Made by a program: the position numbers and the translations under genes | Source: an uncultured Candidatus Poseidoniales archaeon | Lineage (GTDB): Archaea; Thermoplasmatota; Poseidoniia; Poseidoniales; Thalassarchaeaceae | Direction of reading: 5' to 3' | Length of the DNA: 64,000 bases | NCBI GenBank assembly: GCA_902625325.1 | Contig: CACOAW010000002.1 | Location: 14,971 to 78,970, forward strand | Shown here: piece by piece, positions 1 to 64,000 of the stretch | How positions within the stretch are numbered: the stretch's first letter is position 1 | How the letters are laid out: the number at the start of each line of letters is the position of its first letter | The notes under the pieces: generated by a model | Databases searched by the model: none | What the model was told of the DNA's origin: nothing | What the model saw: the letters and a program-made list of their open reading frames with translations, nothing else

Positions 1-1325
1 AGAAGTTCGAGACCTTAGCGAGTCTACATGAGGTTGAAGCAACAGCAGTCGGAGAGTTCACCGATTCCGGGGCATTCGTGGTCCATCATGGACAGACTCC
101 CGTTGCACATCTGCCTATTCATTTCCTATTCGACGGATGCCCACAACTCAATCTAGAATCCGAGTGGAGTCCCCCGACTCACTTACCGGTAGAGACGCCC
201 GAACTGGATGAGAAAGGAATGGGGAAACTCCTCACCCGGCTCCTAGCCAGACCCAACGTAGCCAGCAAGGAATGGTGGGTCCGTTCCTACGACCACGAGG
301 TGATAGCCCAGAGCGTAATCAAGCCATTCTGTGGTACTAACCACGATGCTCCAGGGGACGCTGCTGTGATAGCGCCCATCCAAGGAGGGACCCAGGGGCT
401 AGTTATCTCGAACGGCATCGCTCCAAGATACTCTGACATAGATTCCTATGCAATGGCGGCGGCCTCCGTCGATGAGGCCCTAAGGAACGCCGTATGTGTA
501 GGGGTGGACCTAGATCTCATTGCAGGCCTCGACAACTTCTGCTGGCCGGACCCAATCGAGTCTTCCAAGACCCCGGATGGACGGTACAAACTGGCTCAAC
601 TGGTGAGAGCGAACAGAGCATTGGATGACGTCTGCAGGGCATACAGGCTACCATGTATCAGCGGAAAGGACTCCATGAAGAACGATGCTATGATGGGAGG
701 AGAGAAGATCAGCGTCCCACCAACCCTGCTATTCAGTCTGCTCGGAAACCACGAAGACGTCCGGAAAGCAGTCTCGTCGGACTTCAAGAAACCCGGAGAC
801 GCGATATTCCTAGTCGGAGAGACACATCAGGAACTCGGCGCTAGTGAATTAGCATTCATGCTGAGGGATGAGGGCTCAGGAGGGATAGGGGGAGCCGTAC
901 CGGAAATCGAACCAGAGAGGAACATGACAGTCTACAGGGCCCTTACTTCATCCATGAAGAGCGGACTAGTGTCAAGCGCCCATGACTGCAGCGATGGTGG
1001 CTTGGCCGTGGCTCTGGCGGAGTGCTGCTTCGGAGCTGACTCCGGAGCTTCGATCGACATATCCCCCCTCCAATCAGACTGCTCGAGTCTCGATGTTTGG
1101 GGGGCCCTTTTCGGAGAGAGCCTCGGCAGGATACTTGTAAGCGTCAGACCCACTGACAAGGAGGCCTTCGAGGAATCCATGGAGGGAGTATGCTGTCACT
1201 ACCTAGGACAGGTCTCCGAGGGAGACGCCATCTCAGTTTCCAGGGACGGAGAAAAAGTCCTCTTGGGCTCAATGTCGGAGATGAGGGACTCTTGGAAGGA
1301 CACACTACACGGAGGGGGGCTATGA
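1..1325 (+). CDS. purL: Phosphoribosylformylglycinamidine synthase PurL, 5'-partial
   Basis: Frame open from window start; motifs YDHEV, LDNFCWPDP, ISGKDSM, SAHDCSDGGLAVALAE, LFGES; followed by purQ. Confidence 0.95.
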   Translation, partial: KFETLASLHEVEATAVGEFTDSGAFVVHHGQTPVAHLPIHFLFDGCPQLNLESEWSPPTHLPVETPELDEKGMGKLLTRLLARPNVASKEWWVRSYDHEVIAQSVIKPFCGTNHDAPGDAAVIAPIQGGTQGLVISNGIAPRYSDIDSYAMAAASVDEALRNAVCVGVDLDLIAGLDNFCWPDPIESSKTPDGRYKLAQLVRANRALDDVCRAYRLPCISGKDSMKNDAMMGGEKISVPPTLLFSLLGNHEDVRKAVSSDFKKPGDAIFLVGETHQELGASELAFMLRDEGSGGIGGAVPEIEPERNMTVYRALTSSMKSGLVSSAHDCSDGGLAVALAECCFGADSGASIDISPLQSDCSSLDVWGALFGESLGRILVSVRPTDKEAFEESMEGVCCHYLGQVSEGDAISVSRDGEKVLLGSMSEMRDSWKDTLHGGGL

Positions 1326-2131
1326 TGACTCCCAGAGTAGCAGTTCTGTCGGGCTTTGGAATCAACTGCGAGACAGAGACCATGGCCGTATTTGAGATGT
1401 CAGGAGCCCATGCTGACAGGGTTCATGTGAACAGACTGGTCAACGGGGATTTGAATCTCTCAGACTATCAGATTATGGCGATACCCGGAGGATTCTCCTT
1501 CGGTGACCATCTAGGCAGTGGTAGGCTGATGGGAAACAGGCTTCGCTTCGGTTTGAGGGACCAAGTAAGGGGTTTCGTAAGGGATGGGAAACCTGTTATT
1601 GGTATATGCAACGGCTTCCAGGTACTTGTGAAGATGGGGCTTCTTCCCGGTGACAAAGAAGTCTCACTAACACAGACCGCCTCCCTAGCACTCAATGACA
1701 GCGGACACTACGAAAATAGATGGGCGACCCTTGAGTTCGACTCAAAGAGTCCATGCATATGGACAGCGGGACTCGAGCGCATCAGGGTCCCAGTTAGACA
1801 TGGGGAGGGTAAGTTCGTCACAGACGATCCCACTTTGATGGATAAATGGGCTGAGTCCGGCCAATTGGTCGCGAGGTACGTCGACCCTTCTACCGAATAC
1901 CCCAGTGCTAGCGACAACATCCTCCCTTACCCAATCTCTCCCAATCAGAGCTGGAGGAACGTCGCCGGAGTCTGTGACCCGACAGGGCTGGTTTTTGGGT
2001 TGATGCCACACCCCGAGGCAAACCATTCAACATGGCTCGGAGCCACATGGACCAGAGAAGACAATGAGCACGGACAGGGAGAGGGGTTGGCGATTTTTCA
2101 CAATGCAGTCAGTCACCTAATGGACGCCTGA
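1322..2131 (+). CDS. purQ: FGAM synthase glutaminase subunit PurQ
   Basis: GINCE, PGGFSFGDHL, GICNGFQ, HGEG, GLMPHPE; ATGA overlap with purL stop. Confidence 0.95.
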   Translation: MMTPRVAVLSGFGINCETETMAVFEMSGAHADRVHVNRLVNGDLNLSDYQIMAIPGGFSFGDHLGSGRLMGNRLRFGLRDQVRGFVRDGKPVIGICNGFQVLVKMGLLPGDKEVSLTQTASLALNDSGHYENRWATLEFDSKSPCIWTAGLERIRVPVRHGEGKFVTDDPTLMDKWAESGQLVARYVDPSTEYPSASDNILPYPISPNQSWRNVAGVCDPTGLVFGLMPHPEANHSTWLGATWTREDNEHGQGEGLAIFHNAVSHLMDA

Positions 2132-2136
2132 GCAAA

Positions 2137-2901
2137 TCAACCTAATTGCAGAATTCCCAATGCCCGCCTAGTTGCCGCTAGAATCAGTACCGCCACAAGT
2201 ATACCTCTGACACCCTTTTGGGAGGAGGATTTGGAGCCATACCTAGATCCTATCAAACCCCCCGCCAGTACAGTCATTCCGAAAGTAATCAGGAGACTAG
2301 GGTCTAGGTCAAGCCTTCCAGCGACCCCCGCTCCGACTAGTCCAGCGAGCGAGTTTACCCAGACGAAGAGGGCAGTCGCCGCCGCGGCCTCCTTCGCTTT
2401 AGCCCATCGTCCGAGCATTAGGGCGGGATGTAGGAGGATACCGCCACCCATGCCTATCACTCCACTTGCCAAGCCAATTCCACCTCCAACCACCGCTGCC
2501 TTGGTAGCACTCGGTCTGACTGCCTCGCCAACTCCCGCATCACCTGAAAGCAACCTCCAAGCCGCTACGATAAATGCTAGCGATAGCAATGCATCATACA
2601 CGACCCCTTCCACAAGCATGAATCCTCCAAGGGCGGCCATGGGCACGCTTGCGGAGATGAATGGAAGCGACAAATTCCTGACATGGTGACCAGACTTGTG
2701 GTAGTGCCAGAAGGCAATCCCAGCTACAATCAGATTTAGCGACCAAGCATATTGCTTGAGCCAAATTGACTCTGATGCAGCAAACGTCGTCATCGATAGG
2801 ACAGCTAGGTACCCCGAACCCCCCCCGAGCCCAACCGAGGAGTACAGGGATGCTACTGCGAAGAGGGCCAATAGAACAAGCACTAACTCAATGGAAACCA
2901 C
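2137..2901 (-). CDS. Sulfite exporter TauE/SafE family membrane protein
   Basis: Hydrophobic, two-fold repeat with GLGGG and GMGGG motifs; divergent from moeA. Confidence 0.8.
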   Translation of the reverse strand: MVSIELVLVLLALFAVASLYSSVGLGGGSGYLAVLSMTTFAASESIWLKQYAWSLNLIVAGIAFWHYHKSGHHVRNLSLPFISASVPMAALGGFMLVEGVVYDALLSLAFIVAAWRLLSGDAGVGEAVRPSATKAAVVGGGIGLASGVIGMGGGILLHPALMLGRWAKAKEAAAATALFVWVNSLAGLVGAGVAGRLDLDPSLLITFGMTVLAGGLIGSRYGSKSSSQKGVRGILVAVLILAATRRALGILQLG

Positions 2902-2950
2902 GAGGACCGCTTTGGGAAGGACACTTCAACTCCACCGTTTCTCGATGACC

Positions 2951-4159
2951 ATGGAGGTAGGAGTCTCCCTGCAAAGGGCAATTGAACTGACCAGCCAACT
3001 TACCCTAATCAGAGAAGAAGAGACAATTCCGTTGATTACGGCATCTGGGCGCACTCTTTTCGGGGATCTAAGATCAATGGTGGATGACCCGAGGTTCGAC
3101 AACTCCGCTATGGATGGATGGGCAGTAAGAGAGGTAGATTGCAAGGATGTAGGAGCCATACTAAGCATAGTGGGAACCAGCCAGGCGGGCTCTGAAGAAA
3201 TCCCGACGGTAGATGCAGGTGAAGCCTGCAGGATAATGACCGGTGCACCCCTCCCCCAGGGAGCGGATGCCATTGTGATGGTTGAAGACTCTACTGTTGC
3301 AGGGGACAAAGTAACAATCGTCGGACCGGCAAGACCCGACTTCATCCGCTGGAAGGGTGAGAACCTAACTCACGACACCGTGGCCTTGAGAGCTGGCACC
3401 GTTCTGACTCCGGCTTCGGTTTCTCTCGCAGCAACAATGGGCCATGCGAACATCAGGGTAGTAAGGAAACCTATCATTGCTGTGATTGGGGTCGGAGACG
3501 AGTTGACTCCTCCTGGGGAGCACCTCTCAGAGAACTCGATATACGAGTCCAACACCTTCGGGCTATCATCACTTGTGGAAAAGATGGGAGGAATCCCCAG
3601 GAGGTTCGATTTGATTAAGGACAGCATGGATCTTCTGAGAGAAACTCTAGACGAAGCTGCAGCGTCATGCGACGCCATTCTTACCAGTGGAGGGGTCAGT
3701 ATGGGGGAATGGGACATGGTTCGCAGAATAATGGAAGAAGAGGGAGATATTAGATTCTGGAAGATAATGATTAGGCCAGGAGGGCCACCCATTTTCGGCT
3801 CTTGGAGGGGGAAACCAATTTTCGGGCTTCCAGGAAATCCAGTCAGCAGCCACATCGTCTTCACGGTGCTCGTAGCACCATGGATGTCATCCAGTATGGG
3901 CTCCGAAGAGGGAACTAGACCCAGGCTTGCCAACAGAGTAAGAGTGGAGATGGAGGAGTCATTGAAGGGAGCGCCAGGGAAGCTGTGCATGAGGAGGATA
4001 TCTATCAGACAGGAGGGAGATAAACTGCTAGGCTCCACAAGAACGCACCAAGGAAGCGGCAATATCCACAGTATGGTAGCTCACAACGGCCTTTCTCTTC
4101 TCCCTCCGGATTCGGATTGTCAAGAGGGCGACACTATCGACGCTCTCTGGCTTCTCTAG
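2951..4159 (+). CDS. moeA: Molybdopterin molybdenumtransferase MoeA
   Basis: FDNSAMDGWA, IMTGAPLP, TSGGVSMG, GLPGNPVS; start 2945 or 2951. Confidence 0.93.
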   Translation: MEVGVSLQRAIELTSQLTLIREEETIPLITASGRTLFGDLRSMVDDPRFDNSAMDGWAVREVDCKDVGAILSIVGTSQAGSEEIPTVDAGEACRIMTGAPLPQGADAIVMVEDSTVAGDKVTIVGPARPDFIRWKGENLTHDTVALRAGTVLTPASVSLAATMGHANIRVVRKPIIAVIGVGDELTPPGEHLSENSIYESNTFGLSSLVEKMGGIPRRFDLIKDSMDLLRETLDEAAASCDAILTSGGVSMGEWDMVRRIMEEEGDIRFWKIMIRPGGPPIFGSWRGKPIFGLPGNPVSSHIVFTVLVAPWMSSSMGSEEGTRPRLANRVRVEMEESLKGAPGKLCMRRISIRQEGDKLLGSTRTHQGSGNIHSMVAHNGLSLLPPDSDCQEGDTIDALWLL

Positions 4160-4305
4160 ACACCAAACCTAAGAGCGATTGATTCCAATCAAAGTCTCAC
4201 TGTAACTAGAAGACTAAAGCAACCAAGATTAGATTCTGTGTGGATTTCTCAGGCATGGTTTCAAAGGAGCGCGCTGTGACTGATTACTCCGGACAAGGTG
4301 ACGCG

Positions 4306-7284
4306 ATGTCAGACAAGAAGAACAATGGCTTCTCCGAGGATGGTTGGATCGAGGTAAAGGGTGCCAGGACCCACAATCTGAAGAACATCGATGTTAGCAT
4401 ACCCAGAGGAAAGTTCGTCGTGATATCTGGGGTCTCAGGCTCCGGGAAATCAAGCTTAGCATTCGATACCCTGTATGCAGAGGGCCAAAGACGCTATGTC
4501 GAGAGCCTAAGCTCCTACGCAAGGCAGTTCCTCGGACAAATGAAGAAACCAGACTGCGACTCTATCGAAGGACTATCTCCGGCTATCAGCATAGATCAGA
4601 AGCAAGGAAGTCACAACCCCAGATCGACAGTTGCTACTGTGACTGAGATGATGGATTACATGCGACTTCTGTGGGCGAGGGTCGGACTCCCCCATTGTCC
4701 TGAATGTGGACGCGAGGTTAGCAGGAGGACCGTGCAGGAGATTGTCGACGATGTCATGTGGCGGTTTGAGGGACATGGAATAGCGATTTGGAGTCCTGCG
4801 ATTAGGAATCGAAAAGGAACTCACGCCGACTTGTTCAATGCTCTCGTGGACCAAGGATACCTTGCAGGCAAGGTAAATGGAAGAGAGGCTAGCTTCGAAG
4901 ACCCCCCACGCTTGGAAAAGAATCTGAGACACGATATAGACGTCAGAGTTGACAGACTGCTGCTGACACAACCCAACAGACAGAGACTAACAGAGGGGGT
5001 AGAGGCGGGATTGCGCCTCGGAGCAGGGTCCGTTGCTGTGGAGAGTCTGAGTGCGCCCAAACCCGGGGAAGACAATGCAGAAGAGCAGAGATTCAGGACC
5101 CAGGAGGGAGAGGTAATCGCTTACTCGGAGGAGTTTGCATGCCCAACCCACGGCTCCTTTTTACCTGAGATGAGCCCCAGAGTGTTCTCGTTCAACAACC
5201 CCCTAGGAGCGTGCCCCACCTGTCAGGGACTAGGGGTCGAGAGGTCATTCTCTCCCGATCTCGTAATCGATAGGACAGCTACGGTGGGGGAGGGATGCAT
5301 CAGGCCTTTCCGGAGGTCGATGATGTCCGGTTGGTACCGTAGCCAGATGACTCAGACATGCGACCACTTCGGTATACCCACAGACGTCCCATTCGGAGAA
5401 TTGGACGAGGACAGTCGAGATATAATGCTTAATGGCTCAGGAGGCGAGGTGATCAATTTCGAGTTCAACTCTGAGAAAGGGTCCTCATACACTATGTCCA
5501 GACCCTGGGAAGGGGTCTTCTCCAGACTCGCTCGAACATACAAGGATACCAGCTCAGAGAGAACCAGGTCTAGGCTATCCTCATTCATGACCGACGAGCC
5601 ATGTTCTGACTGCCGCGGAGACAAACTGAACGATGCCGTCTGCAAGGTCACCGTCGGCGGTGTGAATCTTCCAGGGATTTCAAGTTGCAGTGTGCTGGAA
5701 GCCTTGGCCGTTGTACAGAATTGGAGGCTGGGGGGCTTGGACGATACATGGGACAATCTCGACAGAGACGCCCCAGACAGCGTCACGGTCCGATCGACGG
5801 AGAGGCTAGACGAGCGTTCAATGTACATAGGAAAGGAGATTATCAAGGAGATAGAGTCCAGGCTCAGGTTCCTTGCCTTGGTCGGGCTAGACTACCTGAC
5901 ACTTGATCGAAGGGCTAACACTCTCTCGGGCGGGGAGAGTCAGAGGATACGATTGGCAACTCAGATTGGCACCCGATTAACCGGCGTAATGTACGTCTTG
6001 GATGAGCCTAGTATCGGCCTTCATCCCAGGGATAACGACAGACTATTGCAGACACTAAGGGAACTAACAGATCTCGGGAATACGCTGCTGGTTGTGGAGC
6101 ACGATGAGGCGACAATGAAGCAGGCAGATTGGCTGGTCGATCTCGGACCCGGCGCTGGGAAGAACGGCGGCCAACTGGTCGTGAGCGGGACCTACCCAGA
6201 TCTCCTACGAAGCGATGAGAGCCCCACAGCCGCATATCTGTCGGGGAGGGAGGGGATCCCGGTTCCCGACGACAGAGTCGAGCCTGATGATGAACGCTGG
6301 ATCAAGATTTCAGGTGCCCGACAGAACAACCTCCAGGATATCAATGTCAGGATACCCCTCGGCTGCATGGTAGCCGTTACCGGAGTTTCGGGATCCGGCA
6401 AGTCGTCTCTGGTTACTGAGACACTCGCACCAGCACTTCTCAGACACCTACACGGAACAGACTCAACCCCCGGCGCTATGGATGGGATTACAGGCCTGGA
6501 AATGGTGGACAAGGCCATAGTGATCGACCAATCACCCATTGGAAGGACTCCAAGATCAAATCCAGCAACCTACACGGGTGCGTTCGGACCAATCAGGGAC
6601 CTATTCACACAGACAAAATTGGCGAAGGAAAGGGGATACGAACCAGGACAGTTCTCCTTCAATGTCAGAGGAGGGAGGTGCGAGGCATGCAGCGGAGCGG
6701 GCTCTACTAAACTGGAAATGAACTTCCTACCAGACGTGTGGGTAACGTGCGAAGTGTGCAAGGGCAAGAGGTACACCAGGGAGACACTAGAGGTCAAGTG
6801 GAAGGGCAAGACGATTCATGATATTCTCGAATTGAGCGTTGACGAGGCATGCGTCTTCTTCGAGAATCAACCCAGGATCCACAGGATAGTCAAGACGGTC
6901 CAGGATGTTGGATTGGGATACATCAGGCTAGGACAGCCTGCAACAACACTCTCTGGAGGAGAGGCCCAACGAGTCAAGTTGGCAACCGAACTCCACAGAC
7001 CACCAAGGAAGCACACATTCTACATCTTGGACGAACCGACTACGGGACTGGCTCTATCAGACGTCCATCAACTCATCGAAGTCCTACTGCGGCTACGACG
7101 CAACGGTCACACGGTGATAGTAATAGAACACCACCTCGATGTGATCAAGTGCGCAGACTGGATCATCGACCTAGGTCCGGAGGGAGGAGAGTTGGGGGGA
7201 GAGGTGGTAGTGGCGGGAACGCCTAACGAGGTCGCTAGGGAGCCTGGAAGCTATACGGGTCAACACCTAAACGGCATGGTCTGA
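4306..7284 (+). CDS. uvrA: Excinuclease ABC subunit UvrA
   Basis: Two GVSGSGKSS Walker A motifs, LSGGE signatures, Zn fingers, GARTHNLKN. Confidence 0.97.
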
Positions 7285-7330
7285 CAGAACCAATCCCAAG
7301 CCTTGAGAACCCCGACCGGAACCGATATCT

Positions 7331-8095
7331 ATGTACAGATCGGGGAATCCCGCACTCAATGACTCTACATTCCAGAAATCTGCCTACAAAGACGCTCCTT
7401 GGTGGGAGGGATACGAGTCCAACATGATGACAATCGAGGGAGTAGCGGAGAAAACGGGGCTCCTCCTCCTGATTACGGCCACAACAGCACTGTTCACCGC
7501 TTTCTCAATGCCTGATAGTGCCCCACTTATCCTAGTCGGTGCAATTGGTGGCTTAGTCGTAGCCTTGATTGTGATTTTCTCCGGGTCCACTAATCCGATG
7601 CTAATATGCACATACGCAGCACTAGAGGGGCTTGTAATAGGGGGGATAACCTGGTTTTTCGAAGTGGGCCTCGACCTTCCAGGGATTGGAATCCTAGCAG
7701 CATTCCTTACCTTCATGATTCTCGCATCGATGATTGCGATTTACAGAGCGGGCCTAATCAGGTGGGACAGGAATCTAGCGATAGCAGTCTATTCCTCGAT
7801 GTTTGCTATAATTTTGATCTACATATTCTCAATTATTGGTGCAGTCACGGGGTTGTTTCAAGTCCCTTACATCCACGATGCGACTCCTGTAGGGATAGCG
7901 TTCTCGCTTTTTGTCGTAGGAATCGGAGCACTCTGCCTCGTGGCAGACTTCGATTTCATTGAGAGGGGTGTCCAGATGGGAGCACCAAAGCAATTGGAGT
8001 GGAGAGCCGCCTTTGGGCTGATGGTCACACTTATCTGGTTGTACCTGGAAATTCTGGAGTTGCTGGCCAAGATTGCCATTTACTCGAGGCGCTAG
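7331..8095 (+). CDS. Bax inhibitor-1/YccA family membrane protein
   Basis: N-terminal SGNP; C-terminal DFDFIE..EWRAAFGLMVTLIWLYLEIL; about 7 TM helices. Confidence 0.85.
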   Translation: MYRSGNPALNDSTFQKSAYKDAPWWEGYESNMMTIEGVAEKTGLLLLITATTALFTAFSMPDSAPLILVGAIGGLVVALIVIFSGSTNPMLICTYAALEGLVIGGITWFFEVGLDLPGIGILAAFLTFMILASMIAIYRAGLIRWDRNLAIAVYSSMFAIILIYIFSIIGAVTGLFQVPYIHDATPVGIAFSLFVVGIGALCLVADFDFIERGVQMGAPKQLEWRAAFGLMVTLIWLYLEILELLAKIAIYSRR

Positions 8096-8737
8096 ATGAT
8101 GCAAACAGATCTCGTTTTGCAGCTATCCTTAGCTGGGATAGCACTCGGTCTGTTCGAGGGAGTTCGCCCGGGCCCCCTACTGACCATGGTAGTCCGAGAG
8201 ACTCTAACCGGAGGGTGGTCCGCAGGTGCAAGGGCCGCATCAGCTCCAATATTCACGGATGGTCCCTTAATCCTGATCAGCGTACTGCTGTCAGGATGGG
8301 TCGCCGATCAGCCTAGTCTTATGTTCACGATTTCCATGCTGGGAGCTTGTTTCCTACTCTGGTTCGGTATCGATTGCTTCAGAATAGAACCACCTGATTC
8401 TGATATCGGACAGCAGGAGGTCACTGGATCATTCAGCAGGGGGGTGATTACGAATCTTCTGAATCCGAATGTGTACGTGTTCTGGTTCCTAATCGGCGGC
8501 CCTCTGATGGCGTCAGCAGCAGACGAGGAGCCTGTGGCTCCTGTGGCCTACGCACTATCATTCCTGGTAACGATTATCATCGTAAAGATGGTTATAGCCC
8601 TCATCTTCGATAGGACACGTGGTTCTATGTCGCCAAGGGTATACAAAATTGCATTGGAAATTTGCGGTCTGGGCATGATCGGATTCTCTGCTGGTTTCAT
8701 TTACCAGGCTTATGAGCTGTTCCCGGAGGCATTCTAA
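8096..8737 (+). CDS. LysE family transporter
   Basis: PGP motif near N-terminus, NLLNP, multiple TM helices. Confidence 0.85.
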   Translation: MMQTDLVLQLSLAGIALGLFEGVRPGPLLTMVVRETLTGGWSAGARAASAPIFTDGPLILISVLLSGWVADQPSLMFTISMLGACFLLWFGIDCFRIEPPDSDIGQQEVTGSFSRGVITNLLNPNVYVFWFLIGGPLMASAADEEPVAPVAYALSFLVTIIIVKMVIALIFDRTRGSMSPRVYKIALEICGLGMIGFSAGFIYQAYELFPEAF

Positions 8738-8759
8738 CGCTGAATCCGGGATACTTAGC

Positions 8760-10478
8760 CTATGGCAACGAGCCAGACCCGCTTACCTCAGCCAACCACT
8801 CCATAGCAGAGCGATAGTCTGACTCTGCCTCAAGATCGTCTTCAAGCAGAAGCGCCTGAGCTGCGTCCCAGAGCGCCCTCAGCGCTGGGACCCAGTCGCC
8901 CCCCTTGTCGCGGCTCTCCTCATCGAATCTCCATGCATCCGACTCCGTCTTTTCGTGGACTACCAACCATGCCCAGCCCATGGATGACTCCAAACCTCTA
9001 CCCTTCCTAGCCATGGAGACAGTGGAGGCGACCCCATCATCAGCGGCCTTCCGCACCAACTCGTCTGCGAATGATAGAGGGCCAGGGAGAGTTCCGCTCT
9101 CCCAAGGAAGTCTATCTAGCTTCATTGCAGTGCTCAGCGACTCGCTTAACTCTCGTAGAAAAGCTCCGAACCCCTGTTTCCTCTTCGACTGTCTTGAGTG
9201 AACCCTCTCCGCCTCCTCTCCTACCAGCCCGAACAAATCCTCCAGGATTGTTTCACCGTGCTCTTCCCAGAGTGAAACCAGAACAGGGTGGCATGACGAA
9301 TCTTCGAGCCTCACGACCTTTTCATCCAGGCTCACTACGACGCCATCCGACCTGACGTGAATTCCATCGTCTAACGAATCAAGTACACAGGAGAGCGCCC
9401 GGCGCTCGTCCTCCGTCCCACTCATGTGTTCAAGGAACTCCTCTCCATCATTATCGGAGAACCAGTTACTACCAACGACGAATCCATCGGTAATGGAGTT
9501 CAGAATACTGTACCTACACGCCCTTGCTACCGCATTGTCCTCCAAAGACATCTTGAGCCAGGTATTCAGCACTTCATCCACTCTCTCAAGACCCTCTTCG
9601 GGCAGAGCTCTGTCCTCAGGCCACCCCTCTGGCCTCCATATCCAAGCCGCCTCGCAGACCTCGCCGAGTTTATTGGGAGGCATCATCGACACAGCCATGC
9701 TCCTTGCCACGGGCTCTTCTGTCTTGGCCAGCGCTGCAGGGGAGAGACCTACCCTAGTTCCATCAGAGAACTCGAGCTTCAGCCAGCCATCAGCCGTCCC
9801 TGACTCCGAGGCAACTGTCTCTTCGTCCAGTCCCGAGGACCACTTGCAAGAATCTCCCTGTAGATCCAATGAAGTGTTCCCAAGCGTCCACTGCACCCAC
9901 TCGGACGGAGGAGCCGGCTCAAATCCAGTGAACACGAAACCCCCATCCCACGAGAAGAAGTACTGACCAGCCTTGGCGTGGTCATCCCAGACCAAAAGCC
10001 TCAGCCGGGGGTGGTTGAAGTTCTGTATACCCACAAGATGGCCAGGCCTACCGCTTCCTCTCTTTAGGTAGCTAGCGTTACCATAGACGTCGCTCTTGAA
10101 TACGGAGACCGTTGTCAAATCCTCCTCAGATGCTGCTACCAGACTCCCAGCAAGGGAACGGGATACATCCCCCCCGCTTCTTTTGGACATCCTCTTCTTC
10201 AGCCACCTGATATCGTTTCTTTTTGAGGAGACAGCTTTGAGCTCGTGCAACGTCAACGCCATGGGGTCCTTACTCCCGAAGAGGGAGACCTTCCCCAACT
10301 CCCCGAGTATCTCTGGAAGGAAACTCTCTGGGTTTTCCAGCAGTGCGTCCAGACTTCTCTCGAGCCTCTGCTGGATTTCTCTCGAAGCCTGTTTAATCCC
10401 CCTTACCCTCACTCTCTTCCTACGGCTCCTGTCACCCGGGAAACGAACTTCTGCGGGAGGCTTGGCCATGATATCCAT
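8760..10478 (-). CDS. Hypothetical soluble protein (~570 aa)
   Basis: Long ORF with no recognised motif; start 10469, 10478 or 10493. Confidence 0.7.
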   Translation of the reverse strand: MDIMAKPPAEVRFPGDRSRRKRVRVRGIKQASREIQQRLERSLDALLENPESFLPEILGELGKVSLFGSKDPMALTLHELKAVSSKRNDIRWLKKRMSKRSGGDVSRSLAGSLVAASEEDLTTVSVFKSDVYGNASYLKRGSGRPGHLVGIQNFNHPRLRLLVWDDHAKAGQYFFSWDGGFVFTGFEPAPPSEWVQWTLGNTSLDLQGDSCKWSSGLDEETVASESGTADGWLKLEFSDGTRVGLSPAALAKTEEPVARSMAVSMMPPNKLGEVCEAAWIWRPEGWPEDRALPEEGLERVDEVLNTWLKMSLEDNAVARACRYSILNSITDGFVVGSNWFSDNDGEEFLEHMSGTEDERRALSCVLDSLDDGIHVRSDGVVVSLDEKVVRLEDSSCHPVLVSLWEEHGETILEDLFGLVGEEAERVHSRQSKRKQGFGAFLRELSESLSTAMKLDRLPWESGTLPGPLSFADELVRKAADDGVASTVSMARKGRGLESSMGWAWLVVHEKTESDAWRFDEESRDKGGDWVPALRALWDAAQALLLEDDLEAESDYRSAMEWLAEVSGSGSLP

Positions 10479-10517
10479 TCTACCGAAAGGCATCCCAGAC
10501 TTGAGTTCGTCGGGGCC

Positions 10518-11348
10518 CTACATCGTTCCCCTTCTGCAGAAAGCCTCTCTTTCGTTATCGCTCATTTCCGACGGTATTATGAGGGAGTGTACCCAACCTC
10601 CCTGAATCTTTGAGATTTCCTGAAGACTCCCAGAGAGGACTCTCTGCCCCTTAGTTCCAACATCACTCAGAAGCATTCCCTCCCACCCATTGACTGCCAA
10701 GACGCTTTTGTTTACCCACTCTATACTATCTCCCTCTTCCAACCACTTCTCTTCCATCCCCTCGAGGGCGGAAATGGCTTGCGAGGGACTCATGGGGGTT
10801 GGAAGGTTAGAACCCATCCCCGTCGGATCTAGATCTAGAAGAACCAGCGTATGCAAGCCACTTTCCATATTCCTCAGAATCATTTTTAGTGGAGACGTGA
10901 CAAGGTAATTTCCGTATGGATATGGCAGTGTGACCTGCCTTCCGAACTTGTAAGATTGAAGTCCAGATAGAGAGACGGCGAGCGAGGTGGCAGACATCCC
11001 AGGGATTACTTCGAAACTAATCCCCTCCTCTATGCATCTAGCCTCTAAATCTATGTGCGTGGTAGCTTGCATCGGGTCTCCAACGACCATAAGGGCCACT
11101 GAGTCGTTCCGGGACTCGTCCAGTAGAGCCTCAGGACTTTCCACAGACGGTCGCATCAGCCTCTCCCAGGGCCCTACCGCGCTCTCCAGCAGAGCCTCCT
11201 GATCGGTTGGCAGAACTGCGGTGTATCCCTCCAAGTACCTCTTTTTGCACCCCCGTGCCACACTCCGAGCCCTTTCAGTCATGTGTTCCAGATCCCCTGG
11301 ACCGATACCGATTAGCCATAGCCCGGCAGGAACCTCATCAGTTGTCAT
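10518..11348 (-). CDS. dph5: Diphthine synthase
   Basis: YLEGYT, GDPMQATTH, GLQSYKFG, GLHTLVLLD. Confidence 0.93.
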   Translation of the reverse strand: MTTDEVPAGLWLIGIGPGDLEHMTERARSVARGCKKRYLEGYTAVLPTDQEALLESAVGPWERLMRPSVESPEALLDESRNDSVALMVVGDPMQATTHIDLEARCIEEGISFEVIPGMSATSLAVSLSGLQSYKFGRQVTLPYPYGNYLVTSPLKMILRNMESGLHTLVLLDLDPTGMGSNLPTPMSPSQAISALEGMEEKWLEEGDSIEWVNKSVLAVNGWEGMLLSDVGTKGQRVLSGSLQEISKIQGGWVHSLIIPSEMSDNEREAFCRRGTM

Positions 11349-11389
11349 CCCCCTTCCCTATGCTCTCATGCACATCAATATAATGTGAC

Positions 11390-11908
11390 TCAGAACTTCA
11401 TGCGAAAGGAGCCATTTCGACCCAACAGAATTCCCGAGTAATGATCATCCACACGCGAGTCGAAGGGGTCCATCGAGTAAATCAACTCCTTACTGTAGGT
11501 CTTGTAAAGGAACATCTCCCAAAGGAAGCCCCTGTTCCCCCCCGCAGAAAGGAAGTCTCCCCCGGAGACCCTCCTGATTTGGGAAAGCACCGCCCCAATG
11601 TCCTTCGAAAATCCTAGAACTCCTGTCTCCATCACCACGAACTCACCATCATCGAACTCCTCCCAGGCCGACATATCATTGATGTCCATCCTATCGCATT
11701 TATCACAGCCATACAGGTCTACAGTAACATCCCCGTGCTCACAGTTAGGGAACATGCTGGACATGAATTGGAAGTAGTTCCCGCTACAAGGGTCACCAAT
11801 CACCATCAGCTTCTTCCCCTTGGTCTCGGACATCTCCTTGGCTACCCTGAACATCTTCTTTGTGAGCAGGTTTCGTTTTATCGGCGAGATTAGGATGCTC
11901 TTGATCAT
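11390..11908 (-). CDS. Small hypothetical protein, possibly a degenerate class I methyltransferase fold
   Basis: VIGDP, VTVDL, and VLSQIRRVSGG resembling the class I MTase motif; start 11908 or 11917. Confidence 0.55.
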   Translation of the reverse strand: MIKSILISPIKRNLLTKKMFRVAKEMSETKGKKLMVIGDPCSGNYFQFMSSMFPNCEHGDVTVDLYGCDKCDRMDINDMSAWEEFDDGEFVVMETGVLGFSKDIGAVLSQIRRVSGGDFLSAGGNRGFLWEMFLYKTYSKELIYSMDPFDSRVDDHYSGILLGRNGSFRMKF

Positions 11909-11963
11909 GTGGCCCACCTCTCCGTCATTGTCAAGCCATGGCGCCTATCGGCTCATCAACGTG

Positions 11964-13142
11964 ATGCGTCACCTGAGGGTCCCAAATCGAGATGTGGAGA
12001 GGATCCTGAGTCTACTCAGAGAGAGGGAATGGCTAGCTTCTGACATGAGGGTTTTTTCGAAGGACGATGCAGAATTCCGCTTGGTCCCCATCGATCCTGG
12101 ATCTCCAATCGCACTCCCAGCACCCTTTGACAAATACGAGACAGAAGTCCATGAGGGTCAGCCCGACAATAGAATAGATTCCGATTGGTGGAATCATCTC
12201 ACGAATCTTTTGGGTCCAGAGGTGATTGCGACTCATGGCGAAGCATGGCCTTCTTCACATGAGTTCATTTCGGATATGATGATAGTAAGAATCGAGGATG
12301 AATTGGATAGGTTCTCTGCCCAAATCGCCGAGGCCAAACTCCTTTCCCATCCTCACATCAGACTAGTCCTAAACGACGAAGGCGTCCAGGGCGAGCTAAG
12401 GATACGCAAGCTAACCCCGATTGGTGCCAGAGTCGATGGCGCGATAGTTACCGAGGCAATTCCAGACTCCGTGAGCAGCACTCGGGTCTTGGTCCGAGAG
12501 TCTGGGAAATCCATCGCTTGCGATCCAAGAAAGGCGTACTTCTCGACCAAACTCCAGTCCGAGAGACTCGAAACTCTCACTCTGGCCAGAGAACTCAGAG
12601 AACTACTAGGAAGACCGTTAAGGGTCTGCGATCCATTTTGTGGAGTAGGCCCTTCACTAGCAATTCTGCTTTCGGAACCGGGCCTAGTCAGCGAGGTGCT
12701 GGCATCCGATCTGAATCCCCATGCAGTGGAGCTCCTGATGGATAACCTCCGCAGATGGGACGGTAGGAGTTATCCGATGGAACCCGCCCCGATTTCAAGG
12801 ATTTTCGAAGACCGCATAATCGGAGTCGCTGATGCCATGCAACTACAATCAAATCCGGAGTTTACTGGTAGGTGGGACCTGCTCATAGTAAACCTCCCAC
12901 ATAGAACACTCGATATTCTAGACTCTCTCGTGCCCTTGCTTGACCGAGAGACTCCATCTATGGTGAGGGGCAGGGTTATTGTTCCAGAGAACGAAATCGA
13001 GCACGCCAACCGATCCATTAGTAGAGATCTCCCTGACTCACTGGGAGGGTCCCCGGCTCCAAATCTGAAAATAAAGAGAGATTACAGTAGCAAACTAAGA
13101 CTATGCTCTTTCCAGGCTTGGATTGCACCTCGGGAGGACTAG
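11964..13142 (+). CDS. Trm5/Taw2 (Met-10+) family tRNA-modifying SAM-dependent transferase
   Basis: KAYFSTKLQSER, DPFCGVGP, SDLNP, IVNLP. Confidence 0.8.
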   Translation: MRHLRVPNRDVERILSLLREREWLASDMRVFSKDDAEFRLVPIDPGSPIALPAPFDKYETEVHEGQPDNRIDSDWWNHLTNLLGPEVIATHGEAWPSSHEFISDMMIVRIEDELDRFSAQIAEAKLLSHPHIRLVLNDEGVQGELRIRKLTPIGARVDGAIVTEAIPDSVSSTRVLVRESGKSIACDPRKAYFSTKLQSERLETLTLARELRELLGRPLRVCDPFCGVGPSLAILLSEPGLVSEVLASDLNPHAVELLMDNLRRWDGRSYPMEPAPISRIFEDRIIGVADAMQLQSNPEFTGRWDLLIVNLPHRTLDILDSLVPLLDRETPSMVRGRVIVPENEIEHANRSISRDLPDSLGGSPAPNLKIKRDYSSKLRLCSFQAWIAPRED

Positions 13143-13143
13143 T

Positions 13144-14826
13144 TTGAACAACATCCTAGACAAACTTTCTAGCAAGTCAGAAGAAATTCCTGATAAGATA
13201 GCATTTGCATTCATAAGGAAAGGAAAGAAGAACAAAACAGACAGTATCTCTTTCAGAGAACTCGATCAAAAGAGCGATAGAGCAGCTCGCTATCTATCGA
13301 ACAGAGGTTTCAAGGACGGTCTAGTAACACTCGTACTATCACGTCCTAGTACCGATTTCGTCGTACTGATGTATGCAATGCTCAAGACGGGGGCAGTCCC
13401 TCTCCTGTTACCTCCCATCCAAATCACGAAGCGGAAAGGAAGAGCGCAGCTAAGAAAAGTTCTGAAAAGAGCTGGACCAGAGGGGGTAATCGGAAGCGGG
13501 ACTTTGCTCGCAATTCGCAGGATTCTCCGCCTCGGACCCAGAAAGTTGAGGACAATAAACATCCGAAATCTAAGGGAATTCTACTCCAATCCTAGCAACG
13601 AGTCAGATTTTATCTCGAAAAAAGAAATTGACTGGACCGACGTCCCGGCCTTTGTTAGGTACACAACAGGAAGCACCGGGCCACCGAAGGGAGTGATATA
13701 CTCTCATGGGATGTTACATTCTCTCCTCCGCACTCTCGAATCGGAGGGAATTACGTCTGATGACGTCTTCTTTGGAAGATCTGGTACGCTAATCATCCAT
13801 CCTCTGATTGGAATCTCATCCGTGTCAATAATTGCTAAACCTAGAAATGTCACAGGGCAGGAAATAGTCGAAACCATCTCTAATTGGGGAGCGACGGCAG
13901 CATTCCTGTCCCCTCCGTCGGCAATCCATCTGGCAAAATTCTTGGAAAGCCACGGGGAATCACATCATCAACTACGGGCAATGCTGAAATCCCTAACACG
14001 GATTTACGTTGGAGGGGAAACGATTTCTGCTGGTTTTGTCAGTACGATTGAAAGTCACCTACCAGAAGAGAGACCAACCCGTGGAGGATTCCATCTTGTT
14101 TACGGGGCTACTGAGGGATTTCCCCTCTGCTATGCCAAGGCTAGCACCATCATAGATACTTACACAAAAACCAAATCTGGAATGGGATTCTGTCTAGGAG
14201 AACCAGTGGAGGGCATTAGGATTAGGGTGCTTTCTTTCGAGGACAACAATGAACAGTTTGACCCTTCCATTGCGTCAGAAGTCCCGGGTTCTGGACCTGG
14301 TAACATAGGAGAAATCTCGGTCATGGGCCCAGCAGTATATTCTTCTCTTATTGGGCAGGATGAAATAGAGTTCGGAGGCCGAAAGACGACCGCTCACGAC
14401 TCACTGGATGGAACTAATTGGCATCGAACCGGGGATTTGGGATACTTAGACGAGCATGGTAGAGTTTGGATAGTCGGTAGGAAGGCTCACAGAGTTAGAT
14501 CGAAAGACGGCTTCACTCTACACACCAAACAGATAGAGGAGATCTTCAATCATAGCCTCGGGATTAGAACTGCTTTGGTGGAGGGTCCGCGTAACCATTG
14601 GCCCGTGATTCTGGTTGAAAAAGACAAGGCTCCCTGGAATGAAACGGAAAAGAGACTGAAAGAAGAGGAGGAACGAGCCTGTCATTTACTGGGCTATGAT
14701 GGTGAACTCACTTTCCTCCAGTATGGAGGGCAGTTTCCGGTAGATGCAGGTCATGAAGCTAAAATAGAGAGAGAGAAGTTGAGCGATTGGGCCAAGCAGA
14801 GACTGCACGGAAACCACCCTAACTGA
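13144..14826 (+). CDS. ANL-superfamily adenylate-forming enzyme, OleC (beta-lactone synthetase)-like
   Basis: YTTGSTGPPKG, YGATE, HRTGDLGYLD, GRKAHRV, C-terminal FPVDAGHEAKIEREKL matching OleC FPVDxRHNAKIxREKL; probable TTG start. Confidence 0.75.
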   Translation: MNNILDKLSSKSEEIPDKIAFAFIRKGKKNKTDSISFRELDQKSDRAARYLSNRGFKDGLVTLVLSRPSTDFVVLMYAMLKTGAVPLLLPPIQITKRKGRAQLRKVLKRAGPEGVIGSGTLLAIRRILRLGPRKLRTINIRNLREFYSNPSNESDFISKKEIDWTDVPAFVRYTTGSTGPPKGVIYSHGMLHSLLRTLESEGITSDDVFFGRSGTLIIHPLIGISSVSIIAKPRNVTGQEIVETISNWGATAAFLSPPSAIHLAKFLESHGESHHQLRAMLKSLTRIYVGGETISAGFVSTIESHLPEERPTRGGFHLVYGATEGFPLCYAKASTIIDTYTKTKSGMGFCLGEPVEGIRIRVLSFEDNNEQFDPSIASEVPGSGPGNIGEISVMGPAVYSSLIGQDEIEFGGRKTTAHDSLDGTNWHRTGDLGYLDEHGRVWIVGRKAHRVRSKDGFTLHTKQIEEIFNHSLGIRTALVEGPRNHWPVILVEKDKAPWNETEKRLKEEEERACHLLGYDGELTFLQYGGQFPVDAGHEAKIEREKLSDWAKQRLHGNHPN

Positions 14827-14834
14827 CGATTCAT

Positions 14835-14910
14835 TGGCGCCCCGACCGGGATTTGAACCCGGGTCGCAGCCTCGACAGGGCTGCATGATAGGCCACTACA
14901 CCATCGGGGC
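14835..14910 (-). tRNA. tRNA-Asp(GTC)
   Basis: Cloverleaf GCCCCGA...TCGGGGC-G-CCA; anticodon arm CAGCC-CTGTCGA-GGCTG; T-loop TTCAAAT. Confidence 0.97.
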
Positions 14911-14989
14911 CGGCTCTCCAACGAGATAGCCTTCCTTTTTCAAGGTTTGAGGGGGCATCATTGATGGCCCAACCGTCCACAGGCTATGC

Positions 14990-15580
14990 ATGGAAGGAGC
15001 CCCTGTAGTCATCGACGTGATAGACAATGGCGGTCAGTGGACCCACAGAGAGTGGCGAATGCTTCGATATCTGGGCGTAGATACACAAATTCTCCCGAAC
15101 GATGTTCCGGTATCAGAAATACGAGAATTAGACGGCTTAATTCTATCAGGAGGAGCGGCCAGAGTAGGCCTAACCGGGAAGTTGGGAAACTGTGCAGAAT
15201 ACCTCTCTCTAGAAGTTCCGATCCTAGGGATATGCGCTGGCCACCAATTCATGGCTAGACACTATGGAGGGAATGCGGGCGAGGCCCCTAAGCCAGAGTT
15301 CGGTGCAGCAACCATTTCCCTAGTAGGGGATGGCGGCCCTCTGTTCCGAGGCACACCATCTCACCAAACGGTTTGGGAGAGCCATAATGATGAGGTAACC
15401 ACGACTCCACCAGGCTTCACTGTGATCGCCGAAAGCGAGTCCTGCAGAGTGCAGGCAATGCAGAACGAAGAATTAGATAGATTCGGTCTCCAGTTCCACC
15501 CCGAAGTAAATGATACTGAGTTCGGGTCGAATATATTCGAAAACTTCGTCGAGATTTGCAAATCTGCGAAATCTGCATAG
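14990..15580 (+). CDS. guaAA: GMP synthase glutamine amidotransferase subunit A
   Basis: DNGGQWTH, LGICAGHQ, GLQFHPEV. Confidence 0.93.
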   Translation: MEGAPVVIDVIDNGGQWTHREWRMLRYLGVDTQILPNDVPVSEIRELDGLILSGGAARVGLTGKLGNCAEYLSLEVPILGICAGHQFMARHYGGNAGEAPKPEFGAATISLVGDGGPLFRGTPSHQTVWESHNDEVTTTPPGFTVIAESESCRVQAMQNEELDRFGLQFHPEVNDTEFGSNIFENFVEICKSAKSA

Positions 15581-15622
15581 GACAGATTGAAGAAGGCCCG
15601 GCAGGTCGCCGGCTTGGTAGCA

Positions 15623-15886
15623 ATGAAGGGCGGCAAGGAGATCCTACATAAATGCAGAAACTGCAACAGGACCGATAAGAGGCAGTATAACCCTACATCC
15701 GAGGAACACTGCAACCACTGCAACGCTCCCATGGACCCCCTAGAGATTCGATACAAATGCGTTAACTGCGGACACATGTCGTGGGCCGAGGCAGACTCCA
15801 CTGGTAGATCCTGTCACAAGTGCGGATACCGAATCTTCGTCAAGCCACGAAAAGATGGCATGGCCAAGGTTCTGAAAGCCGAGTGA
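15623..15886 (+). CDS. rpo12: RNA polymerase subunit Rpo12/P-like with extra N-terminal Zn ribbon
   Basis: YKCVNCG...CHKCGYRIFVKPR...KVLKAE is Rpo12-like; additional CRNC/CNHC pair upstream. Confidence 0.7.
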   Translation: MKGGKEILHKCRNCNRTDKRQYNPTSEEHCNHCNAPMDPLEIRYKCVNCGHMSWAEADSTGRSCHKCGYRIFVKPRKDGMAKVLKAE

Positions 15887-15926
15887 CAATCGCGGAGTTC
15901 AAGACCCGCCTCTCTCCCATTAGTAT

Positions 15927-17060
15927 ATGGCAAGCTGGCTTGAGACGGAGGCCCCGACCAGTTTCGATGAACTAGCAGTCCCGGCGAACGTTCGTCAGAC
16001 ACTCACTTCCAGTAGCATCTCGATGGATCCGCCTCACTTACTAATCACCGGACCAGCGGGCGTAGGTAAGACCGCATCTTGGCGTCTTTTCGCCAGACAG
16101 CTTCTGGGACCCGGATGGAAGTCTACGACGCACATCCTTCAATCACGAGATTTAGTGAGGCAGAGGGGAGCAATGGCCTCTTTCGAAGAGTTTCTGCGAC
16201 CCAGTGGGACAGAGAGGGACACCTTGGCAGGAAGGACCAGCCTGGATGCTTTCGATAGAGGAATCTCCCTATATCCAGATGAAAGCTTTGCTCCAGCAGG
16301 TTCCGAGACCGAAGTGCACGATGGAATGATTCCTGTCAGCCGTCTGATAGTAATTGAGGACGCCGATTACCTGGGACATATTCGCCAAGCATATCTCAGG
16401 AGGATGATGGAGACGGTAGGAGGCGCTTCCAGATTCGTACTCGTAGCCCGGGCCCCATCCAGAATCATAGACGCACTACGATCACGCAGTCAAATGATTA
16501 GGATCCCATCTACCGACAGAGAAACAATCACCACTACTCTATTACAAATAGCTGAGAAAAACGAATGCATACCGGCAGAAGGAGTACTGGAGGATATATC
16601 TTACATTTCCGATGGCAATCTAAAGAAGGCTGTCTTCACACTGGAGATGCTAGATTCCAGGGGGCTTGCTTCAGATCGATCGGCAGTTCATAAGATGGTT
16701 CAGGCATCAACACTTCAAGCAGGGAGGAGACTAGTAGAACTGGCTATTCGAGGCAAGGTAGTCGAATGGAAGTGGGAAAATCAACGAGGAAGGAATAAGA
16801 AAGTACTATCAGGAGCAATGGCAGAAGTTGACAACCTGATGAATAATCATGGCCTAGATTCCACCGACCTCGTCTCCCAGATCCATTCTGTCATAATCGG
16901 AAGGAGGCTCAGCGTCCCCCAGTCACTAAGGTATGAGATTCTGGATGCATTGTCGGAATGCGATGTAGGACTACAGAGATCCACGTATCCTAGGATTCAC
17001 TTCGAGAGATTCCTGCATCGAACTGCCATCGCGGGGAAGAAGCACGGACTTTCGATGTAA
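15927..17060 (+). CDS. Replication factor C small subunit-like AAA+ protein (divergent)
   Basis: PHLLITGPAGVGKT, IEDAD, LRRMME, LRSR, GNLKKA. Confidence 0.8.
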   Translation: MASWLETEAPTSFDELAVPANVRQTLTSSSISMDPPHLLITGPAGVGKTASWRLFARQLLGPGWKSTTHILQSRDLVRQRGAMASFEEFLRPSGTERDTLAGRTSLDAFDRGISLYPDESFAPAGSETEVHDGMIPVSRLIVIEDADYLGHIRQAYLRRMMETVGGASRFVLVARAPSRIIDALRSRSQMIRIPSTDRETITTTLLQIAEKNECIPAEGVLEDISYISDGNLKKAVFTLEMLDSRGLASDRSAVHKMVQASTLQAGRRLVELAIRGKVVEWKWENQRGRNKKVLSGAMAEVDNLMNNHGLDSTDLVSQIHSVIIGRRLSVPQSLRYEILDALSECDVGLQRSTYPRIHFERFLHRTAIAGKKHGLSM

Positions 17061-17063
17061 TCG

Positions 17064-17141
17064 TGGCGGGCGCGGCAGGATTCGAACCCGCGGTCCCCGG
17101 CTTAGGAGGCCGGTGCATTATCCAGGCTATGCTACACGCCC
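17064..17141 (-). tRNA. tRNA-Arg(CCT)
   Basis: GGGCGTG...CGCGCCC-G-CCA; anticodon arm CCGGC-CTCCTAA-GCCGG; T-loop TTCGAAT. Confidence 0.96.
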
Positions 17142-17242
17142 GCTCTTGCGAACACGCACTCCTGAAGAAATCTGCCCCAAAAACGAGCACTCTTGGCAGA
17201 ACCATCCGATGCCATGAAGCAGGGGAGGCTTCTGGGTAACAC

Positions 17243-18706
17243 ATGGCGAGCAATATGTCTGACCTGCCAAACCCCTACGGCGAAGACGACCTACCCGGCT
17301 CCCCTGAGTCCGCTCTGGAACGCAGAGTTCGAATCAGAGACTCTCAAAGAGTATTCTGGACCAAAATTGCCAATATACGGTGGAGCGGCCTCGTCAGAAT
17401 ATCCGTATCGTTCGCTGCTGTATTGGCTACGTTAGTCCTAGCATCTGGTCGTGGAGGGGAGTTAGTGTACGTCGGTGTTGCACTTTTCGCATTTCAGGCC
17501 GTTCTTTTCTTCCCTACTATGCTGGCCTCTTCCTTCGCCCAGATGTCTGCTAGAGACCGACTACAGTTGAAAATTGGACGTACTAGATCCATGGAAGCCT
17601 ATCCCGGTGTTGAGAGAATCCTAAACACGCTCCAAGAGAGAACACTTAGAGAGAGAACCAGACTGATATGTGCGTTACTTGCAGCAGGAGCACTCAATTC
17701 TGAGGATAACTTCCAGACAGGAACAATTCTGGCGTCAATACTCTTCGGATTGGCTATATTCCTAGGATCAATCTCTATTATCAACACACTTCAGTTAGAA
17801 CGTCGAATCCCAATGACAGACTCAGACTTCCCGTTGCTATCCATGCACGCCCCAACTCTCCATCAAAGCACTCTGAAGAGAGCCCTTACTGATTTGGTAG
17901 TCGCACATTTAGATCCGGAAACAGCGGGGGCATGGGACGATTGGGTCGTTGGCCTAGAAAATAAGGTCAGATCAAACCAAACTCCTGAATCTGCGGTAGA
18001 GCACCTACTCAGAGTACTACATCTGAATCACCTAGGTCTCCTTGATGACAGCAGACTGATATCTGAGTCCAAGAGGGTCTTCAGGGTTGCCGCAATAGAT
18101 GATCTAAACAATAACGAGTCAAAGTTCTGCTACAGGACACTCAGAAGACTAATGGCACACACTAGAGCATGGCAACCAGGGCTGTTCAGACTGATAGATA
18201 GGCTCGAGGATGCTGCATTGAGGGGGCATGCCTCACTTATCGAGAGCCCATGGCGACTCGATCTGGACATCCCCCCTAGATGCTCCCAAGGCCAGGGGGA
18301 TCTGTTCGTGATGATCCATAACCACTCTGGACGTGAATCTCAGATAGAGGTAGACATCATTGCTGCTGACGGGGAACCCCACCAGCAGACGCTGAGATTG
18401 AATCCTCCAGTATCTAGGCAGCCCAAGAAACCTGCAAAAATAGGAGAAGAAGGAAACGATATAGTAGACGTGCTCGCAAGACTGATTGACAACAGCCTGG
18501 TCCTATGGATAGGTCTAGCATGGCCCACGGGGTCAACAGGCCCTAAGCCAGTTCAGGTTAACATGAGGGGGCCCACAGGTGAGACACTCTCAGCGTTCGT
18601 GGTCCAAACAACCCTCTCCTCCGGGTTCAATCCAGAAGGAGCCACAGAGAAGATGCTCGATGCAGCAGTTGCAGTACGCAGAATCGCTATTTCCGTTGCA
18701 GATTGA
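17243..18706 (+). CDS. Hypothetical membrane protein (about 4 N-terminal TM helices, soluble C-terminus)
   Basis: 487-aa ORF; hydrophobic segments in the first 190 aa. Confidence 0.7.
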   Translation: MASNMSDLPNPYGEDDLPGSPESALERRVRIRDSQRVFWTKIANIRWSGLVRISVSFAAVLATLVLASGRGGELVYVGVALFAFQAVLFFPTMLASSFAQMSARDRLQLKIGRTRSMEAYPGVERILNTLQERTLRERTRLICALLAAGALNSEDNFQTGTILASILFGLAIFLGSISIINTLQLERRIPMTDSDFPLLSMHAPTLHQSTLKRALTDLVVAHLDPETAGAWDDWVVGLENKVRSNQTPESAVEHLLRVLHLNHLGLLDDSRLISESKRVFRVAAIDDLNNNESKFCYRTLRRLMAHTRAWQPGLFRLIDRLEDAALRGHASLIESPWRLDLDIPPRCSQGQGDLFVMIHNHSGRESQIEVDIIAADGEPHQQTLRLNPPVSRQPKKPAKIGEEGNDIVDVLARLIDNSLVLWIGLAWPTGSTGPKPVQVNMRGPTGETLSAFVVQTTLSSGFNPEGATEKMLDAAVAVRRIAISVAD

Positions 18707-18770
18707 AATAAACTGGGGAATTTCTCACAGCGTCACGTTCTTGTGACCGAGAGTTCTGGGGTAAAGAGAG

Positions 18771-20207
18771 ATGGAGTCCAGGGAAGTTGTCATCATCGGT
18801 TCGGGCCCAGCAGCCCTGCGCGCAGCGATAGCATGCGCTGATGGAGGAACGGTACCACTCATGATTGATGAGTTTGGAATCGGCTCTGCCTCGGGCTCTC
18901 ACCCAGTAGCCGGATTAGCAGCCTCAATAGATGAAATGGACTCAAAATCCCATGAAGAGGACACTCTAGCTCTGGGTGGCGAAACATGTGACGAAAGGGT
19001 TGTATCCAGGACATGTAAACAAGGAGTGGAGACTTTAGCTGAACTAGAGAGATGGGGATTGGCCCTAAGGCGCAGAGAAGGGGGGCTTCCATATGCATCT
19101 GCAGCACCAGGGCACAAAACACCCAGGCTAACGGGTTGCGGGGACGCAACTGTTAGGGAGGTGACGCGGGTACTCGAAGAACAGGCTATCAAGAGAGGAA
19201 TCCAGAGAAACGCCGACTCGATTCCTCTTAGGATAGTCTCGGACAACTCACAGGTTCGGGGGGTTGTGATTCTAGATGTCCCCACTGGAAGAATAGACGC
19301 TATTCAGACCAAGGCGGTTATCCTAGCGACCGAAGGACATCAGGGACTTTGGTCAAAACCCAGCGATGGATCAGGAACCGGCTCGGCACTCGCTATTTCT
19401 GCTGGAATCGATCTGAAGGGGGTGGAAATCACCCCTAGGCATCCTCTAACGATTAGGGATTGTGGGATCCACATCCCTCTGGATGTTCTAGGATCCGGTG
19501 GCAGAATAAGAAGAGAGAACGGAGACGATGTAGGCCCAGAGGAAGCCCTGGAGGGAGAAACCTGTGTACTCGATCTTAGACAGATGGACGCAGACGCAAA
19601 AGTTTGGTTCTCACAGACATCAATGCGAATAATGGATAGACTAGGGATTGACATTTCACAGGACGTGATACCTCTTTCTCCAGGAGTAGCATACACAACC
19701 GGTGGCGCACCATCCGACGCACAAGGAAGAGTTATTTTCCAAGGTCACACAACGGAGGGCCTCCCCGCCGAACTATGGCACACTGGCCTATACGCTGCTG
19801 GACGGAGTGCTCACACTGGAATGCACGGATCGAACGCGCTACCCGGGAATCTTCTACTTGACGACCTGGTATCAGGAAAAGCGGCAGGCGAGCATGCATC
19901 AGAATGGGCAACAGAAATCAAATTTGGAGGAGATACTCAGATTGAAGAGGCCGTGAAGGGAGAATCAGCCAGGATCTCTTCCATAATGAGCGGAGACGGA
20001 ATGGCAGTTGCAAAGTTTCACTCGAAGTTGACATCTGCAATCTCTTCCGGATCATCCAATAAGGCATCACTAGCCGAAGTTAGAGCAATAAAAGATACAG
20101 GGATCAGCCTGTCTGATACCTCATCAGTCATGAACACCGAAATGGTAGAGGCCCTACGGTTGGTCGGCCTTGCATCCATCGCTGAAGCGATTCTTACTAA
20201 TGGGTGA
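18771..20207 (+). CDS. SdhA/FrdA/NadB-family FAD-binding protein, divergent
   Basis: GSGPAALRAA, KAVILATEG, TGLYAAG, HGSNALPGNLL. Confidence 0.8.
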   Translation: MESREVVIIGSGPAALRAAIACADGGTVPLMIDEFGIGSASGSHPVAGLAASIDEMDSKSHEEDTLALGGETCDERVVSRTCKQGVETLAELERWGLALRRREGGLPYASAAPGHKTPRLTGCGDATVREVTRVLEEQAIKRGIQRNADSIPLRIVSDNSQVRGVVILDVPTGRIDAIQTKAVILATEGHQGLWSKPSDGSGTGSALAISAGIDLKGVEITPRHPLTIRDCGIHIPLDVLGSGGRIRRENGDDVGPEEALEGETCVLDLRQMDADAKVWFSQTSMRIMDRLGIDISQDVIPLSPGVAYTTGGAPSDAQGRVIFQGHTTEGLPAELWHTGLYAAGRSAHTGMHGSNALPGNLLLDDLVSGKAAGEHASEWATEIKFGGDTQIEEAVKGESARISSIMSGDGMAVAKFHSKLTSAISSGSSNKASLAEVRAIKDTGISLSDTSSVMNTEMVEALRLVGLASIAEAILTNG

Positions 20208-20212
20208 GGAAT

Positions 20213-20650
20213 ATGGAAGATGACTCAAGCATCTTCGCAATGATCATCCAAGGTGAGATTCCATGCCACAAGGTATACGAGGACGACTTGATATTCGCAT
20301 TTCTTGATATCAATCCATCTAGTCCTGGCCATACGCTAGTGGTACCCAAAGAGCCAGCCAGAACTCTTGATGAACTGAGTGATGGTTCTGCGCAGGCCAT
20401 TGGTAGGGCCCTGCCTAGGATATCAAGGGCAGTGCTGGAGGCCACTGGGGCATCTGAGTTCAACGTAATTCAGAACAATGGCCCGAATGCATTCCAGAGT
20501 GTATTCCACGTTCATTTCCATATCATCCCGAAGATGGATGATGGCAGCGGGCTCTCATTCCCATTCAACCCCTCGCCGATAGATCATGAAGATGGAGCAC
20601 GTCTATCATCTTCGATCAGAGATTTGCTGAGTCGTCCGCCCTCTCAATAA
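20213..20650 (+). CDS. HIT family hydrolase
   Basis: AFLDINP, GHTLVVPK, QSVFHVHFHIIP. Confidence 0.93.
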   Translation: MEDDSSIFAMIIQGEIPCHKVYEDDLIFAFLDINPSSPGHTLVVPKEPARTLDELSDGSAQAIGRALPRISRAVLEATGASEFNVIQNNGPNAFQSVFHVHFHIIPKMDDGSGLSFPFNPSPIDHEDGARLSSSIRDLLSRPPSQ

Positions 20651-20678
20651 TCAAGACCTCTCACCCCATCCGGAACCC

Positions 20679-22154
20679 GTGTCGGATATGCAGGATGCAC
20701 CCGATATCGAACCTGAGTTGTCTAGCGGGGCAATGAAGCTTAGAAGGAAAAAACTAGACAATCTCCCCTGGGACCATACAGGAAGGCACCCAGGAAATCC
20801 ATACTTCTGGAAGATTATCCTCATACTGATGGGCGTAGGACTCAGGTATATTTTCAGAAGGAGTCACTACGAGAAGATACCAGATTTCGAAGGAGGCAGG
20901 GTGATATCTTCGATGCACATTAACGGACTGGTAGATCCTGCCACTTTGGTACATTCCCAAGATAGAAGAATAATATCTATGGGTAGGCACGATTTGATGA
21001 CAATGCCACTAATTGGCTGGTTCTCAAGAAGAATGGGATCACAACCGGTAATCAGGAAGTCGGAGGTTGAAAGCGGGGTTTCCGATGAAGAATACGCTAG
21101 AAAAATCAACGATAGGACCCTTCTCACGATGACTAATTGTATTGCTTCGGGATACAATGCTATGGTATTGCCCGAAGGCAAGTCTCACCAAGATCCACAT
21201 CTCCACCGCTTCAAGACTGGTCCGATGAGATTTGCTCTAAATGCAGCCTCGATAGCGCAACACAGAGGTTTCCCCAATCCCGCCCTTCAGCCTGTGGGAT
21301 TGCATTTCAGGTGTCACCACTGGTTTAGAACAGATGTCTTCGTCGAGTTCCAGGAACCAATCCCCGTCCTAGCTCCAGAAGTCTCAGGAGCCCCTGAGAG
21401 ATTGTCCTCAGGGATATGGGAAGAACCACCTTCGGATCAAGTTCATTATCTGAGGGACACTCTATTTTCATCTCTTTCAGAAGTAACTCCAGATGCTCCG
21501 GATTGGGAAACGTACCGTGCTTGGCATCTGATAGGACACATCAAGGCGAATACTTCCAATTCCCAACTGAAATCATTCAGAGACGAGGTTCTAGCTGCTA
21601 GAGAAGTTAGAGCCGCATTGTCTGATGGGCAGACTAAGGAGGACCTGATGGCGCCCGCTATCGAGGCTGCCAAAATTCTGAATGATGATCAGCTAGATGG
21701 CCGAGCATTGACTGGAATCAACTTAGACTCCAGAATAGTATGGACAAAATCTGCAATTGGAATTTTTCTGATGATTCTTATGTCTCCAATCACAATCCCC
21801 TCCACTGGTATTCAGGCATTTTTCGCCTGGTATCTTGGAGATAGAACTGACGAGGGAATAGATGCAAGGACAACTTACCACTTTCTAGCAGCCATGTTTT
21901 CACCGATACTGTTCTGGCTCCCATTGTCTATAGTCACAGCATTCCTGATGCATCCGCCTTCTTTGCTTAGCATCGCCATAGCTATGTCGATTCTGATGGT
22001 AATACATATCTCAAACTTAGTTTTCCTGTTTGGCTATGATTGTTGGTCAGACTTCTCAACTTCCAGAAGGAGAGCAAAACTCGCTTCTTCAGACAGAGGA
22101 AAGAGACTCGAAGAATTGATTTCAGATGTGAAAGCCAATCTCAACTTGCTCTAA
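20679..22154 (+). CDS. PlsC-superfamily glycerolipid acyltransferase with C-terminal TM helices
   Basis: HINGLVD (HxxxxD), PEGKSH, FKTG..R. Confidence 0.85.
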   Translation: MSDMQDAPDIEPELSSGAMKLRRKKLDNLPWDHTGRHPGNPYFWKIILILMGVGLRYIFRRSHYEKIPDFEGGRVISSMHINGLVDPATLVHSQDRRIISMGRHDLMTMPLIGWFSRRMGSQPVIRKSEVESGVSDEEYARKINDRTLLTMTNCIASGYNAMVLPEGKSHQDPHLHRFKTGPMRFALNAASIAQHRGFPNPALQPVGLHFRCHHWFRTDVFVEFQEPIPVLAPEVSGAPERLSSGIWEEPPSDQVHYLRDTLFSSLSEVTPDAPDWETYRAWHLIGHIKANTSNSQLKSFRDEVLAAREVRAALSDGQTKEDLMAPAIEAAKILNDDQLDGRALTGINLDSRIVWTKSAIGIFLMILMSPITIPSTGIQAFFAWYLGDRTDEGIDARTTYHFLAAMFSPILFWLPLSIVTAFLMHPPSLLSIAIAMSILMVIHISNLVFLFGYDCWSDFSTSRRRAKLASSDRGKRLEELISDVKANLNLL

Positions 22155-22178
22155 ATAGGACGACCTTCTGGACCGTTT

Positions 22179-22802
22179 GTGAATCACAACGAGGCTGCAG
22201 ACAGTATTCGGTCATGGTTGAACAGTGAGAGGCTTGAGGCAAGAGAGGTGAAGGACCCTCAGGCCATAATCCACCTTCATGTTAGGTACCCCCCAACAAA
22301 GCAAGGTCATCTGTTCAATATCGTAATTCCCAAGAAGAGAAATCTAGTATTGTTATACTCCATTACAAGAGTAGATGAGGGACAGCAGGAGTCAATGCGT
22401 GATATGGCTAAAGAAGACTCAGAGTCATGGGAGGAATGGCTACACGATACTAGAATCAGAATGACATCGTCTGACTTAGATTGGGTCCTCCATGTCGGGA
22501 GAAGCAAGCAGGGAGTCGCAGGCCCACTCCAGGCCTTCAATCTCTCTAGGCCGGTTTGGCTGGATGGTCTTACTCAGAATGAATTTATGCAGAGTATGAG
22601 AAGAGTGTGGCTAACCAAGTTATCACTGATACACCAAATAAAGTACGGCTTTGGAAATGGGAAGGGAAAACCAGGCCCAGTGGATGATTGGGAGGGGAAG
22701 AGAGGCAGAAAATCCTCTCAATCTCCTACTATACATTCAGAGATTGATACTGATGAGACAGGCGGTTTTGGGAAGGATTTTGACCCGCTTGAATGGGCCT
22801 AG
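22179..22802 (+). CDS. Hypothetical protein, DUF2299-like
   Basis: Archaeal DUF2299-like pattern (IRSWL..E, VWLDGLTQNEFM). Confidence 0.55.
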   Translation: MNHNEAADSIRSWLNSERLEAREVKDPQAIIHLHVRYPPTKQGHLFNIVIPKKRNLVLLYSITRVDEGQQESMRDMAKEDSESWEEWLHDTRIRMTSSDLDWVLHVGRSKQGVAGPLQAFNLSRPVWLDGLTQNEFMQSMRRVWLTKLSLIHQIKYGFGNGKGKPGPVDDWEGKRGRKSSQSPTIHSEIDTDETGGFGKDFDPLEWA

Positions 22803-22866
22803 TTCGTCATCTCCATCAAGTGACCATAATGGGCATAGGTTAAGTATTCGAGAAAGTCCAACGGGG

Positions 22867-25800
22867 ATGATGCACACCTCTCGACATCTTACTGACGATC
22901 GTGTATCTGGTAAGAAGAGCGGTTTAGCGATTGTCGTGCTAATGCTCTTGAGCCTTCTTGCCACATTCTCACCGCAGGCTAGTGCGAGCGAAATTGTTCT
23001 GACCGACCCCATAGAAGTCGTCCAGAGCGGTGTTCACAATGATAGAATGATGTCCATGGATGCAGACTCATCTGGAAACGTCCACGTAGTTTGGAGCCGC
23101 AACACGAACCACCTCTACTACAAGATGCTAGATCCAAGGGGAGAGACGCTGATTGCCGAGACTCAAATCTCTGATCCAGGAGCCCATCGAGCCTGGCATC
23201 CAGACATTAGAGTGGACAATGATGACATGGTCCACGTTGTCTGGACGGATAAGGCAAGTCAGTACAAAATAATGTACACTCTATTGGATCCTTCATTGGA
23301 CGATCAGAGCGGCGATGCGTCTCTGGACTCGGTACTTTCGGTGATTCCAGATGATTACGAGGTTGCAAACAATCCTCAGAACAGAGACTGGCCTGCGATA
23401 GACGTTGATTCTGAAAATAATCCACACATTGTATGGGAAGACTCGTTCGAACCACTGGAACTATACTATCAACAATCTCAGATTTACTACAAGATGATGT
23501 CAATTGATCACGTCGCTAGAATGGTAATAGTGGAGATTGACAGCACACTGTTGACCCCTATCCTTGGACAGAAGGGCCACCCAGATATCGCCGTTGACGT
23601 AAACGACTTCGTTCAGATAGTATGGGATGATACTAGGGGCGGCCAAGTAGAGATGGTTGTCCCTATCGATACGTCTGGATCTATGAATGCAGAATGGGCT
23701 GACATGTGTGCTGTATTCTATGGAGGGAACTTCGCGAGCGGCGGGTATTTCGTGGGCCTAAAGCCCATGCTCGTCAGCGCCAATATGAGTGTATACGAAA
23801 CCCTATATGCACTAAGTGGCAATTGGCCAGCAGCAGCGACCAGTGGAAACTGTGCCGACGCTTACCAGACCGGAGGATCCGGGAGTCAGGGCCCGAGAAA
23901 CACTCCTCTGGGTCCAGGAGACACCTCTGGAGGGATCAGAGAACTCACTGAGGTAGTTTACAACAACCAAGCGACCAACCTACCCGCTGATGGCGGTTAC
24001 TACAGCGAGTTCTGGGGACCTGCGGCAACCTGGGCATGCCTATCCTACAGAGATGTCCAAGGTAGACAGGGACTTTCTGCAAACCCTCCAACATCACTGG
24101 ACCACCGATGGAATGACAATGCCACGAGGGTTGTAATTCCAATCTCTGACGAAGGACCATACGGAGGGACACCGATGGACAATGACGATACGCAGAGCAT
24201 CAATCAGGCCCACGACGCTTGTGTTTTGGCCCAGACAAAGCCATATCCTCTCTGGGCAGGCTCCGACACTTCTGTCGGAAGTTACATGCTCGATCTTGCC
24301 CAGTGCCCCGTCGGGTCAGGGCTGAACACTAGGTCATGCAGCGGGGCTACGACTCGAACAACTTCCGCAGAGGGCCAAATGTATCAGTTCCCAACAACCG
24401 CAGGCTCCTCATCGGAGCTCGAGATAATGGTAGAGGCAATGGTCTACTTAGCCACGAATAACTCTCGAGAGATCTACATGACTGTTCTAGACCCCCACTC
24501 GCTTCTAGAGAATCCATGGCCTGGTTGGACTAGAGGCGATCCAGGTACAGAATCTAATCAGCAAGGAGGTTACTACACTGAGGATTTGGGCCCCTCAGAG
24601 GATGAACAGGGCTATGGACATCTGGTTGTTGTGAATGATACCCAAATTACAAACAACCCTGCTTACAGCCTACACCCCTCAATAGCAATAGACACATCAG
24701 GAAATACGCATCTCGCATGGCAAGATGGCCGACTGTATCCTGGCTGCTCAGGACCAACAGGTGGTATCGATATCGAAGGCGCCTACGAAATATACTACAC
24801 CAGACTCAGACTAAGAGGTGCTGCAGAATGGGACGGAGTTCCCGAGGGCCTACCAGCATACGGGATTAAGCAAATCGCGTCAAGCGCGATTTCGAACTCC
24901 GAGCAATGCGAGGGTGCTAGTGACGAATTCCCTTTTGCGCCAAGCTCGGTAGCCCCCTCTATCCTGACCGACTCCTTCGACAATGTCCACCTGGCTTGGG
25001 TAGACTACAGCAATACTGAATGGCAGGAGACAATTATGTATGCCAGACTAAACAATACCAACGAGGAGTACCCGCAGGGATTCCCATTGAATTCCGCAGC
25101 CTCTTCGGTACTAGACCCATGGGAGATACAAGAAGTCACCAACTGGTCTTCTGACAAGCTAGGCCCAGCACCCTGCCAGCCAGAGTGCAATACCGCCGAC
25201 GGACACCATCTATTCCCTGACTTCAATCTCGATCGCGGTATGCCTCCTGCATTCGCCAACGATCTCGGTAGTGGAGCACATATCGGATGGTCAGATAAGA
25301 AGTGCGACTGGGACGGACAGAATGCGAACAAGTGGACTCTTTGCTACGTTCACGTGCTGACTGGCCTTGTGGATCTCTCACTGGCCTGTGACGAGAAGAT
25401 ACAGGGAAATCCGAATATTGAGGGATACCCGTATGATTGCCCTTCAGACGCTGAGACATTCTACCATACCATCCAGCCGGGAGAACTTACAACGTTCAAC
25501 ATCACAATTGCCAATCCCACCCCAGGGCCCGCGGAATTAGTTCAGGATACGTTCACCATAACGATGGAGGGCGTTCCAAATAACTGGACTGCAACACTAT
25601 TCTACACGACTAACAATACCCCTATTTTTGACTCAACTAAGATTTTCCTCGAGGGCGGAGCCATAGATCCCCTCTACCTGAGAGTCAGAACACCCACAAT
25701 CTATCAGGCCAAGAGCGACGAACTTGCGCAGATAAGCATCATCGCAACGTCCCAAAAGGACCCCGCTATCCGCAACAAGTTAACCTTGCTAACTCTGATG

Positions 25801-28119
25801 GATGTTGTCCATGGAATAGAACTCGATACGAGCCATTTCCAAGTAGATGTTGAGCAGGGCAAATCGGCGGTCTTCTCAATTTCGATCAAGAACACTGGAA
25901 ACGTATTCGATACGTTCGCGTTTTACGACCCGGCTACACTGGATGGACAAAACGAGTGGTCACTTCCGTTTGGATGGGGAATAGACTTCCCACTGTCGCT
26001 ATCCTTGGATCCCGGTCAATCCGTAACTAGGAATCTGAAGGTCAGTGTCCCTGAATCGCAGGACCCCGGCACCTTCGCCATATACCTGAAGGGATGGTCA
26101 ACCGGAGAGCCTGTCTTATCTGTCGATAGGGGGACATTCGATGTACTAGAGTTATGGATAAACGTCTCCATTAGGACAACTGGGAACATCGTATTCGATA
26201 TCGGGGATACAAAACTATACGTTCTTCCCGGGGAATGTGCCAGATTCCCTGTTCAGGTAAACAAGTACTTTACTCCAGGGAGTCTAGTTTTCACGACTCC
26301 CGGCGCACCGATGGAGAGGCCAGAAGAGGCAGATATCAACTCATGGAGGTTCGATCACTGGACAGTAGACTTGGACTTCTCAGAATGGCCAGGCGGATCT
26401 TCATCTGCTGATCAGGACATCTACTGGGCAAATGTAGGTAACACATACACAGTCACAGCCGAGATGTGCTCTCCGTTCAATGCAACCGCTGGAATTGGGG
26501 AATCTGTCACAGTCCGCGCGCACCTGGATGGCTCCCCTAAAGTTCGTGACTCTGTGCTAATTCTGACTAATGTTGTTCAGAGATACGAACTAGAATCCTC
26601 AGTGCCTGAGACTATACTGGACCTATACCCCGGGCAGTCCTACCAAATGAACACCACAATCTCCAACCTAGGAAACGGCCAAGACAGGTTCGATGTCACA
26701 ATCGAGTCCATAATAGACGATAAAGGAGCGGCTCACGTTTGGGACATATACATCGCGAGGATATTATTCGAGGAATTGAACAGAGACGAATCACAGACCG
26801 TCCCAATTTACATCAACGTTCCAGTTCAGACCCTAGCCGGTGATTACACAATCACATTCAACGTCCTGAGTGAGGAGCCTTATGAGGGGACTAGGGTTCA
26901 GGATCAGGTGGTACTCAGGGCTACCATAATCGAGTTCCACGATATGCAAATTTCTCTGGATCCATTGGTGGAGAGCAAAATCAAGACCACGGCCCCAAGC
27001 AGAATCGTAAGATACACCCTCAATGTCACGAATTATGGAAACGTAGCTGATCAGCCTACGATCCACAACCACACATACGATGATGTGAATAAAATCTGGT
27101 CCGTGAGTCCGGGCCTGGGTTCTCTCAGCACATGGGAAATAGACTACGCTCTCTTGGAAGGGTTCGGTGGCGAGTTCCCGCTTGAGAAGCCATGCGTAGA
27201 ACTCAAAGTCGAAGAGGAGAACCAAATCAACCAGCAAATCTCCCAGGGAGAAGGGCCCGACTATTGCTATGTAACCGCAGGAAACACGATCACACTTCCC
27301 GTGATGGAGCCCTATACTACTCTGCAACTAGTTGTCATTGTCACCGTGGCTCCCGATGCATCGCTGGTCGACAGAAATCTCGGAATCAAGGTCCTGTCCA
27401 TGCACGGGTCTTCCGACGAGGGCGGTGATTTCGATGAGACTGAAGTTTGGACCGACTCGTGCACATTGGATAGCAACTCTGACGGAATCCCCGACAATCC
27501 CGCTCCTGATTGCGATACGAATGAGCAGGTCCTCGAGATGCGCCTTAGAGCCCCTGATCTAGTTCTAGAGAGCGTAGTGGCTCCAGACAGAGAAGCCGCG
27601 ATTGGAGAGATGCTCTCTGTTAACGTAATCATCACAAATAGAGGAAACGCACACGCTGCGGACGTCAACATCATCCTTTGCAAGGATCAGTCCGAATCTG
27701 ATATCAAGAGGAATGGATGCACGGAGGAGAATATCGTCTACAGACAGATTGTAAATGCTATTATGCCAATAGGGCAGTCCGAATCAGATCTATCTGACCC
27801 GATCACTCTGCTGTACATGGTCGAAGCCGGCAACCACGATGTCGTAGTCGTAGTAGATCCTGATAACAATATCGTGGAAACCGACGAGAGTAACAACATC
27901 GAGAAGATAGGGAATATGAAATCTCCTCTCGGAGCGATCGATGTAGGCAGAGAGATTGTAGTTAGATACTCTGTTCCGGTTATTATCATAGGCGCAACCT
28001 TCTCCCTATTCGGAGTCGCAGGCTTCGTAATCTGGGGAAGGAGGGTCGAGGCACTCGCTAGATTCTCAGAACTGAGCAGTCTATTGCCAGGTTCAGATGA
28101 TGATGACCTAGTGTTCTGA
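22867..28119 (+). CDS. Large cell-surface protein: beta-propeller with inserted vWA, Ig-like/COG1470 repeats, CARDB, C-terminal TM
   Basis: Signal peptide; seven PxIxxDxxxxxHxxWxD-type repeats; DTSGS MIDAS; I.N.GN..D repeats; VDPDNNIVETDESNN (CARDB); TM near 27973-28035. Confidence 0.85.
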   Translation: MMHTSRHLTDDRVSGKKSGLAIVVLMLLSLLATFSPQASASEIVLTDPIEVVQSGVHNDRMMSMDADSSGNVHVVWSRNTNHLYYKMLDPRGETLIAETQISDPGAHRAWHPDIRVDNDDMVHVVWTDKASQYKIMYTLLDPSLDDQSGDASLDSVLSVIPDDYEVANNPQNRDWPAIDVDSENNPHIVWEDSFEPLELYYQQSQIYYKMMSIDHVARMVIVEIDSTLLTPILGQKGHPDIAVDVNDFVQIVWDDTRGGQVEMVVPIDTSGSMNAEWADMCAVFYGGNFASGGYFVGLKPMLVSANMSVYETLYALSGNWPAAATSGNCADAYQTGGSGSQGPRNTPLGPGDTSGGIRELTEVVYNNQATNLPADGGYYSEFWGPAATWACLSYRDVQGRQGLSANPPTSLDHRWNDNATRVVIPISDEGPYGGTPMDNDDTQSINQAHDACVLAQTKPYPLWAGSDTSVGSYMLDLAQCPVGSGLNTRSCSGATTRTTSAEGQMYQFPTTAGSSSELEIMVEAMVYLATNNSREIYMTVLDPHSLLENPWPGWTRGDPGTESNQQGGYYTEDLGPSEDEQGYGHLVVVNDTQITNNPAYSLHPSIAIDTSGNTHLAWQDGRLYPGCSGPTGGIDIEGAYEIYYTRLRLRGAAEWDGVPEGLPAYGIKQIASSAISNSEQCEGASDEFPFAPSSVAPSILTDSFDNVHLAWVDYSNTEWQETIMYARLNNTNEEYPQGFPLNSAASSVLDPWEIQEVTNWSSDKLGPAPCQPECNTADGHHLFPDFNLDRGMPPAFANDLGSGAHIGWSDKKCDWDGQNANKWTLCYVHVLTGLVDLSLACDEKIQGNPNIEGYPYDCPSDAETFYHTIQPGELTTFNITIANPTPGPAELVQDTFTITMEGVPNNWTATLFYTTNNTPIFDSTKIFLEGGAIDPLYLRVRTPTIYQAKSDELAQISIIATSQKDPAIRNKLTLLTLMDVVHGIELDTSHFQVDVEQGKSAVFSISIKNTGNVFDTFAFYDPATLDGQNEWSLPFGWGIDFPLSLSLDPGQSVTRNLKVSVPESQDPGTFAIYLKGWSTGEPVLSVDRGTFDVLELWINVSIRTTGNIVFDIGDTKLYVLPGECARFPVQVNKYFTPGSLVFTTPGAPMERPEEADINSWRFDHWTVDLDFSEWPGGSSSADQDIYWANVGNTYTVTAEMCSPFNATAGIGESVTVRAHLDGSPKVRDSVLILTNVVQRYELESSVPETILDLYPGQSYQMNTTISNLGNGQDRFDVTIESIIDDKGAAHVWDIYIARILFEELNRDESQTVPIYINVPVQTLAGDYTITFNVLSEEPYEGTRVQDQVVLRATIIEFHDMQISLDPLVESKIKTTAPSRIVRYTLNVTNYGNVADQPTIHNHTYDDVNKIWSVSPGLGSLSTWEIDYALLEGFGGEFPLEKPCVELKVEEENQINQQISQGEGPDYCYVTAGNTITLPVMEPYTTLQLVVIVTVAPDASLVDRNLGIKVLSMHGSSDEGGDFDETEVWTDSCTLDSNSDGIPDNPAPDCDTNEQVLEMRLRAPDLVLESVVAPDREAAIGEMLSVNVIITNRGNAHAADVNIILCKDQSESDIKRNGCTEENIVYRQIVNAIMPIGQSESDLSDPITLLYMVEAGNHDVVVVVDPDNNIVETDESNNIEKIGNMKSPLGAIDVGREIVVRYSVPVIIIGATFSLFGVAGFVIWGRRVEALARFSELSSLLPGSDDDDLVF

Positions 28120-28125
28120 GGTCTA

Positions 28126-28857
28126 CTACTTCGCCATCCACCATGGAAGTGGCATTGACTCCCTGCCAGAGACAAAGGAACCAGAACTCGTCGCGAAATC
28201 CCTCATTAGTTTCTCTCTCAAAGCATCCATCATCTTCTCAGCATGCATTGATTGTATCCTCATACCTTGGGAGAAAGCATCCAAGTCCAACGGTCTCCTA
28301 GGGTTCCTCATCATGGCGTGTGCAAGCTGCCTCTCTTCGTAAGATTCGAAGCCCCTTTCCAGACTTGGAGAGACCTTGTGCATGACTTGCTGATGAAGCG
28401 CGATTATCGAATCCCTCTGCCTGTCAACACTCTCCAACGCCGCATCCAACTCTGACAAAATCCCCATCGCATCTACTATCGGCAGGCTCTTTCTGGAACT
28501 AATCCTGCCCAAAACACTCTCCAGGTTTTCAGGAAGACCTCCGGAAAAGCTCACCCCTCGAGGCATCTTCCTATGCTCGGCCCTGAAAAGGTCGGGCCCC
28601 AAATCCAGACGAATCGAGAACGACTGATTGACTCTGTACACTTTTTTGGGGGGGCCGCCCTTGTCCGACTTCTTCATTTCCGAATCTACGAATCCAGCTT
28701 CCTCCAGAACCTTGAGGTGTTTTACAACCGCCTGTTGGCTGACATCAAGCAACTCAGAGAGTTGCAATGGGTAGTGAGGCTCCTTTACCAGATGTCTGAG
28801 AATTGACCTCCTAGTAGGATTCTCTAGAATACTCAGAGACTCATCGAAGCCTACCAC
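28126..28857 (-). CDS. ArsR-family HTH transcriptional regulator with coiled-coil C-terminus
   Basis: LENPTRRSIL, VSQQAVVKHLKVLEEAGFV, GGPPKKVY. Confidence 0.88.
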   Translation of the reverse strand: MVGFDESLSILENPTRRSILRHLVKEPHYPLQLSELLDVSQQAVVKHLKVLEEAGFVDSEMKKSDKGGPPKKVYRVNQSFSIRLDLGPDLFRAEHRKMPRGVSFSGGLPENLESVLGRISSRKSLPIVDAMGILSELDAALESVDRQRDSIIALHQQVMHKVSPSLERGFESYEERQLAHAMMRNPRRPLDLDAFSQGMRIQSMHAEKMMDALREKLMRDFATSSGSFVSGRESMPLPWWMAK

Positions 28858-28937
28858 TACTTACCAACTCGAGGTTGGGTAGCCAACGTCCTCTAAAAAC
28901 CCAATCTAGGATTTATTGTGACCATATGCGGTTCAGT

Positions 28938-29678
28938 TCATCCCTCGTCCCACGATTTCCATGACTCGCCATCCTTCTCGTTTGAAGCATCAGTAGAGAT
29001 AGTAGACGGGGGTTGTTGATTGGTATCTAAGAACGGATTAGGCGCCTCTGGAGGCGTCTGATTGCCCTCCATATCACTTTGGGCGTTTCCTATTATGACA
29101 CGACCGTCGTCAATTATTACGAATTGGTCCGGCATCTTCTTTTTGTCAGTCCATACCATGATTGCTAGTACAAATCCAACCAGGCCAATCGGGGAACCCA
29201 AGCAACAGCCTACGTAGAACAAGTAAGTCCAGATGATTCCGCTCAATTTGTTCGCAGAATCCTCATCGTCAACAAGCCATAGCGTGGTCGTACCAAGATT
29301 CTCTAATGTGTACTCTCCTCCGATATTCTCGAAGACTCTTACAACAGAAAATGAAGTCCCATTTCGCTCATCATAACGATCAAACTCAAGCGCTCTAGCC
29401 CCTCTACCCGGCAATTCGTTACCCTGACTGTCTGTCAATATCAGATCTGCATCGGGGGAGCCGTCGTCGGACACCCTAAGTGCCGAGACCAAAATAGAGC
29501 TCTCTATCTCGAACGTAATCGAATCACCTGGTTCCAGTTTCACTAGAGAATTATTCTCTGGATTGTACAACTCGTTGTAGTCGTCGAATACCTGCCACAA
29601 AGAAATCACGGCCATCAGTAGTAGGGCTGCGGAGGAGGCGGTGGTGATTCTGGCCCAAGCCCTCTTCTTGTCGGTCAC
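28938..29678 (-). CDS. Hypothetical membrane protein (2 TM)
   Basis: N-terminal and central hydrophobic helices flanking a beta-rich domain. Confidence 0.65.
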   Translation of the reverse strand: MTDKKRAWARITTASSAALLLMAVISLWQVFDDYNELYNPENNSLVKLEPGDSITFEIESSILVSALRVSDDGSPDADLILTDSQGNELPGRGARALEFDRYDERNGTSFSVVRVFENIGGEYTLENLGTTTLWLVDDEDSANKLSGIIWTYLFYVGCCLGSPIGLVGFVLAIMVWTDKKKMPDQFVIIDDGRVIIGNAQSDMEGNQTPPEAPNPFLDTNQQPPSTISTDASNEKDGESWKSWDEG

Positions 29679-29714
29679 AACCCTCCCTCAGGGCACTCAT
29701 CTATCAGGCTTTTT

Positions 29715-30821
29715 TCAGTAAGTTATGCCCATTGTGGCAAGCTTCTCTGGAAGGTAAGTATCAGTGACGAAGTCTAGACCGTACTTTGCCAGAGACTGCT
29801 GCTCCGCTTTTTTCCCTATTTCTTGCATTAGTTGGATCTGCTCTTGCCACCAACCAGTTGCGAATCTTGGGTCACTCAATTCCGCCTCCAGTGCATTCAA
29901 GTCCTGTTTTGTCAAATCGTCACTTGGAAGGTCGTAGGCTAGTATATCATCGGCTGTTATTCCTAGATATGTTGCCTCCTTAGTGGCCAAGTATTCTGAG
30001 ATATGAGCAGTTTTGATTGCTCCATAGGCTATGCTAGCATAGATCCTGAATGACCAGGGATCACAGTCTGCGAAGACCAATATTGGCTTGTTCCATTCAT
30101 CGCTCATTCTTCTCATAATTCTCCTAGTGGACCTTGCCGGCTGGCCCTTTAGATGGACCAGAGCGCACCTCGCCTCCTCATCGAAACCATTCTCTACCAG
30201 CCTGTCGAACATTCCCCCAGTTTCTATTGCCATTACGAAGTCGACATCCTCTTCCACCATCCTAAGCTTCTCTGACTCTACGTTATACGGAACCCCGTAT
30301 CCTGAATCGCCTACGTCGTCTCTACAGTTAATCCTCATCCAGTCTCCTCTACGATTCCTCTCCTCAAAGGTGACGTTGCCGATGATTCTCGCACCGTCCT
30401 CCTCAGGCCTCAGACCGAAGTCCTCTCTCAGACACTTCGTTACTATCTCCAGGTCCTCAGATACCCCATTGCTTTCGTTCTGACTAGAGAATTTTCCATG
30501 CCCCCACCCTTCAGAAATGTAGTACATTTCCCTAAGTGTGGAGGTTTTTCCATCAGAGATCATTCCTTCAACGAACTCTGAAATGTGCAGTGCCCTCAGG
30601 AGTTGTCTGGCAGAACCAAGAGATGTCGCGTCTCTAACCGTCTTCTTCTTCCCGTACTTGTATACTCCTAGCTTCTTGTCGAACCCTATGTTTGACTTCG
30701 ATCTCACTGGCAGGGTCATTGTAGGAGGGTTACCTTTCATCATTTTATCATGCATTTCCGAAGCAACCCCATGCAAAGCATCAATCACCTCTTCCTTCGT
30801 TTTTTGTCTATCCATTGTCAC
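29715..30821 (-). CDS. top6A: DNA topoisomerase VI subunit A
   Basis: STLREMYY (catalytic Tyr), AIETGGMF, KGQP, DCDPW. Confidence 0.96.
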   Translation of the reverse strand: MTMDRQKTKEEVIDALHGVASEMHDKMMKGNPPTMTLPVRSKSNIGFDKKLGVYKYGKKKTVRDATSLGSARQLLRALHISEFVEGMISDGKTSTLREMYYISEGWGHGKFSSQNESNGVSEDLEIVTKCLREDFGLRPEEDGARIIGNVTFEERNRRGDWMRINCRDDVGDSGYGVPYNVESEKLRMVEEDVDFVMAIETGGMFDRLVENGFDEEARCALVHLKGQPARSTRRIMRRMSDEWNKPILVFADCDPWSFRIYASIAYGAIKTAHISEYLATKEATYLGITADDILAYDLPSDDLTKQDLNALEAELSDPRFATGWWQEQIQLMQEIGKKAEQQSLAKYGLDFVTDTYLPEKLATMGITY

Positions 30822-32905
30822 TCGTCCACCTCCATTCCATCTTTAGTTGTGAAATCACCAAACAGGCTTGTCTGCCCCTCAACCAGGGGCCGAGCCTGGG
30901 ATGCTTCACTATCCTCGGCTCTCTCTTTCAGTTGGGGGATTGTCTCTTTGGGTTGCCCCAACTCCGCCTCGGCCGCTTCCAGTGCTTCTGATTTCCTCAA
31001 TTCCTCCAGCAACTTCTCATCAATCTTGGACGCACCTATGACTTCTCCATTACCTCTGTAGAATATCTCTGCATCGCTCCATTCTCCCTTTCTCAAACCA
31101 GAAACTCCGAAGTGTATTGTCGTGGCAGTTCCCGGATTCAATGTATCCAGCCTCCATGCCCATAGTCCCTTGGCCTGCTTGGCACCGCCTAGGGGGTTAT
31201 CGGAAATTGCAGTTCCATCTCCTTCCGGCCATTTTGCTAGAATGGTGTACGCTCTTGCTCTAGCCGTGTAGTTGTATATTGTTATGGAGCAAGTGGCTAA
31301 GCCCTTCTCATCATCCCAACCCATCTCCTCTTCGCAGAAAACTGCATCCATTATTCTGGTAATTATAGGTGCTAGATCAGGCTCATCCCTAGATAGGATT
31401 TCTGAGGATTTCTTCGAGATTTCTGGGAGAATTATGTTAATCAGCTCAAATTTCTCCCTTGCTTTCTTCCTCTGGGAACTCTTCTTCAGATGGCCCTTAA
31501 GCCCTCTTCCAACCTCAAGCATGGCTAGCCTAATCTCTTCGAACACCTCTTCGTTGTCGGAAACAGCCTCCTTGGCTTCGCTGGTGAACTGGACATTAGT
31601 AGAGGCTAGATGGATTAGCACTGCTGCAGGGCCCTTTGGAATACCTTTTCCTCCGGGATGGTCTAAGCCATATCTCTTCCAGTCAACCGCCTCAAGCGCC
31701 TTCGTGAGGAGGCAACCTCCTTGTTGATACATCAGGGGGACCCTATTTGCAAATCTTAGGACCTCGATTGGTCCGTCAGCACTAAGATCTCCACCAAAGA
31801 CCAAGCCAACCTCAATCTGATACGGGTTTCCTTGAGTTACCTTCGGGTTTCTGGTAATTGTTGATGCAAACCTGGAGTCGATTGCCTTCGAAAGACCCTT
31901 TTTGATTAGGAGGTCCTCTATAGGAGAAAGACAATCCGTGGGCGGTGAGAGTAACTTCACCCTCCTGAATGCGTTGATCATTCTTTGTGCATCATCTCCG
32001 GATATCCTCTTCGGGCTCCTCCCCTCATCTAATCCGGATTGATCTAAGATTTCTCGTGCCGCCCTCATGCTGACCCCCGAGAAGTTGTGCCGCAGGAAGG
32101 ATGTCATTTTCCTCTCCTCGGCTTCTCTTAGCATCCTCTGTAGAGAACCTAGTTGAATTCCATGAGGGTGAGGCTTGATCTCGCTAACCACCCGTGGGAG
32201 CCTATCTGTGGTTCTCTGCCATTCGTCCTCTTCAATTGTGCTGCCATCCCTGTCTCGAACAATCAGTGAGATACTTGCATGAGGGTTGACAATAGAGGTC
32301 ATCCTTAGGTACTGATGGACGGATTGTCTACCTCTCTGGTACTTTGCCCTCATCTCTGTCTCTATCTTCAACCCATGAGGAACCGGCTCACTGGTTTTTT
32401 CGTCTAACCATATATCTCTATTTTCTCCTGATTTGGTTGCTTTGTTTCTGCGAGTGTCTATTCCAAGCTCCACAAAAACTGCAGAGGAATCTCTGGAAAT
32501 TTTGGAAATAACCTTCGTCTTTGATCCAGCCGTCAATTGACCGTACATCACAACTCCCGTGATTCCTATTCCTTGCTGACCCCTTGTCTGCCTAATTGCA
32601 TGGAATCTTGATCCCAGAAGGAATTTCCCGAAAACGTTCTCGATGTCTTCTCGCGGTATCCCTGGTCCGTTATCTCGGGTAATCAGCCTCAGCCTATCCC
32701 CCTTCAATCTCTGAATTTCTACTCTGATCTCTGGAAGTATCCTCGACTCTTCGCAAGCATCCAGCGAATTGTCCACAGCCTCCTTCACAGCGGTAATTAT
32801 TGATCTTTGAAGAGTATCGAATCCAAGGAAATGTTTGTTCTTCTCGAAGAACTCACTTATCGAGATCTGTTTTTGTTTGCTGGCGAGTCTTTCTGCTGGG
32901 TCCAT
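30818..32905 (-). CDS. top6B: DNA topoisomerase VI subunit B
   Basis: EAVDNSLDA, DNGPGI, RGQQGIG, RFANRVPL, FTSEAKEA. Confidence 0.96.
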   Translation of the reverse strand: MDPAERLASKQKQISISEFFEKNKHFLGFDTLQRSIITAVKEAVDNSLDACEESRILPEIRVEIQRLKGDRLRLITRDNGPGIPREDIENVFGKFLLGSRFHAIRQTRGQQGIGITGVVMYGQLTAGSKTKVISKISRDSSAVFVELGIDTRRNKATKSGENRDIWLDEKTSEPVPHGLKIETEMRAKYQRGRQSVHQYLRMTSIVNPHASISLIVRDRDGSTIEEDEWQRTTDRLPRVVSEIKPHPHGIQLGSLQRMLREAEERKMTSFLRHNFSGVSMRAAREILDQSGLDEGRSPKRISGDDAQRMINAFRRVKLLSPPTDCLSPIEDLLIKKGLSKAIDSRFASTITRNPKVTQGNPYQIEVGLVFGGDLSADGPIEVLRFANRVPLMYQQGGCLLTKALEAVDWKRYGLDHPGGKGIPKGPAAVLIHLASTNVQFTSEAKEAVSDNEEVFEEIRLAMLEVGRGLKGHLKKSSQRKKAREKFELINIILPEISKKSSEILSRDEPDLAPIITRIMDAVFCEEEMGWDDEKGLATCSITIYNYTARARAYTILAKWPEGDGTAISDNPLGGAKQAKGLWAWRLDTLNPGTATTIHFGVSGLRKGEWSDAEIFYRGNGEVIGASKIDEKLLEELRKSEALEAAEAELGQPKETIPQLKERAEDSEASQARPLVEGQTSLFGDFTTKDGMEVDE

Positions 32906-33018
32906 CTTATACCACCACCAAGTCCTCCCTTGTCCGACTGACGAGGGGCTTGCAAGGTAGCCTATGCCCGAAACGAGAACGCTATTGAACAATGCCCCAC
33001 TCCTAGGGAGAACCTGTA

Positions 33019-35016
33019 CTATTGTGAGAATATTTTAGGATGCCAAGATGTGATTTTACCTGTGAATGCGCTGGTCATTACCGTCAGAGGACTTGCAAGA
33101 TACAGCCTTCCTGGCCCAGAGCGACCCTGGAAGTTCCTATTTATCGCAGATACAGTGACTTGTTCTGGATTGTCGCTTACCCCGGGGCCTGCACCGATGC
33201 AAGCACCACAACCAGGATCGATGAGCTTGACACCAACCTTCTCGAATATCGATGTCCAACCCATCTCTAATGAGAGATCCTTCACTGACTTCGAGCCGAA
33301 TTGGATGTAGCAGTCAACTCCTTCTGCAATTACAAGGCCTTCTCTAAGTGCTGCTTCACAAACCATGGCATAGTAAGAGAAGTCATCATCCTTGCCCGCT
33401 GTGCATGAACCCGCATAGGCGATATCTATCGGAACAACTCCTAATTCGTCAATGTAGGCCCCGTTTGTAGGATCCGAAGGAACTCCTTCGTTAGGATTTC
33501 CAGGGTGCGCTACCATTGGCCGGATTTCTGATAAGTCGATCTCATGAATTCCTCCATCGTAGACCGCGCCTTCATCAGGTAGGACAAATCTACTCCTGAT
33601 ATCCTCTTCTTCCGTGTTCTCCCGTCTGGATAGAAGCCAATCGACTGTGACATCGTCTGCCTCACATATCCCGGTCTTCGCACTACACTCTGTAGCCATA
33701 TTACACAATGTTGCCCTTTCGTCCATAGATAGGCTTGCAAGTCCCGGACCGCCGAATTCCATGCTTCTATCCAGAGTATCAGACTCCGCAGCATAACGCC
33801 AGAGAATATGGAGAATCACGTCTTTAGCTGTGCAGCCTGGATCCAACTCTCCCATCAATTCGAAACGAATACTCTCTGGGACCTTGACAAACGCGAATTG
33901 ATTGTGAATAAGGTTAGCATATTCGGTAGAACCCACTCCATACGCCAGTGCGTTAGAAGCGCCTCCCATGCAAGTGTGCGAATCAGTCGCTTGGATAAAG
34001 TCGCCAACGTCGATGAACTCTTCTCTCGCAACTTGGTGGCATATTCCTGGGCTCACCCCATCCTTAGCCGAATAGTCCCTGACTCCGGTGTATTCCTGGA
34101 ATAAATTCTGCATATCCCTTAGGGTCTGTATCTTGTCAGTGAATTTTCCAAATCTTGGAACGCCAGTAGCGTAAAGCAGATGATCCTCAAAAACAGCGAA
34201 TTTGGAGGGATTTGGAATCCTGTAGTCGTCTCCGTATTCCTCTCCGAGGAATGTATGCACCTGAGCAGTAGTGAACTCGTGAGAATAGCCTCCATCGACC
34301 TGTGCTAGAACAGCATCTCCGGGTTTCACGAATTTTTTCGTCTTATCGTCCCCCAGTAGTTTGTTTGACACTAATTTCTCTATCATCGTCATCGGGCGAT
34401 CTTTAGTGTCAAAATCTGGGAGAGTAACCTCTCCCTCCTTCATCCTCTTAGCGAATGGCAATATCCCCCCGTTCTCCAGAATCAATCTACTCACCGGGTC
34501 GTACTTCTCCGTAAACTCAGTCAGAGGTATACTTTCGCCGTCCTGAAGCCTACTTAGGATCGAGTGATCCCCCATAAGTTGCCCAAGATTCAGGTTGTTT
34601 CGTTCATGAATTGGTGCAAATGAGGCCGCAATCACGATTCTGATTCCCGACCACCTCTCACACTGAGGCGCCGTCTCTCTGCTTGATCCAGTACCCTTCC
34701 TATGTCCGGAGACGATTACTTCGAAGCCACCGTCAATCAAAGCTCTGGGCTCGAACACCCTTCGACCATCGTGTAGTAGACCAGCATATGCATTTTCAGC
34801 TATGGTTGCGGGGTCGTAATCAAAGCACACCCAAGCCGGAGTCATAACATCTGTGTTGATGTCATCAAGAAGATCGTCGACCGATAAATCTTCCATCCGC
34901 AGGTCCAATCCTTCGTACAGTTGCTTCCGAATCAACTCCAGATCCTTTGTTAGGAACAGAACTCTCTTTCCTGGAGTGAGGCCTACCCTTTCTGGCGGCC
35001 ACATTACTTCAGACAT
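33019..35016 (-). CDS. Aconitase-family hydro-lyase, swivel (LeuD-like) domain fused N-terminal to LeuC-like Fe-S domain
   Basis: INTDVMTP and GTGSSRE, then GICHQ, DSHT, GSCT, GCGACIG, NRNFQGR, YLASP. Confidence 0.88.
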   Translation of the reverse strand: MSEVMWPPERVGLTPGKRVLFLTKDLELIRKQLYEGLDLRMEDLSVDDLLDDINTDVMTPAWVCFDYDPATIAENAYAGLLHDGRRVFEPRALIDGGFEVIVSGHRKGTGSSRETAPQCERWSGIRIVIAASFAPIHERNNLNLGQLMGDHSILSRLQDGESIPLTEFTEKYDPVSRLILENGGILPFAKRMKEGEVTLPDFDTKDRPMTMIEKLVSNKLLGDDKTKKFVKPGDAVLAQVDGGYSHEFTTAQVHTFLGEEYGDDYRIPNPSKFAVFEDHLLYATGVPRFGKFTDKIQTLRDMQNLFQEYTGVRDYSAKDGVSPGICHQVAREEFIDVGDFIQATDSHTCMGGASNALAYGVGSTEYANLIHNQFAFVKVPESIRFELMGELDPGCTAKDVILHILWRYAAESDTLDRSMEFGGPGLASLSMDERATLCNMATECSAKTGICEADDVTVDWLLSRRENTEEEDIRSRFVLPDEGAVYDGGIHEIDLSEIRPMVAHPGNPNEGVPSDPTNGAYIDELGVVPIDIAYAGSCTAGKDDDFSYYAMVCEAALREGLVIAEGVDCYIQFGSKSVKDLSLEMGWTSIFEKVGVKLIDPGCGACIGAGPGVSDNPEQVTVSAINRNFQGRSGPGRLYLASPLTVMTSAFTGKITSWHPKIFSQ

Positions 35017-35110
35017 CGTTCCCCTCATACATGCCAGTGAACGTTCGTATTTCACGATTCTCGATGATTAGTTATGTCTAAACTTGCTTCAGAGGAGAGT
35101 ACATTAGAAA

Positions 35111-35174
35111 TATTATAACTTTAAATAAGATGTCTTTTGCGAATTTAATACCTTTTGTTGAAAAGGGGGTGAGG
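35111..35174 (+). promoter_or_regulatory. Canonical TATA-type promoter and Shine-Dalgarno of tfb
   Basis: AT-rich tract with TTTAAATA at 35120-35127; GGGGTGAGG ending 35174 before ATG 35180. Confidence 0.65.
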
Positions 35175-35179
35175 ATGTA

Positions 35180-36103
35180 ATGTCATACCTTGTTGAAGAC
35201 ACCGTGAAATGCGATGAATGTGGAAGCCGAAATCTGAGTAAAGACGAATCCAGAGGAGAAGTGGTCTGCGATGACTGTGGTCTGGTGCTGGAAGACAAGG
35301 TAATTGATCAGGGCGCTGAGTGGCGTGTGTTCAGTCCCGAACAGGGAGATCAACGAGCAAGAACCGGTGCCCCCATGACAGTCATGCTACATGACAAGGG
35401 ACTTTCCACGGACATCGACTGGCAAAATAAGGACTACTCCGGTAAGTCGATTTCTAGTAGGTACCGAAGCCAATTCTACAGAATGAGGAAATGGCAGAAG
35501 CGCTCTCGAGTTAGCAATGCCACGGAGCGAAACAAGGCCATGGCACTGGCGGAGCTGGACAGGATGGCAAGCAGGCTCGACCTTCCTAAGACCATAAGAG
35601 AGACCGCTGCAGTGACTTACGGAAAAGCAGTCGATGCAAGGCTCATCCGCGGTAGGTCGATTGAGGGAGTCGCAGCCGCGAGCCTATATGCCGCATGCAG
35701 GATCTGTGAGAATCCGCGCACTCTGGATGAGATTGGGGAGGCTAGCAGAACCGGTAGAAAGGAGATTGGTCGTACCTATCGATTCATGGTCAGGGAACTG
35801 AGGATGAAGATACCACCAACCAAGCCTGAGGACTATATCCCCAGATTCTGTTCGGGGCTTGACCTGGATGCAGAAGTGCAGGCCAAGGCCTACGAGTTGA
35901 TTGCAGCTGCACAGGAAAAGGAACTGACCAGTGGGAGGGGGCCAACTGGTATCGCTGCATCAATCATCTACATCGCTAGCGTTCTTTGTGGGAAGAGAAG
36001 GACCCAGAGAGAGGTTGCTGAGGTGGCAGGGGTAACTGAAGTTACAATCAGAAACAGGTACAAAGAACTAATTCAGAATCTGAACATAGAACTTGAGATT
36101 TGA
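35180..36103 (+). CDS. tfb: Transcription initiation factor B
   Basis: Zn ribbon CDEC..CDDC, EWRVF, HDKGLST, two cyclin repeats, [12 protein letters not shown]. Confidence 0.98.
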
Positions 36104-36111
36104 TTTCTCAA

Positions 36112-39100
36112 TCATGAGCATCCGGTTGTAGAACCACACTCATTGCATTTCAGACAGGTGCCGTTTCTGACCATCTGGCTACCCCCGCAGTCTTCACAGA
36201 TGTCACCAGTGAAACCTCTCTCCCTCGCAGCCTGCCTGGTCCTCGCATCCACATCTCCCACTGCTGCTTCTAGGGTCATCTGAACCTCTCGCCTCTCGCC
36301 CCGGCTCCGAGACAGTCCCTGTTCAGTCACCTCTGGTTTGCTGATGGAGAATGGGTTCAGGTCCTCCTCATTCAGAGGAACATGAGCTAGGTCGTCCCTG
36401 CCGGCATACTCGATTGCGAGCTCGCGGAAGACCCAGTCGATGATGCTGGATGACATCTTCACACGTCCACTGCCTCCCTCAATCATACCGCTTGGCTCAA
36501 ACTTGGTGAATGTGAATGACTTCACGAATGCATCAATGGGTACTCCGTGCTGTAAACCGATAGACACCGCGATAGCAAATTGGGATAGTAGGGCTCTCCA
36601 AGCAGCGCCTTCCTTGGAGGTAAGCAGGAAGATCTCGCCGAGCTTGCCGTCTTCGTATTCTCCTGTGATGAGACGTACGCTGTGACCGCCCACTCTGGCC
36701 TTGAAGTTCGCCCCCCTCTTTCTGTGGGGGAGAGGCCTCTTTGATGCGATGTAATTCTCAACAAGCGCCTTCGCAACAGGCATCGCCACCGGCTCTGGAA
36801 GTGGTAGCGCGCTCGCGGCCTCCTCCACCATCTTCTCGACAACAGTCTCCTCCTCATCCTCCTCTTCCAGGTCCATGGAGTCCACTAACTGACTCATCAA
36901 GGGCTGTGAAAGCTTGCTCCCATCTCTGTAAACGGCACAGGCTTTGTTCATTGTGGCGTAGCTAAGGTTGTATGCTTCTCTAACGTCCTCTATCGAGCAG
37001 TCGGATGGCATGTTAATCGTCTTTGAAATCGCTCCCGAAATGAAGGGCTGCGCGGCAGCCATCATGTTTACGTGACCCGAAGGAGCAATGGAACGGACTC
37101 CAGCTCCCGATGGCTGAGCACAGTCAAAAATCGGTAGATGCTCGTCTTTCAGACCTGGAGCTCCTTCAATGGTGTTCCGACCAATAATCTCCGTGTTTGC
37201 GACCTCAATTTCTTCGTTTGTCATGCCAATGTGGGAGAGAGTGTCGAACCATGGGTTGCTGCACTTTTCCTTGCCGTCCTCGTCCAAGTAAAAATCGTCC
37301 TCTGTCAATCCGAGATTCTTGACACAGAATTCCTTTCCGAGAATGTCGGGTGAGAATGCATTCCTAACATGGAATACTTTTGGCAGCTCAGATTCAATTT
37401 CAGACAATTTTTCGGAGGTCATTCCAGCGTTGTTTAGTAGCTCATGAGGTATTGATGGACTCAGTCTGCCGGTTCCCACGACATACTCCTCTATCCCTTT
37501 CGCTTCTGACTTTGAGTAACCAAGTCTGGACAAAGCGCTTGGCAGTCCTTGGTTGATGATTCTCAGAGATCCACCTCCTGCAAGTTGCTTGTACTGTACC
37601 ATGGAGAACTGCGGCTCGATTCCTGTGGTATCCGCGCCCATTACGAGACCGATTGTTCCCGTAGGAGCAATTACCGTCGTCTGGGCATTCCTGAAACCAT
37701 GTTCTTCACCCTCCATTACTGCCCGATCCCAACAGCTTCTAGCAGCTTCTAGCAGATCCTTGGGACACTTCTTGGAGTCTATTCCCATTGGTAACACTGT
37801 TATCCCTTCGTATTCTTCAGCAGGAGCGTTGTACGCAGCTCTTCGATGGTTCCTCATCACGCGCAGCATATCATCAGAATTACGTTCGTAATCCGGAAAG
37901 GGGCCGAGGTATGAGGCCATTTCTGCACTGGTGGCATATGATTCCCCGCACATTATGGCTGTTATAGCCCCACATATTGAGAAGGCCCTCTCGTCATCAT
38001 ACGGGATTCCCATGTGAGTTAGAAGAGACCCGATATTGCAGTAACCAAGTCCAAGAGTTCTGTAATCATAGGAGCCCTTTGCTATTGACTCAGAAGGGAA
38101 CTGTGCCATTAGGACACTGATTTCTAATGTAGCAGTCCATACTCTGACACTGTGTTTGAAGTCTTCAACCTGGAAGGTATGGCTATCTAGATCGTAATAA
38201 TGTAGCAGGTTAATACTCGCTAGATTACAAGCAGTGTCATCTAGGAACATGTATTCAGAACACGGGTTTGATCCATTGATTCTACCTGCTTGGGGGCAAG
38301 TGTGCCATTCGTTTATTGTGGTGTCGAACTGTACTCCAGGGTCCGCACAAGCCCATGCTGTGTAGGCAACTTTGTCCCACAGCGCCTTGGCATCCACAGT
38401 TCTACAGGGAACAGCATCCCTTCCTTCGTCCGCAGCAGCGTCCCTTTCCGTCCTAAAGTAGAGGTTCCACTCATCCCCAGATTGAACGGCATCCATGAAT
38501 GAATTAGGGACTCTGACAGAATTGTTGCTGTTTTGTCCGGATACCGTCGCGTAGGATTCGCCTTGCCAATCAGTGTCTAAGACTTCGAATTCCATACCTT
38601 TCCAACCTTGTTCGGCCAGATCGACAATCCTTTTGATGTGAGCTTGCGGAACACTGTCATGGATGGCCTTGACCATAGCTTTCCTGAGTCCAAGGTTCGT
38701 TTTCTGATTGAACCTACCCTCATCACTATCAAATGACCAAATAGACTCCATAATGGAGTCAGCGTGCTTCTGTAGGATTGTACTTCCGATTACTAGTGCT
38801 GAGACTTTATCCTCTTCGGAGGGCTTCCAGTCTATGTATTCCTCAATATCTGGGTGGTCCATGTCGAGAGTGACCATTTTTGCCGCTCTCCTGGTAGTTC
38901 CTCCGGATTTTATTGCTCCAGCAGCCCTATCACCAATCTTCAGGAAAGACAAGAGTCCACTGGATGTCCCTCCTCCTGAAAGCGGCTCCCCTTTCCCTCT
39001 TATGTTAGAAAAGTTGGATCCGGTGCCGGATCCATACTTGAATAGAAGCGCCTCTCTGTTCCAGAGGCCCATGATTGAGTCTGCACCCCCCACCAGTGAA

Positions 39101-39768
39101 TCAGATACTGACTGAATGAAACAAGCATGAGGCTGAGGGTGCTCATATGCATTGGTAGATTTTTCTAAGTCACCTGTATCTGGGTCTACGTAGCTATGGC
39201 CTTGAGCCGGGCCTTCGATTCCATATGCCCAATGCAACCCTGTGTTGAACCACTGGGGGCTGTTAGGTGCAGATCTCTGACTTGCAATCAGATAGCACAT
39301 CTCATCGAAGTACGCGCGGGCATCAGCCTCGCTTGCGAAGTATCCGTACTTCCAGCCCCAGTAGGTCCAGGTCCCTGCGAGCCGACGGAAGAGCTGTCTT
39401 CCGTCAATCTCACCACCCATTCTTTCAGCGGCATCCACAGTCTGAAGCCGCTCGTGATCTGGCTCACTTCGCTGTAGCCAGACTGGAACGTCGTCCTCGG
39501 GAACGTTTCGAAGATACTTCGGAACCCCCGCCTTGCGGAGATACTTCTGAGCACAGACCGTCCCTGGTACACCAGAGAACCCTGCAGGCAATTTCACGCC
39601 TTCTAATGAATCGGCCATAGACCCGTCTGGATTCCTAATCTGCACGTCCATCTCAATCCATTCGAACGACTCGAACGGATCCTGCCCTGCAGATGTGAAC
39701 CGTCGCTCGACGACCAAACCGCTCTCAGACTCTGCATTGCTCTCAGATGACTTAATTTTCGTCTGCAT
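36112..39768 (-). CDS. nrdJ: Adenosylcobalamin-dependent class II ribonucleotide reductase
   Basis: NSPQWFN, HACFI, SNPCSE, ACNLAS, APTGTI, GAISKTIN, C-terminal Zn ribbon; no intein seen. Confidence 0.95.
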   Translation of the reverse strand: MQTKIKSSESNAESESGLVVERRFTSAGQDPFESFEWIEMDVQIRNPDGSMADSLEGVKLPAGFSGVPGTVCAQKYLRKAGVPKYLRNVPEDDVPVWLQRSEPDHERLQTVDAAERMGGEIDGRQLFRRLAGTWTYWGWKYGYFASEADARAYFDEMCYLIASQRSAPNSPQWFNTGLHWAYGIEGPAQGHSYVDPDTGDLEKSTNAYEHPQPHACFIQSVSDSLVGGADSIMGLWNREALLFKYGSGTGSNFSNIRGKGEPLSGGGTSSGLLSFLKIGDRAAGAIKSGGTTRRAAKMVTLDMDHPDIEEYIDWKPSEEDKVSALVIGSTILQKHADSIMESIWSFDSDEGRFNQKTNLGLRKAMVKAIHDSVPQAHIKRIVDLAEQGWKGMEFEVLDTDWQGESYATVSGQNSNNSVRVPNSFMDAVQSGDEWNLYFRTERDAAADEGRDAVPCRTVDAKALWDKVAYTAWACADPGVQFDTTINEWHTCPQAGRINGSNPCSEYMFLDDTACNLASINLLHYYDLDSHTFQVEDFKHSVRVWTATLEISVLMAQFPSESIAKGSYDYRTLGLGYCNIGSLLTHMGIPYDDERAFSICGAITAIMCGESYATSAEMASYLGPFPDYERNSDDMLRVMRNHRRAAYNAPAEEYEGITVLPMGIDSKKCPKDLLEAARSCWDRAVMEGEEHGFRNAQTTVIAPTGTIGLVMGADTTGIEPQFSMVQYKQLAGGGSLRIINQGLPSALSRLGYSKSEAKGIEEYVVGTGRLSPSIPHELLNNAGMTSEKLSEIESELPKVFHVRNAFSPDILGKEFCVKNLGLTEDDFYLDEDGKEKCSNPWFDTLSHIGMTNEEIEVANTEIIGRNTIEGAPGLKDEHLPIFDCAQPSGAGVRSIAPSGHVNMMAAAQPFISGAISKTINMPSDCSIEDVREAYNLSYATMNKACAVYRDGSKLSQPLMSQLVDSMDLEEEDEEETVVEKMVEEAASALPLPEPVAMPVAKALVENYIASKRPLPHRKRGANFKARVGGHSVRLITGEYEDGKLGEIFLLTSKEGAAWRALLSQFAIAVSIGLQHGVPIDAFVKSFTFTKFEPSGMIEGGSGRVKMSSSIIDWVFRELAIEYAGRDDLAHVPLNEEDLNPFSISKPEVTEQGLSRSRGERREVQMTLEAAVGDVDARTRQAARERGFTGDICEDCGGSQMVRNGTCLKCNECGSTTGCS

Positions 39769-39929
39769 TGTATCTTCCTCCCATATTGCTAGGCTGAGAA
39801 TGCTCCCGGCCGCGCAAGGGATTTGCTCTTCCGGATGGGGGGTGTTTAATGATTAGGTTAGAACTTCACACAAGGCGGTCCGTTTTCGCGAAAAAATTGA
39901 CAATTCCATTTTCTCTAGTGGATTGAATC

Positions 39930-40322
39930 TCAGGAATTCATTTCAAGAGACCACACCAATTCAGTACCAGATCGCGTGATCATTATTCCAACACTACAGT
40001 GCTTTTCGTGGCTACTTTCGATCAGCCTCCTCACCAATTCCTCCGGTACGTCGCCTTTCACAATGTACCTCATTCTTACGGTGGTGAATACCTTAGGTGA
40101 CTCATCTGCTCTATCCCCTTCGATTTCAACCTTGATGAACTCGAGATTTTCCTTCCTGTGTTTCAGGCCGTCGATAACGTCTATCAGAGAACAGGCAGCA
40201 TGACCGTGAAGTACCATTTCCATCGGACTGGGTGATTCTGAATCGTAAATACCGAATGTTTTGCCTCCGCCGGTAGTTCCGGTATAGCCAGTAGATTCGG
40301 TCCACACTACTTCTCCATTCAT
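39930..40322 (-). CDS. OsmC family protein
   Basis: SPMEMVL..AACS and KHCSV; two conserved Cys. Confidence 0.88.
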
Positions 40323-40397
40323 ACTCCTCCGAATCAATGCACCCCCTTGAAGGGTTGGCTTCATCTATCACTTTCTAGTCCGAGCAGATTGGTAGAC

Positions 40398-41627
40398 ATG
40401 TCAGAGGGAGAACAAATATCAATTTCTAATGGGGAATTAGAGGTCCCCAGCAACCCCGTGATTCATTTTATTGAAGGGGATGGAATCGGCGTAGATATTA
40501 CCCCGGTGATGATCGACGTCGTTGATACTTCAGTCGAATTAGCATATTCTGGAGATAGGAAGATACACTGGAGAGAAGTACTAGCCGGACAGAAAGCATT
40601 CGATTCCACTGGGGACTGGCTTCCCGAGGAAACCAAGAAGTCATTGAAGGAGAGCCTTATTTCTATCAAAGGCCCATTAACCACTCCAGTTGGAGGTGGG
40701 ATTAGGAGCTTAAACGTGGCACTTAGACAGCAATTGGATCTATTCGCATGTGTTAGGCCAGTAAGGTGGTTTGACGGAACTCCCAGTCCGGTTAAGGACC
40801 CAGGCTCGGTTGACATGGTTATATTCAGGGAAAATAGCGAAGATGTCTACGCTGGGATTGAGTGGGAGGCAGGCAGTCCAGGGGTTGAAAAGGTCATAGA
40901 TTTCCTTCAGAACGAGATGGGTGTTGACAAAATTCGATTTCCCGACACATCTGGTTTGGGAATCAAGCCCATTAGTGAACAAGGAACTTCTAGGATAGTC
41001 AGAGCCGCGATCAACTATGCAATAGAAAACGACAGGGACAGCGTCACACTGGTGCACAAAGGCAACATCATGAAATTCACTGAGGGAGGTTTCAGGGATT
41101 GGGGATATGATATCGCGAAGACGGAGTTTGGTGCATCCGAGATCGATGGAGGGCCATGGTGCTCTTTTCCAAACCCGAATACAGGTACTGAGATAGTCGT
41201 AAAGGACGTTATCGCGGATGCGATGCTTCAACAGATTTTGACTAGACCTAGAGAATATGAGGTATTGGCTACTATGAATCTGAATGGTGACTACATCTCA
41301 GATGCACTAGCTGCACAAGTGGGGGGAATCGGTATTGCTCCCGGTGCGAACATCAACTATGACACGGGTGTAGCAATTTTCGAGGCCACTCACGGCACGG
41401 CTCCTAAGTATGCGGGACAGAACAAGGTTAACCCTGGAAGCTTGATTTTGTCTGCAGAGATGATGCTCAGGCACATGGGTTGGACAGAATCAGCAGATTT
41501 GATTGTAAAGGGCATGGAGGGCGCTATTTCCTCTAAGAAAGTGACATATGATTTTGAGAGACTAATGGAAAACGCCACCCTCCTTTCCTGTTCAGATTTC
41601 GGTCGGGCAATCGTCTCTCACATGTAG
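40398..41627 (+). CDS. icd: Isocitrate dehydrogenase (E. coli-type, NADP-like)
   Basis: [41 protein letters not shown]. Confidence 0.96.
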
Positions 41628-41637
41628 GTCTTGGAAA

Positions 41638-42288
41638 ATGGATGAAGCAAGAGAGAGGATGCTTGAGATTTATTCAACTTCAGAGAATTCTCGTGACCCG
41701 CTATCCTGGTTCGAGGAGCTCTACTGTACCTCTCGAAGAGACAGGAGACTGATTCCTTGGGATTGGAGGGAACCCCACCCTTTCCTAGTTCAGTGGATAG
41801 AAGAAAATCAGCACACCGGGCGCGCTCTCGTTGTTGGCTCTGGTCTGGGGGAGGACGCAGCATTCCTACATGACAAAGGATGGAAGGTTACAGCGTTCGA
41901 TGTATCCGATTCAGCAGTGGAATGGGCAAGTCAATTGCACAAGGGGAAAGAGATTGATTGGTTGGTTGGAGACCTTGTTCAACCAGAAGACAGGTGGAAG
42001 GAGGCCTTCGATCTGGTCCTTGAGGTACATATTCTACAAGCAATCCCCGAAGAAATCAGAAACAGCGCCTGCAGGAACCTATCTCCGCTTCTTGATAGGC
42101 ACGGCCTCCTGATGTGCATAGGAAGGTTGGCAAACGGTCGAGAAGAGAAGAATGATGTTCCGCCCTGGCCGTTGTCTAGAGACTTCATACGCCAAATCGG
42201 AGAGGGACTATCGGAAGTAGAGTTCCATACTGCTGTGGTTCCAGACAAGGAGGAAATTAGGTACAGAGCAGTCTGGAAAAGGGACTGA
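41638..42288 (+). CDS. Class I SAM-dependent methyltransferase (TPMT/TehB-like)
   Basis: IPW, ALVVGSGLGED, AFDVS, PPWPL. Confidence 0.85.
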   Translation: MDEARERMLEIYSTSENSRDPLSWFEELYCTSRRDRRLIPWDWREPHPFLVQWIEENQHTGRALVVGSGLGEDAAFLHDKGWKVTAFDVSDSAVEWASQLHKGKEIDWLVGDLVQPEDRWKEAFDLVLEVHILQAIPEEIRNSACRNLSPLLDRHGLLMCIGRLANGREEKNDVPPWPLSRDFIRQIGEGLSEVEFHTAVVPDKEEIRYRAVWKRD

Positions 42289-43266
42289 CTATCGCTCGGA
42301 CCATACCTTTAGCCACTCTGATATATTCCTCTCAATATCGTCTTCTGATACTTCTCTGTCTACGACATTCCCACCTTCAATAGGCTTAATTCTACATCCA
42401 CATGCATTGGCATGCCCCCCGCCATCGGGATCGAAAAGGGTTGCTAGGGCAGTCAAGTCGTAGATTCCACCACTTCGGTGTAGGAATGAGTTGGTGTAGA
42501 AAGAAGCGGAGACTGGGTATCTTCCAGAGTCTCCGAAATCAGCACCCAATTCACCGTGAATGATCATACACGCATCGCATTCGTCTCCAGCCATTGCAGT
42601 GACATGGTAGCCGTTAGAGCGGATTCCCAAACCGTCCATTCGAACTATTGCTATTCGATCCTCTATGCGCATGCTAGAGAGTATAACCTCCTTCAGATAT
42701 ACCAACTCCTCCTCCTTCTCAGCAACTAACTTGGAAATTTTTGTATTTGACATAATCTCTTCGGTTGTCGCCCCAGTTCTCAATTTCTCAAGAATCCAGG
42801 CCGCTGTATCCTCTCCAGAATCAACTATCCTGCTTAGCCAGATAGCAGGGGCGTGAGAGAGAAACTCCTCATTAGATACCGAACCACTGTCGAGCTTGTC
42901 AACCCAATCTAGTAAATCCTCAAGGTCAGAAAGATCGATAACCTCGCGGAACAATTCATAGGCGATTCGAGCTGCAGAGGGGCTATCTTCCCATACTACC
43001 ATCGCATTGCTCTCATTGCCTACTGGTCTGTTTGATTGATGATGATCAATGCTCAGTCCACAGTTGGGGTGCTTCGGTAGATCGCAAACTGCAGTCCATT
43101 CATCAATCAAGTCATCGAAAAGACCCGCTCGCAGTTCTCCTGGATGACCGAAGACCACTTCGGCATCCGTCCACCAACGCCTCAGTATCGCTGCAGTTAC
43201 CACTCCATCCAGATCACTATCGGTGACGATACGCCTGATATCCAAATCTGATGGATGCATCGTCAT
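42289..43266 (-). CDS. DHH-family phosphoesterase
   Basis: DSDLDG, VCDL, IDHH, GGGHANACG; start 43260 or 43266. Confidence 0.85.
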   Translation of the reverse strand: MTMHPSDLDIRRIVTDSDLDGVVTAAILRRWWTDAEVVFGHPGELRAGLFDDLIDEWTAVCDLPKHPNCGLSIDHHQSNRPVGNESNAMVVWEDSPSAARIAYELFREVIDLSDLEDLLDWVDKLDSGSVSNEEFLSHAPAIWLSRIVDSGEDTAAWILEKLRTGATTEEIMSNTKISKLVAEKEEELVYLKEVILSSMRIEDRIAIVRMDGLGIRSNGYHVTAMAGDECDACMIIHGELGADFGDSGRYPVSASFYTNSFLHRSGGIYDLTALATLFDPDGGGHANACGCRIKPIEGGNVVDREVSEDDIERNISEWLKVWSER

Positions 43267-43358
43267 AACCTCTGGGCGAGCAATCTCGTCAATGGTGATT
43301 TCTATGATAAAACACAATCACGGAAGGTTTTCATCTCTAATAGATGCATGACCGAGAT

Positions 43359-43793
43359 ATGCAGGGCAAACCTGGACCCCTTGAGACCTCATGCGGCTTC
43401 ATACTACTGAATTTTGATAGCATTCTTCTTCTACAGTACCCACAGGGACACTGGAGCTTCCCTAAGGGGCACGTGGAGAAGGGCGATGCTGATCATCACT
43501 CTACCGCCTTGAGAGAACTTACGGAGGAGACCGGAATATCTGATATCACCATCGATGGTGAGTGGACCCAGAAGACCGAGTATACCTTTTTCAGGAAGGG
43601 AAGAGAGACCCCAAAAGAGGTCTTCTGGTATTTGGCAGAGACAGACGAGTTGGAGGTAAGCCTCTCGCATGAGCATAACAACTACCTCTGGTTGCAGTTT
43701 GACGAGGCAGAGGAGCAGATCACATTCGAGCAAGAGAAGGAGCTACTTCGCTCTGCCCGGCATCACCTAAGGTCCAGCGGACGAAGTCTATGA
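43359..43793 (+). CDS. Nudix hydrolase, Ap4A hydrolase-like
   Basis: HWSFPKGHVE..ALRELTEETGI, LSHEH; start 43344 or 43359. Confidence 0.88.
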   Translation: MQGKPGPLETSCGFILLNFDSILLLQYPQGHWSFPKGHVEKGDADHHSTALRELTEETGISDITIDGEWTQKTEYTFFRKGRETPKEVFWYLAETDELEVSLSHEHNNYLWLQFDEAEEQITFEQEKELLRSARHHLRSSGRSL

Positions 43794-44405
43794 CTCTGCA
43801 TCTCTCTTGCCTAGCGGAGTCCAAAGGACCTCTTCCTCGCCGGTGTTTTTTGCAATCCACCTTCCCATCACAAACAACCAGTCTGAGATTCTGTTAAGAT
43901 AGCAAATAACCTCGTCCCTAACTGAACCATCGCCCTCGACGCTTCTCAAATGACAAGCCTCCCTCTCTGCTCTTCTGGCAACGGTTCTTGCTACATGTAG
44001 GAATGCAACCGGAGCAGATCCCATGGGTAAGATGAAAGATGTTAGAGGCTGTAATTCCTTAATCCAAACATCCATTTCTTCAATCAGCCTATCACACTCG
44101 TTCATGCCGACCAGCACCATTTGCTCGGGCAGCTTCCCGGGACTACAGGCGCATTCCCCCCCTATGTCGAATAACTCCTGTTGAACTCTGTACAACGCTT
44201 CATCAGCCTCACCGGGGCGATGGAATCTTGTCACTCCGGGCATCCTACCAAACTCCATCCGTACTACGCCAATTTGCGAATTTAACTCGTCAATAGTGCC
44301 ATAAAGCCCAACCCTGGGACTCTCTTTTCCGACCTTCTTTCCATCAAGAAGGGATGTCTCTCCACCATCCCCCGTTCCAGTGTGGACTCTCGTTATCCTG
44401 ACCAT
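43788..44405 (-). CDS. ATP:cob(I)alamin adenosyltransferase, PduO type
   Basis: TGTGDGGETSL, YGTIDELNS, ARTVARRAER, YLNRISDWLF. Confidence 0.93.
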   Translation of the reverse strand: MVRITRVHTGTGDGGETSLLDGKKVGKESPRVGLYGTIDELNSQIGVVRMEFGRMPGVTRFHRPGEADEALYRVQQELFDIGGECACSPGKLPEQMVLVGMNECDRLIEEMDVWIKELQPLTSFILPMGSAPVAFLHVARTVARRAEREACHLRSVEGDGSVRDEVICYLNRISDWLFVMGRWIAKNTGEEEVLWTPLGKRDAES

Positions 44406-44439
44406 GTTGTTCCCAAGAGGTTCATGTTTTCAACAGTAC

Positions 44440-45150
44440 TCAGATTGGTTCTGAGTCTGACAGGCCTCTCTCTATTGCCTCAATCCAAGAACTATCAACG
44501 GTTTCCCAGCCGCCCAACTTTTCTAGTTCGACTACGCATTCCTTTTCCTCCTCATGGTTGTTACTATGTCTATGAATAAGAATCAGAGCTGCGTAACTCA
44601 TCGAGTTTATCCATTGATCTTCCATATCCCAAGATCTCTCAAAGTGCGCTATGGCACCGTTGGGGCCCTGAATCAAGCCTCTGTGAATCTGTCTAAGCCC
44701 CGATTTAGACCACGCGATTCCAGGGACACCGATTACCAGTCCTCTGAACGCGAGATACAATTCCAGTGTTATCATTGTGCTGGCAAGAAGAAAAGATCCA
44801 ATCTGCTCTGCTTGATCTGCAACCTCCCATCTAGAGGAAAGCAGACTAATACCTCCAATGCAAAACAGGACTCCTGCAAGAGGGGCGACAATCACATCGG
44901 TCTTCGTCAGACTCATATCTCTAATGCCAAAAACAATGAATACTCCACCCAGAAATACCGAAATCGAAGCTGGGAGATCTTCTCCGGATTCCTCTGGACT
45001 TGTGCTAGCAATCCACAGTATCAGAGCCCCTGAAAACAGGAACATAGAGAATCTATACCCCTTTTCAGGAAAGGGCTGAAGCCTGCTGAGGTAGTAGCAA
45101 TAGGATCCTAAAACCAATAGAAGAGCTATCCAAAAAAACATTTCAATCAT
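44440..45150 (-). CDS. Hypothetical membrane protein (about 5 TM plus helical domain)
   Basis: Hydrophobic N-terminal half; overlaps the upstream ORF as an operon. Confidence 0.65.
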   Translation of the reverse strand: MIEMFFWIALLLVLGSYCYYLSRLQPFPEKGYRFSMFLFSGALILWIASTSPEESGEDLPASISVFLGGVFIVFGIRDMSLTKTDVIVAPLAGVLFCIGGISLLSSRWEVADQAEQIGSFLLASTMITLELYLAFRGLVIGVPGIAWSKSGLRQIHRGLIQGPNGAIAHFERSWDMEDQWINSMSYAALILIHRHSNNHEEEKECVVELEKLGGWETVDSSWIEAIERGLSDSEPI

Positions 45151-45460
45151 CTACCTTGCTGCCCCATCCTGCTTTCCAGAAGTCCTCATCGTCAAGTAAA
45201 TCTGACCATTCTGAGTCTCCTGCCTCTAAGAGCATCATGGCCCTCCTTTCGAGTCCCTCCAGAAGTGCTTCGTCCACCTCTTTCTCAGAAAATGCCTTGC
45301 GCCATACTACTCTTAGGGACTCGACTTCTAATTGGCCGGTCTCTCTGCTATCGAAACTCTTCTCGCAGATCTCCCTAAGATCTTGAATCCACATCTTCGA
45401 ACTCCTTACATGCGGCTCGCTGTGGAGAATCCTCTTTTTTCGGAAGGGCCACCATCCCAT
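45143..45460 (-). CDS. Hypothetical protein
   Basis: 105-109 aa ORF starting MGWWPF, coupled to the next gene. Confidence 0.6.
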   Translation of the reverse strand: MGWWPFRKKRILHSEPHVRSSKMWIQDLREICEKSFDSRETGQLEVESLRVVWRKAFSEKEVDEALLEGLERRAMMLLEAGDSEWSDLLDDEDFWKAGWGSKVDD

Positions 45461-45512
45461 TGTAACGGGCATACGTCGAAGCCAGATGTCTTGATGCTTT
45501 GTGAACCACTAA

Positions 45513-45971
45513 GTGCAAAAGCCTGCACGAGACAATGTGGGTCGTGTTGTCGTATACTTGGATAGCAATCCGAAGGATAGCGACATTGCATCCGTTATCA
45601 GAAGATATTTGGAGAGAGTCGAATCAAGAGGTATATCTATCGAGATATTCACATCCAAACGCGGAATCAAGAACTACGAATCAGAGCTTTCCAGATTGCC
45701 GGGAAGGCTAATCCTTCTAGATGAGGCGGGGGCTTCAATATCAAGTGACGGATTCGCCCAATGGCTAAATTCCGCTCATCTAGATAGCAATCCAACTAAT
45801 CTAGCGGTGGGGCCCCCAGATGGATTCAGCGACGAATTCAAGCAGTCCGCCGACCAAATAATCTCTCTGTCAGACCTAACTCTTACCCATGAGATGGCTG
45901 CTGCCCTACTGATGGAGCAACTCTACAGGGCATCCGAAATCATACGTGGTTCGGCTTATCACAGAAATTGA
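45513..45971 (+). CDS. rlmH: SPOUT methyltransferase RlmH-like
   Basis: LLDEAG, VGPPDGF, SLSDLTLTHE, EQLYRA, YHR; start uncertain. Confidence 0.85.
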   Translation: MQKPARDNVGRVVVYLDSNPKDSDIASVIRRYLERVESRGISIEIFTSKRGIKNYESELSRLPGRLILLDEAGASISSDGFAQWLNSAHLDSNPTNLAVGPPDGFSDEFKQSADQIISLSDLTLTHEMAAALLMEQLYRASEIIRGSAYHRN

Positions 45972-46086
45972 AAATCCCAGATGATACATCGGGGCTGCTG
46001 TGATACCCAAACCACCATACCGTGCCATCCATTGATAAGCACACAGAATCAGGCCATTACCTGCCCGAGGGTAAGCAGTGATTTGT

Positions 46087-49000
46087 ATGAACGTCAAACT
46101 AGAGAGAAAGACACAGAAGAAAATAATCCCAGCATTTTCAATGATAGCGATAATGCTACTCAGTCCTCAGATATCACTGCTACTGAATACTGACGATTCT
46201 CCAGAGAAAGGCAGCCGCGTCGAACCTCCCAAAAGAACAGCATATCAACAATTGGAACAACTTGGTGGATCAGTCCAGGGTGGGAATCAAAATTCTCCAT
46301 CCATGATGAGCCAATTCCAGACCGCAGCGTATCAAGACCCATTCTACAACGATCCCGCTGCACTCTACGGCAAGGTATCAGATCCATCCGCCCTGGCACT
46401 CGACCCGATGTACGGATTCTTTCTCGAAGAGACGAACACAGATGATCACGATAACGATGGTATTGACGATTTGAATGATCTAGATGATGACAATGATGGA
46501 ATCAACGATCTTATCGAGCGATTCGATGGTTGCTTTGGAACAGATCCTCTTGACCACGATAATGATGGCGTTAGGGACGAGTTCGACTGGGATGACGACA
46601 ATGATGGTATACTGGAGGGCCCAATCGACTACGATCAGGGAAACGACCCGTGGAATGTGACTTCAGACAGGTATGTAGAGCCCTTGACCAAACACCCTTG
46701 GACAGGGGATGAGGTTGGCTTCAATTACTTAGTAGACCAGAACCCAATGGATCACGATAATGACGGAATCACCGATGAGGACGTAGATGGATCGGGTCGC
46801 GGATCATACGATGAGGATGACGATAACGACGGCAGAATCGATCAGTTCGTTTGGCCCTGTGATTTCGATTCAGACGGAATACAGGATTACTTCGACGATG
46901 ACGATGACAACGATGGCGTATCAGACATCTCAGACATACACCCATGGGACCCCCTGCAGAATTCGTCTATCGAAACCGCACCCGATATACTGTGGGACTC
47001 TTGGGTCAGGTGGGATCCTGAGGATTACGGAGAGTATGTCGACGGACTGGACTACGTCGCCCTTCACGCCCTGGAGCACCCCAGAGAACAGGCTTTCTCG
47101 GAGATAGTGGACGGCGACCTCGATGGAGATGGAATTCCAAACTTCCTTGATCCCGACAACGACAACGATGGGGCCCCCGATTCCTCAGACACCGATGACG
47201 ACAATGATGGTCTGGCGGACATGTACGATGTAGACGACGACAATGACGGTATACCCGACTCATGCAGGCAGTTGGATACGAATGGAGATGGCCAAGGAGA
47301 CTATCCTTCACAGGCATTCAACGGCGCTGTAGTGGCCATCCAAGTACCCGGAACAGACTGTGAAATAGACTATGACGGGGATTTGGATGATGATAGATTC
47401 AGAGCCATCGATGCAGATTACGACATGGTCTGGGACTGGATTGATCCCGATATGGGGGGTACAACAAATCCAGACAACCTGCAGGGGGGGTCTCAACCCT
47501 GGGACTTGGATGATGACGGAATCCCCAATGAGGAGGACCCATACCCGATGAACTCAACAGCCGAGGTAGCAACATGGGACTGTGCCAGCGTTGCTAACCC
47601 GAATCCTCAGGACCCTAGCGATAATTGCGTACTTTGGCGGACGTCCTACACCGGATTCAACGACTGGGATGGCGATGGCCTGAACAACTGGGTCGACATG
47701 GATGACGACAACGACGGAATCCTGGATTGGCTGGACATAGACCCGGACTGCGACCTAGATAACGACGCAGATCTGCATGAGCTAAACGGCTCGATGTTCA
47801 GGGACGACGGAGCGAACGACATAGATACCGACGTCGATGGAGACGGTCTCCAGAACGACGAGGACTGGGACGACGACAACGACGGCATCAATGATTTCTT
47901 CGATCCTGATGACGGGAACTGCGGTGTAGTGGACATAGACAACACGGACAACTTCTACGGCAATAGCTGGCCTCAGGGAGACGGAGATGCCATCGATGGA
48001 TCGGAGGACGGAGATGCATATGTTGCAGTCCCAAACTACTACTGGAACCTAACTTGGGGATTCAACCCCTTCAATACAAACAACAGCTTCATGCTCGACT
48101 ACAACGGATACGATCCAAACAACTTCGACGACCCAAGTGGCATCATTCCTGAGATGTACTGGACTCTGATGATGAAGTGGAGCCCCTACAACGGTGACAA
48201 CTTCTTCGATATCGACAGCGACGGGGACTCCCTGGTAAACGGAATAGACGTGGATCAGGACGGAGATGGGATGCCCGATTGGTGGGATCAAGACGAGGGC
48301 AACGACGGCGTTCTGGATGTCGATGACGTCAAGATGGGAGGTACCTTGGATGGCAACTCATGCGGCACGGTCATCCTATCCGCAACAACCGAGAGATTCT
48401 GCGGCCACATCTACGCTTTCCAATACAAGGCGCCTCTGCTTACTCCGACTCAATCAGGTGGCCAATCCTTCACTGTTCCATACAGCAGCAGGCCCGACTC
48501 TGAATGGGATGATGGTGCATATGATGGGACAAACCACCCCACTGGAATGGGCAGTTGTGACAGCAACTGCTTCTGGTTCACATTCGATCCGACTAGCAAC
48601 CCAACCCCTTCAGTTGCGTATACGTATAACGACATCAAGAATAATAGAGATTTATGGATAGCTTACCTCGGAGTCACCGTCTTCGGATTCTTCCAGTGGA
48701 CTTCGGACGCTAATAACAACTTCTTCCCCGATGAGATTGCTGACGATCTCAACGATGACGTAGATCCGGACGTGGACTGCGGGCAGCCTATGCCGGAGGT
48801 ATCGTGGACCCCAAGTTGCATGTACAACAATACGAACGACTTGGACGATGACTGGGACATAGTCTACGATCACTTCGATGTGGACGATGACAATGACGGA
48901 ATCTGGGATTATTTCGAGATCGACTCAAACGATGATCTAGATGATGACTCAGGGATCGAGGAGCCATACTACTTCACCGGAAGCAATTGCGAGGACAATG

Positions 49001-52000
49001 ACGACGACGGTCTGGATACAGACCCCGACGATGATGGAATATACCAGGCAGTATGGGACAAAGGAGTACTAGGCCAGGCCCTACTATTCCCAGAGTACTA
49101 TGATGTGGATAACGATAACGACGGAGTTCCGGACGGGGAAGACCCAGACGACGATAATAACGGCCTGCTAGACGAGGCTCAGGAGGCATTCGAAGGATGC
49201 TTCACAGGGGAGGAACAGAGCCCATGGGACCACGACAACGATGGGATAGTTAACTGGGCAGATGACGACTGGGACGGCGACGGAATTTCAAATTCCCTAG
49301 AGCTACAAAACCTCAATGATACCAACGGGACAGCAGATCCTATTGACGATACCTGCTGTCTCAACTTCCCCATAGCCCCATGGGACCACGACAACGATGG
49401 GATAAGGGACGATATAGACGAGGACGATGATTACGACGGTATGAAGGACGAGGATGAAGTGATGCTATGGCCTTCGCGATACGGTACCGAATCAACGAAT
49501 CCATGGGACCACGACGACTTTGGAGGAGGGGTCGGACTGGCCAACCCCAACAACAACTCCACGGGTCCAGATTACTTCGATGTAGACGACGACAACGATG
49601 GAAGGGCGGACTTGGACTGGAACAACCCCTCTTCGGGGGATTGGGCCACACCATCAAACAAGATTGAGGAATCTTCAGGATGGAGCTCGGATTGGGATTC
49701 TGACAATGATGGAATTCTAGACAACGACGATAAGATACCGACTAGAATAACTCTGAACGCCCCATCCGTATTGTGGCTAGACGAAAACCGGCCAGTAATA
49801 TTCAATGGCTCCGTATTCTGGCTGGACGATACAGGTTTCGTCCCAGCACCAGACCTCCCCGTCCAGGTCCACATTAGGTACTCTACGAACGGCACATCCG
49901 TCATAGAGACTATCGACGTCCTGACTGACGACAACGGGGAGTATATCGTCGGCCAGTTCTTGTTCCCGGAAGACATCGATGTAGGGCCCAACTCAACCTA
50001 TGAGGTCTACTCAGAGGTCACCGAGATGTTCGTTCACGACTACAGCTCGACGCTCTCAGACACTGACGGAGACGGCATCGGAGACTCGGGGATGCCTGTA
50101 GAGGTTAGGGCGAACACCACGATTGGATTCGTGTCCGGGGAGAGGTTCAGATCAGACGAGCAACCCCTCAAGCTAGACTTCAAGGTCCACTACTCGGCAG
50201 ACTACAACAGAGGGATTTTCGATAACAGACTACCCTATGCGCCAGTCTCCTTCACGATTAGCGACCCAGGCCCCCAGTTTGGGAACATCACCCATCCGAC
50301 TGTCTACGATGGATACGGGAACGGATACAGGGCTGACGCAGGAGGCTGGGTTTCACTAGCTTACAACCAATCACTGGATGTATGGGAACAGGTCCAGTGG
50401 AACTCACTGCTGGATAATGGCCCCGGCGTCCCGACAGGCGGATATGAGGAGATAGTGTGGAACCCGTGCGGACCGCTCAATCCAGTAGGATCCCATTCTG
50501 TCATAGCGCCCTATGAGTACAAGAATACCTCGCTCCCTGTTGGTGACTACACCTTCATCGGATTCTCACGTCCTGATCTGGGAGGATGCACTGACGACTC
50601 CTACGAATGGCCCTGGTCCCACCTCGAGGGTTCGGAGACGGACGCCTTCTACATACGTTCCATGCACAGGATGTTCATAGAGGCCGAGATGTCAGCGGCC
50701 TCCTTCAGGCCAGTCTACTTCTGGGACTCTACCCAGTTCACAGGATCGTCCTTCGGCGCATGGAGGGCTCTCTTCCATGCCCCATCGCTCGCAAATGCGA
50801 ACATGACGTATCAGGAGGCCAGTCTTGGCAAGCCATACCCGCTTCTATGGGACGGGACTCCCTCGGGTCTCTCTGGAATAGCAGCCGGCGCCCTCGCCCC
50901 GTTCCTGTCCTCTGATGGGATAAACTGGACCATAACGATGCAGAATGCGGCTGACTTCGACTCGCCTCCATGCGGACCGGTCGACCCACTCGATCCCAGC
51001 AGCCAGATCCGCTGCGAGATTGTACCGGAGATATTCGCAGGTGAGTCCGTCAGGGTAAGGGGGCACGTCTGGAACAAGACAATGGTGCCCGTCACTGACT
51101 TCGACGGCGATGGAGCGAAAGACCCCATAGCCGTACAGATAGACTTGGACTACAATGGCATCTTTGCTGGATCCATAGAGACTCGAGTGAACCAGCGACT
51201 GGACATCGATACAGAGGGCCTCGCAACATTCGACCACGACATAATCTGGGACCCATACTGGCCAGCATCGACATACGGCTTCAGAGCCGACTTCGGCCAG
51301 GCCGACTACTTCTTCACCGGAGAGCAAGCAGGAGTCCTAGCAGCTACCGGCGCGTACGGAAATGTATCGGTCATAGGTTCCACTGACTTCCTAATGACAT
51401 CTCTGACGCGCCTCTACAGGGGCCAGAACGCGACTGTCGAGGCCCGTCTGATTGACAATGCCGGGCTTCCTGTACGTGAAGCCCCAGTGAACTGGTCATG
51501 GTCCGAAGACCAATCGAGCGGTGTGGTTTTCACCGACAACAACGGGATTTTCAGGGTCAATCTGACAGACATTGACACCCTGGGGAACTTCTCGCTCAGT
51601 TTCACCTACCTCGGAGATAAGTTCAGGCTGGGAAGTACGGACTCAGTAGACATGTGGGTCGTTTCACGGACCTTCATCAACGTTCAGAGCACCAGTCCCA
51701 ACATCAGATCAAACGGTGATCTGTGGGAATTCACCGCTGTTGTCACCGATGATAATAGAACTCCATTCGACAAGGACGGAGGCCAGGTTCTGAATAGCTG
51801 CGAGGGAGAGATGCAGAATCCTGAGGGATACGACCTGGGAGGCAACGTAACGGTAATCTTCGAGGGAATAGACTTCGAGGACAGGACCCACCGACAGATA
51901 GTTTCGGTCGAGTGCCCGGCATCTGGCTCCATCGGCTACGGACAATACCTTGACCCGCAGCTGCTGAAGGACGATCCATTCTCCTTCCTTCCCGATGGTT

Positions 52001-53997
52001 TCGGACCTGTGAACGTGATCCTACGGTTCGAGGAAAACCTGCCTCACGAGGGTTGCGAGCCCATAGACGCAGGGAGCCTGTCCACATCCGGAGCATGGGA
52101 CCCCTGCGTGACCATCCTCAACAGTGATCACTTCAGGAAGGTACTGCAGTTCCAAGTAGATGGGTTCAGCCTCATCGGGAACACGGATCTGCAAGTAGAC
52201 CAGCAGATAGTCTACACCTCTGAGATAGACCTGGATACGGGAGAGATACTTGAGAAGCCGATGATAGTGACCGGACAGTTAACCGATGAGCTCGGAGGAA
52301 ACCTGTCAAACAGACAAATCAGAGTCACATTCGAGATGGGATCTATGGTATTCGACCCTGTCGAGAATCGGATGAAATTCCGTGCAGGAGATGGCGGCAT
52401 AGAGGCCTGTATCCCTGGGGCGACCGATGAGAACGGATTCTTCGACATCAACTGCCCTATGACAGGCGTCGACGCAGGAATGGCCAAGGTGAAGATAGAG
52501 TACAATGCATGGGACCCGCTAAATAATGACAGATACAGATACAAGAACAAGACACAAGCAATGTTCTTCCCCGTCTTCTCCAACTCTACGATCGAAGTAT
52601 CGGAAGTAGGTCCGTTCAGGTCAGACTACCTGACATACACCTTCCCGAACGGCTCAACCTTCGAAGTTCTGTACCTGAAGGAGGCATTCCACATCAATGC
52701 CAGACTCTCCCAGTCAAACGGAAAGCCAGTCGGTGGGAAGTGCGTCAACATTTACCTAGATCCAGAAGTAAACACCAGGCCAATAGCCACAGCATTCACC
52801 GCTGGTGGAACCGGTGAGTTTGTTTGGTACTCAGCAGATCCAGATGATAACCCCAGTAGGAGGGGAGTTGAGCCCAGCGGAAACAACCTCGAGGGTTTCC
52901 GCACCGTCAGAGTTGCTTACGAGCCAGAACGGTACGTACCAGGGGGCTGCGACTACGAAGTACTGGAACCAAACCCGGTTCTGAATAGCTCGGTAGTCGA
53001 CGTCGAAGTCTTAGTGAGAAGCAAGGTTGACATTCTGCTGAAGCAGCACTGGTCAAGCCCCGCTGGATACCAAGAGGGCGATATTATCGCTGGGGAGGTT
53101 GCAATCCTCAGAGACAGGCTGGATCTCACTGTTGAGGGTCAGAGAGTAGAATTCCACCGACAGTTCTGGAATGAATCCGGAGAGTGGCAGACAGAGCGCG
53201 TGGAGATACTTATCACCAATGAGAGGGGCTCTGCGAACTTCTCCTTCCCGTACACTGGTGAAATTATTCCCGGACACCCGGAGTGGAGCGCCCCAGGAGG
53301 TAAATGGAGGGTTTTGGTCCACTTCGAATCAGTAGACGCGAACAAACCCTACTTCGTGGAAAAGTGGCTCAATAGCACCCCGGAAATAAAACTTGGAGAG
53401 GGCACCTCTTCGACTTCGGGCGGGCTCTGGACTACCCAGGTGCTAATCCTCGCCGGAATATCACTCTCAACAGTGGCACTGGTGGGTGCGATGATGTACA
53501 ATAACTACAGGGAGAGAAGAAAGGTCGAGGTCCTCCGAGGCATACTGACCGACGCGCTAATGTCCCTAAAGGCCTCGAACAATTACATCGAGGCGATCTT
53601 CTCCTGCTACAAGGACCTCATCAAGTACTTCAGGATGAGAGGCGCCATGAAGAAGGTATTCGAGACCACCAGAGAGTTCGAGGATGTCATCAACAAAATG
53701 CTCGGAGGAATAGTGCCCCCAGAGGAAATCGACTCCTTCTTCTCGATATTCGAGGAGGCTCGCTACTCTGATCACGACATAGGATCGGAGGAGAGGGACA
53801 GGGCGATACAGATATTCCAGTCGATGATTGGTAGGATGAACAGATCTCTCGGAGATAGCCTGCTTACAAGGGAAGCAGTTGGCGAATCCTCGTTGTACGG
53901 TGCCTCGGTGAAGGCAGGGCAGTTCGTCGATGCAGATGGAAACATTAGGTTCGCCGGAGTAGATGATGCAGAGGAAAACGACGGTTTCAAAATCTGA
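46087..53997 (+). CDS. Giant membrane-anchored protein: thrombospondin-type-3-like Ca-binding repeats, Ig-like stalk, TM, DUF4129-like tail
   Basis: Signal peptide; dozens of DxDxDG motifs ~46435-49735; TM 53440-53499; FEEARYS. Confidence 0.85.
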   Translation: MNVKLERKTQKKIIPAFSMIAIMLLSPQISLLLNTDDSPEKGSRVEPPKRTAYQQLEQLGGSVQGGNQNSPSMMSQFQTAAYQDPFYNDPAALYGKVSDPSALALDPMYGFFLEETNTDDHDNDGIDDLNDLDDDNDGINDLIERFDGCFGTDPLDHDNDGVRDEFDWDDDNDGILEGPIDYDQGNDPWNVTSDRYVEPLTKHPWTGDEVGFNYLVDQNPMDHDNDGITDEDVDGSGRGSYDEDDDNDGRIDQFVWPCDFDSDGIQDYFDDDDDNDGVSDISDIHPWDPLQNSSIETAPDILWDSWVRWDPEDYGEYVDGLDYVALHALEHPREQAFSEIVDGDLDGDGIPNFLDPDNDNDGAPDSSDTDDDNDGLADMYDVDDDNDGIPDSCRQLDTNGDGQGDYPSQAFNGAVVAIQVPGTDCEIDYDGDLDDDRFRAIDADYDMVWDWIDPDMGGTTNPDNLQGGSQPWDLDDDGIPNEEDPYPMNSTAEVATWDCASVANPNPQDPSDNCVLWRTSYTGFNDWDGDGLNNWVDMDDDNDGILDWLDIDPDCDLDNDADLHELNGSMFRDDGANDIDTDVDGDGLQNDEDWDDDNDGINDFFDPDDGNCGVVDIDNTDNFYGNSWPQGDGDAIDGSEDGDAYVAVPNYYWNLTWGFNPFNTNNSFMLDYNGYDPNNFDDPSGIIPEMYWTLMMKWSPYNGDNFFDIDSDGDSLVNGIDVDQDGDGMPDWWDQDEGNDGVLDVDDVKMGGTLDGNSCGTVILSATTERFCGHIYAFQYKAPLLTPTQSGGQSFTVPYSSRPDSEWDDGAYDGTNHPTGMGSCDSNCFWFTFDPTSNPTPSVAYTYNDIKNNRDLWIAYLGVTVFGFFQWTSDANNNFFPDEIADDLNDDVDPDVDCGQPMPEVSWTPSCMYNNTNDLDDDWDIVYDHFDVDDDNDGIWDYFEIDSNDDLDDDSGIEEPYYFTGSNCEDNDDDGLDTDPDDDGIYQAVWDKGVLGQALLFPEYYDVDNDNDGVPDGEDPDDDNNGLLDEAQEAFEGCFTGEEQSPWDHDNDGIVNWADDDWDGDGISNSLELQNLNDTNGTADPIDDTCCLNFPIAPWDHDNDGIRDDIDEDDDYDGMKDEDEVMLWPSRYGTESTNPWDHDDFGGGVGLANPNNNSTGPDYFDVDDDNDGRADLDWNNPSSGDWATPSNKIEESSGWSSDWDSDNDGILDNDDKIPTRITLNAPSVLWLDENRPVIFNGSVFWLDDTGFVPAPDLPVQVHIRYSTNGTSVIETIDVLTDDNGEYIVGQFLFPEDIDVGPNSTYEVYSEVTEMFVHDYSSTLSDTDGDGIGDSGMPVEVRANTTIGFVSGERFRSDEQPLKLDFKVHYSADYNRGIFDNRLPYAPVSFTISDPGPQFGNITHPTVYDGYGNGYRADAGGWVSLAYNQSLDVWEQVQWNSLLDNGPGVPTGGYEEIVWNPCGPLNPVGSHSVIAPYEYKNTSLPVGDYTFIGFSRPDLGGCTDDSYEWPWSHLEGSETDAFYIRSMHRMFIEAEMSAASFRPVYFWDSTQFTGSSFGAWRALFHAPSLANANMTYQEASLGKPYPLLWDGTPSGLSGIAAGALAPFLSSDGINWTITMQNAADFDSPPCGPVDPLDPSSQIRCEIVPEIFAGESVRVRGHVWNKTMVPVTDFDGDGAKDPIAVQIDLDYNGIFAGSIETRVNQRLDIDTEGLATFDHDIIWDPYWPASTYGFRADFGQADYFFTGEQAGVLAATGAYGNVSVIGSTDFLMTSLTRLYRGQNATVEARLIDNAGLPVREAPVNWSWSEDQSSGVVFTDNNGIFRVNLTDIDTLGNFSLSFTYLGDKFRLGSTDSVDMWVVSRTFINVQSTSPNIRSNGDLWEFTAVVTDDNRTPFDKDGGQVLNSCEGEMQNPEGYDLGGNVTVIFEGIDFEDRTHRQIVSVECPASGSIGYGQYLDPQLLKDDPFSFLPDGFGPVNVILRFEENLPHEGCEPIDAGSLSTSGAWDPCVTILNSDHFRKVLQFQVDGFSLIGNTDLQVDQQIVYTSEIDLDTGEILEKPMIVTGQLTDELGGNLSNRQIRVTFEMGSMVFDPVENRMKFRAGDGGIEACIPGATDENGFFDINCPMTGVDAGMAKVKIEYNAWDPLNNDRYRYKNKTQAMFFPVFSNSTIEVSEVGPFRSDYLTYTFPNGSTFEVLYLKEAFHINARLSQSNGKPVGGKCVNIYLDPEVNTRPIATAFTAGGTGEFVWYSADPDDNPSRRGVEPSGNNLEGFRTVRVAYEPERYVPGGCDYEVLEPNPVLNSSVVDVEVLVRSKVDILLKQHWSSPAGYQEGDIIAGEVAILRDRLDLTVEGQRVEFHRQFWNESGEWQTERVEILITNERGSANFSFPYTGEIIPGHPEWSAPGGKWRVLVHFESVDANKPYFVEKWLNSTPEIKLGEGTSSTSGGLWTTQVLILAGISLSTVALVGAMMYNNYRERRKVEVLRGILTDALMSLKASNNYIEAIFSCYKDLIKYFRMRGAMKKVFETTREFEDVINKMLGGIVPPEEIDSFFSIFEEARYSDHDIGSEERDRAIQIFQSMIGRMNRSLGDSLLTREAVGESSLYGASVKAGQFVDADGNIRFAGVDDAEENDGFKI
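46435..49735 (+). repeat. Asp-rich DxD(N/G)DG protein repeat region
   Basis: Recurrent DDDNDG, DHDNDG and PWD motifs; degenerate at DNA level. Confidence 0.85.
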
Positions 53998-54098
53998 GAC
54001 ACTGAGTAGATCCACTGTCCTGACGCCCCTACAGGGCGCCCGCAGGATTCATAACACCGACTTTGGTGGCCGCGGTACCTGATTAGGGGAAGGATACT

Positions 54099-54464
54099 AT
54101 GGGTAAGCAAGAGAGGAAGACCAACTCAGCGCTAGTTTCGCTCATAGGGGACCTGAAGGACCACAGCAGAACAACCGGCTCTCCAATATGGAGGGACACC
54201 GCCTCTAGGTTAGAGACCAGTAGGAAAAACTGGGCAGAACCCAATCTTAGCCATATCTCCAGGCACTCTGCAAAAAAGGAGACAGTACTGGTGCCCGGCA
54301 AGGTACTTGGCAGCGGAAGCATCAGCGGAGGGCAGACGGTCGCCGCCTTCAGCTTCAGCGATGGAGCCAGGAGCAAGATAGAGGCCTCCGGAGGGAGGAC
54401 TCTCAGCATTCGCGAGCTTATGGACGAGAATCCCAACGGCAAGGGGGTGAGGATCCTTGTCTGA
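54099..54464 (+). CDS. rpl18e: 50S ribosomal protein L18e
   Basis: KTN, VPGKVLGSG, AAFSFS..A..KI. Confidence 0.95.
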   Translation: MGKQERKTNSALVSLIGDLKDHSRTTGSPIWRDTASRLETSRKNWAEPNLSHISRHSAKKETVLVPGKVLGSGSISGGQTVAAFSFSDGARSKIEASGGRTLSIRELMDENPNGKGVRILV

Positions 54465-54939
54465 GAAAACTATGGTATACGATGCCAAGGACAAGATTCT
54501 TGGCAGGCTAGCCAGTCAAGTAGCAAAAGAGATGATTTCTGCCAGGAAGTCAGGCAAGCAGCAGAGGGTCATCATAATCAACGCAGAGGACGCCATTGTT
54601 TCGGGACCCAGAACCAAGGTACTAAGCGACTACAGGGCAAAATACAATCTCAACCACGCCAGAAAAGGGCCGTTTTTCCCAAGGATGCCTGACAAGATAG
54701 TCAAGAGGACAGTCAGGGGGATGCTCCCGTATCAGAAGAGTAGCAGCGGAAGGGGGGCACTAAGGGACCTCAGAGTCATGATAGGGACTCCCAAAAACCT
54801 CTCTCTGGAAGAACTCCCGGATGGACACGAGTGGGGGCCAACAGAGAACATTGTTCGCGATACCCCCAATAAGTACGTCAGACTGGGAGAGATAAGTTCC
54901 CACCTTGGAGTGGATGCAGGTAGATGGGCTGGTGAGTGA
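54457..54939 (+). CDS. rpl13: 50S ribosomal protein L13
   Basis: [24 protein letters not shown]. Confidence 0.95.
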
Positions 54940-54940
54940 A

Positions 54941-55378
54941 TTGGCAAGGAAAAAGCGCACCAAGGTGGTCAACACCAGTGGAAAGAGAAAGACCGCGATA
55001 GCCAGAGCCACTCTAAAACCCGGCAAGGGAAGGGTAAGAATCAACGGTCACCCAATCCACATCCTCGAACCCGAACTCGCTCGCAGGAAGGCACTAGAAC
55101 CAATTAGAATCGCAGAGGCAATGAACAGAATAGACAGAGTAGACATCTCCGTCGATGTGAAGGGCGGAGGACAGATGGGACAAGTGGACGCCATCAGGAC
55201 CGCCATAGCCCGCGGCCTGGTGAAGTACAACGATGGAGCCGAGGGCGATGACGAGGAGCTAAGGGACGAGTTCGTACGTTTCGAGAGGAAGATTCTGGTG
55301 AACGACCCCAGAAGAAAGGAACCCAAGCATCAAATGGGTAGAGGCGCTCGAAAGAAGTGGCAGAAGTCGTACAGGTAG
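54941..55378 (+). CDS. rps9: 30S ribosomal protein S9
   Basis: [30 protein letters not shown]; TTG start after GGTGA SD (or GTG 54932). Confidence 0.95.
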
Positions 55379-55386
55379 GTGGAAAG

Positions 55387-55593
55387 ATGCTAATACCGGT
55401 CAGATGTTGGAGTTGCGGTAAGGTCATAGCCCACAAGTACGAGGAGTATCGGAATGCTCTCGCGGAGGGCAAGGATGCCGGAGAGGTCCTCGATGACCTT
55501 GGATTCAACTTGTACTGCTGCAGAAGAATGTTCGTGGGGCACATCGACCTTATCGACGAGGTCGCTCCCTTCAGCATCGACAGACAGCAGTAA
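55387..55593 (+). CDS. rpo10: RNA polymerase subunit Rpo10/N
   Basis: MLIPVRCWSCGK, LDDLG..YCCRRM. Confidence 0.96.
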   Translation: MLIPVRCWSCGKVIAHKYEEYRNALAEGKDAGEVLDDLGFNLYCCRRMFVGHIDLIDEVAPFSIDRQQ

Positions 55594-55610
55594 GCCCTCC
55601 GTCAGGGCTT
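55592..55610 (+). other. Hairpin between rpo10 stop and tRNA-Pro
   Basis: Perfect 7-bp inverted repeat AAGCCCT-CCGTC-AGGGCTT; function unknown. Confidence 0.35.
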
Positions 55611-55643
55611 TGACTGAACGCTCACTCGCATCGAGCCCAATTG

Positions 55644-55721
55644 GGGCCTGTAGGTTAGTTTGGCCTATACTTCGCGGCTGGGGGTCGCGCGACCCAGGTT
55701 CAAATCCTGGCAGGCCCACCA
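55644..55721 (+). tRNA. tRNA-Pro(GGG)
   Basis: GGGCCTG...CAGGCCC-A-CCA; anticodon arm CGCGG-CTGGGGG-TCGCG; conserved position after rpoN. Confidence 0.95.
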
Positions 55722-55778
55722 TCGGGAAAGGACCGAGAAAATGGTCAGTTTGAAGGTCATCCCCCCCTTTGCATCGTC

Positions 55779-57890
55779 ATGGGTTCTACGAATTCCGCCG
55801 AGGGGACCCCCGATGCCCGGGTTGACTGGCTAGCAGAGCAATTAGAGAGGCACTCAGACCTCTACTACAACAAAGCGGAACCCGAGATATCAGATGCAGA
55901 TTTCGATGCATTAAGAGACGAGCTGCACCTCCTATCTCCCGATCACCCCCAACTGAGCAGGGTGGGCTCAGATCCACCTCCAGGCTCTGAAAAGATCGAC
56001 CACCTATTCAGAATGATGAGTCTGGACAAGGCTAATTCGGATGAAGAGGTGTCTCACTTCGTTTCCGAGACCACCGCCAGTGGCCGGCGGTTCGTTTGCC
56101 AACCGAAGCTCGATGGCTCAGCCCTCTCATTGGAATATCGTCGAGGCCGACTAATCAGAGCCGCCACCAGGGGCAATGGCAGGAGAGGGGAGGACGTGAC
56201 GGCAAACGCGAGAAAGATGATGAACGTCCCAGAGAAACTCGGATGGGACGGAGACTGTCACGTGAGAGGAGAGGTAGTAATGCCTCTGCAAGTATTCAGA
56301 GAGAAATACTCAGAGGTTGCGCCTAATCCGAGGAATCTAGCCGCAGGAGCACTTAGGCAGAAGTATGCCGATGCAGGCAAGGGAAGCCCGAGAGACTTGA
56401 AGTTCCTTGCCTACGGTGTTGAGTTCCCGAGCGACAAGGACCGCCATCCAGACAGTCCTGAGCCCCCAGTATTCAAACTCGACTCGGAGATAATCTCATG
56501 GATCGGCGAGATGGGGATTCAGGTGGCAGGAAACCATGTGGTTTCAGGTGACGACGACACCACCACCACAGAATCCATACTGGCAGTGACAAGGGAGTGG
56601 CTCGAGACGAGAGACTCTGCAGACTGGGAAATAGATGGGGTCGTGATCAAACTAGACAGGCTGGATAAGCGCAGCCTCCTGGGCGAAACCGCACATCACC
56701 CTCGGTGGGCACTGGCATGGAAATTCCCTGCCGAGGAGGCGGTAACGGTGCTGATGGACGTCTTCTGGCAGACCGGGAGGACGGGTAACGTCACCCCGGT
56801 TTCGCGCGTAGCACCGGTGGTAGTTTCAGGAGTTACCGTTGAGAATACGACACTCCACAACAAGGGCGAGGTTGAGAGACTCGGGATAATGATTGGGGAC
56901 AAGGTGAGAGTGGTTAGAAGGGGGGACGTAATACCAAAAATCACTGAGGTCATTGGACCGGCCCACGACAGCGACCTCATTGGCAGGTCCCATTCAGATG
57001 GAATCCCTTTCTCAGAACCACTACCTTCTAGGCGCAAGATTCCAGTTCCCGAAAGATGCCCAAGATGTTCCAGTGACCTAACTATCGATGGGGCATTCAT
57101 CAGATGTACCAATATAGACTGCCCATCGAGACTAGAGAGAGCAATACTGTACTGGTGCAGGAAGCTGGGCATGGATGGGATAGGCGAGAAGCTCGCAGAG
57201 CAACTTTGCTCATCGGGGCTTGTCACGAGTTTGGGGGACTTATATCGGTTGGAGGACAGGAAGCAGGAGCTAATCTCACTAGAGAGAATGGCCGAGAAGT
57301 CAGCCAGCAACATCCTCGAGGAATTGAACTCCACCAGAGCCATGACCTTCAGCAACTTCGTCTCAGCACTTGGACTACCTAGAATCGGTCCCGAGATAGC
57401 AACTCTTGTCTGTGCGGAGGTGAAGACTCTCGAAGAGCTGATACAGATGACCGAAGAAAGACAGGCGGCCATCCAGAGACTGGTTTCCATAGACAGGGTA
57501 GGAGAGACCGTGGCCAACCTTCTGCTGGACGGTATTTCCGATAGGAAAGAGTCGATAATCGACCTTTATGCGCAGGTGGAAATCGTCGAAGGAGAGCAGA
57601 TATCCGTCGATGGCTCCCTTTCCGGCTCTTCCTTCTGCATTACAGGCACTCTGAGCAGACCAAGAAAGGAGATTGCTCTTTCGATAAAGTCAGAGGGAGG
57701 CAAAGTCGTCTCGTCCGTCTCAGGGAACCTAGACTTCCTAGTCGCAGGAGAGTCATCGGGATCAAAGTTTGACAAGGCCAGCAGGCTTGGCGTCCGGATC
57801 ATATCGGAATCGGAGTTGGACGAGATGCTGGGGGGTTCAATACTGGAGGAGCTGCCCGAAGAGAGGCAGTCTACACTCGGCGAGTTTTGA
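55779..57890 (+). CDS. ligA: NAD+-dependent DNA ligase (bacterial type)
   Basis: YYN, MMSLDK, PKLDG, NPRNLAAG, DGVVIK, RRGDVIP, Zn finger, HhH, BRCT. Confidence 0.96.
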   Translation: MGSTNSAEGTPDARVDWLAEQLERHSDLYYNKAEPEISDADFDALRDELHLLSPDHPQLSRVGSDPPPGSEKIDHLFRMMSLDKANSDEEVSHFVSETTASGRRFVCQPKLDGSALSLEYRRGRLIRAATRGNGRRGEDVTANARKMMNVPEKLGWDGDCHVRGEVVMPLQVFREKYSEVAPNPRNLAAGALRQKYADAGKGSPRDLKFLAYGVEFPSDKDRHPDSPEPPVFKLDSEIISWIGEMGIQVAGNHVVSGDDDTTTTESILAVTREWLETRDSADWEIDGVVIKLDRLDKRSLLGETAHHPRWALAWKFPAEEAVTVLMDVFWQTGRTGNVTPVSRVAPVVVSGVTVENTTLHNKGEVERLGIMIGDKVRVVRRGDVIPKITEVIGPAHDSDLIGRSHSDGIPFSEPLPSRRKIPVPERCPRCSSDLTIDGAFIRCTNIDCPSRLERAILYWCRKLGMDGIGEKLAEQLCSSGLVTSLGDLYRLEDRKQELISLERMAEKSASNILEELNSTRAMTFSNFVSALGLPRIGPEIATLVCAEVKTLEELIQMTEERQAAIQRLVSIDRVGETVANLLLDGISDRKESIIDLYAQVEIVEGEQISVDGSLSGSSFCITGTLSRPRKEIALSIKSEGGKVVSSVSGNLDFLVAGESSGSKFDKASRLGVRIISESELDEMLGGSILEELPEERQSTLGEF

Positions 57891-58694
57891 TCATCCGTAC
57901 ATCCCAGTAGAAGCACCGCTACTCTCCTGTGGGGGATTCAGGTGCACAGCCATCATCTCACGTATCTGCCCCTCTATCCTCTGAGCCTCCTCCATTAGGG
58001 GTTCTGGATCCAGATGGACTGCAGGTAGAAGTCCGTCTAGGCACGCGATTATTCCCGCTGCTGCACGGGCATCGGGAATCGTCCCTTGGCCAATCTCTCC
58101 ATCCGACTCTGCTAGTATCGCCAGTGCGTCAATCCCTCTTCTCCTACACTCTCCCATCATCACTCCGGTCATGCCCCCCACTACTCCTTGTTTCAGAAGA
58201 GGAACGCCGATTCCCTTGAGCACGTCGTGGGTAGAATCCGTGGATCCTAGCCCCAGAATCGAATCCGTCCCCGGATCTTCGTCGAAAATACTGTGCAGAC
58301 TCTCTATTCCGTGTGCGAATGAATCGACCATTATAGTAGAACTCACTCCCGAGTCCTCTATCCAGTCGATTATTCCAGATGATAATGGAAGATTGAGCTC
58401 AGATGGGATATGTATCTCCGATGCGATAAGTACCACCTTATCGCACTTCTCCATGTTGCATATGGGCTCTCCAGCATAGAATCTCAGCGGAGGCAGGGGC
58501 TTGCCATCTTGGACCAAGCACATCGGGGGGAGGTTTGGATGCCTGACGCCTCCGACGAGCTCTAAATCCAGCTTTTCCACCATGAAGTGTGCAACTATGC
58601 TGCTAACGAATCCTACTGACGGGAAACAACTAACCAGAAGAGCACCAGAAGCGTTCACGTCATCGCCGACCTCTACCAGAGGAGCCCCTTGCAT
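57891..58694 (-). CDS. Proteasome assembly chaperone PAC2 family
   Basis: FPSVGFVSSI, PLRFY, GGMTG, PDARAA, LMEEAQRIE. Confidence 0.85.
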   Translation of the reverse strand: MQGAPLVEVGDDVNASGALLVSCFPSVGFVSSIVAHFMVEKLDLELVGGVRHPNLPPMCLVQDGKPLPPLRFYAGEPICNMEKCDKVVLIASEIHIPSELNLPLSSGIIDWIEDSGVSSTIMVDSFAHGIESLHSIFDEDPGTDSILGLGSTDSTHDVLKGIGVPLLKQGVVGGMTGVMMGECRRRGIDALAILAESDGEIGQGTIPDARAAAGIIACLDGLLPAVHLDPEPLMEEAQRIEGQIREMMAVHLNPPQESSGASTGMYG

Positions 58695-58764
58695 GAATCT
58701 AGAAACCGCTCAATGGTGTTAATCGTTGTTACCGACCCGACTCGATTCCGAGGATAGTGGCGAG

Positions 58765-59916
58765 ATGGGAGGAACAACGTACGACTTCCAGATATCTCCG
58801 TCCTCATGGAACAGGTTTGAGGAATGTCCTAGGAAATACTGGCTTTCCAGACAGAGGCTCCCTCGAAAAGCGAGCATGGCTGCCTCAATGGGTACCGCCA
58901 TACACAACTCAGTTGAGGATCTGTGCAACTTGGATTTTTCCGGTAGGGAGCATGAAGAAATTGGTTGGTTCCATTATTCCTGTAGAGAGACTCTGCAGAA
59001 GAGGTGGGAGGAAGAAAGGAGATTATTCTCGGAGACTCCTAGACATCCTCGATGGAAGGATGAGTCATTCTCAGTAGCGCTCGACGGACTGTCCGGGGCT
59101 ATCTCCATACTTTTCGACAAGGCGATGCTTCCATTGGAGGAACTATCATCGGTCACCGTAAAGACATGGAAGCAGGTTCAGGATATTGTCGTCGCAACCG
59201 AAGCAAACCTGGAGTCCAAATGTGGACGATTGATAGGGCGACTAGATCTTCTTATCAAGGATCTTGAGGATGAGGATAATGGTGGATTAATCGTTGCTGA
59301 TTTGAAGACAGGAAAGCCACCGGAAAACGAACTTAGCGAGAAGGTAAGCAGGCAACTACTGTTCTACAGAGATATAATGAAGGAGAATGTAACTGAAAAT
59401 CAGGACCTTCGGGCGGAGGGTTGGTACTCTTCCAACAATACAGTTTACCGAGCCGAAGGACCGCCAATCTTGGAAGACGCCATAGGGGCATGGGAGATGA
59501 TGAAACTGACTGAAACCCCATTCCAGGCCACTCCTAGCGAAGATGCCTGTTCATTCTGCGAGTGGAAGGCATGGTGTCCCGGATGGTGGGAAGCGAAGTA
59601 CGAGGGAGAGCTCAGCCACGGAGGGATGTTCAGAGACGAGGTAGTGAGGCTGGTCAGGCTTGACCAAGAATCGGGCGCGGCTCTTTTCGAGCGAACGACT
59701 CCTGTAGGGGGCGATGGAGAACTGAGGGGGTCTGAACACCGCTTCGGGGCGCTCCTTAAGGGGAGATGTCTGGAAAAGATACGACAAATGGATCAGGCAG
59801 AACTAGACGGATACCTATTCCTGGGCAGTATCATGTTCGGTGGTAAGACCGCACGAATGGGGGACTGGTCGGAGATTCTCCCTTGGTCTCCTCTACTCCG
59901 GTCTGTGAGAAATTGA
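58765..59916 (+). CDS. PD-(D/E)XK nuclease, AddB/Cas4-like with Fe-S staple
   Basis: ECPRKYW, GTAIH, GRLDL, DLKTG, QLLFY, CSFCEWKAWC; start uncertain. Confidence 0.85.
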   Translation: MGGTTYDFQISPSSWNRFEECPRKYWLSRQRLPRKASMAASMGTAIHNSVEDLCNLDFSGREHEEIGWFHYSCRETLQKRWEEERRLFSETPRHPRWKDESFSVALDGLSGAISILFDKAMLPLEELSSVTVKTWKQVQDIVVATEANLESKCGRLIGRLDLLIKDLEDEDNGGLIVADLKTGKPPENELSEKVSRQLLFYRDIMKENVTENQDLRAEGWYSSNNTVYRAEGPPILEDAIGAWEMMKLTETPFQATPSEDACSFCEWKAWCPGWWEAKYEGELSHGGMFRDEVVRLVRLDQESGAALFERTTPVGGDGELRGSEHRFGALLKGRCLEKIRQMDQAELDGYLFLGSIMFGGKTARMGDWSEILPWSPLLRSVRN

Positions 59917-60480
59917 GTCCAAAACGCCTCGGGGGTCTCCCTCGAACCTTTCAGGAAAGTTTACCATGAATTTCCAAAGAAGGAGTAGGGTAGCCCCAGC
60001 ATCCGCATCTGCGCTATGGGATCTCTCAAGTGATATCCCGAAGCGTTCGCAAAGAACGCCTAACCTGTGCCCTCCCGGGATATCCAGGGTCCTTGCTAAC
60101 TCAAGAGTGTCCACCAAGGCTAGCGGAGAGGGCGCCTTTCTCCCAATTCGTATGCATTCCATTTCAAGGAACCTCCAGTCGAATGCTACGACATTATGGC
60201 CTACAATTATCGAACCTTCAATCATCTCGCAGACAGAGTCCAGGTGCGCACCGAAACTTTCCGCATCTATGACATCCTCGTCGAATATGCCATGTACGTT
60301 ACTAGACTCGACGGGAATCCTACACCCTGGGTTAACTAGCGATTGCATACTAAGTTTCGAGCCATCAGAATCACTGCCAACCAGTGCGAACTGCACCACT
60401 CTATCCTGCCTAGGATTGAACCCAGTGGTTTCCAAATCGAATCCAAGGACCCTGAACCCCTCAAGAAAATTAGAGACCAC
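59893..60480 (-). CDS. DEDDh 3'-5' exonuclease (DnaQ-like)
   Basis: DLETTG, GHNVVAFD, HSADADA. Confidence 0.92.
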   Translation of the reverse strand: MVSNFLEGFRVLGFDLETTGFNPRQDRVVQFALVGSDSDGSKLSMQSLVNPGCRIPVESSNVHGIFDEDVIDAESFGAHLDSVCEMIEGSIIVGHNVVAFDWRFLEMECIRIGRKAPSPLALVDTLELARTLDIPGGHRLGVLCERFGISLERSHSADADAGATLLLLWKFMVNFPERFEGDPRGVLDSISHRPE

Positions 60481-60578
60481 GATTCCCCGCTGCCGGCACC
60501 ATCCATGAACCCTACCAAAGCCATTCTAGGTGGTCTGCCGTCCAACATGCATATGAGTGACCTTCCATTTCTGGTAGT

Positions 60579-61748
60579 ATGACGGGACGTAGGCAAAGAA
60601 TCACGATGCTTCTCGGGATCCTGATGATTTCCCATTCTCTGGCCGGATGCGGAGGAATAGGTCCAGGCAGCCCAAATGCGGCTCTAACATCAGACAGAGC
60701 CACCGTAAACACGGGTGAGACGATAAATTTCGATGCACGCACCTCGACCACTCCCAATCCGACGATTATCGACGAATTCAGATGGAACTTCGGTGATGGC
60801 GAGAAGAAGACAACAAAGCAGGGCGTCATCAGTCATGCGTTCGCAAAGGCCGGGAACTTCGAAGTGACAGTTGAGGTTTTCAATGACAATGGAGACTCAG
60901 ACTCAGCCAGCATCCTAGTTTTCGTAAATGCGATACCAGAAATCATCCTCAACATTCCAGACTTCGTCAAGACCGGACAAGAGGCTAGACTCGACGCCAG
61001 TGACTCTTTCGATCCCGAGGGAGGAGGGGTGGAGATTGTGTGGGACTTCGATGCGAACACCGATTCAGATGGAGACAGCGACCCTCTAAATGACGTCGAT
61101 GCAAGCGGCCCAGTGACTAGGATTACAGTTACCGAAGCCGGGAATATCACTGGGGCCGTAACGGTCTCAGACGATAGCGGAGGGAAGAATATCACGCTTT
61201 GGACCCTCAGAGTCGTCTCTCGTACGTTCAGGATTGTTTGGGAAGAAGTATTCGTCGACTACGACTGGTCAGGCTACCTAGAGCAGGGCGAGACTCATGA
61301 GATTCAGTTCCAACCCGGGGAAGGAGCCAGGCTAATCGATGTGTCCGCAACCCTCTCCCTAACTCGAGATATCCTCCCAATCACTTGGCCTGAGGACAAT
61401 TTCACCCTAGAGGTAGACATCCCTTCCTCCGGATGGTCCTACACCGTTATCACAACTCAGGATAATATTACAGAGAACTCATCTGCAATAATCGAGAGGA
61501 CTGAAATGAATCCTTCTCCAGAATCCGATTACACAGTTTTCGCAGACTCCAAGGAAGAACTGGAGCAGTCGCTTCTCGGAGATCCCTATGGAAGATTTGG
61601 ACAGGGAAACTGGTTCTGGAGGATTACCGCACTGGAATGCGATCCCGATACTCCTGTAGATGGAGTGGATCCAGACCAAGGTAACGATTGGACTCTTCAG
61701 GCTCAATTTGTCGTATTGGTCCTGAGGGTAAGTGAAGTAAGCGTCTGA
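60579..61748 (+). CDS. PKD-domain lipoprotein
   Basis: RR plus hydrophobic signal with LAGC lipobox; WNFGDG and WDFD PKD motifs. Confidence 0.82.
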   Translation: MTGRRQRITMLLGILMISHSLAGCGGIGPGSPNAALTSDRATVNTGETINFDARTSTTPNPTIIDEFRWNFGDGEKKTTKQGVISHAFAKAGNFEVTVEVFNDNGDSDSASILVFVNAIPEIILNIPDFVKTGQEARLDASDSFDPEGGGVEIVWDFDANTDSDGDSDPLNDVDASGPVTRITVTEAGNITGAVTVSDDSGGKNITLWTLRVVSRTFRIVWEEVFVDYDWSGYLEQGETHEIQFQPGEGARLIDVSATLSLTRDILPITWPEDNFTLEVDIPSSGWSYTVITTQDNITENSSAIIERTEMNPSPESDYTVFADSKEELEQSLLGDPYGRFGQGNWFWRITALECDPDTPVDGVDPDQGNDWTLQAQFVVLVLRVSEVSV

Positions 61749-61793
61749 CGACATCGAGCGAAGACCTTTGAACCCCCAGTCACTGGGATCATC

Positions 61794-62144
61794 GTGGCAA
61801 AGTCGTTCGAGATCACGAAGGTTTCCATTCGAGAACGCCTAGTAGTAGATGCCAAGGTGGGCATGAAGGACCCCCAGGACTACGACTTCTCCCCCAGAGC
61901 GAACCTCTCAGGCACCACTCTGAGCATAGTCAACGAGTCAGGGGAGCCCTCATCTACTTTTGAGCTGGACGAGGAGCAGGTCATAACTGCCGAGAGGGAC
62001 AGGATGCTAGAACTGAGAGTCAAGTTCAACGTACAGGGCATGCATGGTGTTCTTACTCACAGAACACCACAGCCGATGACAGGCCCGAAGTCGAAGAAGC
62101 TAGCCGAGCCAAGTTGGAAGACCATCCTGCCTCTGTCAATGTGA
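61794..62144 (+). CDS. Hypothetical protein
   Basis: 116-aa ORF with promoter-like box 26 nt upstream. Confidence 0.65.
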   Translation: MAKSFEITKVSIRERLVVDAKVGMKDPQDYDFSPRANLSGTTLSIVNESGEPSSTFELDEEQVITAERDRMLELRVKFNVQGMHGVLTHRTPQPMTGPKSKKLAEPSWKTILPLSM

Positions 62145-62191
62145 CCTCGCACCGTCGGGATTAAGCCGGGTCCTACAGTCCAACACACGCT

Positions 62192-62268
62192 GGACCCATA
62201 GTGTAGCCTGGATATCACATGAGCTTGCGGAGCTTGTAACCCGTGTTCGAATCGCGGTGGGTCCGCCA
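62192..62268 (+). tRNA. tRNA-Arg(GCG)
   Basis: GGACCCA...TGGGTCC-G-CCA; anticodon arm TGAGC-TTGCGGA-GCTTG. Confidence 0.95.
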
Positions 62269-62328
62269 CCTAGTAGACGAAGAAGAAGGGCGACCGGTTC
62301 AATAGTGAGCGTACTGGGGGCGGTCCTA

Positions 62329-62405
62329 GGACCCATAGTGTAGCCTGGATATCACTCTAGCCTCCGGAGCTGGAAACCCGTGTTCGAATCGCGGTGGGTC
62401 CGCCA
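62329..62405 (+). tRNA. tRNA-Arg(CCG)
   Basis: GGACCCA...TGGGTCC-G-CCA; anticodon arm CTAGC-CTCCGGA-GCTGG. Confidence 0.95.
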
Positions 62406-62460
62406 TCTGTACACTTTCCATTTCCATAACACCCTTCAACCATGGCTTCCTGTGAGTACC

Positions 62461-62877
62461 ATGGCCTTCATCTCACAGAGACGTATCGACTTCCCGATGG
62501 TAGACCTGGCTAAGATAGTGTACTACCCTCGTTTCTGGGACCTGGCGCATAGGTTCTACGAAGAGTCCTGGGAATTCACCTGCGGCATGCATTACAACGA
62601 AATCCTCTCCGAGAAGAAAATTGCATTCCCACTAGTCCACAGCGAGGCGAAGTTCCTCCATCCTATTTCCTACGGTGATGCCGTGGAGTGTACAATCACG
62701 GTGCCCAGAATCGGGGAAACCTCCATCACATGGCACTACGAGTTCAGGAACCAGCACGGCACACTCTGCTGGACGGCCAACCAAGTCACTGTCTGCACAG
62801 ACATGAACGACGTAAAGAGTAAGATGGCTGTCCCCGATTGGATGAGAGACTGCCTAGCTAAGATCGAATCCTCATGA
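62461..62877 (+). CDS. Acyl-CoA thioesterase (4HBT/hotdog family)
   Basis: VDLAKIVYYPRF, FLHPISYGD, IGETS. Confidence 0.85.
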   Translation: MAFISQRRIDFPMVDLAKIVYYPRFWDLAHRFYEESWEFTCGMHYNEILSEKKIAFPLVHSEAKFLHPISYGDAVECTITVPRIGETSITWHYEFRNQHGTLCWTANQVTVCTDMNDVKSKMAVPDWMRDCLAKIESS

Positions 62878-63267
62878 CTACTCTCTAGGCCACTTCTTCG
62901 ATAGTGCCTTACTAAGCGACTCGTCCATCGTCGCATCCCACCAGTTAGCCCCTCTCCAGACAGCATACTTCCCCCTTATTCCTCTCATATCCGCTCCATC
63001 CAGCCTCGCTCCTTGGAGGTTGGATAGGCCAAGTCTGGCCTTAACCATCCTAGCCCCTCTAAGATCAGCGCCATCCAGTGCCGCCTTCATCAGGTTAGCG
63101 CCCTTGAGTGACGCATTCCTTAGATCAGCACCCGAAAGGTCTGCACCCTCTAGGTCGGACCTATCTAGAATCGCCCTCCTTAGGTTGGCACCGGATAAGT
63201 CAGCTCCTCGCAAGTCCTCCCCAACATGCGATGTGAATGACCAGTCTTTGCTATCGCCTTCTGTCAC
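62878..63267 (-). CDS. Pentapeptide repeat protein
   Basis: Tandem A(D/N)LxG repeats. Confidence 0.92.
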   Translation of the reverse strand: MTEGDSKDWSFTSHVGEDLRGADLSGANLRRAILDRSDLEGADLSGADLRNASLKGANLMKAALDGADLRGARMVKARLGLSNLQGARLDGADMRGIRGKYAVWRGANWWDATMDESLSKALSKKWPRE

Positions 63268-63271
63268 ATCC

Positions 63272-63823
63272 TCACCTCTTTAGAGACAACTGGTCAAGAT
63301 GGTCCCTTCCTGCTTCGGTAAGAACCACGAACGCATTCTTCCTTGGTCTTCTTCGCGGATACTCCAAGAAAGATCCAGATCCACCCTGACCACCCTCAAG
63401 CATTCTCCCTATGTACAATGATATGTTCCACTTTTTCACCGATCTCTTAGTCCACTTGCCGGTCTCTACAACTAGCCTCCTTATTTCCCTAGGAGGGGTA
63501 TTTCCCTCTTTCTCAACCGACCTCATGTATTGTATCGCAGCCAGAATAATATCAGACTTATTCTCGATTCCGCACGAGTCCAGTAGTCTGGCGAAAGAAG
63601 TCCCTCTATCCGGAAAGCCACTGGACCCGATTGCCTCAAGAGTCATCTCCATGGCCTCCTGCCTGGCGATTCTCACACGCGAGAGAGTCGACGACCATGT
63701 ATCCTGACTGGTAACCTTCAGCCATCTATCGCTTGCCTCTTTGGTGTAGTCAGCCAGATTGATGTCTTGTGAACCTAGTCTTAGAAAGAGCCCCCCTAGC
63801 CTTTTCGAGTCCTTTGCAGGCAT
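63272..63823 (-). CDS. Hypothetical protein, possible C-terminal winged helix
   Basis: 183-aa ORF ending VVLTEAGRDHL. Confidence 0.6.
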   Translation of the reverse strand: MPAKDSKRLGGLFLRLGSQDINLADYTKEASDRWLKVTSQDTWSSTLSRVRIARQEAMEMTLEAIGSSGFPDRGTSFARLLDSCGIENKSDIILAAIQYMRSVEKEGNTPPREIRRLVVETGKWTKRSVKKWNISLYIGRMLEGGQGGSGSFLEYPRRRPRKNAFVVLTEAGRDHLDQLSLKR

Positions 63824-64000
63824 GGTTAGCCCTGTACGATGTCACTTATCAGGTTATTTTTTCTATTATTTCTTTAACATCTCAGGGACTGGTAAGTAGC
63901 CGTGAAATTCAAAGAGCATCAGCATAACGAAACCCTGTGAGCGGGGAATCTGGCGACGGTTATCCACTGGTTTTGCACTCAGAGGCCGACCCCTCCAAAT

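Follow-up and report, generated by a model that had tools for sequence, protein, structure and literature searches.

A gene for a large surface protein

The stretch of DNA analysed here (the window, 64,000 nt) contains on its plus strand an open reading frame at 22651-28119, in which translation from the ATG at 22867 gives a protein of 1750 aa (ORF list and translation). All coordinates are positions in the window, and residues are numbered from this ATG. A signal peptide is followed by seven repeats, the fourth of which carries an insert of about 280 aa, and then by a stalk, a CARDB domain, a transmembrane (TM) helix and a tail. The features are listed below.

22867..28119, plus strand: whole gene, 1750 aa plus stop (ORF list and translation)
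22867..22989, plus strand: signal peptide, aa 1-41, with a hydrophobic core at aa 17-38 (Kyte-Doolittle) followed by a putative cleavage site
22990..23631, plus strand: N-terminal part of the predicted propeller, aa 42-255, comprising the closing strand, blades 1-3 and strands 1-2 of blade 4 (DSSP and VIA)
23632..24468, plus strand: inserted vWA domain, aa 256-534, predicted between strands 2 and 3 of blade 4 (AlphaFold2, scan of PDB chains, Foldseek, hhalign)
23668..23682, plus strand: MIDAS motif D268-T-S270-G-S272, directly 3' of strand beta1, invariant in 34/34 orthologues
24007..24009, plus strand: Glu381, where two helices meet (DSSP), a candidate for the fourth MIDAS ligand
24145..24153, plus strand: S427-D428-E429 after strand beta4, with Asp428 as the candidate MIDAS Asp, invariant in 34/34 orthologues
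24469..25371, plus strand: C-terminal part of the predicted propeller, aa 535-835, comprising strands 3-4 of blade 4 and blades 5-7 (DSSP and VIA)
25402..27366, plus strand: stalk, aa 846-1500, about five beta-sandwich-like segments (weak Pfam matches, hhalign)
27553..27900, plus strand: CARDB domain (PF07705), aa 1563-1678 (Pfam E 1.4e-14, 54.6 bits against a cut-off of 22.7)
27973..28038, plus strand: TM helix, aa 1703-1724 (Kyte-Doolittle)
28039..28116, plus strand: cytoplasmic tail, aa 1725-1750, with the pattern RR-x-EA-..-E(K/Q)SS(L/M)-acidic end in the 34-orthologue alignment

Hydrophobic stretches were found by the Kyte-Doolittle scan at aa 17-38 and aa 1703-1724; signal peptide cleavage would fall between ASA and SE, as read from the sequence. 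The repeats start at aa 64, 112, 176, 239, 604, 697 and 794. Their signature, D-x(4-7)-[HQ]-[IVL]-[VGA]-W, is matched at 7 distinct sites of the protein (9 matches if overlaps are counted), compared with a mean of 0.033 and a maximum of 3 in 2000 shuffles. Among the seven repeats, only repeat 4 has no (I/L)YY-type strand within 33 residues downstream. The segments SEFW (aa 380-383), VVIPISDEG (aa 422-430, with Asp428 at nt 24148) and EIYMTVLDP (aa 535-543, nt 24469-24495) lie within or directly after the insert, and every motif quoted in an earlier note on this DNA was found where that note had placed it.

The repeats are predicted to form one seven-bladed propeller

An AlphaFold2 model of aa 42-850 had a mean pLDDT of 85.6 and a pTM of 0.88. 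DSSP assigned 28 propeller strands to it, and we assign the N-terminal strand to the completion of blade 7. In VIA alignments, CylK (7ron) matched with Z 32.2 and rmsd 2.4 over 350 residues (model 6..793) and WDR5 (4cy1_B) with Z 27.7 over 287/301 residues (model 1..793), followed by PLL lectins (Z 25-27) and by BT3686 and BACCELL_00856 (Z 22.8-23.6, with 23.6 for BT3686). Whole seven-bladed propellers align across both sides of the insert; in the model the flanking repeats make up one propeller, as the earlier note had proposed, and not separate domains. The head is predicted to be a single closed beta-propeller with seven blades, BNR_4-like in kind.

The assignment to this kind draws on relatives of the repeats, which carry BNR_4/SBBP families in Pfam. 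Of 5 repeat-only relatives that were scanned, 3 scored above the BNR_4 (PF15892) cut-off of 27.3 bits (P0166, 84.1 bits; P0173, 50.3; P0201, 37.3), and the relatives P0154, P0181 and P0148 scored under it. In the protein itself, Pfam gave no match at E<=1 to BNR_4 or to FG-GAP, VCBS and integrin families. Conservation of the propeller falls mostly on the motif repeated in each blade and does not mark a single pocket. Look-alikes of the head found with a protein language model were exclusively unnamed Thermoplasmatota clusters.

The insert has the predicted fold of a vWA domain and a candidate MIDAS

Modelled alone with AlphaFold2, the insert reached a pLDDT of 90.3. In an unbiased scan of 48,161 PDB chains the 50 matches listed were all vWA-type domains, headed by vWF A1 (Z 12.1, rmsd 3.5, 178/202 residues aligned). 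All Foldseek matches of the insert were likewise vWA or beta-I domains, with the beta-I domains of integrins beta3 and beta8, CMG2 and the vWA domain of collagen VII on top (E 3.3e-4 to 1.1e-3). At the sequence level, an hhalign comparison of the insert alignment with 29 canonical archaeal vWA domains gave a probability of 82%, which is the sole link of this type: Pfam VWA (PF00092) and related VWA-type families gave no match to the insert at E<=1, phmmer found no vWA chain in the PDB at E<=10, and family profiles run against the PDB found CARDB-like chains only, at the C-terminus, and no vWA. The top named clusters among its protein-language-model look-alikes were vWA (0.89), which we take as a lead only. 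On the basis of the predicted fold, the motifs and the hhalign probability, we regard the insert as a very divergent vWA domain.

Two sequence features of a vWA MIDAS are present: a DxSxS motif located in the beta1-alpha1 loop and, following strand beta4, an Asp. DTSGS (aa 268-272) directly follows the strand at aa 260-267 in the DSSP assignment of the insert model, and the extended hhalign alignment pairs DTSGSM with D.SGSM of canonical vWA domains. In the core alignment, VVIPISDEGP falls on canonical ..LTDG.P, with SDEGP on TDG.P. These results agree with the earlier note, which had read the insert as a vWA domain with this motif. No conserved MIDAS Thr was found; the position usually held by this Thr appears to carry Glu381.

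None of the DxSxS, Glu and Asp residues varies among 34 orthologues, and distant paralogues have lost them jointly. Glu381 and Asp428 are present in 44/44 homologues with an intact DxSxS motif; in the 6 homologues with a broken motif, the Asp is missing in 5 and the Glu is changed in 4. This joint loss may represent one or two evolutionary events only. Both junctions between the vWA domain and the propeller, WDDTRGG.VE and TNNSREI, are invariant as well, and the pTM of 0.88 suggests that the predicted domain is held in a fixed orientation relative to the propeller. The architecture put forward in the earlier note, a propeller with a nested vWA domain on a stalk with TM helix and short tail, was supported on each point that, according to that note, could have refuted it.

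Stalk, CARDB domain and membrane anchor

The head would be carried by a stalk of about six predicted beta-sandwich domains, with CARDB as the last. Weak Pfam matches in the stalk were to NPCBM_assoc, DUF7507 and Ig_VWA7. Segments 2, 4 and 5 are mutually related (hhalign probabilities of 96%, 94% and 80%), while segments 1 and 3 (about aa 846-962 and 1083-1216) are putative beta-sandwiches. The earlier description of about five Ig-like repeats is supported in part, by the relatedness of three of the five segments. The CARDB domain, also proposed earlier, was recovered above the Pfam cut-off, and the family profile matched the solved CARDB-like chain 2l0d_A (E 0.0023). The single TM helix and the short tail were confirmed, although the tail (RRVEALARFSELSSLLPGSDDDDLVF) comprises 26 aa and not the approximately 27 aa given before. 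It lacks a GFFKR motif.

Surface properties and expression

All 22 Cys residues lie within the ectodomain, which is acidic (pI 4.22). N-glycosylation sequons are not enriched (14 observed, 13.8 +/- 3.3 in shuffles); 5 of the 6 head sequons are retained in 34/34 orthologues. The gene was present in 20 runs, 6 of which are on record as RNA. Contigs from four RNA runs cover the gene and its neighbours equally well, a coverage that may include DNA carry-over and by which genes cannot be ranked. The first axis of codon usage is GC3. On the third axis, where L22, EF-1alpha, L2, S3 and RpoA' are among the 10 most extreme ORFs, the gene lies at the 2.5th percentile. By codon scores referenced to 10 ribosomal proteins picked by location, it ranked 303 and 248 of 1015 ORFs; GC3 confounds these scores, which gave high ranks to neither EF-1alpha nor RpoA'.

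Distribution and conservation

A survey of orthologues in Marine Group II (MGII) archaea, proposed in the earlier note, found the gene to be near-universal, with matches in 149/151 Poseidoniales genomes, 57/58 high-quality genomes and 22/22 genera. Most genomes have one match; several genera have 2-5, some with a degraded MIDAS. The insert alone matched in 20/21 and 42/42 genomes of two families (f1 and f3), in 0/8 genomes of the sister family f4, and elsewhere in the phylum (301 genomes) with only 2 weak hits. The gene was not found in the sister lineage. By tblastn no relatives were found in viral contigs, and a BFVD search returned only generic vWA proteins. Pfam VWA (PF00092) is present in 2/41 genomes of the order and has no match in the window's own genome. 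We describe the protein as a type I surface protein that is specific to the order Poseidoniales (MGII archaea) and near-universal in it.

Synteny with housekeeping genes was conserved in 3/3 genomes examined. The orthologues are 1516-1752 aa long and align over 80-100% of aa 42-850. Conservation is even along the protein in the 34-orthologue alignment, with stalk segment 2 as the most conserved part (mean pairwise identity 0.74 versus 0.62-0.66 for the head). Pfam found no thrombospondin type 3 repeat in the gene at E<=1. Other large ORFs of the same genome do contain thrombospondin repeats.

A proposed surface receptor and its alternatives

We propose that the protein is a constitutive, metal-dependent, ligand-binding surface receptor, a reading to which we give about an even chance; that it binds some extracellular ligand is probable. 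In this model, a Sec-type signal peptide would direct export and the C-terminal helix would anchor the protein in the membrane. The MIDAS of the vWA domain, made of D268, S270, S272, D428 and probably E381, would bind Mg2+ or another divalent cation in sea water, and a ligand from outside the cell, which could be a protein with an acidic residue or an acidic polysaccharide, would supply the carboxylate that completes the coordination of the ion. The cell would thereby bind this ligand some way off its membrane. The conserved 26-aa tail might contact a cytoplasmic partner. The earlier note had framed the protein in terms of particle attachment. We disfavour this framing, since a near-universal gene that usually gives a single match, lies in housekeeping synteny and is evenly conserved points more to a constitutive envelope component than to an accessory adhesin.

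The same observations also weigh against the receptor, as adhesin genes are not typically near-universal, slow to evolve and evenly conserved, and a structural role would suit such a gene equally; moreover, the conservation maximum lies in stalk segment 2 and not in the head. The main rival is a structural one, in which the protein is the main structural envelope protein and builds an S-layer-like canopy. The stalk would lift the propeller-vWA heads above the membrane, the heads or stalk segment 2 would form the lattice, and via its MIDAS ion each head would be linked to an acidic residue of a neighbouring subunit. Archaeal S-layer glycoproteins are large, acidic and ubiquitous in their lineage, with Ig-like domains and a C-terminal anchor, as is the case here, and among the archaeal S-layer proteins with solved structures, arrays of Ig-like domains with such an anchor are common. 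Near-universality in the order with mostly one match per genome, the conserved housekeeping context, an ectodomain conserved in its entirety with its maximum at stalk segment 2, the C-terminal membrane anchor, the acidic ectodomain and the conserved head sequons all fit this picture. In addition, the available portions of MGII genomic surveys mention neither an S-layer (0 occurrences of the term in the portions of the MGII genomics literature at hand) nor this protein. However, sequons are not enriched over shuffles, several genera have 2-5 matches of which some have a degraded MIDAS, and we know of no vWA-bearing S-layer protein, nor of a propeller-vWA head in any S-layer protein. Taken together, we consider an S-layer role possible but doubtful.

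For the receptor, a further step would be that ligand binding at the MIDAS is relayed via the invariant junctions, the propeller and the stalk to the tail, amounting to a convergent, integrin-like outside-in adhesion signalling. We regard this as unlikely; if true, an archaeon would have invented independently a means of coupling an intracellular response to its contact with other cells, particles or prey polymers.

Another proposition is a surface-tethered propeller enzyme acting on acidic polysaccharides, like the seven-bladed propellers of PL42/GH145, PL24 and PL25, in which the vWA domain would be an accessory domain that holds the substrate above the active cleft. BNR_4/PL42 (former GH145) propellers such as BT3686 and FoRham1 share the seven blades and the same broad repeat family with the predicted head. 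FoRham1 belongs to BNR_4 and folds as a seven-bladed propeller; loops from blades 1, 3, 4 and 6 border its active cleft, which lies on the anterior face (PMC8377490). The enzyme is in line with the BNR_4 matches above cut-off in 3/5 repeat-only relatives, with the structural matches to BT3686 and BACCELL_00856, and with Foldseek matches to 5mvh (TMt 0.65) and FoRham1 (7esk, TMt 0.58). These propellers, however, are enzymes without inserted domain, stalk or anchor, and the protein itself stays under the Pfam threshold for BNR_4. Moreover, the non-enzymatic WDR5 and PLL lectins outscored glycoside hydrolases in VIA, with CylK the highest, and the conserved propeller residues form mostly a per-blade motif and not one pocket. 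We consider an enzyme improbable.

Relation to known adhesins and convergence with integrins

We compared the predicted receptor with systems in which a vWA domain or a propeller is displayed at the cell surface. PilY1-type adhesins of type IV pili, which are bacterial and pilus-borne, combine a vWA domain and a propeller in tandem order. They have in common with our protein the pairing of these two domains on a prokaryotic surface protein, which in PilY1 serves adhesion, whereas the vWA domain is nested here and the protein is TM-anchored. The pilus tip adhesins RrgA, SpaC, PitA, Mfa5 and PilB of Gram-positive bacteria and Bacteroidota have vWA domains with insertions that matched the insert structurally (Z 9.5-11.0) and that serve MIDAS-dependent adhesion atop an Ig-like stalk. 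In contrast to our protein, they have no propeller and are attached covalently or to a pilus and not by a TM helix.

The closest likeness is to the alpha-I integrins (alphaL, alphaM, alphaX and alphaE), which also consist of a seven-bladed propeller with a vWA/I domain nested in a loop and a DxSxS-type MIDAS, a beta-sandwich leg, one TM helix and a short cytoplasmic tail. In a Foldseek search of the head against 350,542 chains, the five best matches were headpieces of alphaL (four) and alphaE (E 4.3e-8 to 5.7e-7). Yet the two differ in many respects. The blades are BNR_4-like here and FG-GAP in integrins; the insert is predicted to interrupt blade 4 itself, between its strands 2 and 3, and its junctions are invariant, whereas the integrin I domain sits between blades W2 and W3 (PMC6275225, section 7). 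A Glu probably takes the position of Thr209 of the I domain, the tail lacks the membrane-proximal GFFKR, and the host is an archaeon. Integrin alpha subunits are obligate heterodimers with a beta subunit bearing a beta-I domain; for our protein we know of no beta subunit, and just 2/41 genomes of the order contain a Pfam VWA match. With no FG-GAP or integrin family at E<=1, relatives of the BNR_4/SBBP type and a different insertion point, the likeness to alpha-I integrins is convergent, which bears out the suspicion voiced in the earlier note. A true integrin alpha homologue, by common descent or gene transfer, is hardly credible: the five top Foldseek matches of the head and the VIA alignment to alphaL (Z 23.3, 347 residues) speak for it, but defining features already fail (FG-GAP, VCBS and integrin families, the insertion site between W2 and W3, GFFKR), the repeat relatives belong elsewhere, identity is 7-10% with a global TM of 0.22, and other seven-bladed propellers outscore the integrin in VIA.

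Significance for Marine Group II

Among planktonic archaea, MGII are described as the group of highest abundance in the surface ocean (PMC6461757). A 1750-aa, order-restricted surface protein built on the plan of an integrin alpha-I subunit is a concrete target for the biology of these organisms. MGII are uncultured and their cell surface is essentially unknown; the available portions of MGII genomic surveys ascribe adhesion to archaella, thrombospondin-repeat proteins and flotillin. Because the head (aa 42-835) and the vWA domain (aa 254-536) are modelled confidently, expression, metal-dependent binding assays and structural work can be planned. The protein opens the questions of how MGII cells meet particles, polymers, viruses and each other, of what their envelope is composed, and of how often evolution arrives at a stalked propeller with a nested MIDAS domain.

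The gene and its product

The elements of the gene, its product and its immediate neighbours lie as follows (window coordinates unless given as residues).

22651-28119, + strand: open reading frame of the protein in the ORF list
22867, + strand: start ATG, giving 1750 aa
aa 64, 112, 176, 239, 604, 697 and 794: starts of the seven repeats
23668-23682, + strand: DTSGS (aa 268-272)
24148, + strand: Asp428
aa 535-543: EIYMTVLDP, the displaced strand
aa 17-38 and aa 1703-1724: two hydrophobic stretches
27403-27540 (aa 1513-1558): linker N-terminal to CARDB, containing DSCTLDSNSDGIPDNPAPDCDTNE, with conserved Cys on both sides
22179-22802, + strand: DUF2299 protein, 64 bp upstream of the gene
28126-28857, - strand: ArsR-type HTH protein, converging on the gene, with 6 bases between the two stop codons

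All elements quoted in the earlier note were found in the translation at the positions it had assigned to them. Seven distinct sites in the protein carry the repeat signature D-x(4-7)-[HQ]-[IVL]-[VGA]-W, against a mean of 0.033 and a maximum of 3 in 2000 shuffles, and repeat 4 is the only repeat not followed directly by the (I/L)YY-type strand. Pfam matches were confined to the C-terminal part, with CARDB (aa 1563-1678, E 1.4e-14) and NPCBM_assoc (29.9 bits) above cut-off and DUF7507 and Ig_VWA7 sub-threshold; no VWA, FG-GAP, integrin or BNR family was detected at E<=1. From its sequence, the protein is predicted to be an exported, membrane-anchored, stalked head. Its neighbours are archaeal housekeeping genes, namely RFC, FAD-binding protein, HIT, acyltransferase and DUF2299 on the same strand and, convergent on the opposite strand, the ArsR-type HTH protein and topoisomerase VI subunits A and B.

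A single propeller head interrupted by a vWA domain

We modelled the head (aa 42-850) with AlphaFold2 from 51 aligned sequences that share 28-92% identity with the query (mean pLDDT 85.6, pTM 0.88). The DSSP string contains four strands per repeat. We read strands 1-2 of blade 4 as model residues 195-202 and 208-214, N-terminal to the insert, and strands 3-4 as 493-500 and 546-552, C-terminal to it, which would leave the N-terminal strand (model 2-4) to complete blade 7. In VIA-align, the head model matched CylK 7ron (Z 32.2, rmsd 2.4 A, 350 residues, model 6..793), WDR5 4cy1_B (Z 27.7, 287/301 residues, model 1..793), the Photorhabdus PLL lectins (Z 25-27), BT3686 (Z 23.6) and the integrin alphaL headpiece (Z 23.3, 347 residues). 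Because whole seven-bladed propellers align across both sides of the insert, the flanking repeats are not separate domains, and the model bears out the proposal that the seven related repeats form a single, interrupted propeller. By sequence, the repeats group with extracellular propeller proteins, a very large set of which 1352 representatives were found at E<=1e-3 among 1.84 billion. BNR_4 scored above the Pfam cut-off in three of five repeat-only relatives scanned and below it in two, and SBBP also turned up; the BNR_4 members FoRham1 and BT3686 are described as seven-bladed (PMC8377490).

The insert, modelled alone (aa 254-536), gave pLDDT 90.3 and pTM 0.90 with beta/alpha alternation. When it was scanned, independently of Foldseek, against 48,161 PDB representatives, the best 50 listed rows were all of vWA type, led by vWF A1 (Z 12.1, rmsd 3.5, 178/202 residues) and including collagen VI, BatB, CMG2, integrin alphaM I, pilus adhesins, Rpn10, TFIIH p44 and Sec23/24. 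Foldseek ranked integrin beta3/beta8 beta-I, CMG2 and collagen VII best (E 3.3e-4 to 1.1e-3, TM about 0.4); the moderate Z and TM values are due to extra loops, which make up about 100 residues of the insert. By sequence, no vWA was found with Pfam, phmmer against the PDB or family profiles against the PDB. A profile-profile comparison of the insert alignment (55 rows) with 29 canonical vWA domains from archaeal genomes of the same phylum gave 82% probability, with VVIPISDEGP falling on the canonical ..LTDG.P in the core and PIDTSGSM on.LD.SGSM in the extended collinear alignment. Model and profiles identify the insert as a vWA domain, as first read, of a divergent kind.

A candidate MIDAS site

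In the insert model, DTSGS directly follows strand beta1, between it and the first helix, and SD comes after strand beta4, both classical positions of a MIDAS. E381 lies at a helix-helix junction N-terminal to beta4, the spot corresponding to that of the MIDAS Thr of I domains (Thr209 in alphaM; PMC6275225). Based on this location of E381, we propose a D-S-S-E-D metal site for the vWA domain. Such a site presumably resembles the beta-I type.

Among 34 orthologues (54-92% identity), DTSGS, E381, S427-D428-E429, six Cys within the insert and the two vWA-propeller junctions (WDDTRGG.VE and TNNSREI) are invariant. Across 50 homologues, DxSxS is intact in 44, all of which keep E381 and D428. It is broken in P0125, P0131, P0137, P0139, P0140 and P0148, where the Asp is missing in five and the Glu in four of the six; these may represent one or two clades and hence a small number of events. 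This conservation shows strict selection on the candidate MIDAS residues.

Second copies in other genomes retained all motifs in 9/12 cases; the three with degraded motifs (G015, G037 and G041), where some or all of the MIDAS residues have been replaced, are each accompanied by an intact orthologue. In some genera the second copy is a longer paralogue (loci L053-L056, in G037, G041, G005 and G015) with ORFs of 1732-1832 aa.

Stalk, linker and tail

About five segments of 115-160 aa each connect the head to CARDB. The earlier note had described about five Ig-like repeats; segments 2, 4 and 5 are mutually related (hhalign 96%, 94% and 80%), while hhalign linked neither segments 1 and 3 nor CARDB to any other segment. 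Mean pairwise identity among the 34 orthologues was 0.62-0.63 in the propeller, 0.66 in the vWA domain (head 0.62-0.66), 0.49-0.52 in the distal stalk and CARDB, and 0.47 in the tail, and reached its highest value, 0.74, in stalk segment 2 (window 25750-26112, aa 962-1082). The tail pattern RR-x-EA...E(K/Q)SS(L/M), followed by an acidic end, is kept across both families.

The linker before CARDB carries a motif that we take to be of the Dx[DN]xDG-like calcium-binding type; its Asp, Asn and Cys columns are conserved among orthologues, and Pfam TSP_3 did not match it. The ectodomain is acidic (pI 4.22) and contains all 22 Cys of the protein. Its 14 sequons are no excess over shuffles (13.8 +/- 3.3); five of the six in the head are preserved in 34/34 orthologues.

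A core gene of the order

A survey of MGII orthologues had been suggested in the earlier note. With aa 42-850 as query, 149/151 genomes of the order Poseidoniales matched at E<=1e-10, covering 57 of 58 high-quality genomes and 22/22 genera; completeness is 94% and 84% in the two that did not match. Most genomes of the other large family have a single match (51-56% identity), 2-5 matches occur in several genera of the window's family, and the window's genome has one copy of the gene. The same query found nothing in five sister-family genomes of at least 91% completeness. The insert alone detected 65/301 genomes, among them 20/21 of the window's family (its own genome left out) and 42/42 of the other large family; it found 0/8 in the sister family of the same class and two weak matches in the rest of the phylum (E 3.6e-8 and 6.7e-13). 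Relatives carry the source names Poseidoniales, Thalassarchaeaceae, Poseidonia or Thermoplasmatota and are labelled 'CARDB domain-containing' or 'hypothetical'.

Between the FAD protein and topoisomerase VI, the genes follow one another in the same order in 3/3 genomes examined from both families, and the DUF2299 and ArsR-type HTH genes flank the gene in 3/3 other genomes examined, again from both. Whole-protein identity is 47% in genomes G003 and G056 and 63% in G027, comparable to or above that of most neighbours. The gene belongs to the core set of the order and has been inherited vertically.

Other large ORFs of the genome

Two further ORFs of the window, and observations elsewhere in the same genome, are recorded here.

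46078-53997, + strand: giant ORF, 2639 aa; Big_1 sub-threshold, thrombospondin type 3 weak
36112-39768, - strand: class II ribonucleotide reductase, 1218 aa; barrel domain in two stretches, then TSCPD

The former is probably another large surface protein, and the length of the latter suggests an insertion, e.g. an intein. Thrombospondin type 3 (PF02412) gave 54 matches at E<=1 in the genome, four above cut-off, mostly in a few large ORFs (678-2220 aa; contigs C20, C8, C25, C19 and C15), and none in 14 control genomes in the same search; the gene studied here has no such repeats. The large ORFs that carry them are likely what earlier MGII surveys listed as 'thrombospondin' adhesion genes. Of the eight ORFs that score lowest for GC3-linked codon usage, seven cluster on contig C3 at about 45-67 kb, which may be a foreign or specialised island.

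Function and likeness to integrins

A MIDAS ion is held by DxSxS, Thr-or-Glu and Asp, and a ligand carboxylate fills its shell (PMC6275225). Given this chemistry, we consider it the likeliest mechanism, at roughly even chances, that the vWA domain would bind an acidic ligand in a cation-dependent manner, away from the membrane. The main rival reading is that the protein forms a structural canopy or S-layer, whose subunits would be bridged by the same site; the even conservation of the protein, the very high conservation of stalk segment 2 and the gene's universality speak for it, and we regard it as possible, though doubtful. That the propeller is an enzyme seems quite unlikely.

With the whole head, the best five Foldseek matches among 350,542 PDB chains were alpha-I integrin headpieces (alphaL beta2 four times, alphaE beta7 once; E 4.3e-8 to 5.7e-7), with a low global TM (0.22) indicating that the domains are differently arranged. 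The protein shares with these integrins a MIDAS domain nested in a propeller, a beta-sandwich leg, one TM helix and a short tail. However, the protein lacks FG-GAP repeats, its repeat relatives carrying BNR_4 and SBBP, and the GFFKR motif in its tail; integrins pair with a beta subunit, whereas no partner is known for it; and its insert lies inside blade 4, whereas the integrin I domain lies between W2 and W3 (PMC6275225). On topological grounds, the strand 2-3 loop of a blade would share a face with the blade-to-blade linking loops, the face that bears the I domain in integrins. Pfam VWA was found in 2/41 genomes of the order versus 65/121 in the phylum. The resemblance is convergent, as the earlier note had thought probable, and true integrin homology is extremely improbable.

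MGII adhesion has been attributed to archaella, thrombospondin genes and flotillin (PMC6461757, PMC6741140, PMC6864105, PMC6336850). In the available text of these papers, integrin and von Willebrand are absent from PMC6461757 and PMC6741140, integrin from PMC6336850 and propeller from PMC6461757. Full-text searches found no description of this protein or of a prokaryotic propeller with a nested vWA domain, in keeping with the earlier impression that the architecture is undescribed in archaea, and nothing matching 'Marine Group II' plus CARDB. The domains are known; it is their combination that is not reported for prokaryotes in the full-text searches made, and the protein family that carries it is unannotated and core to the order.
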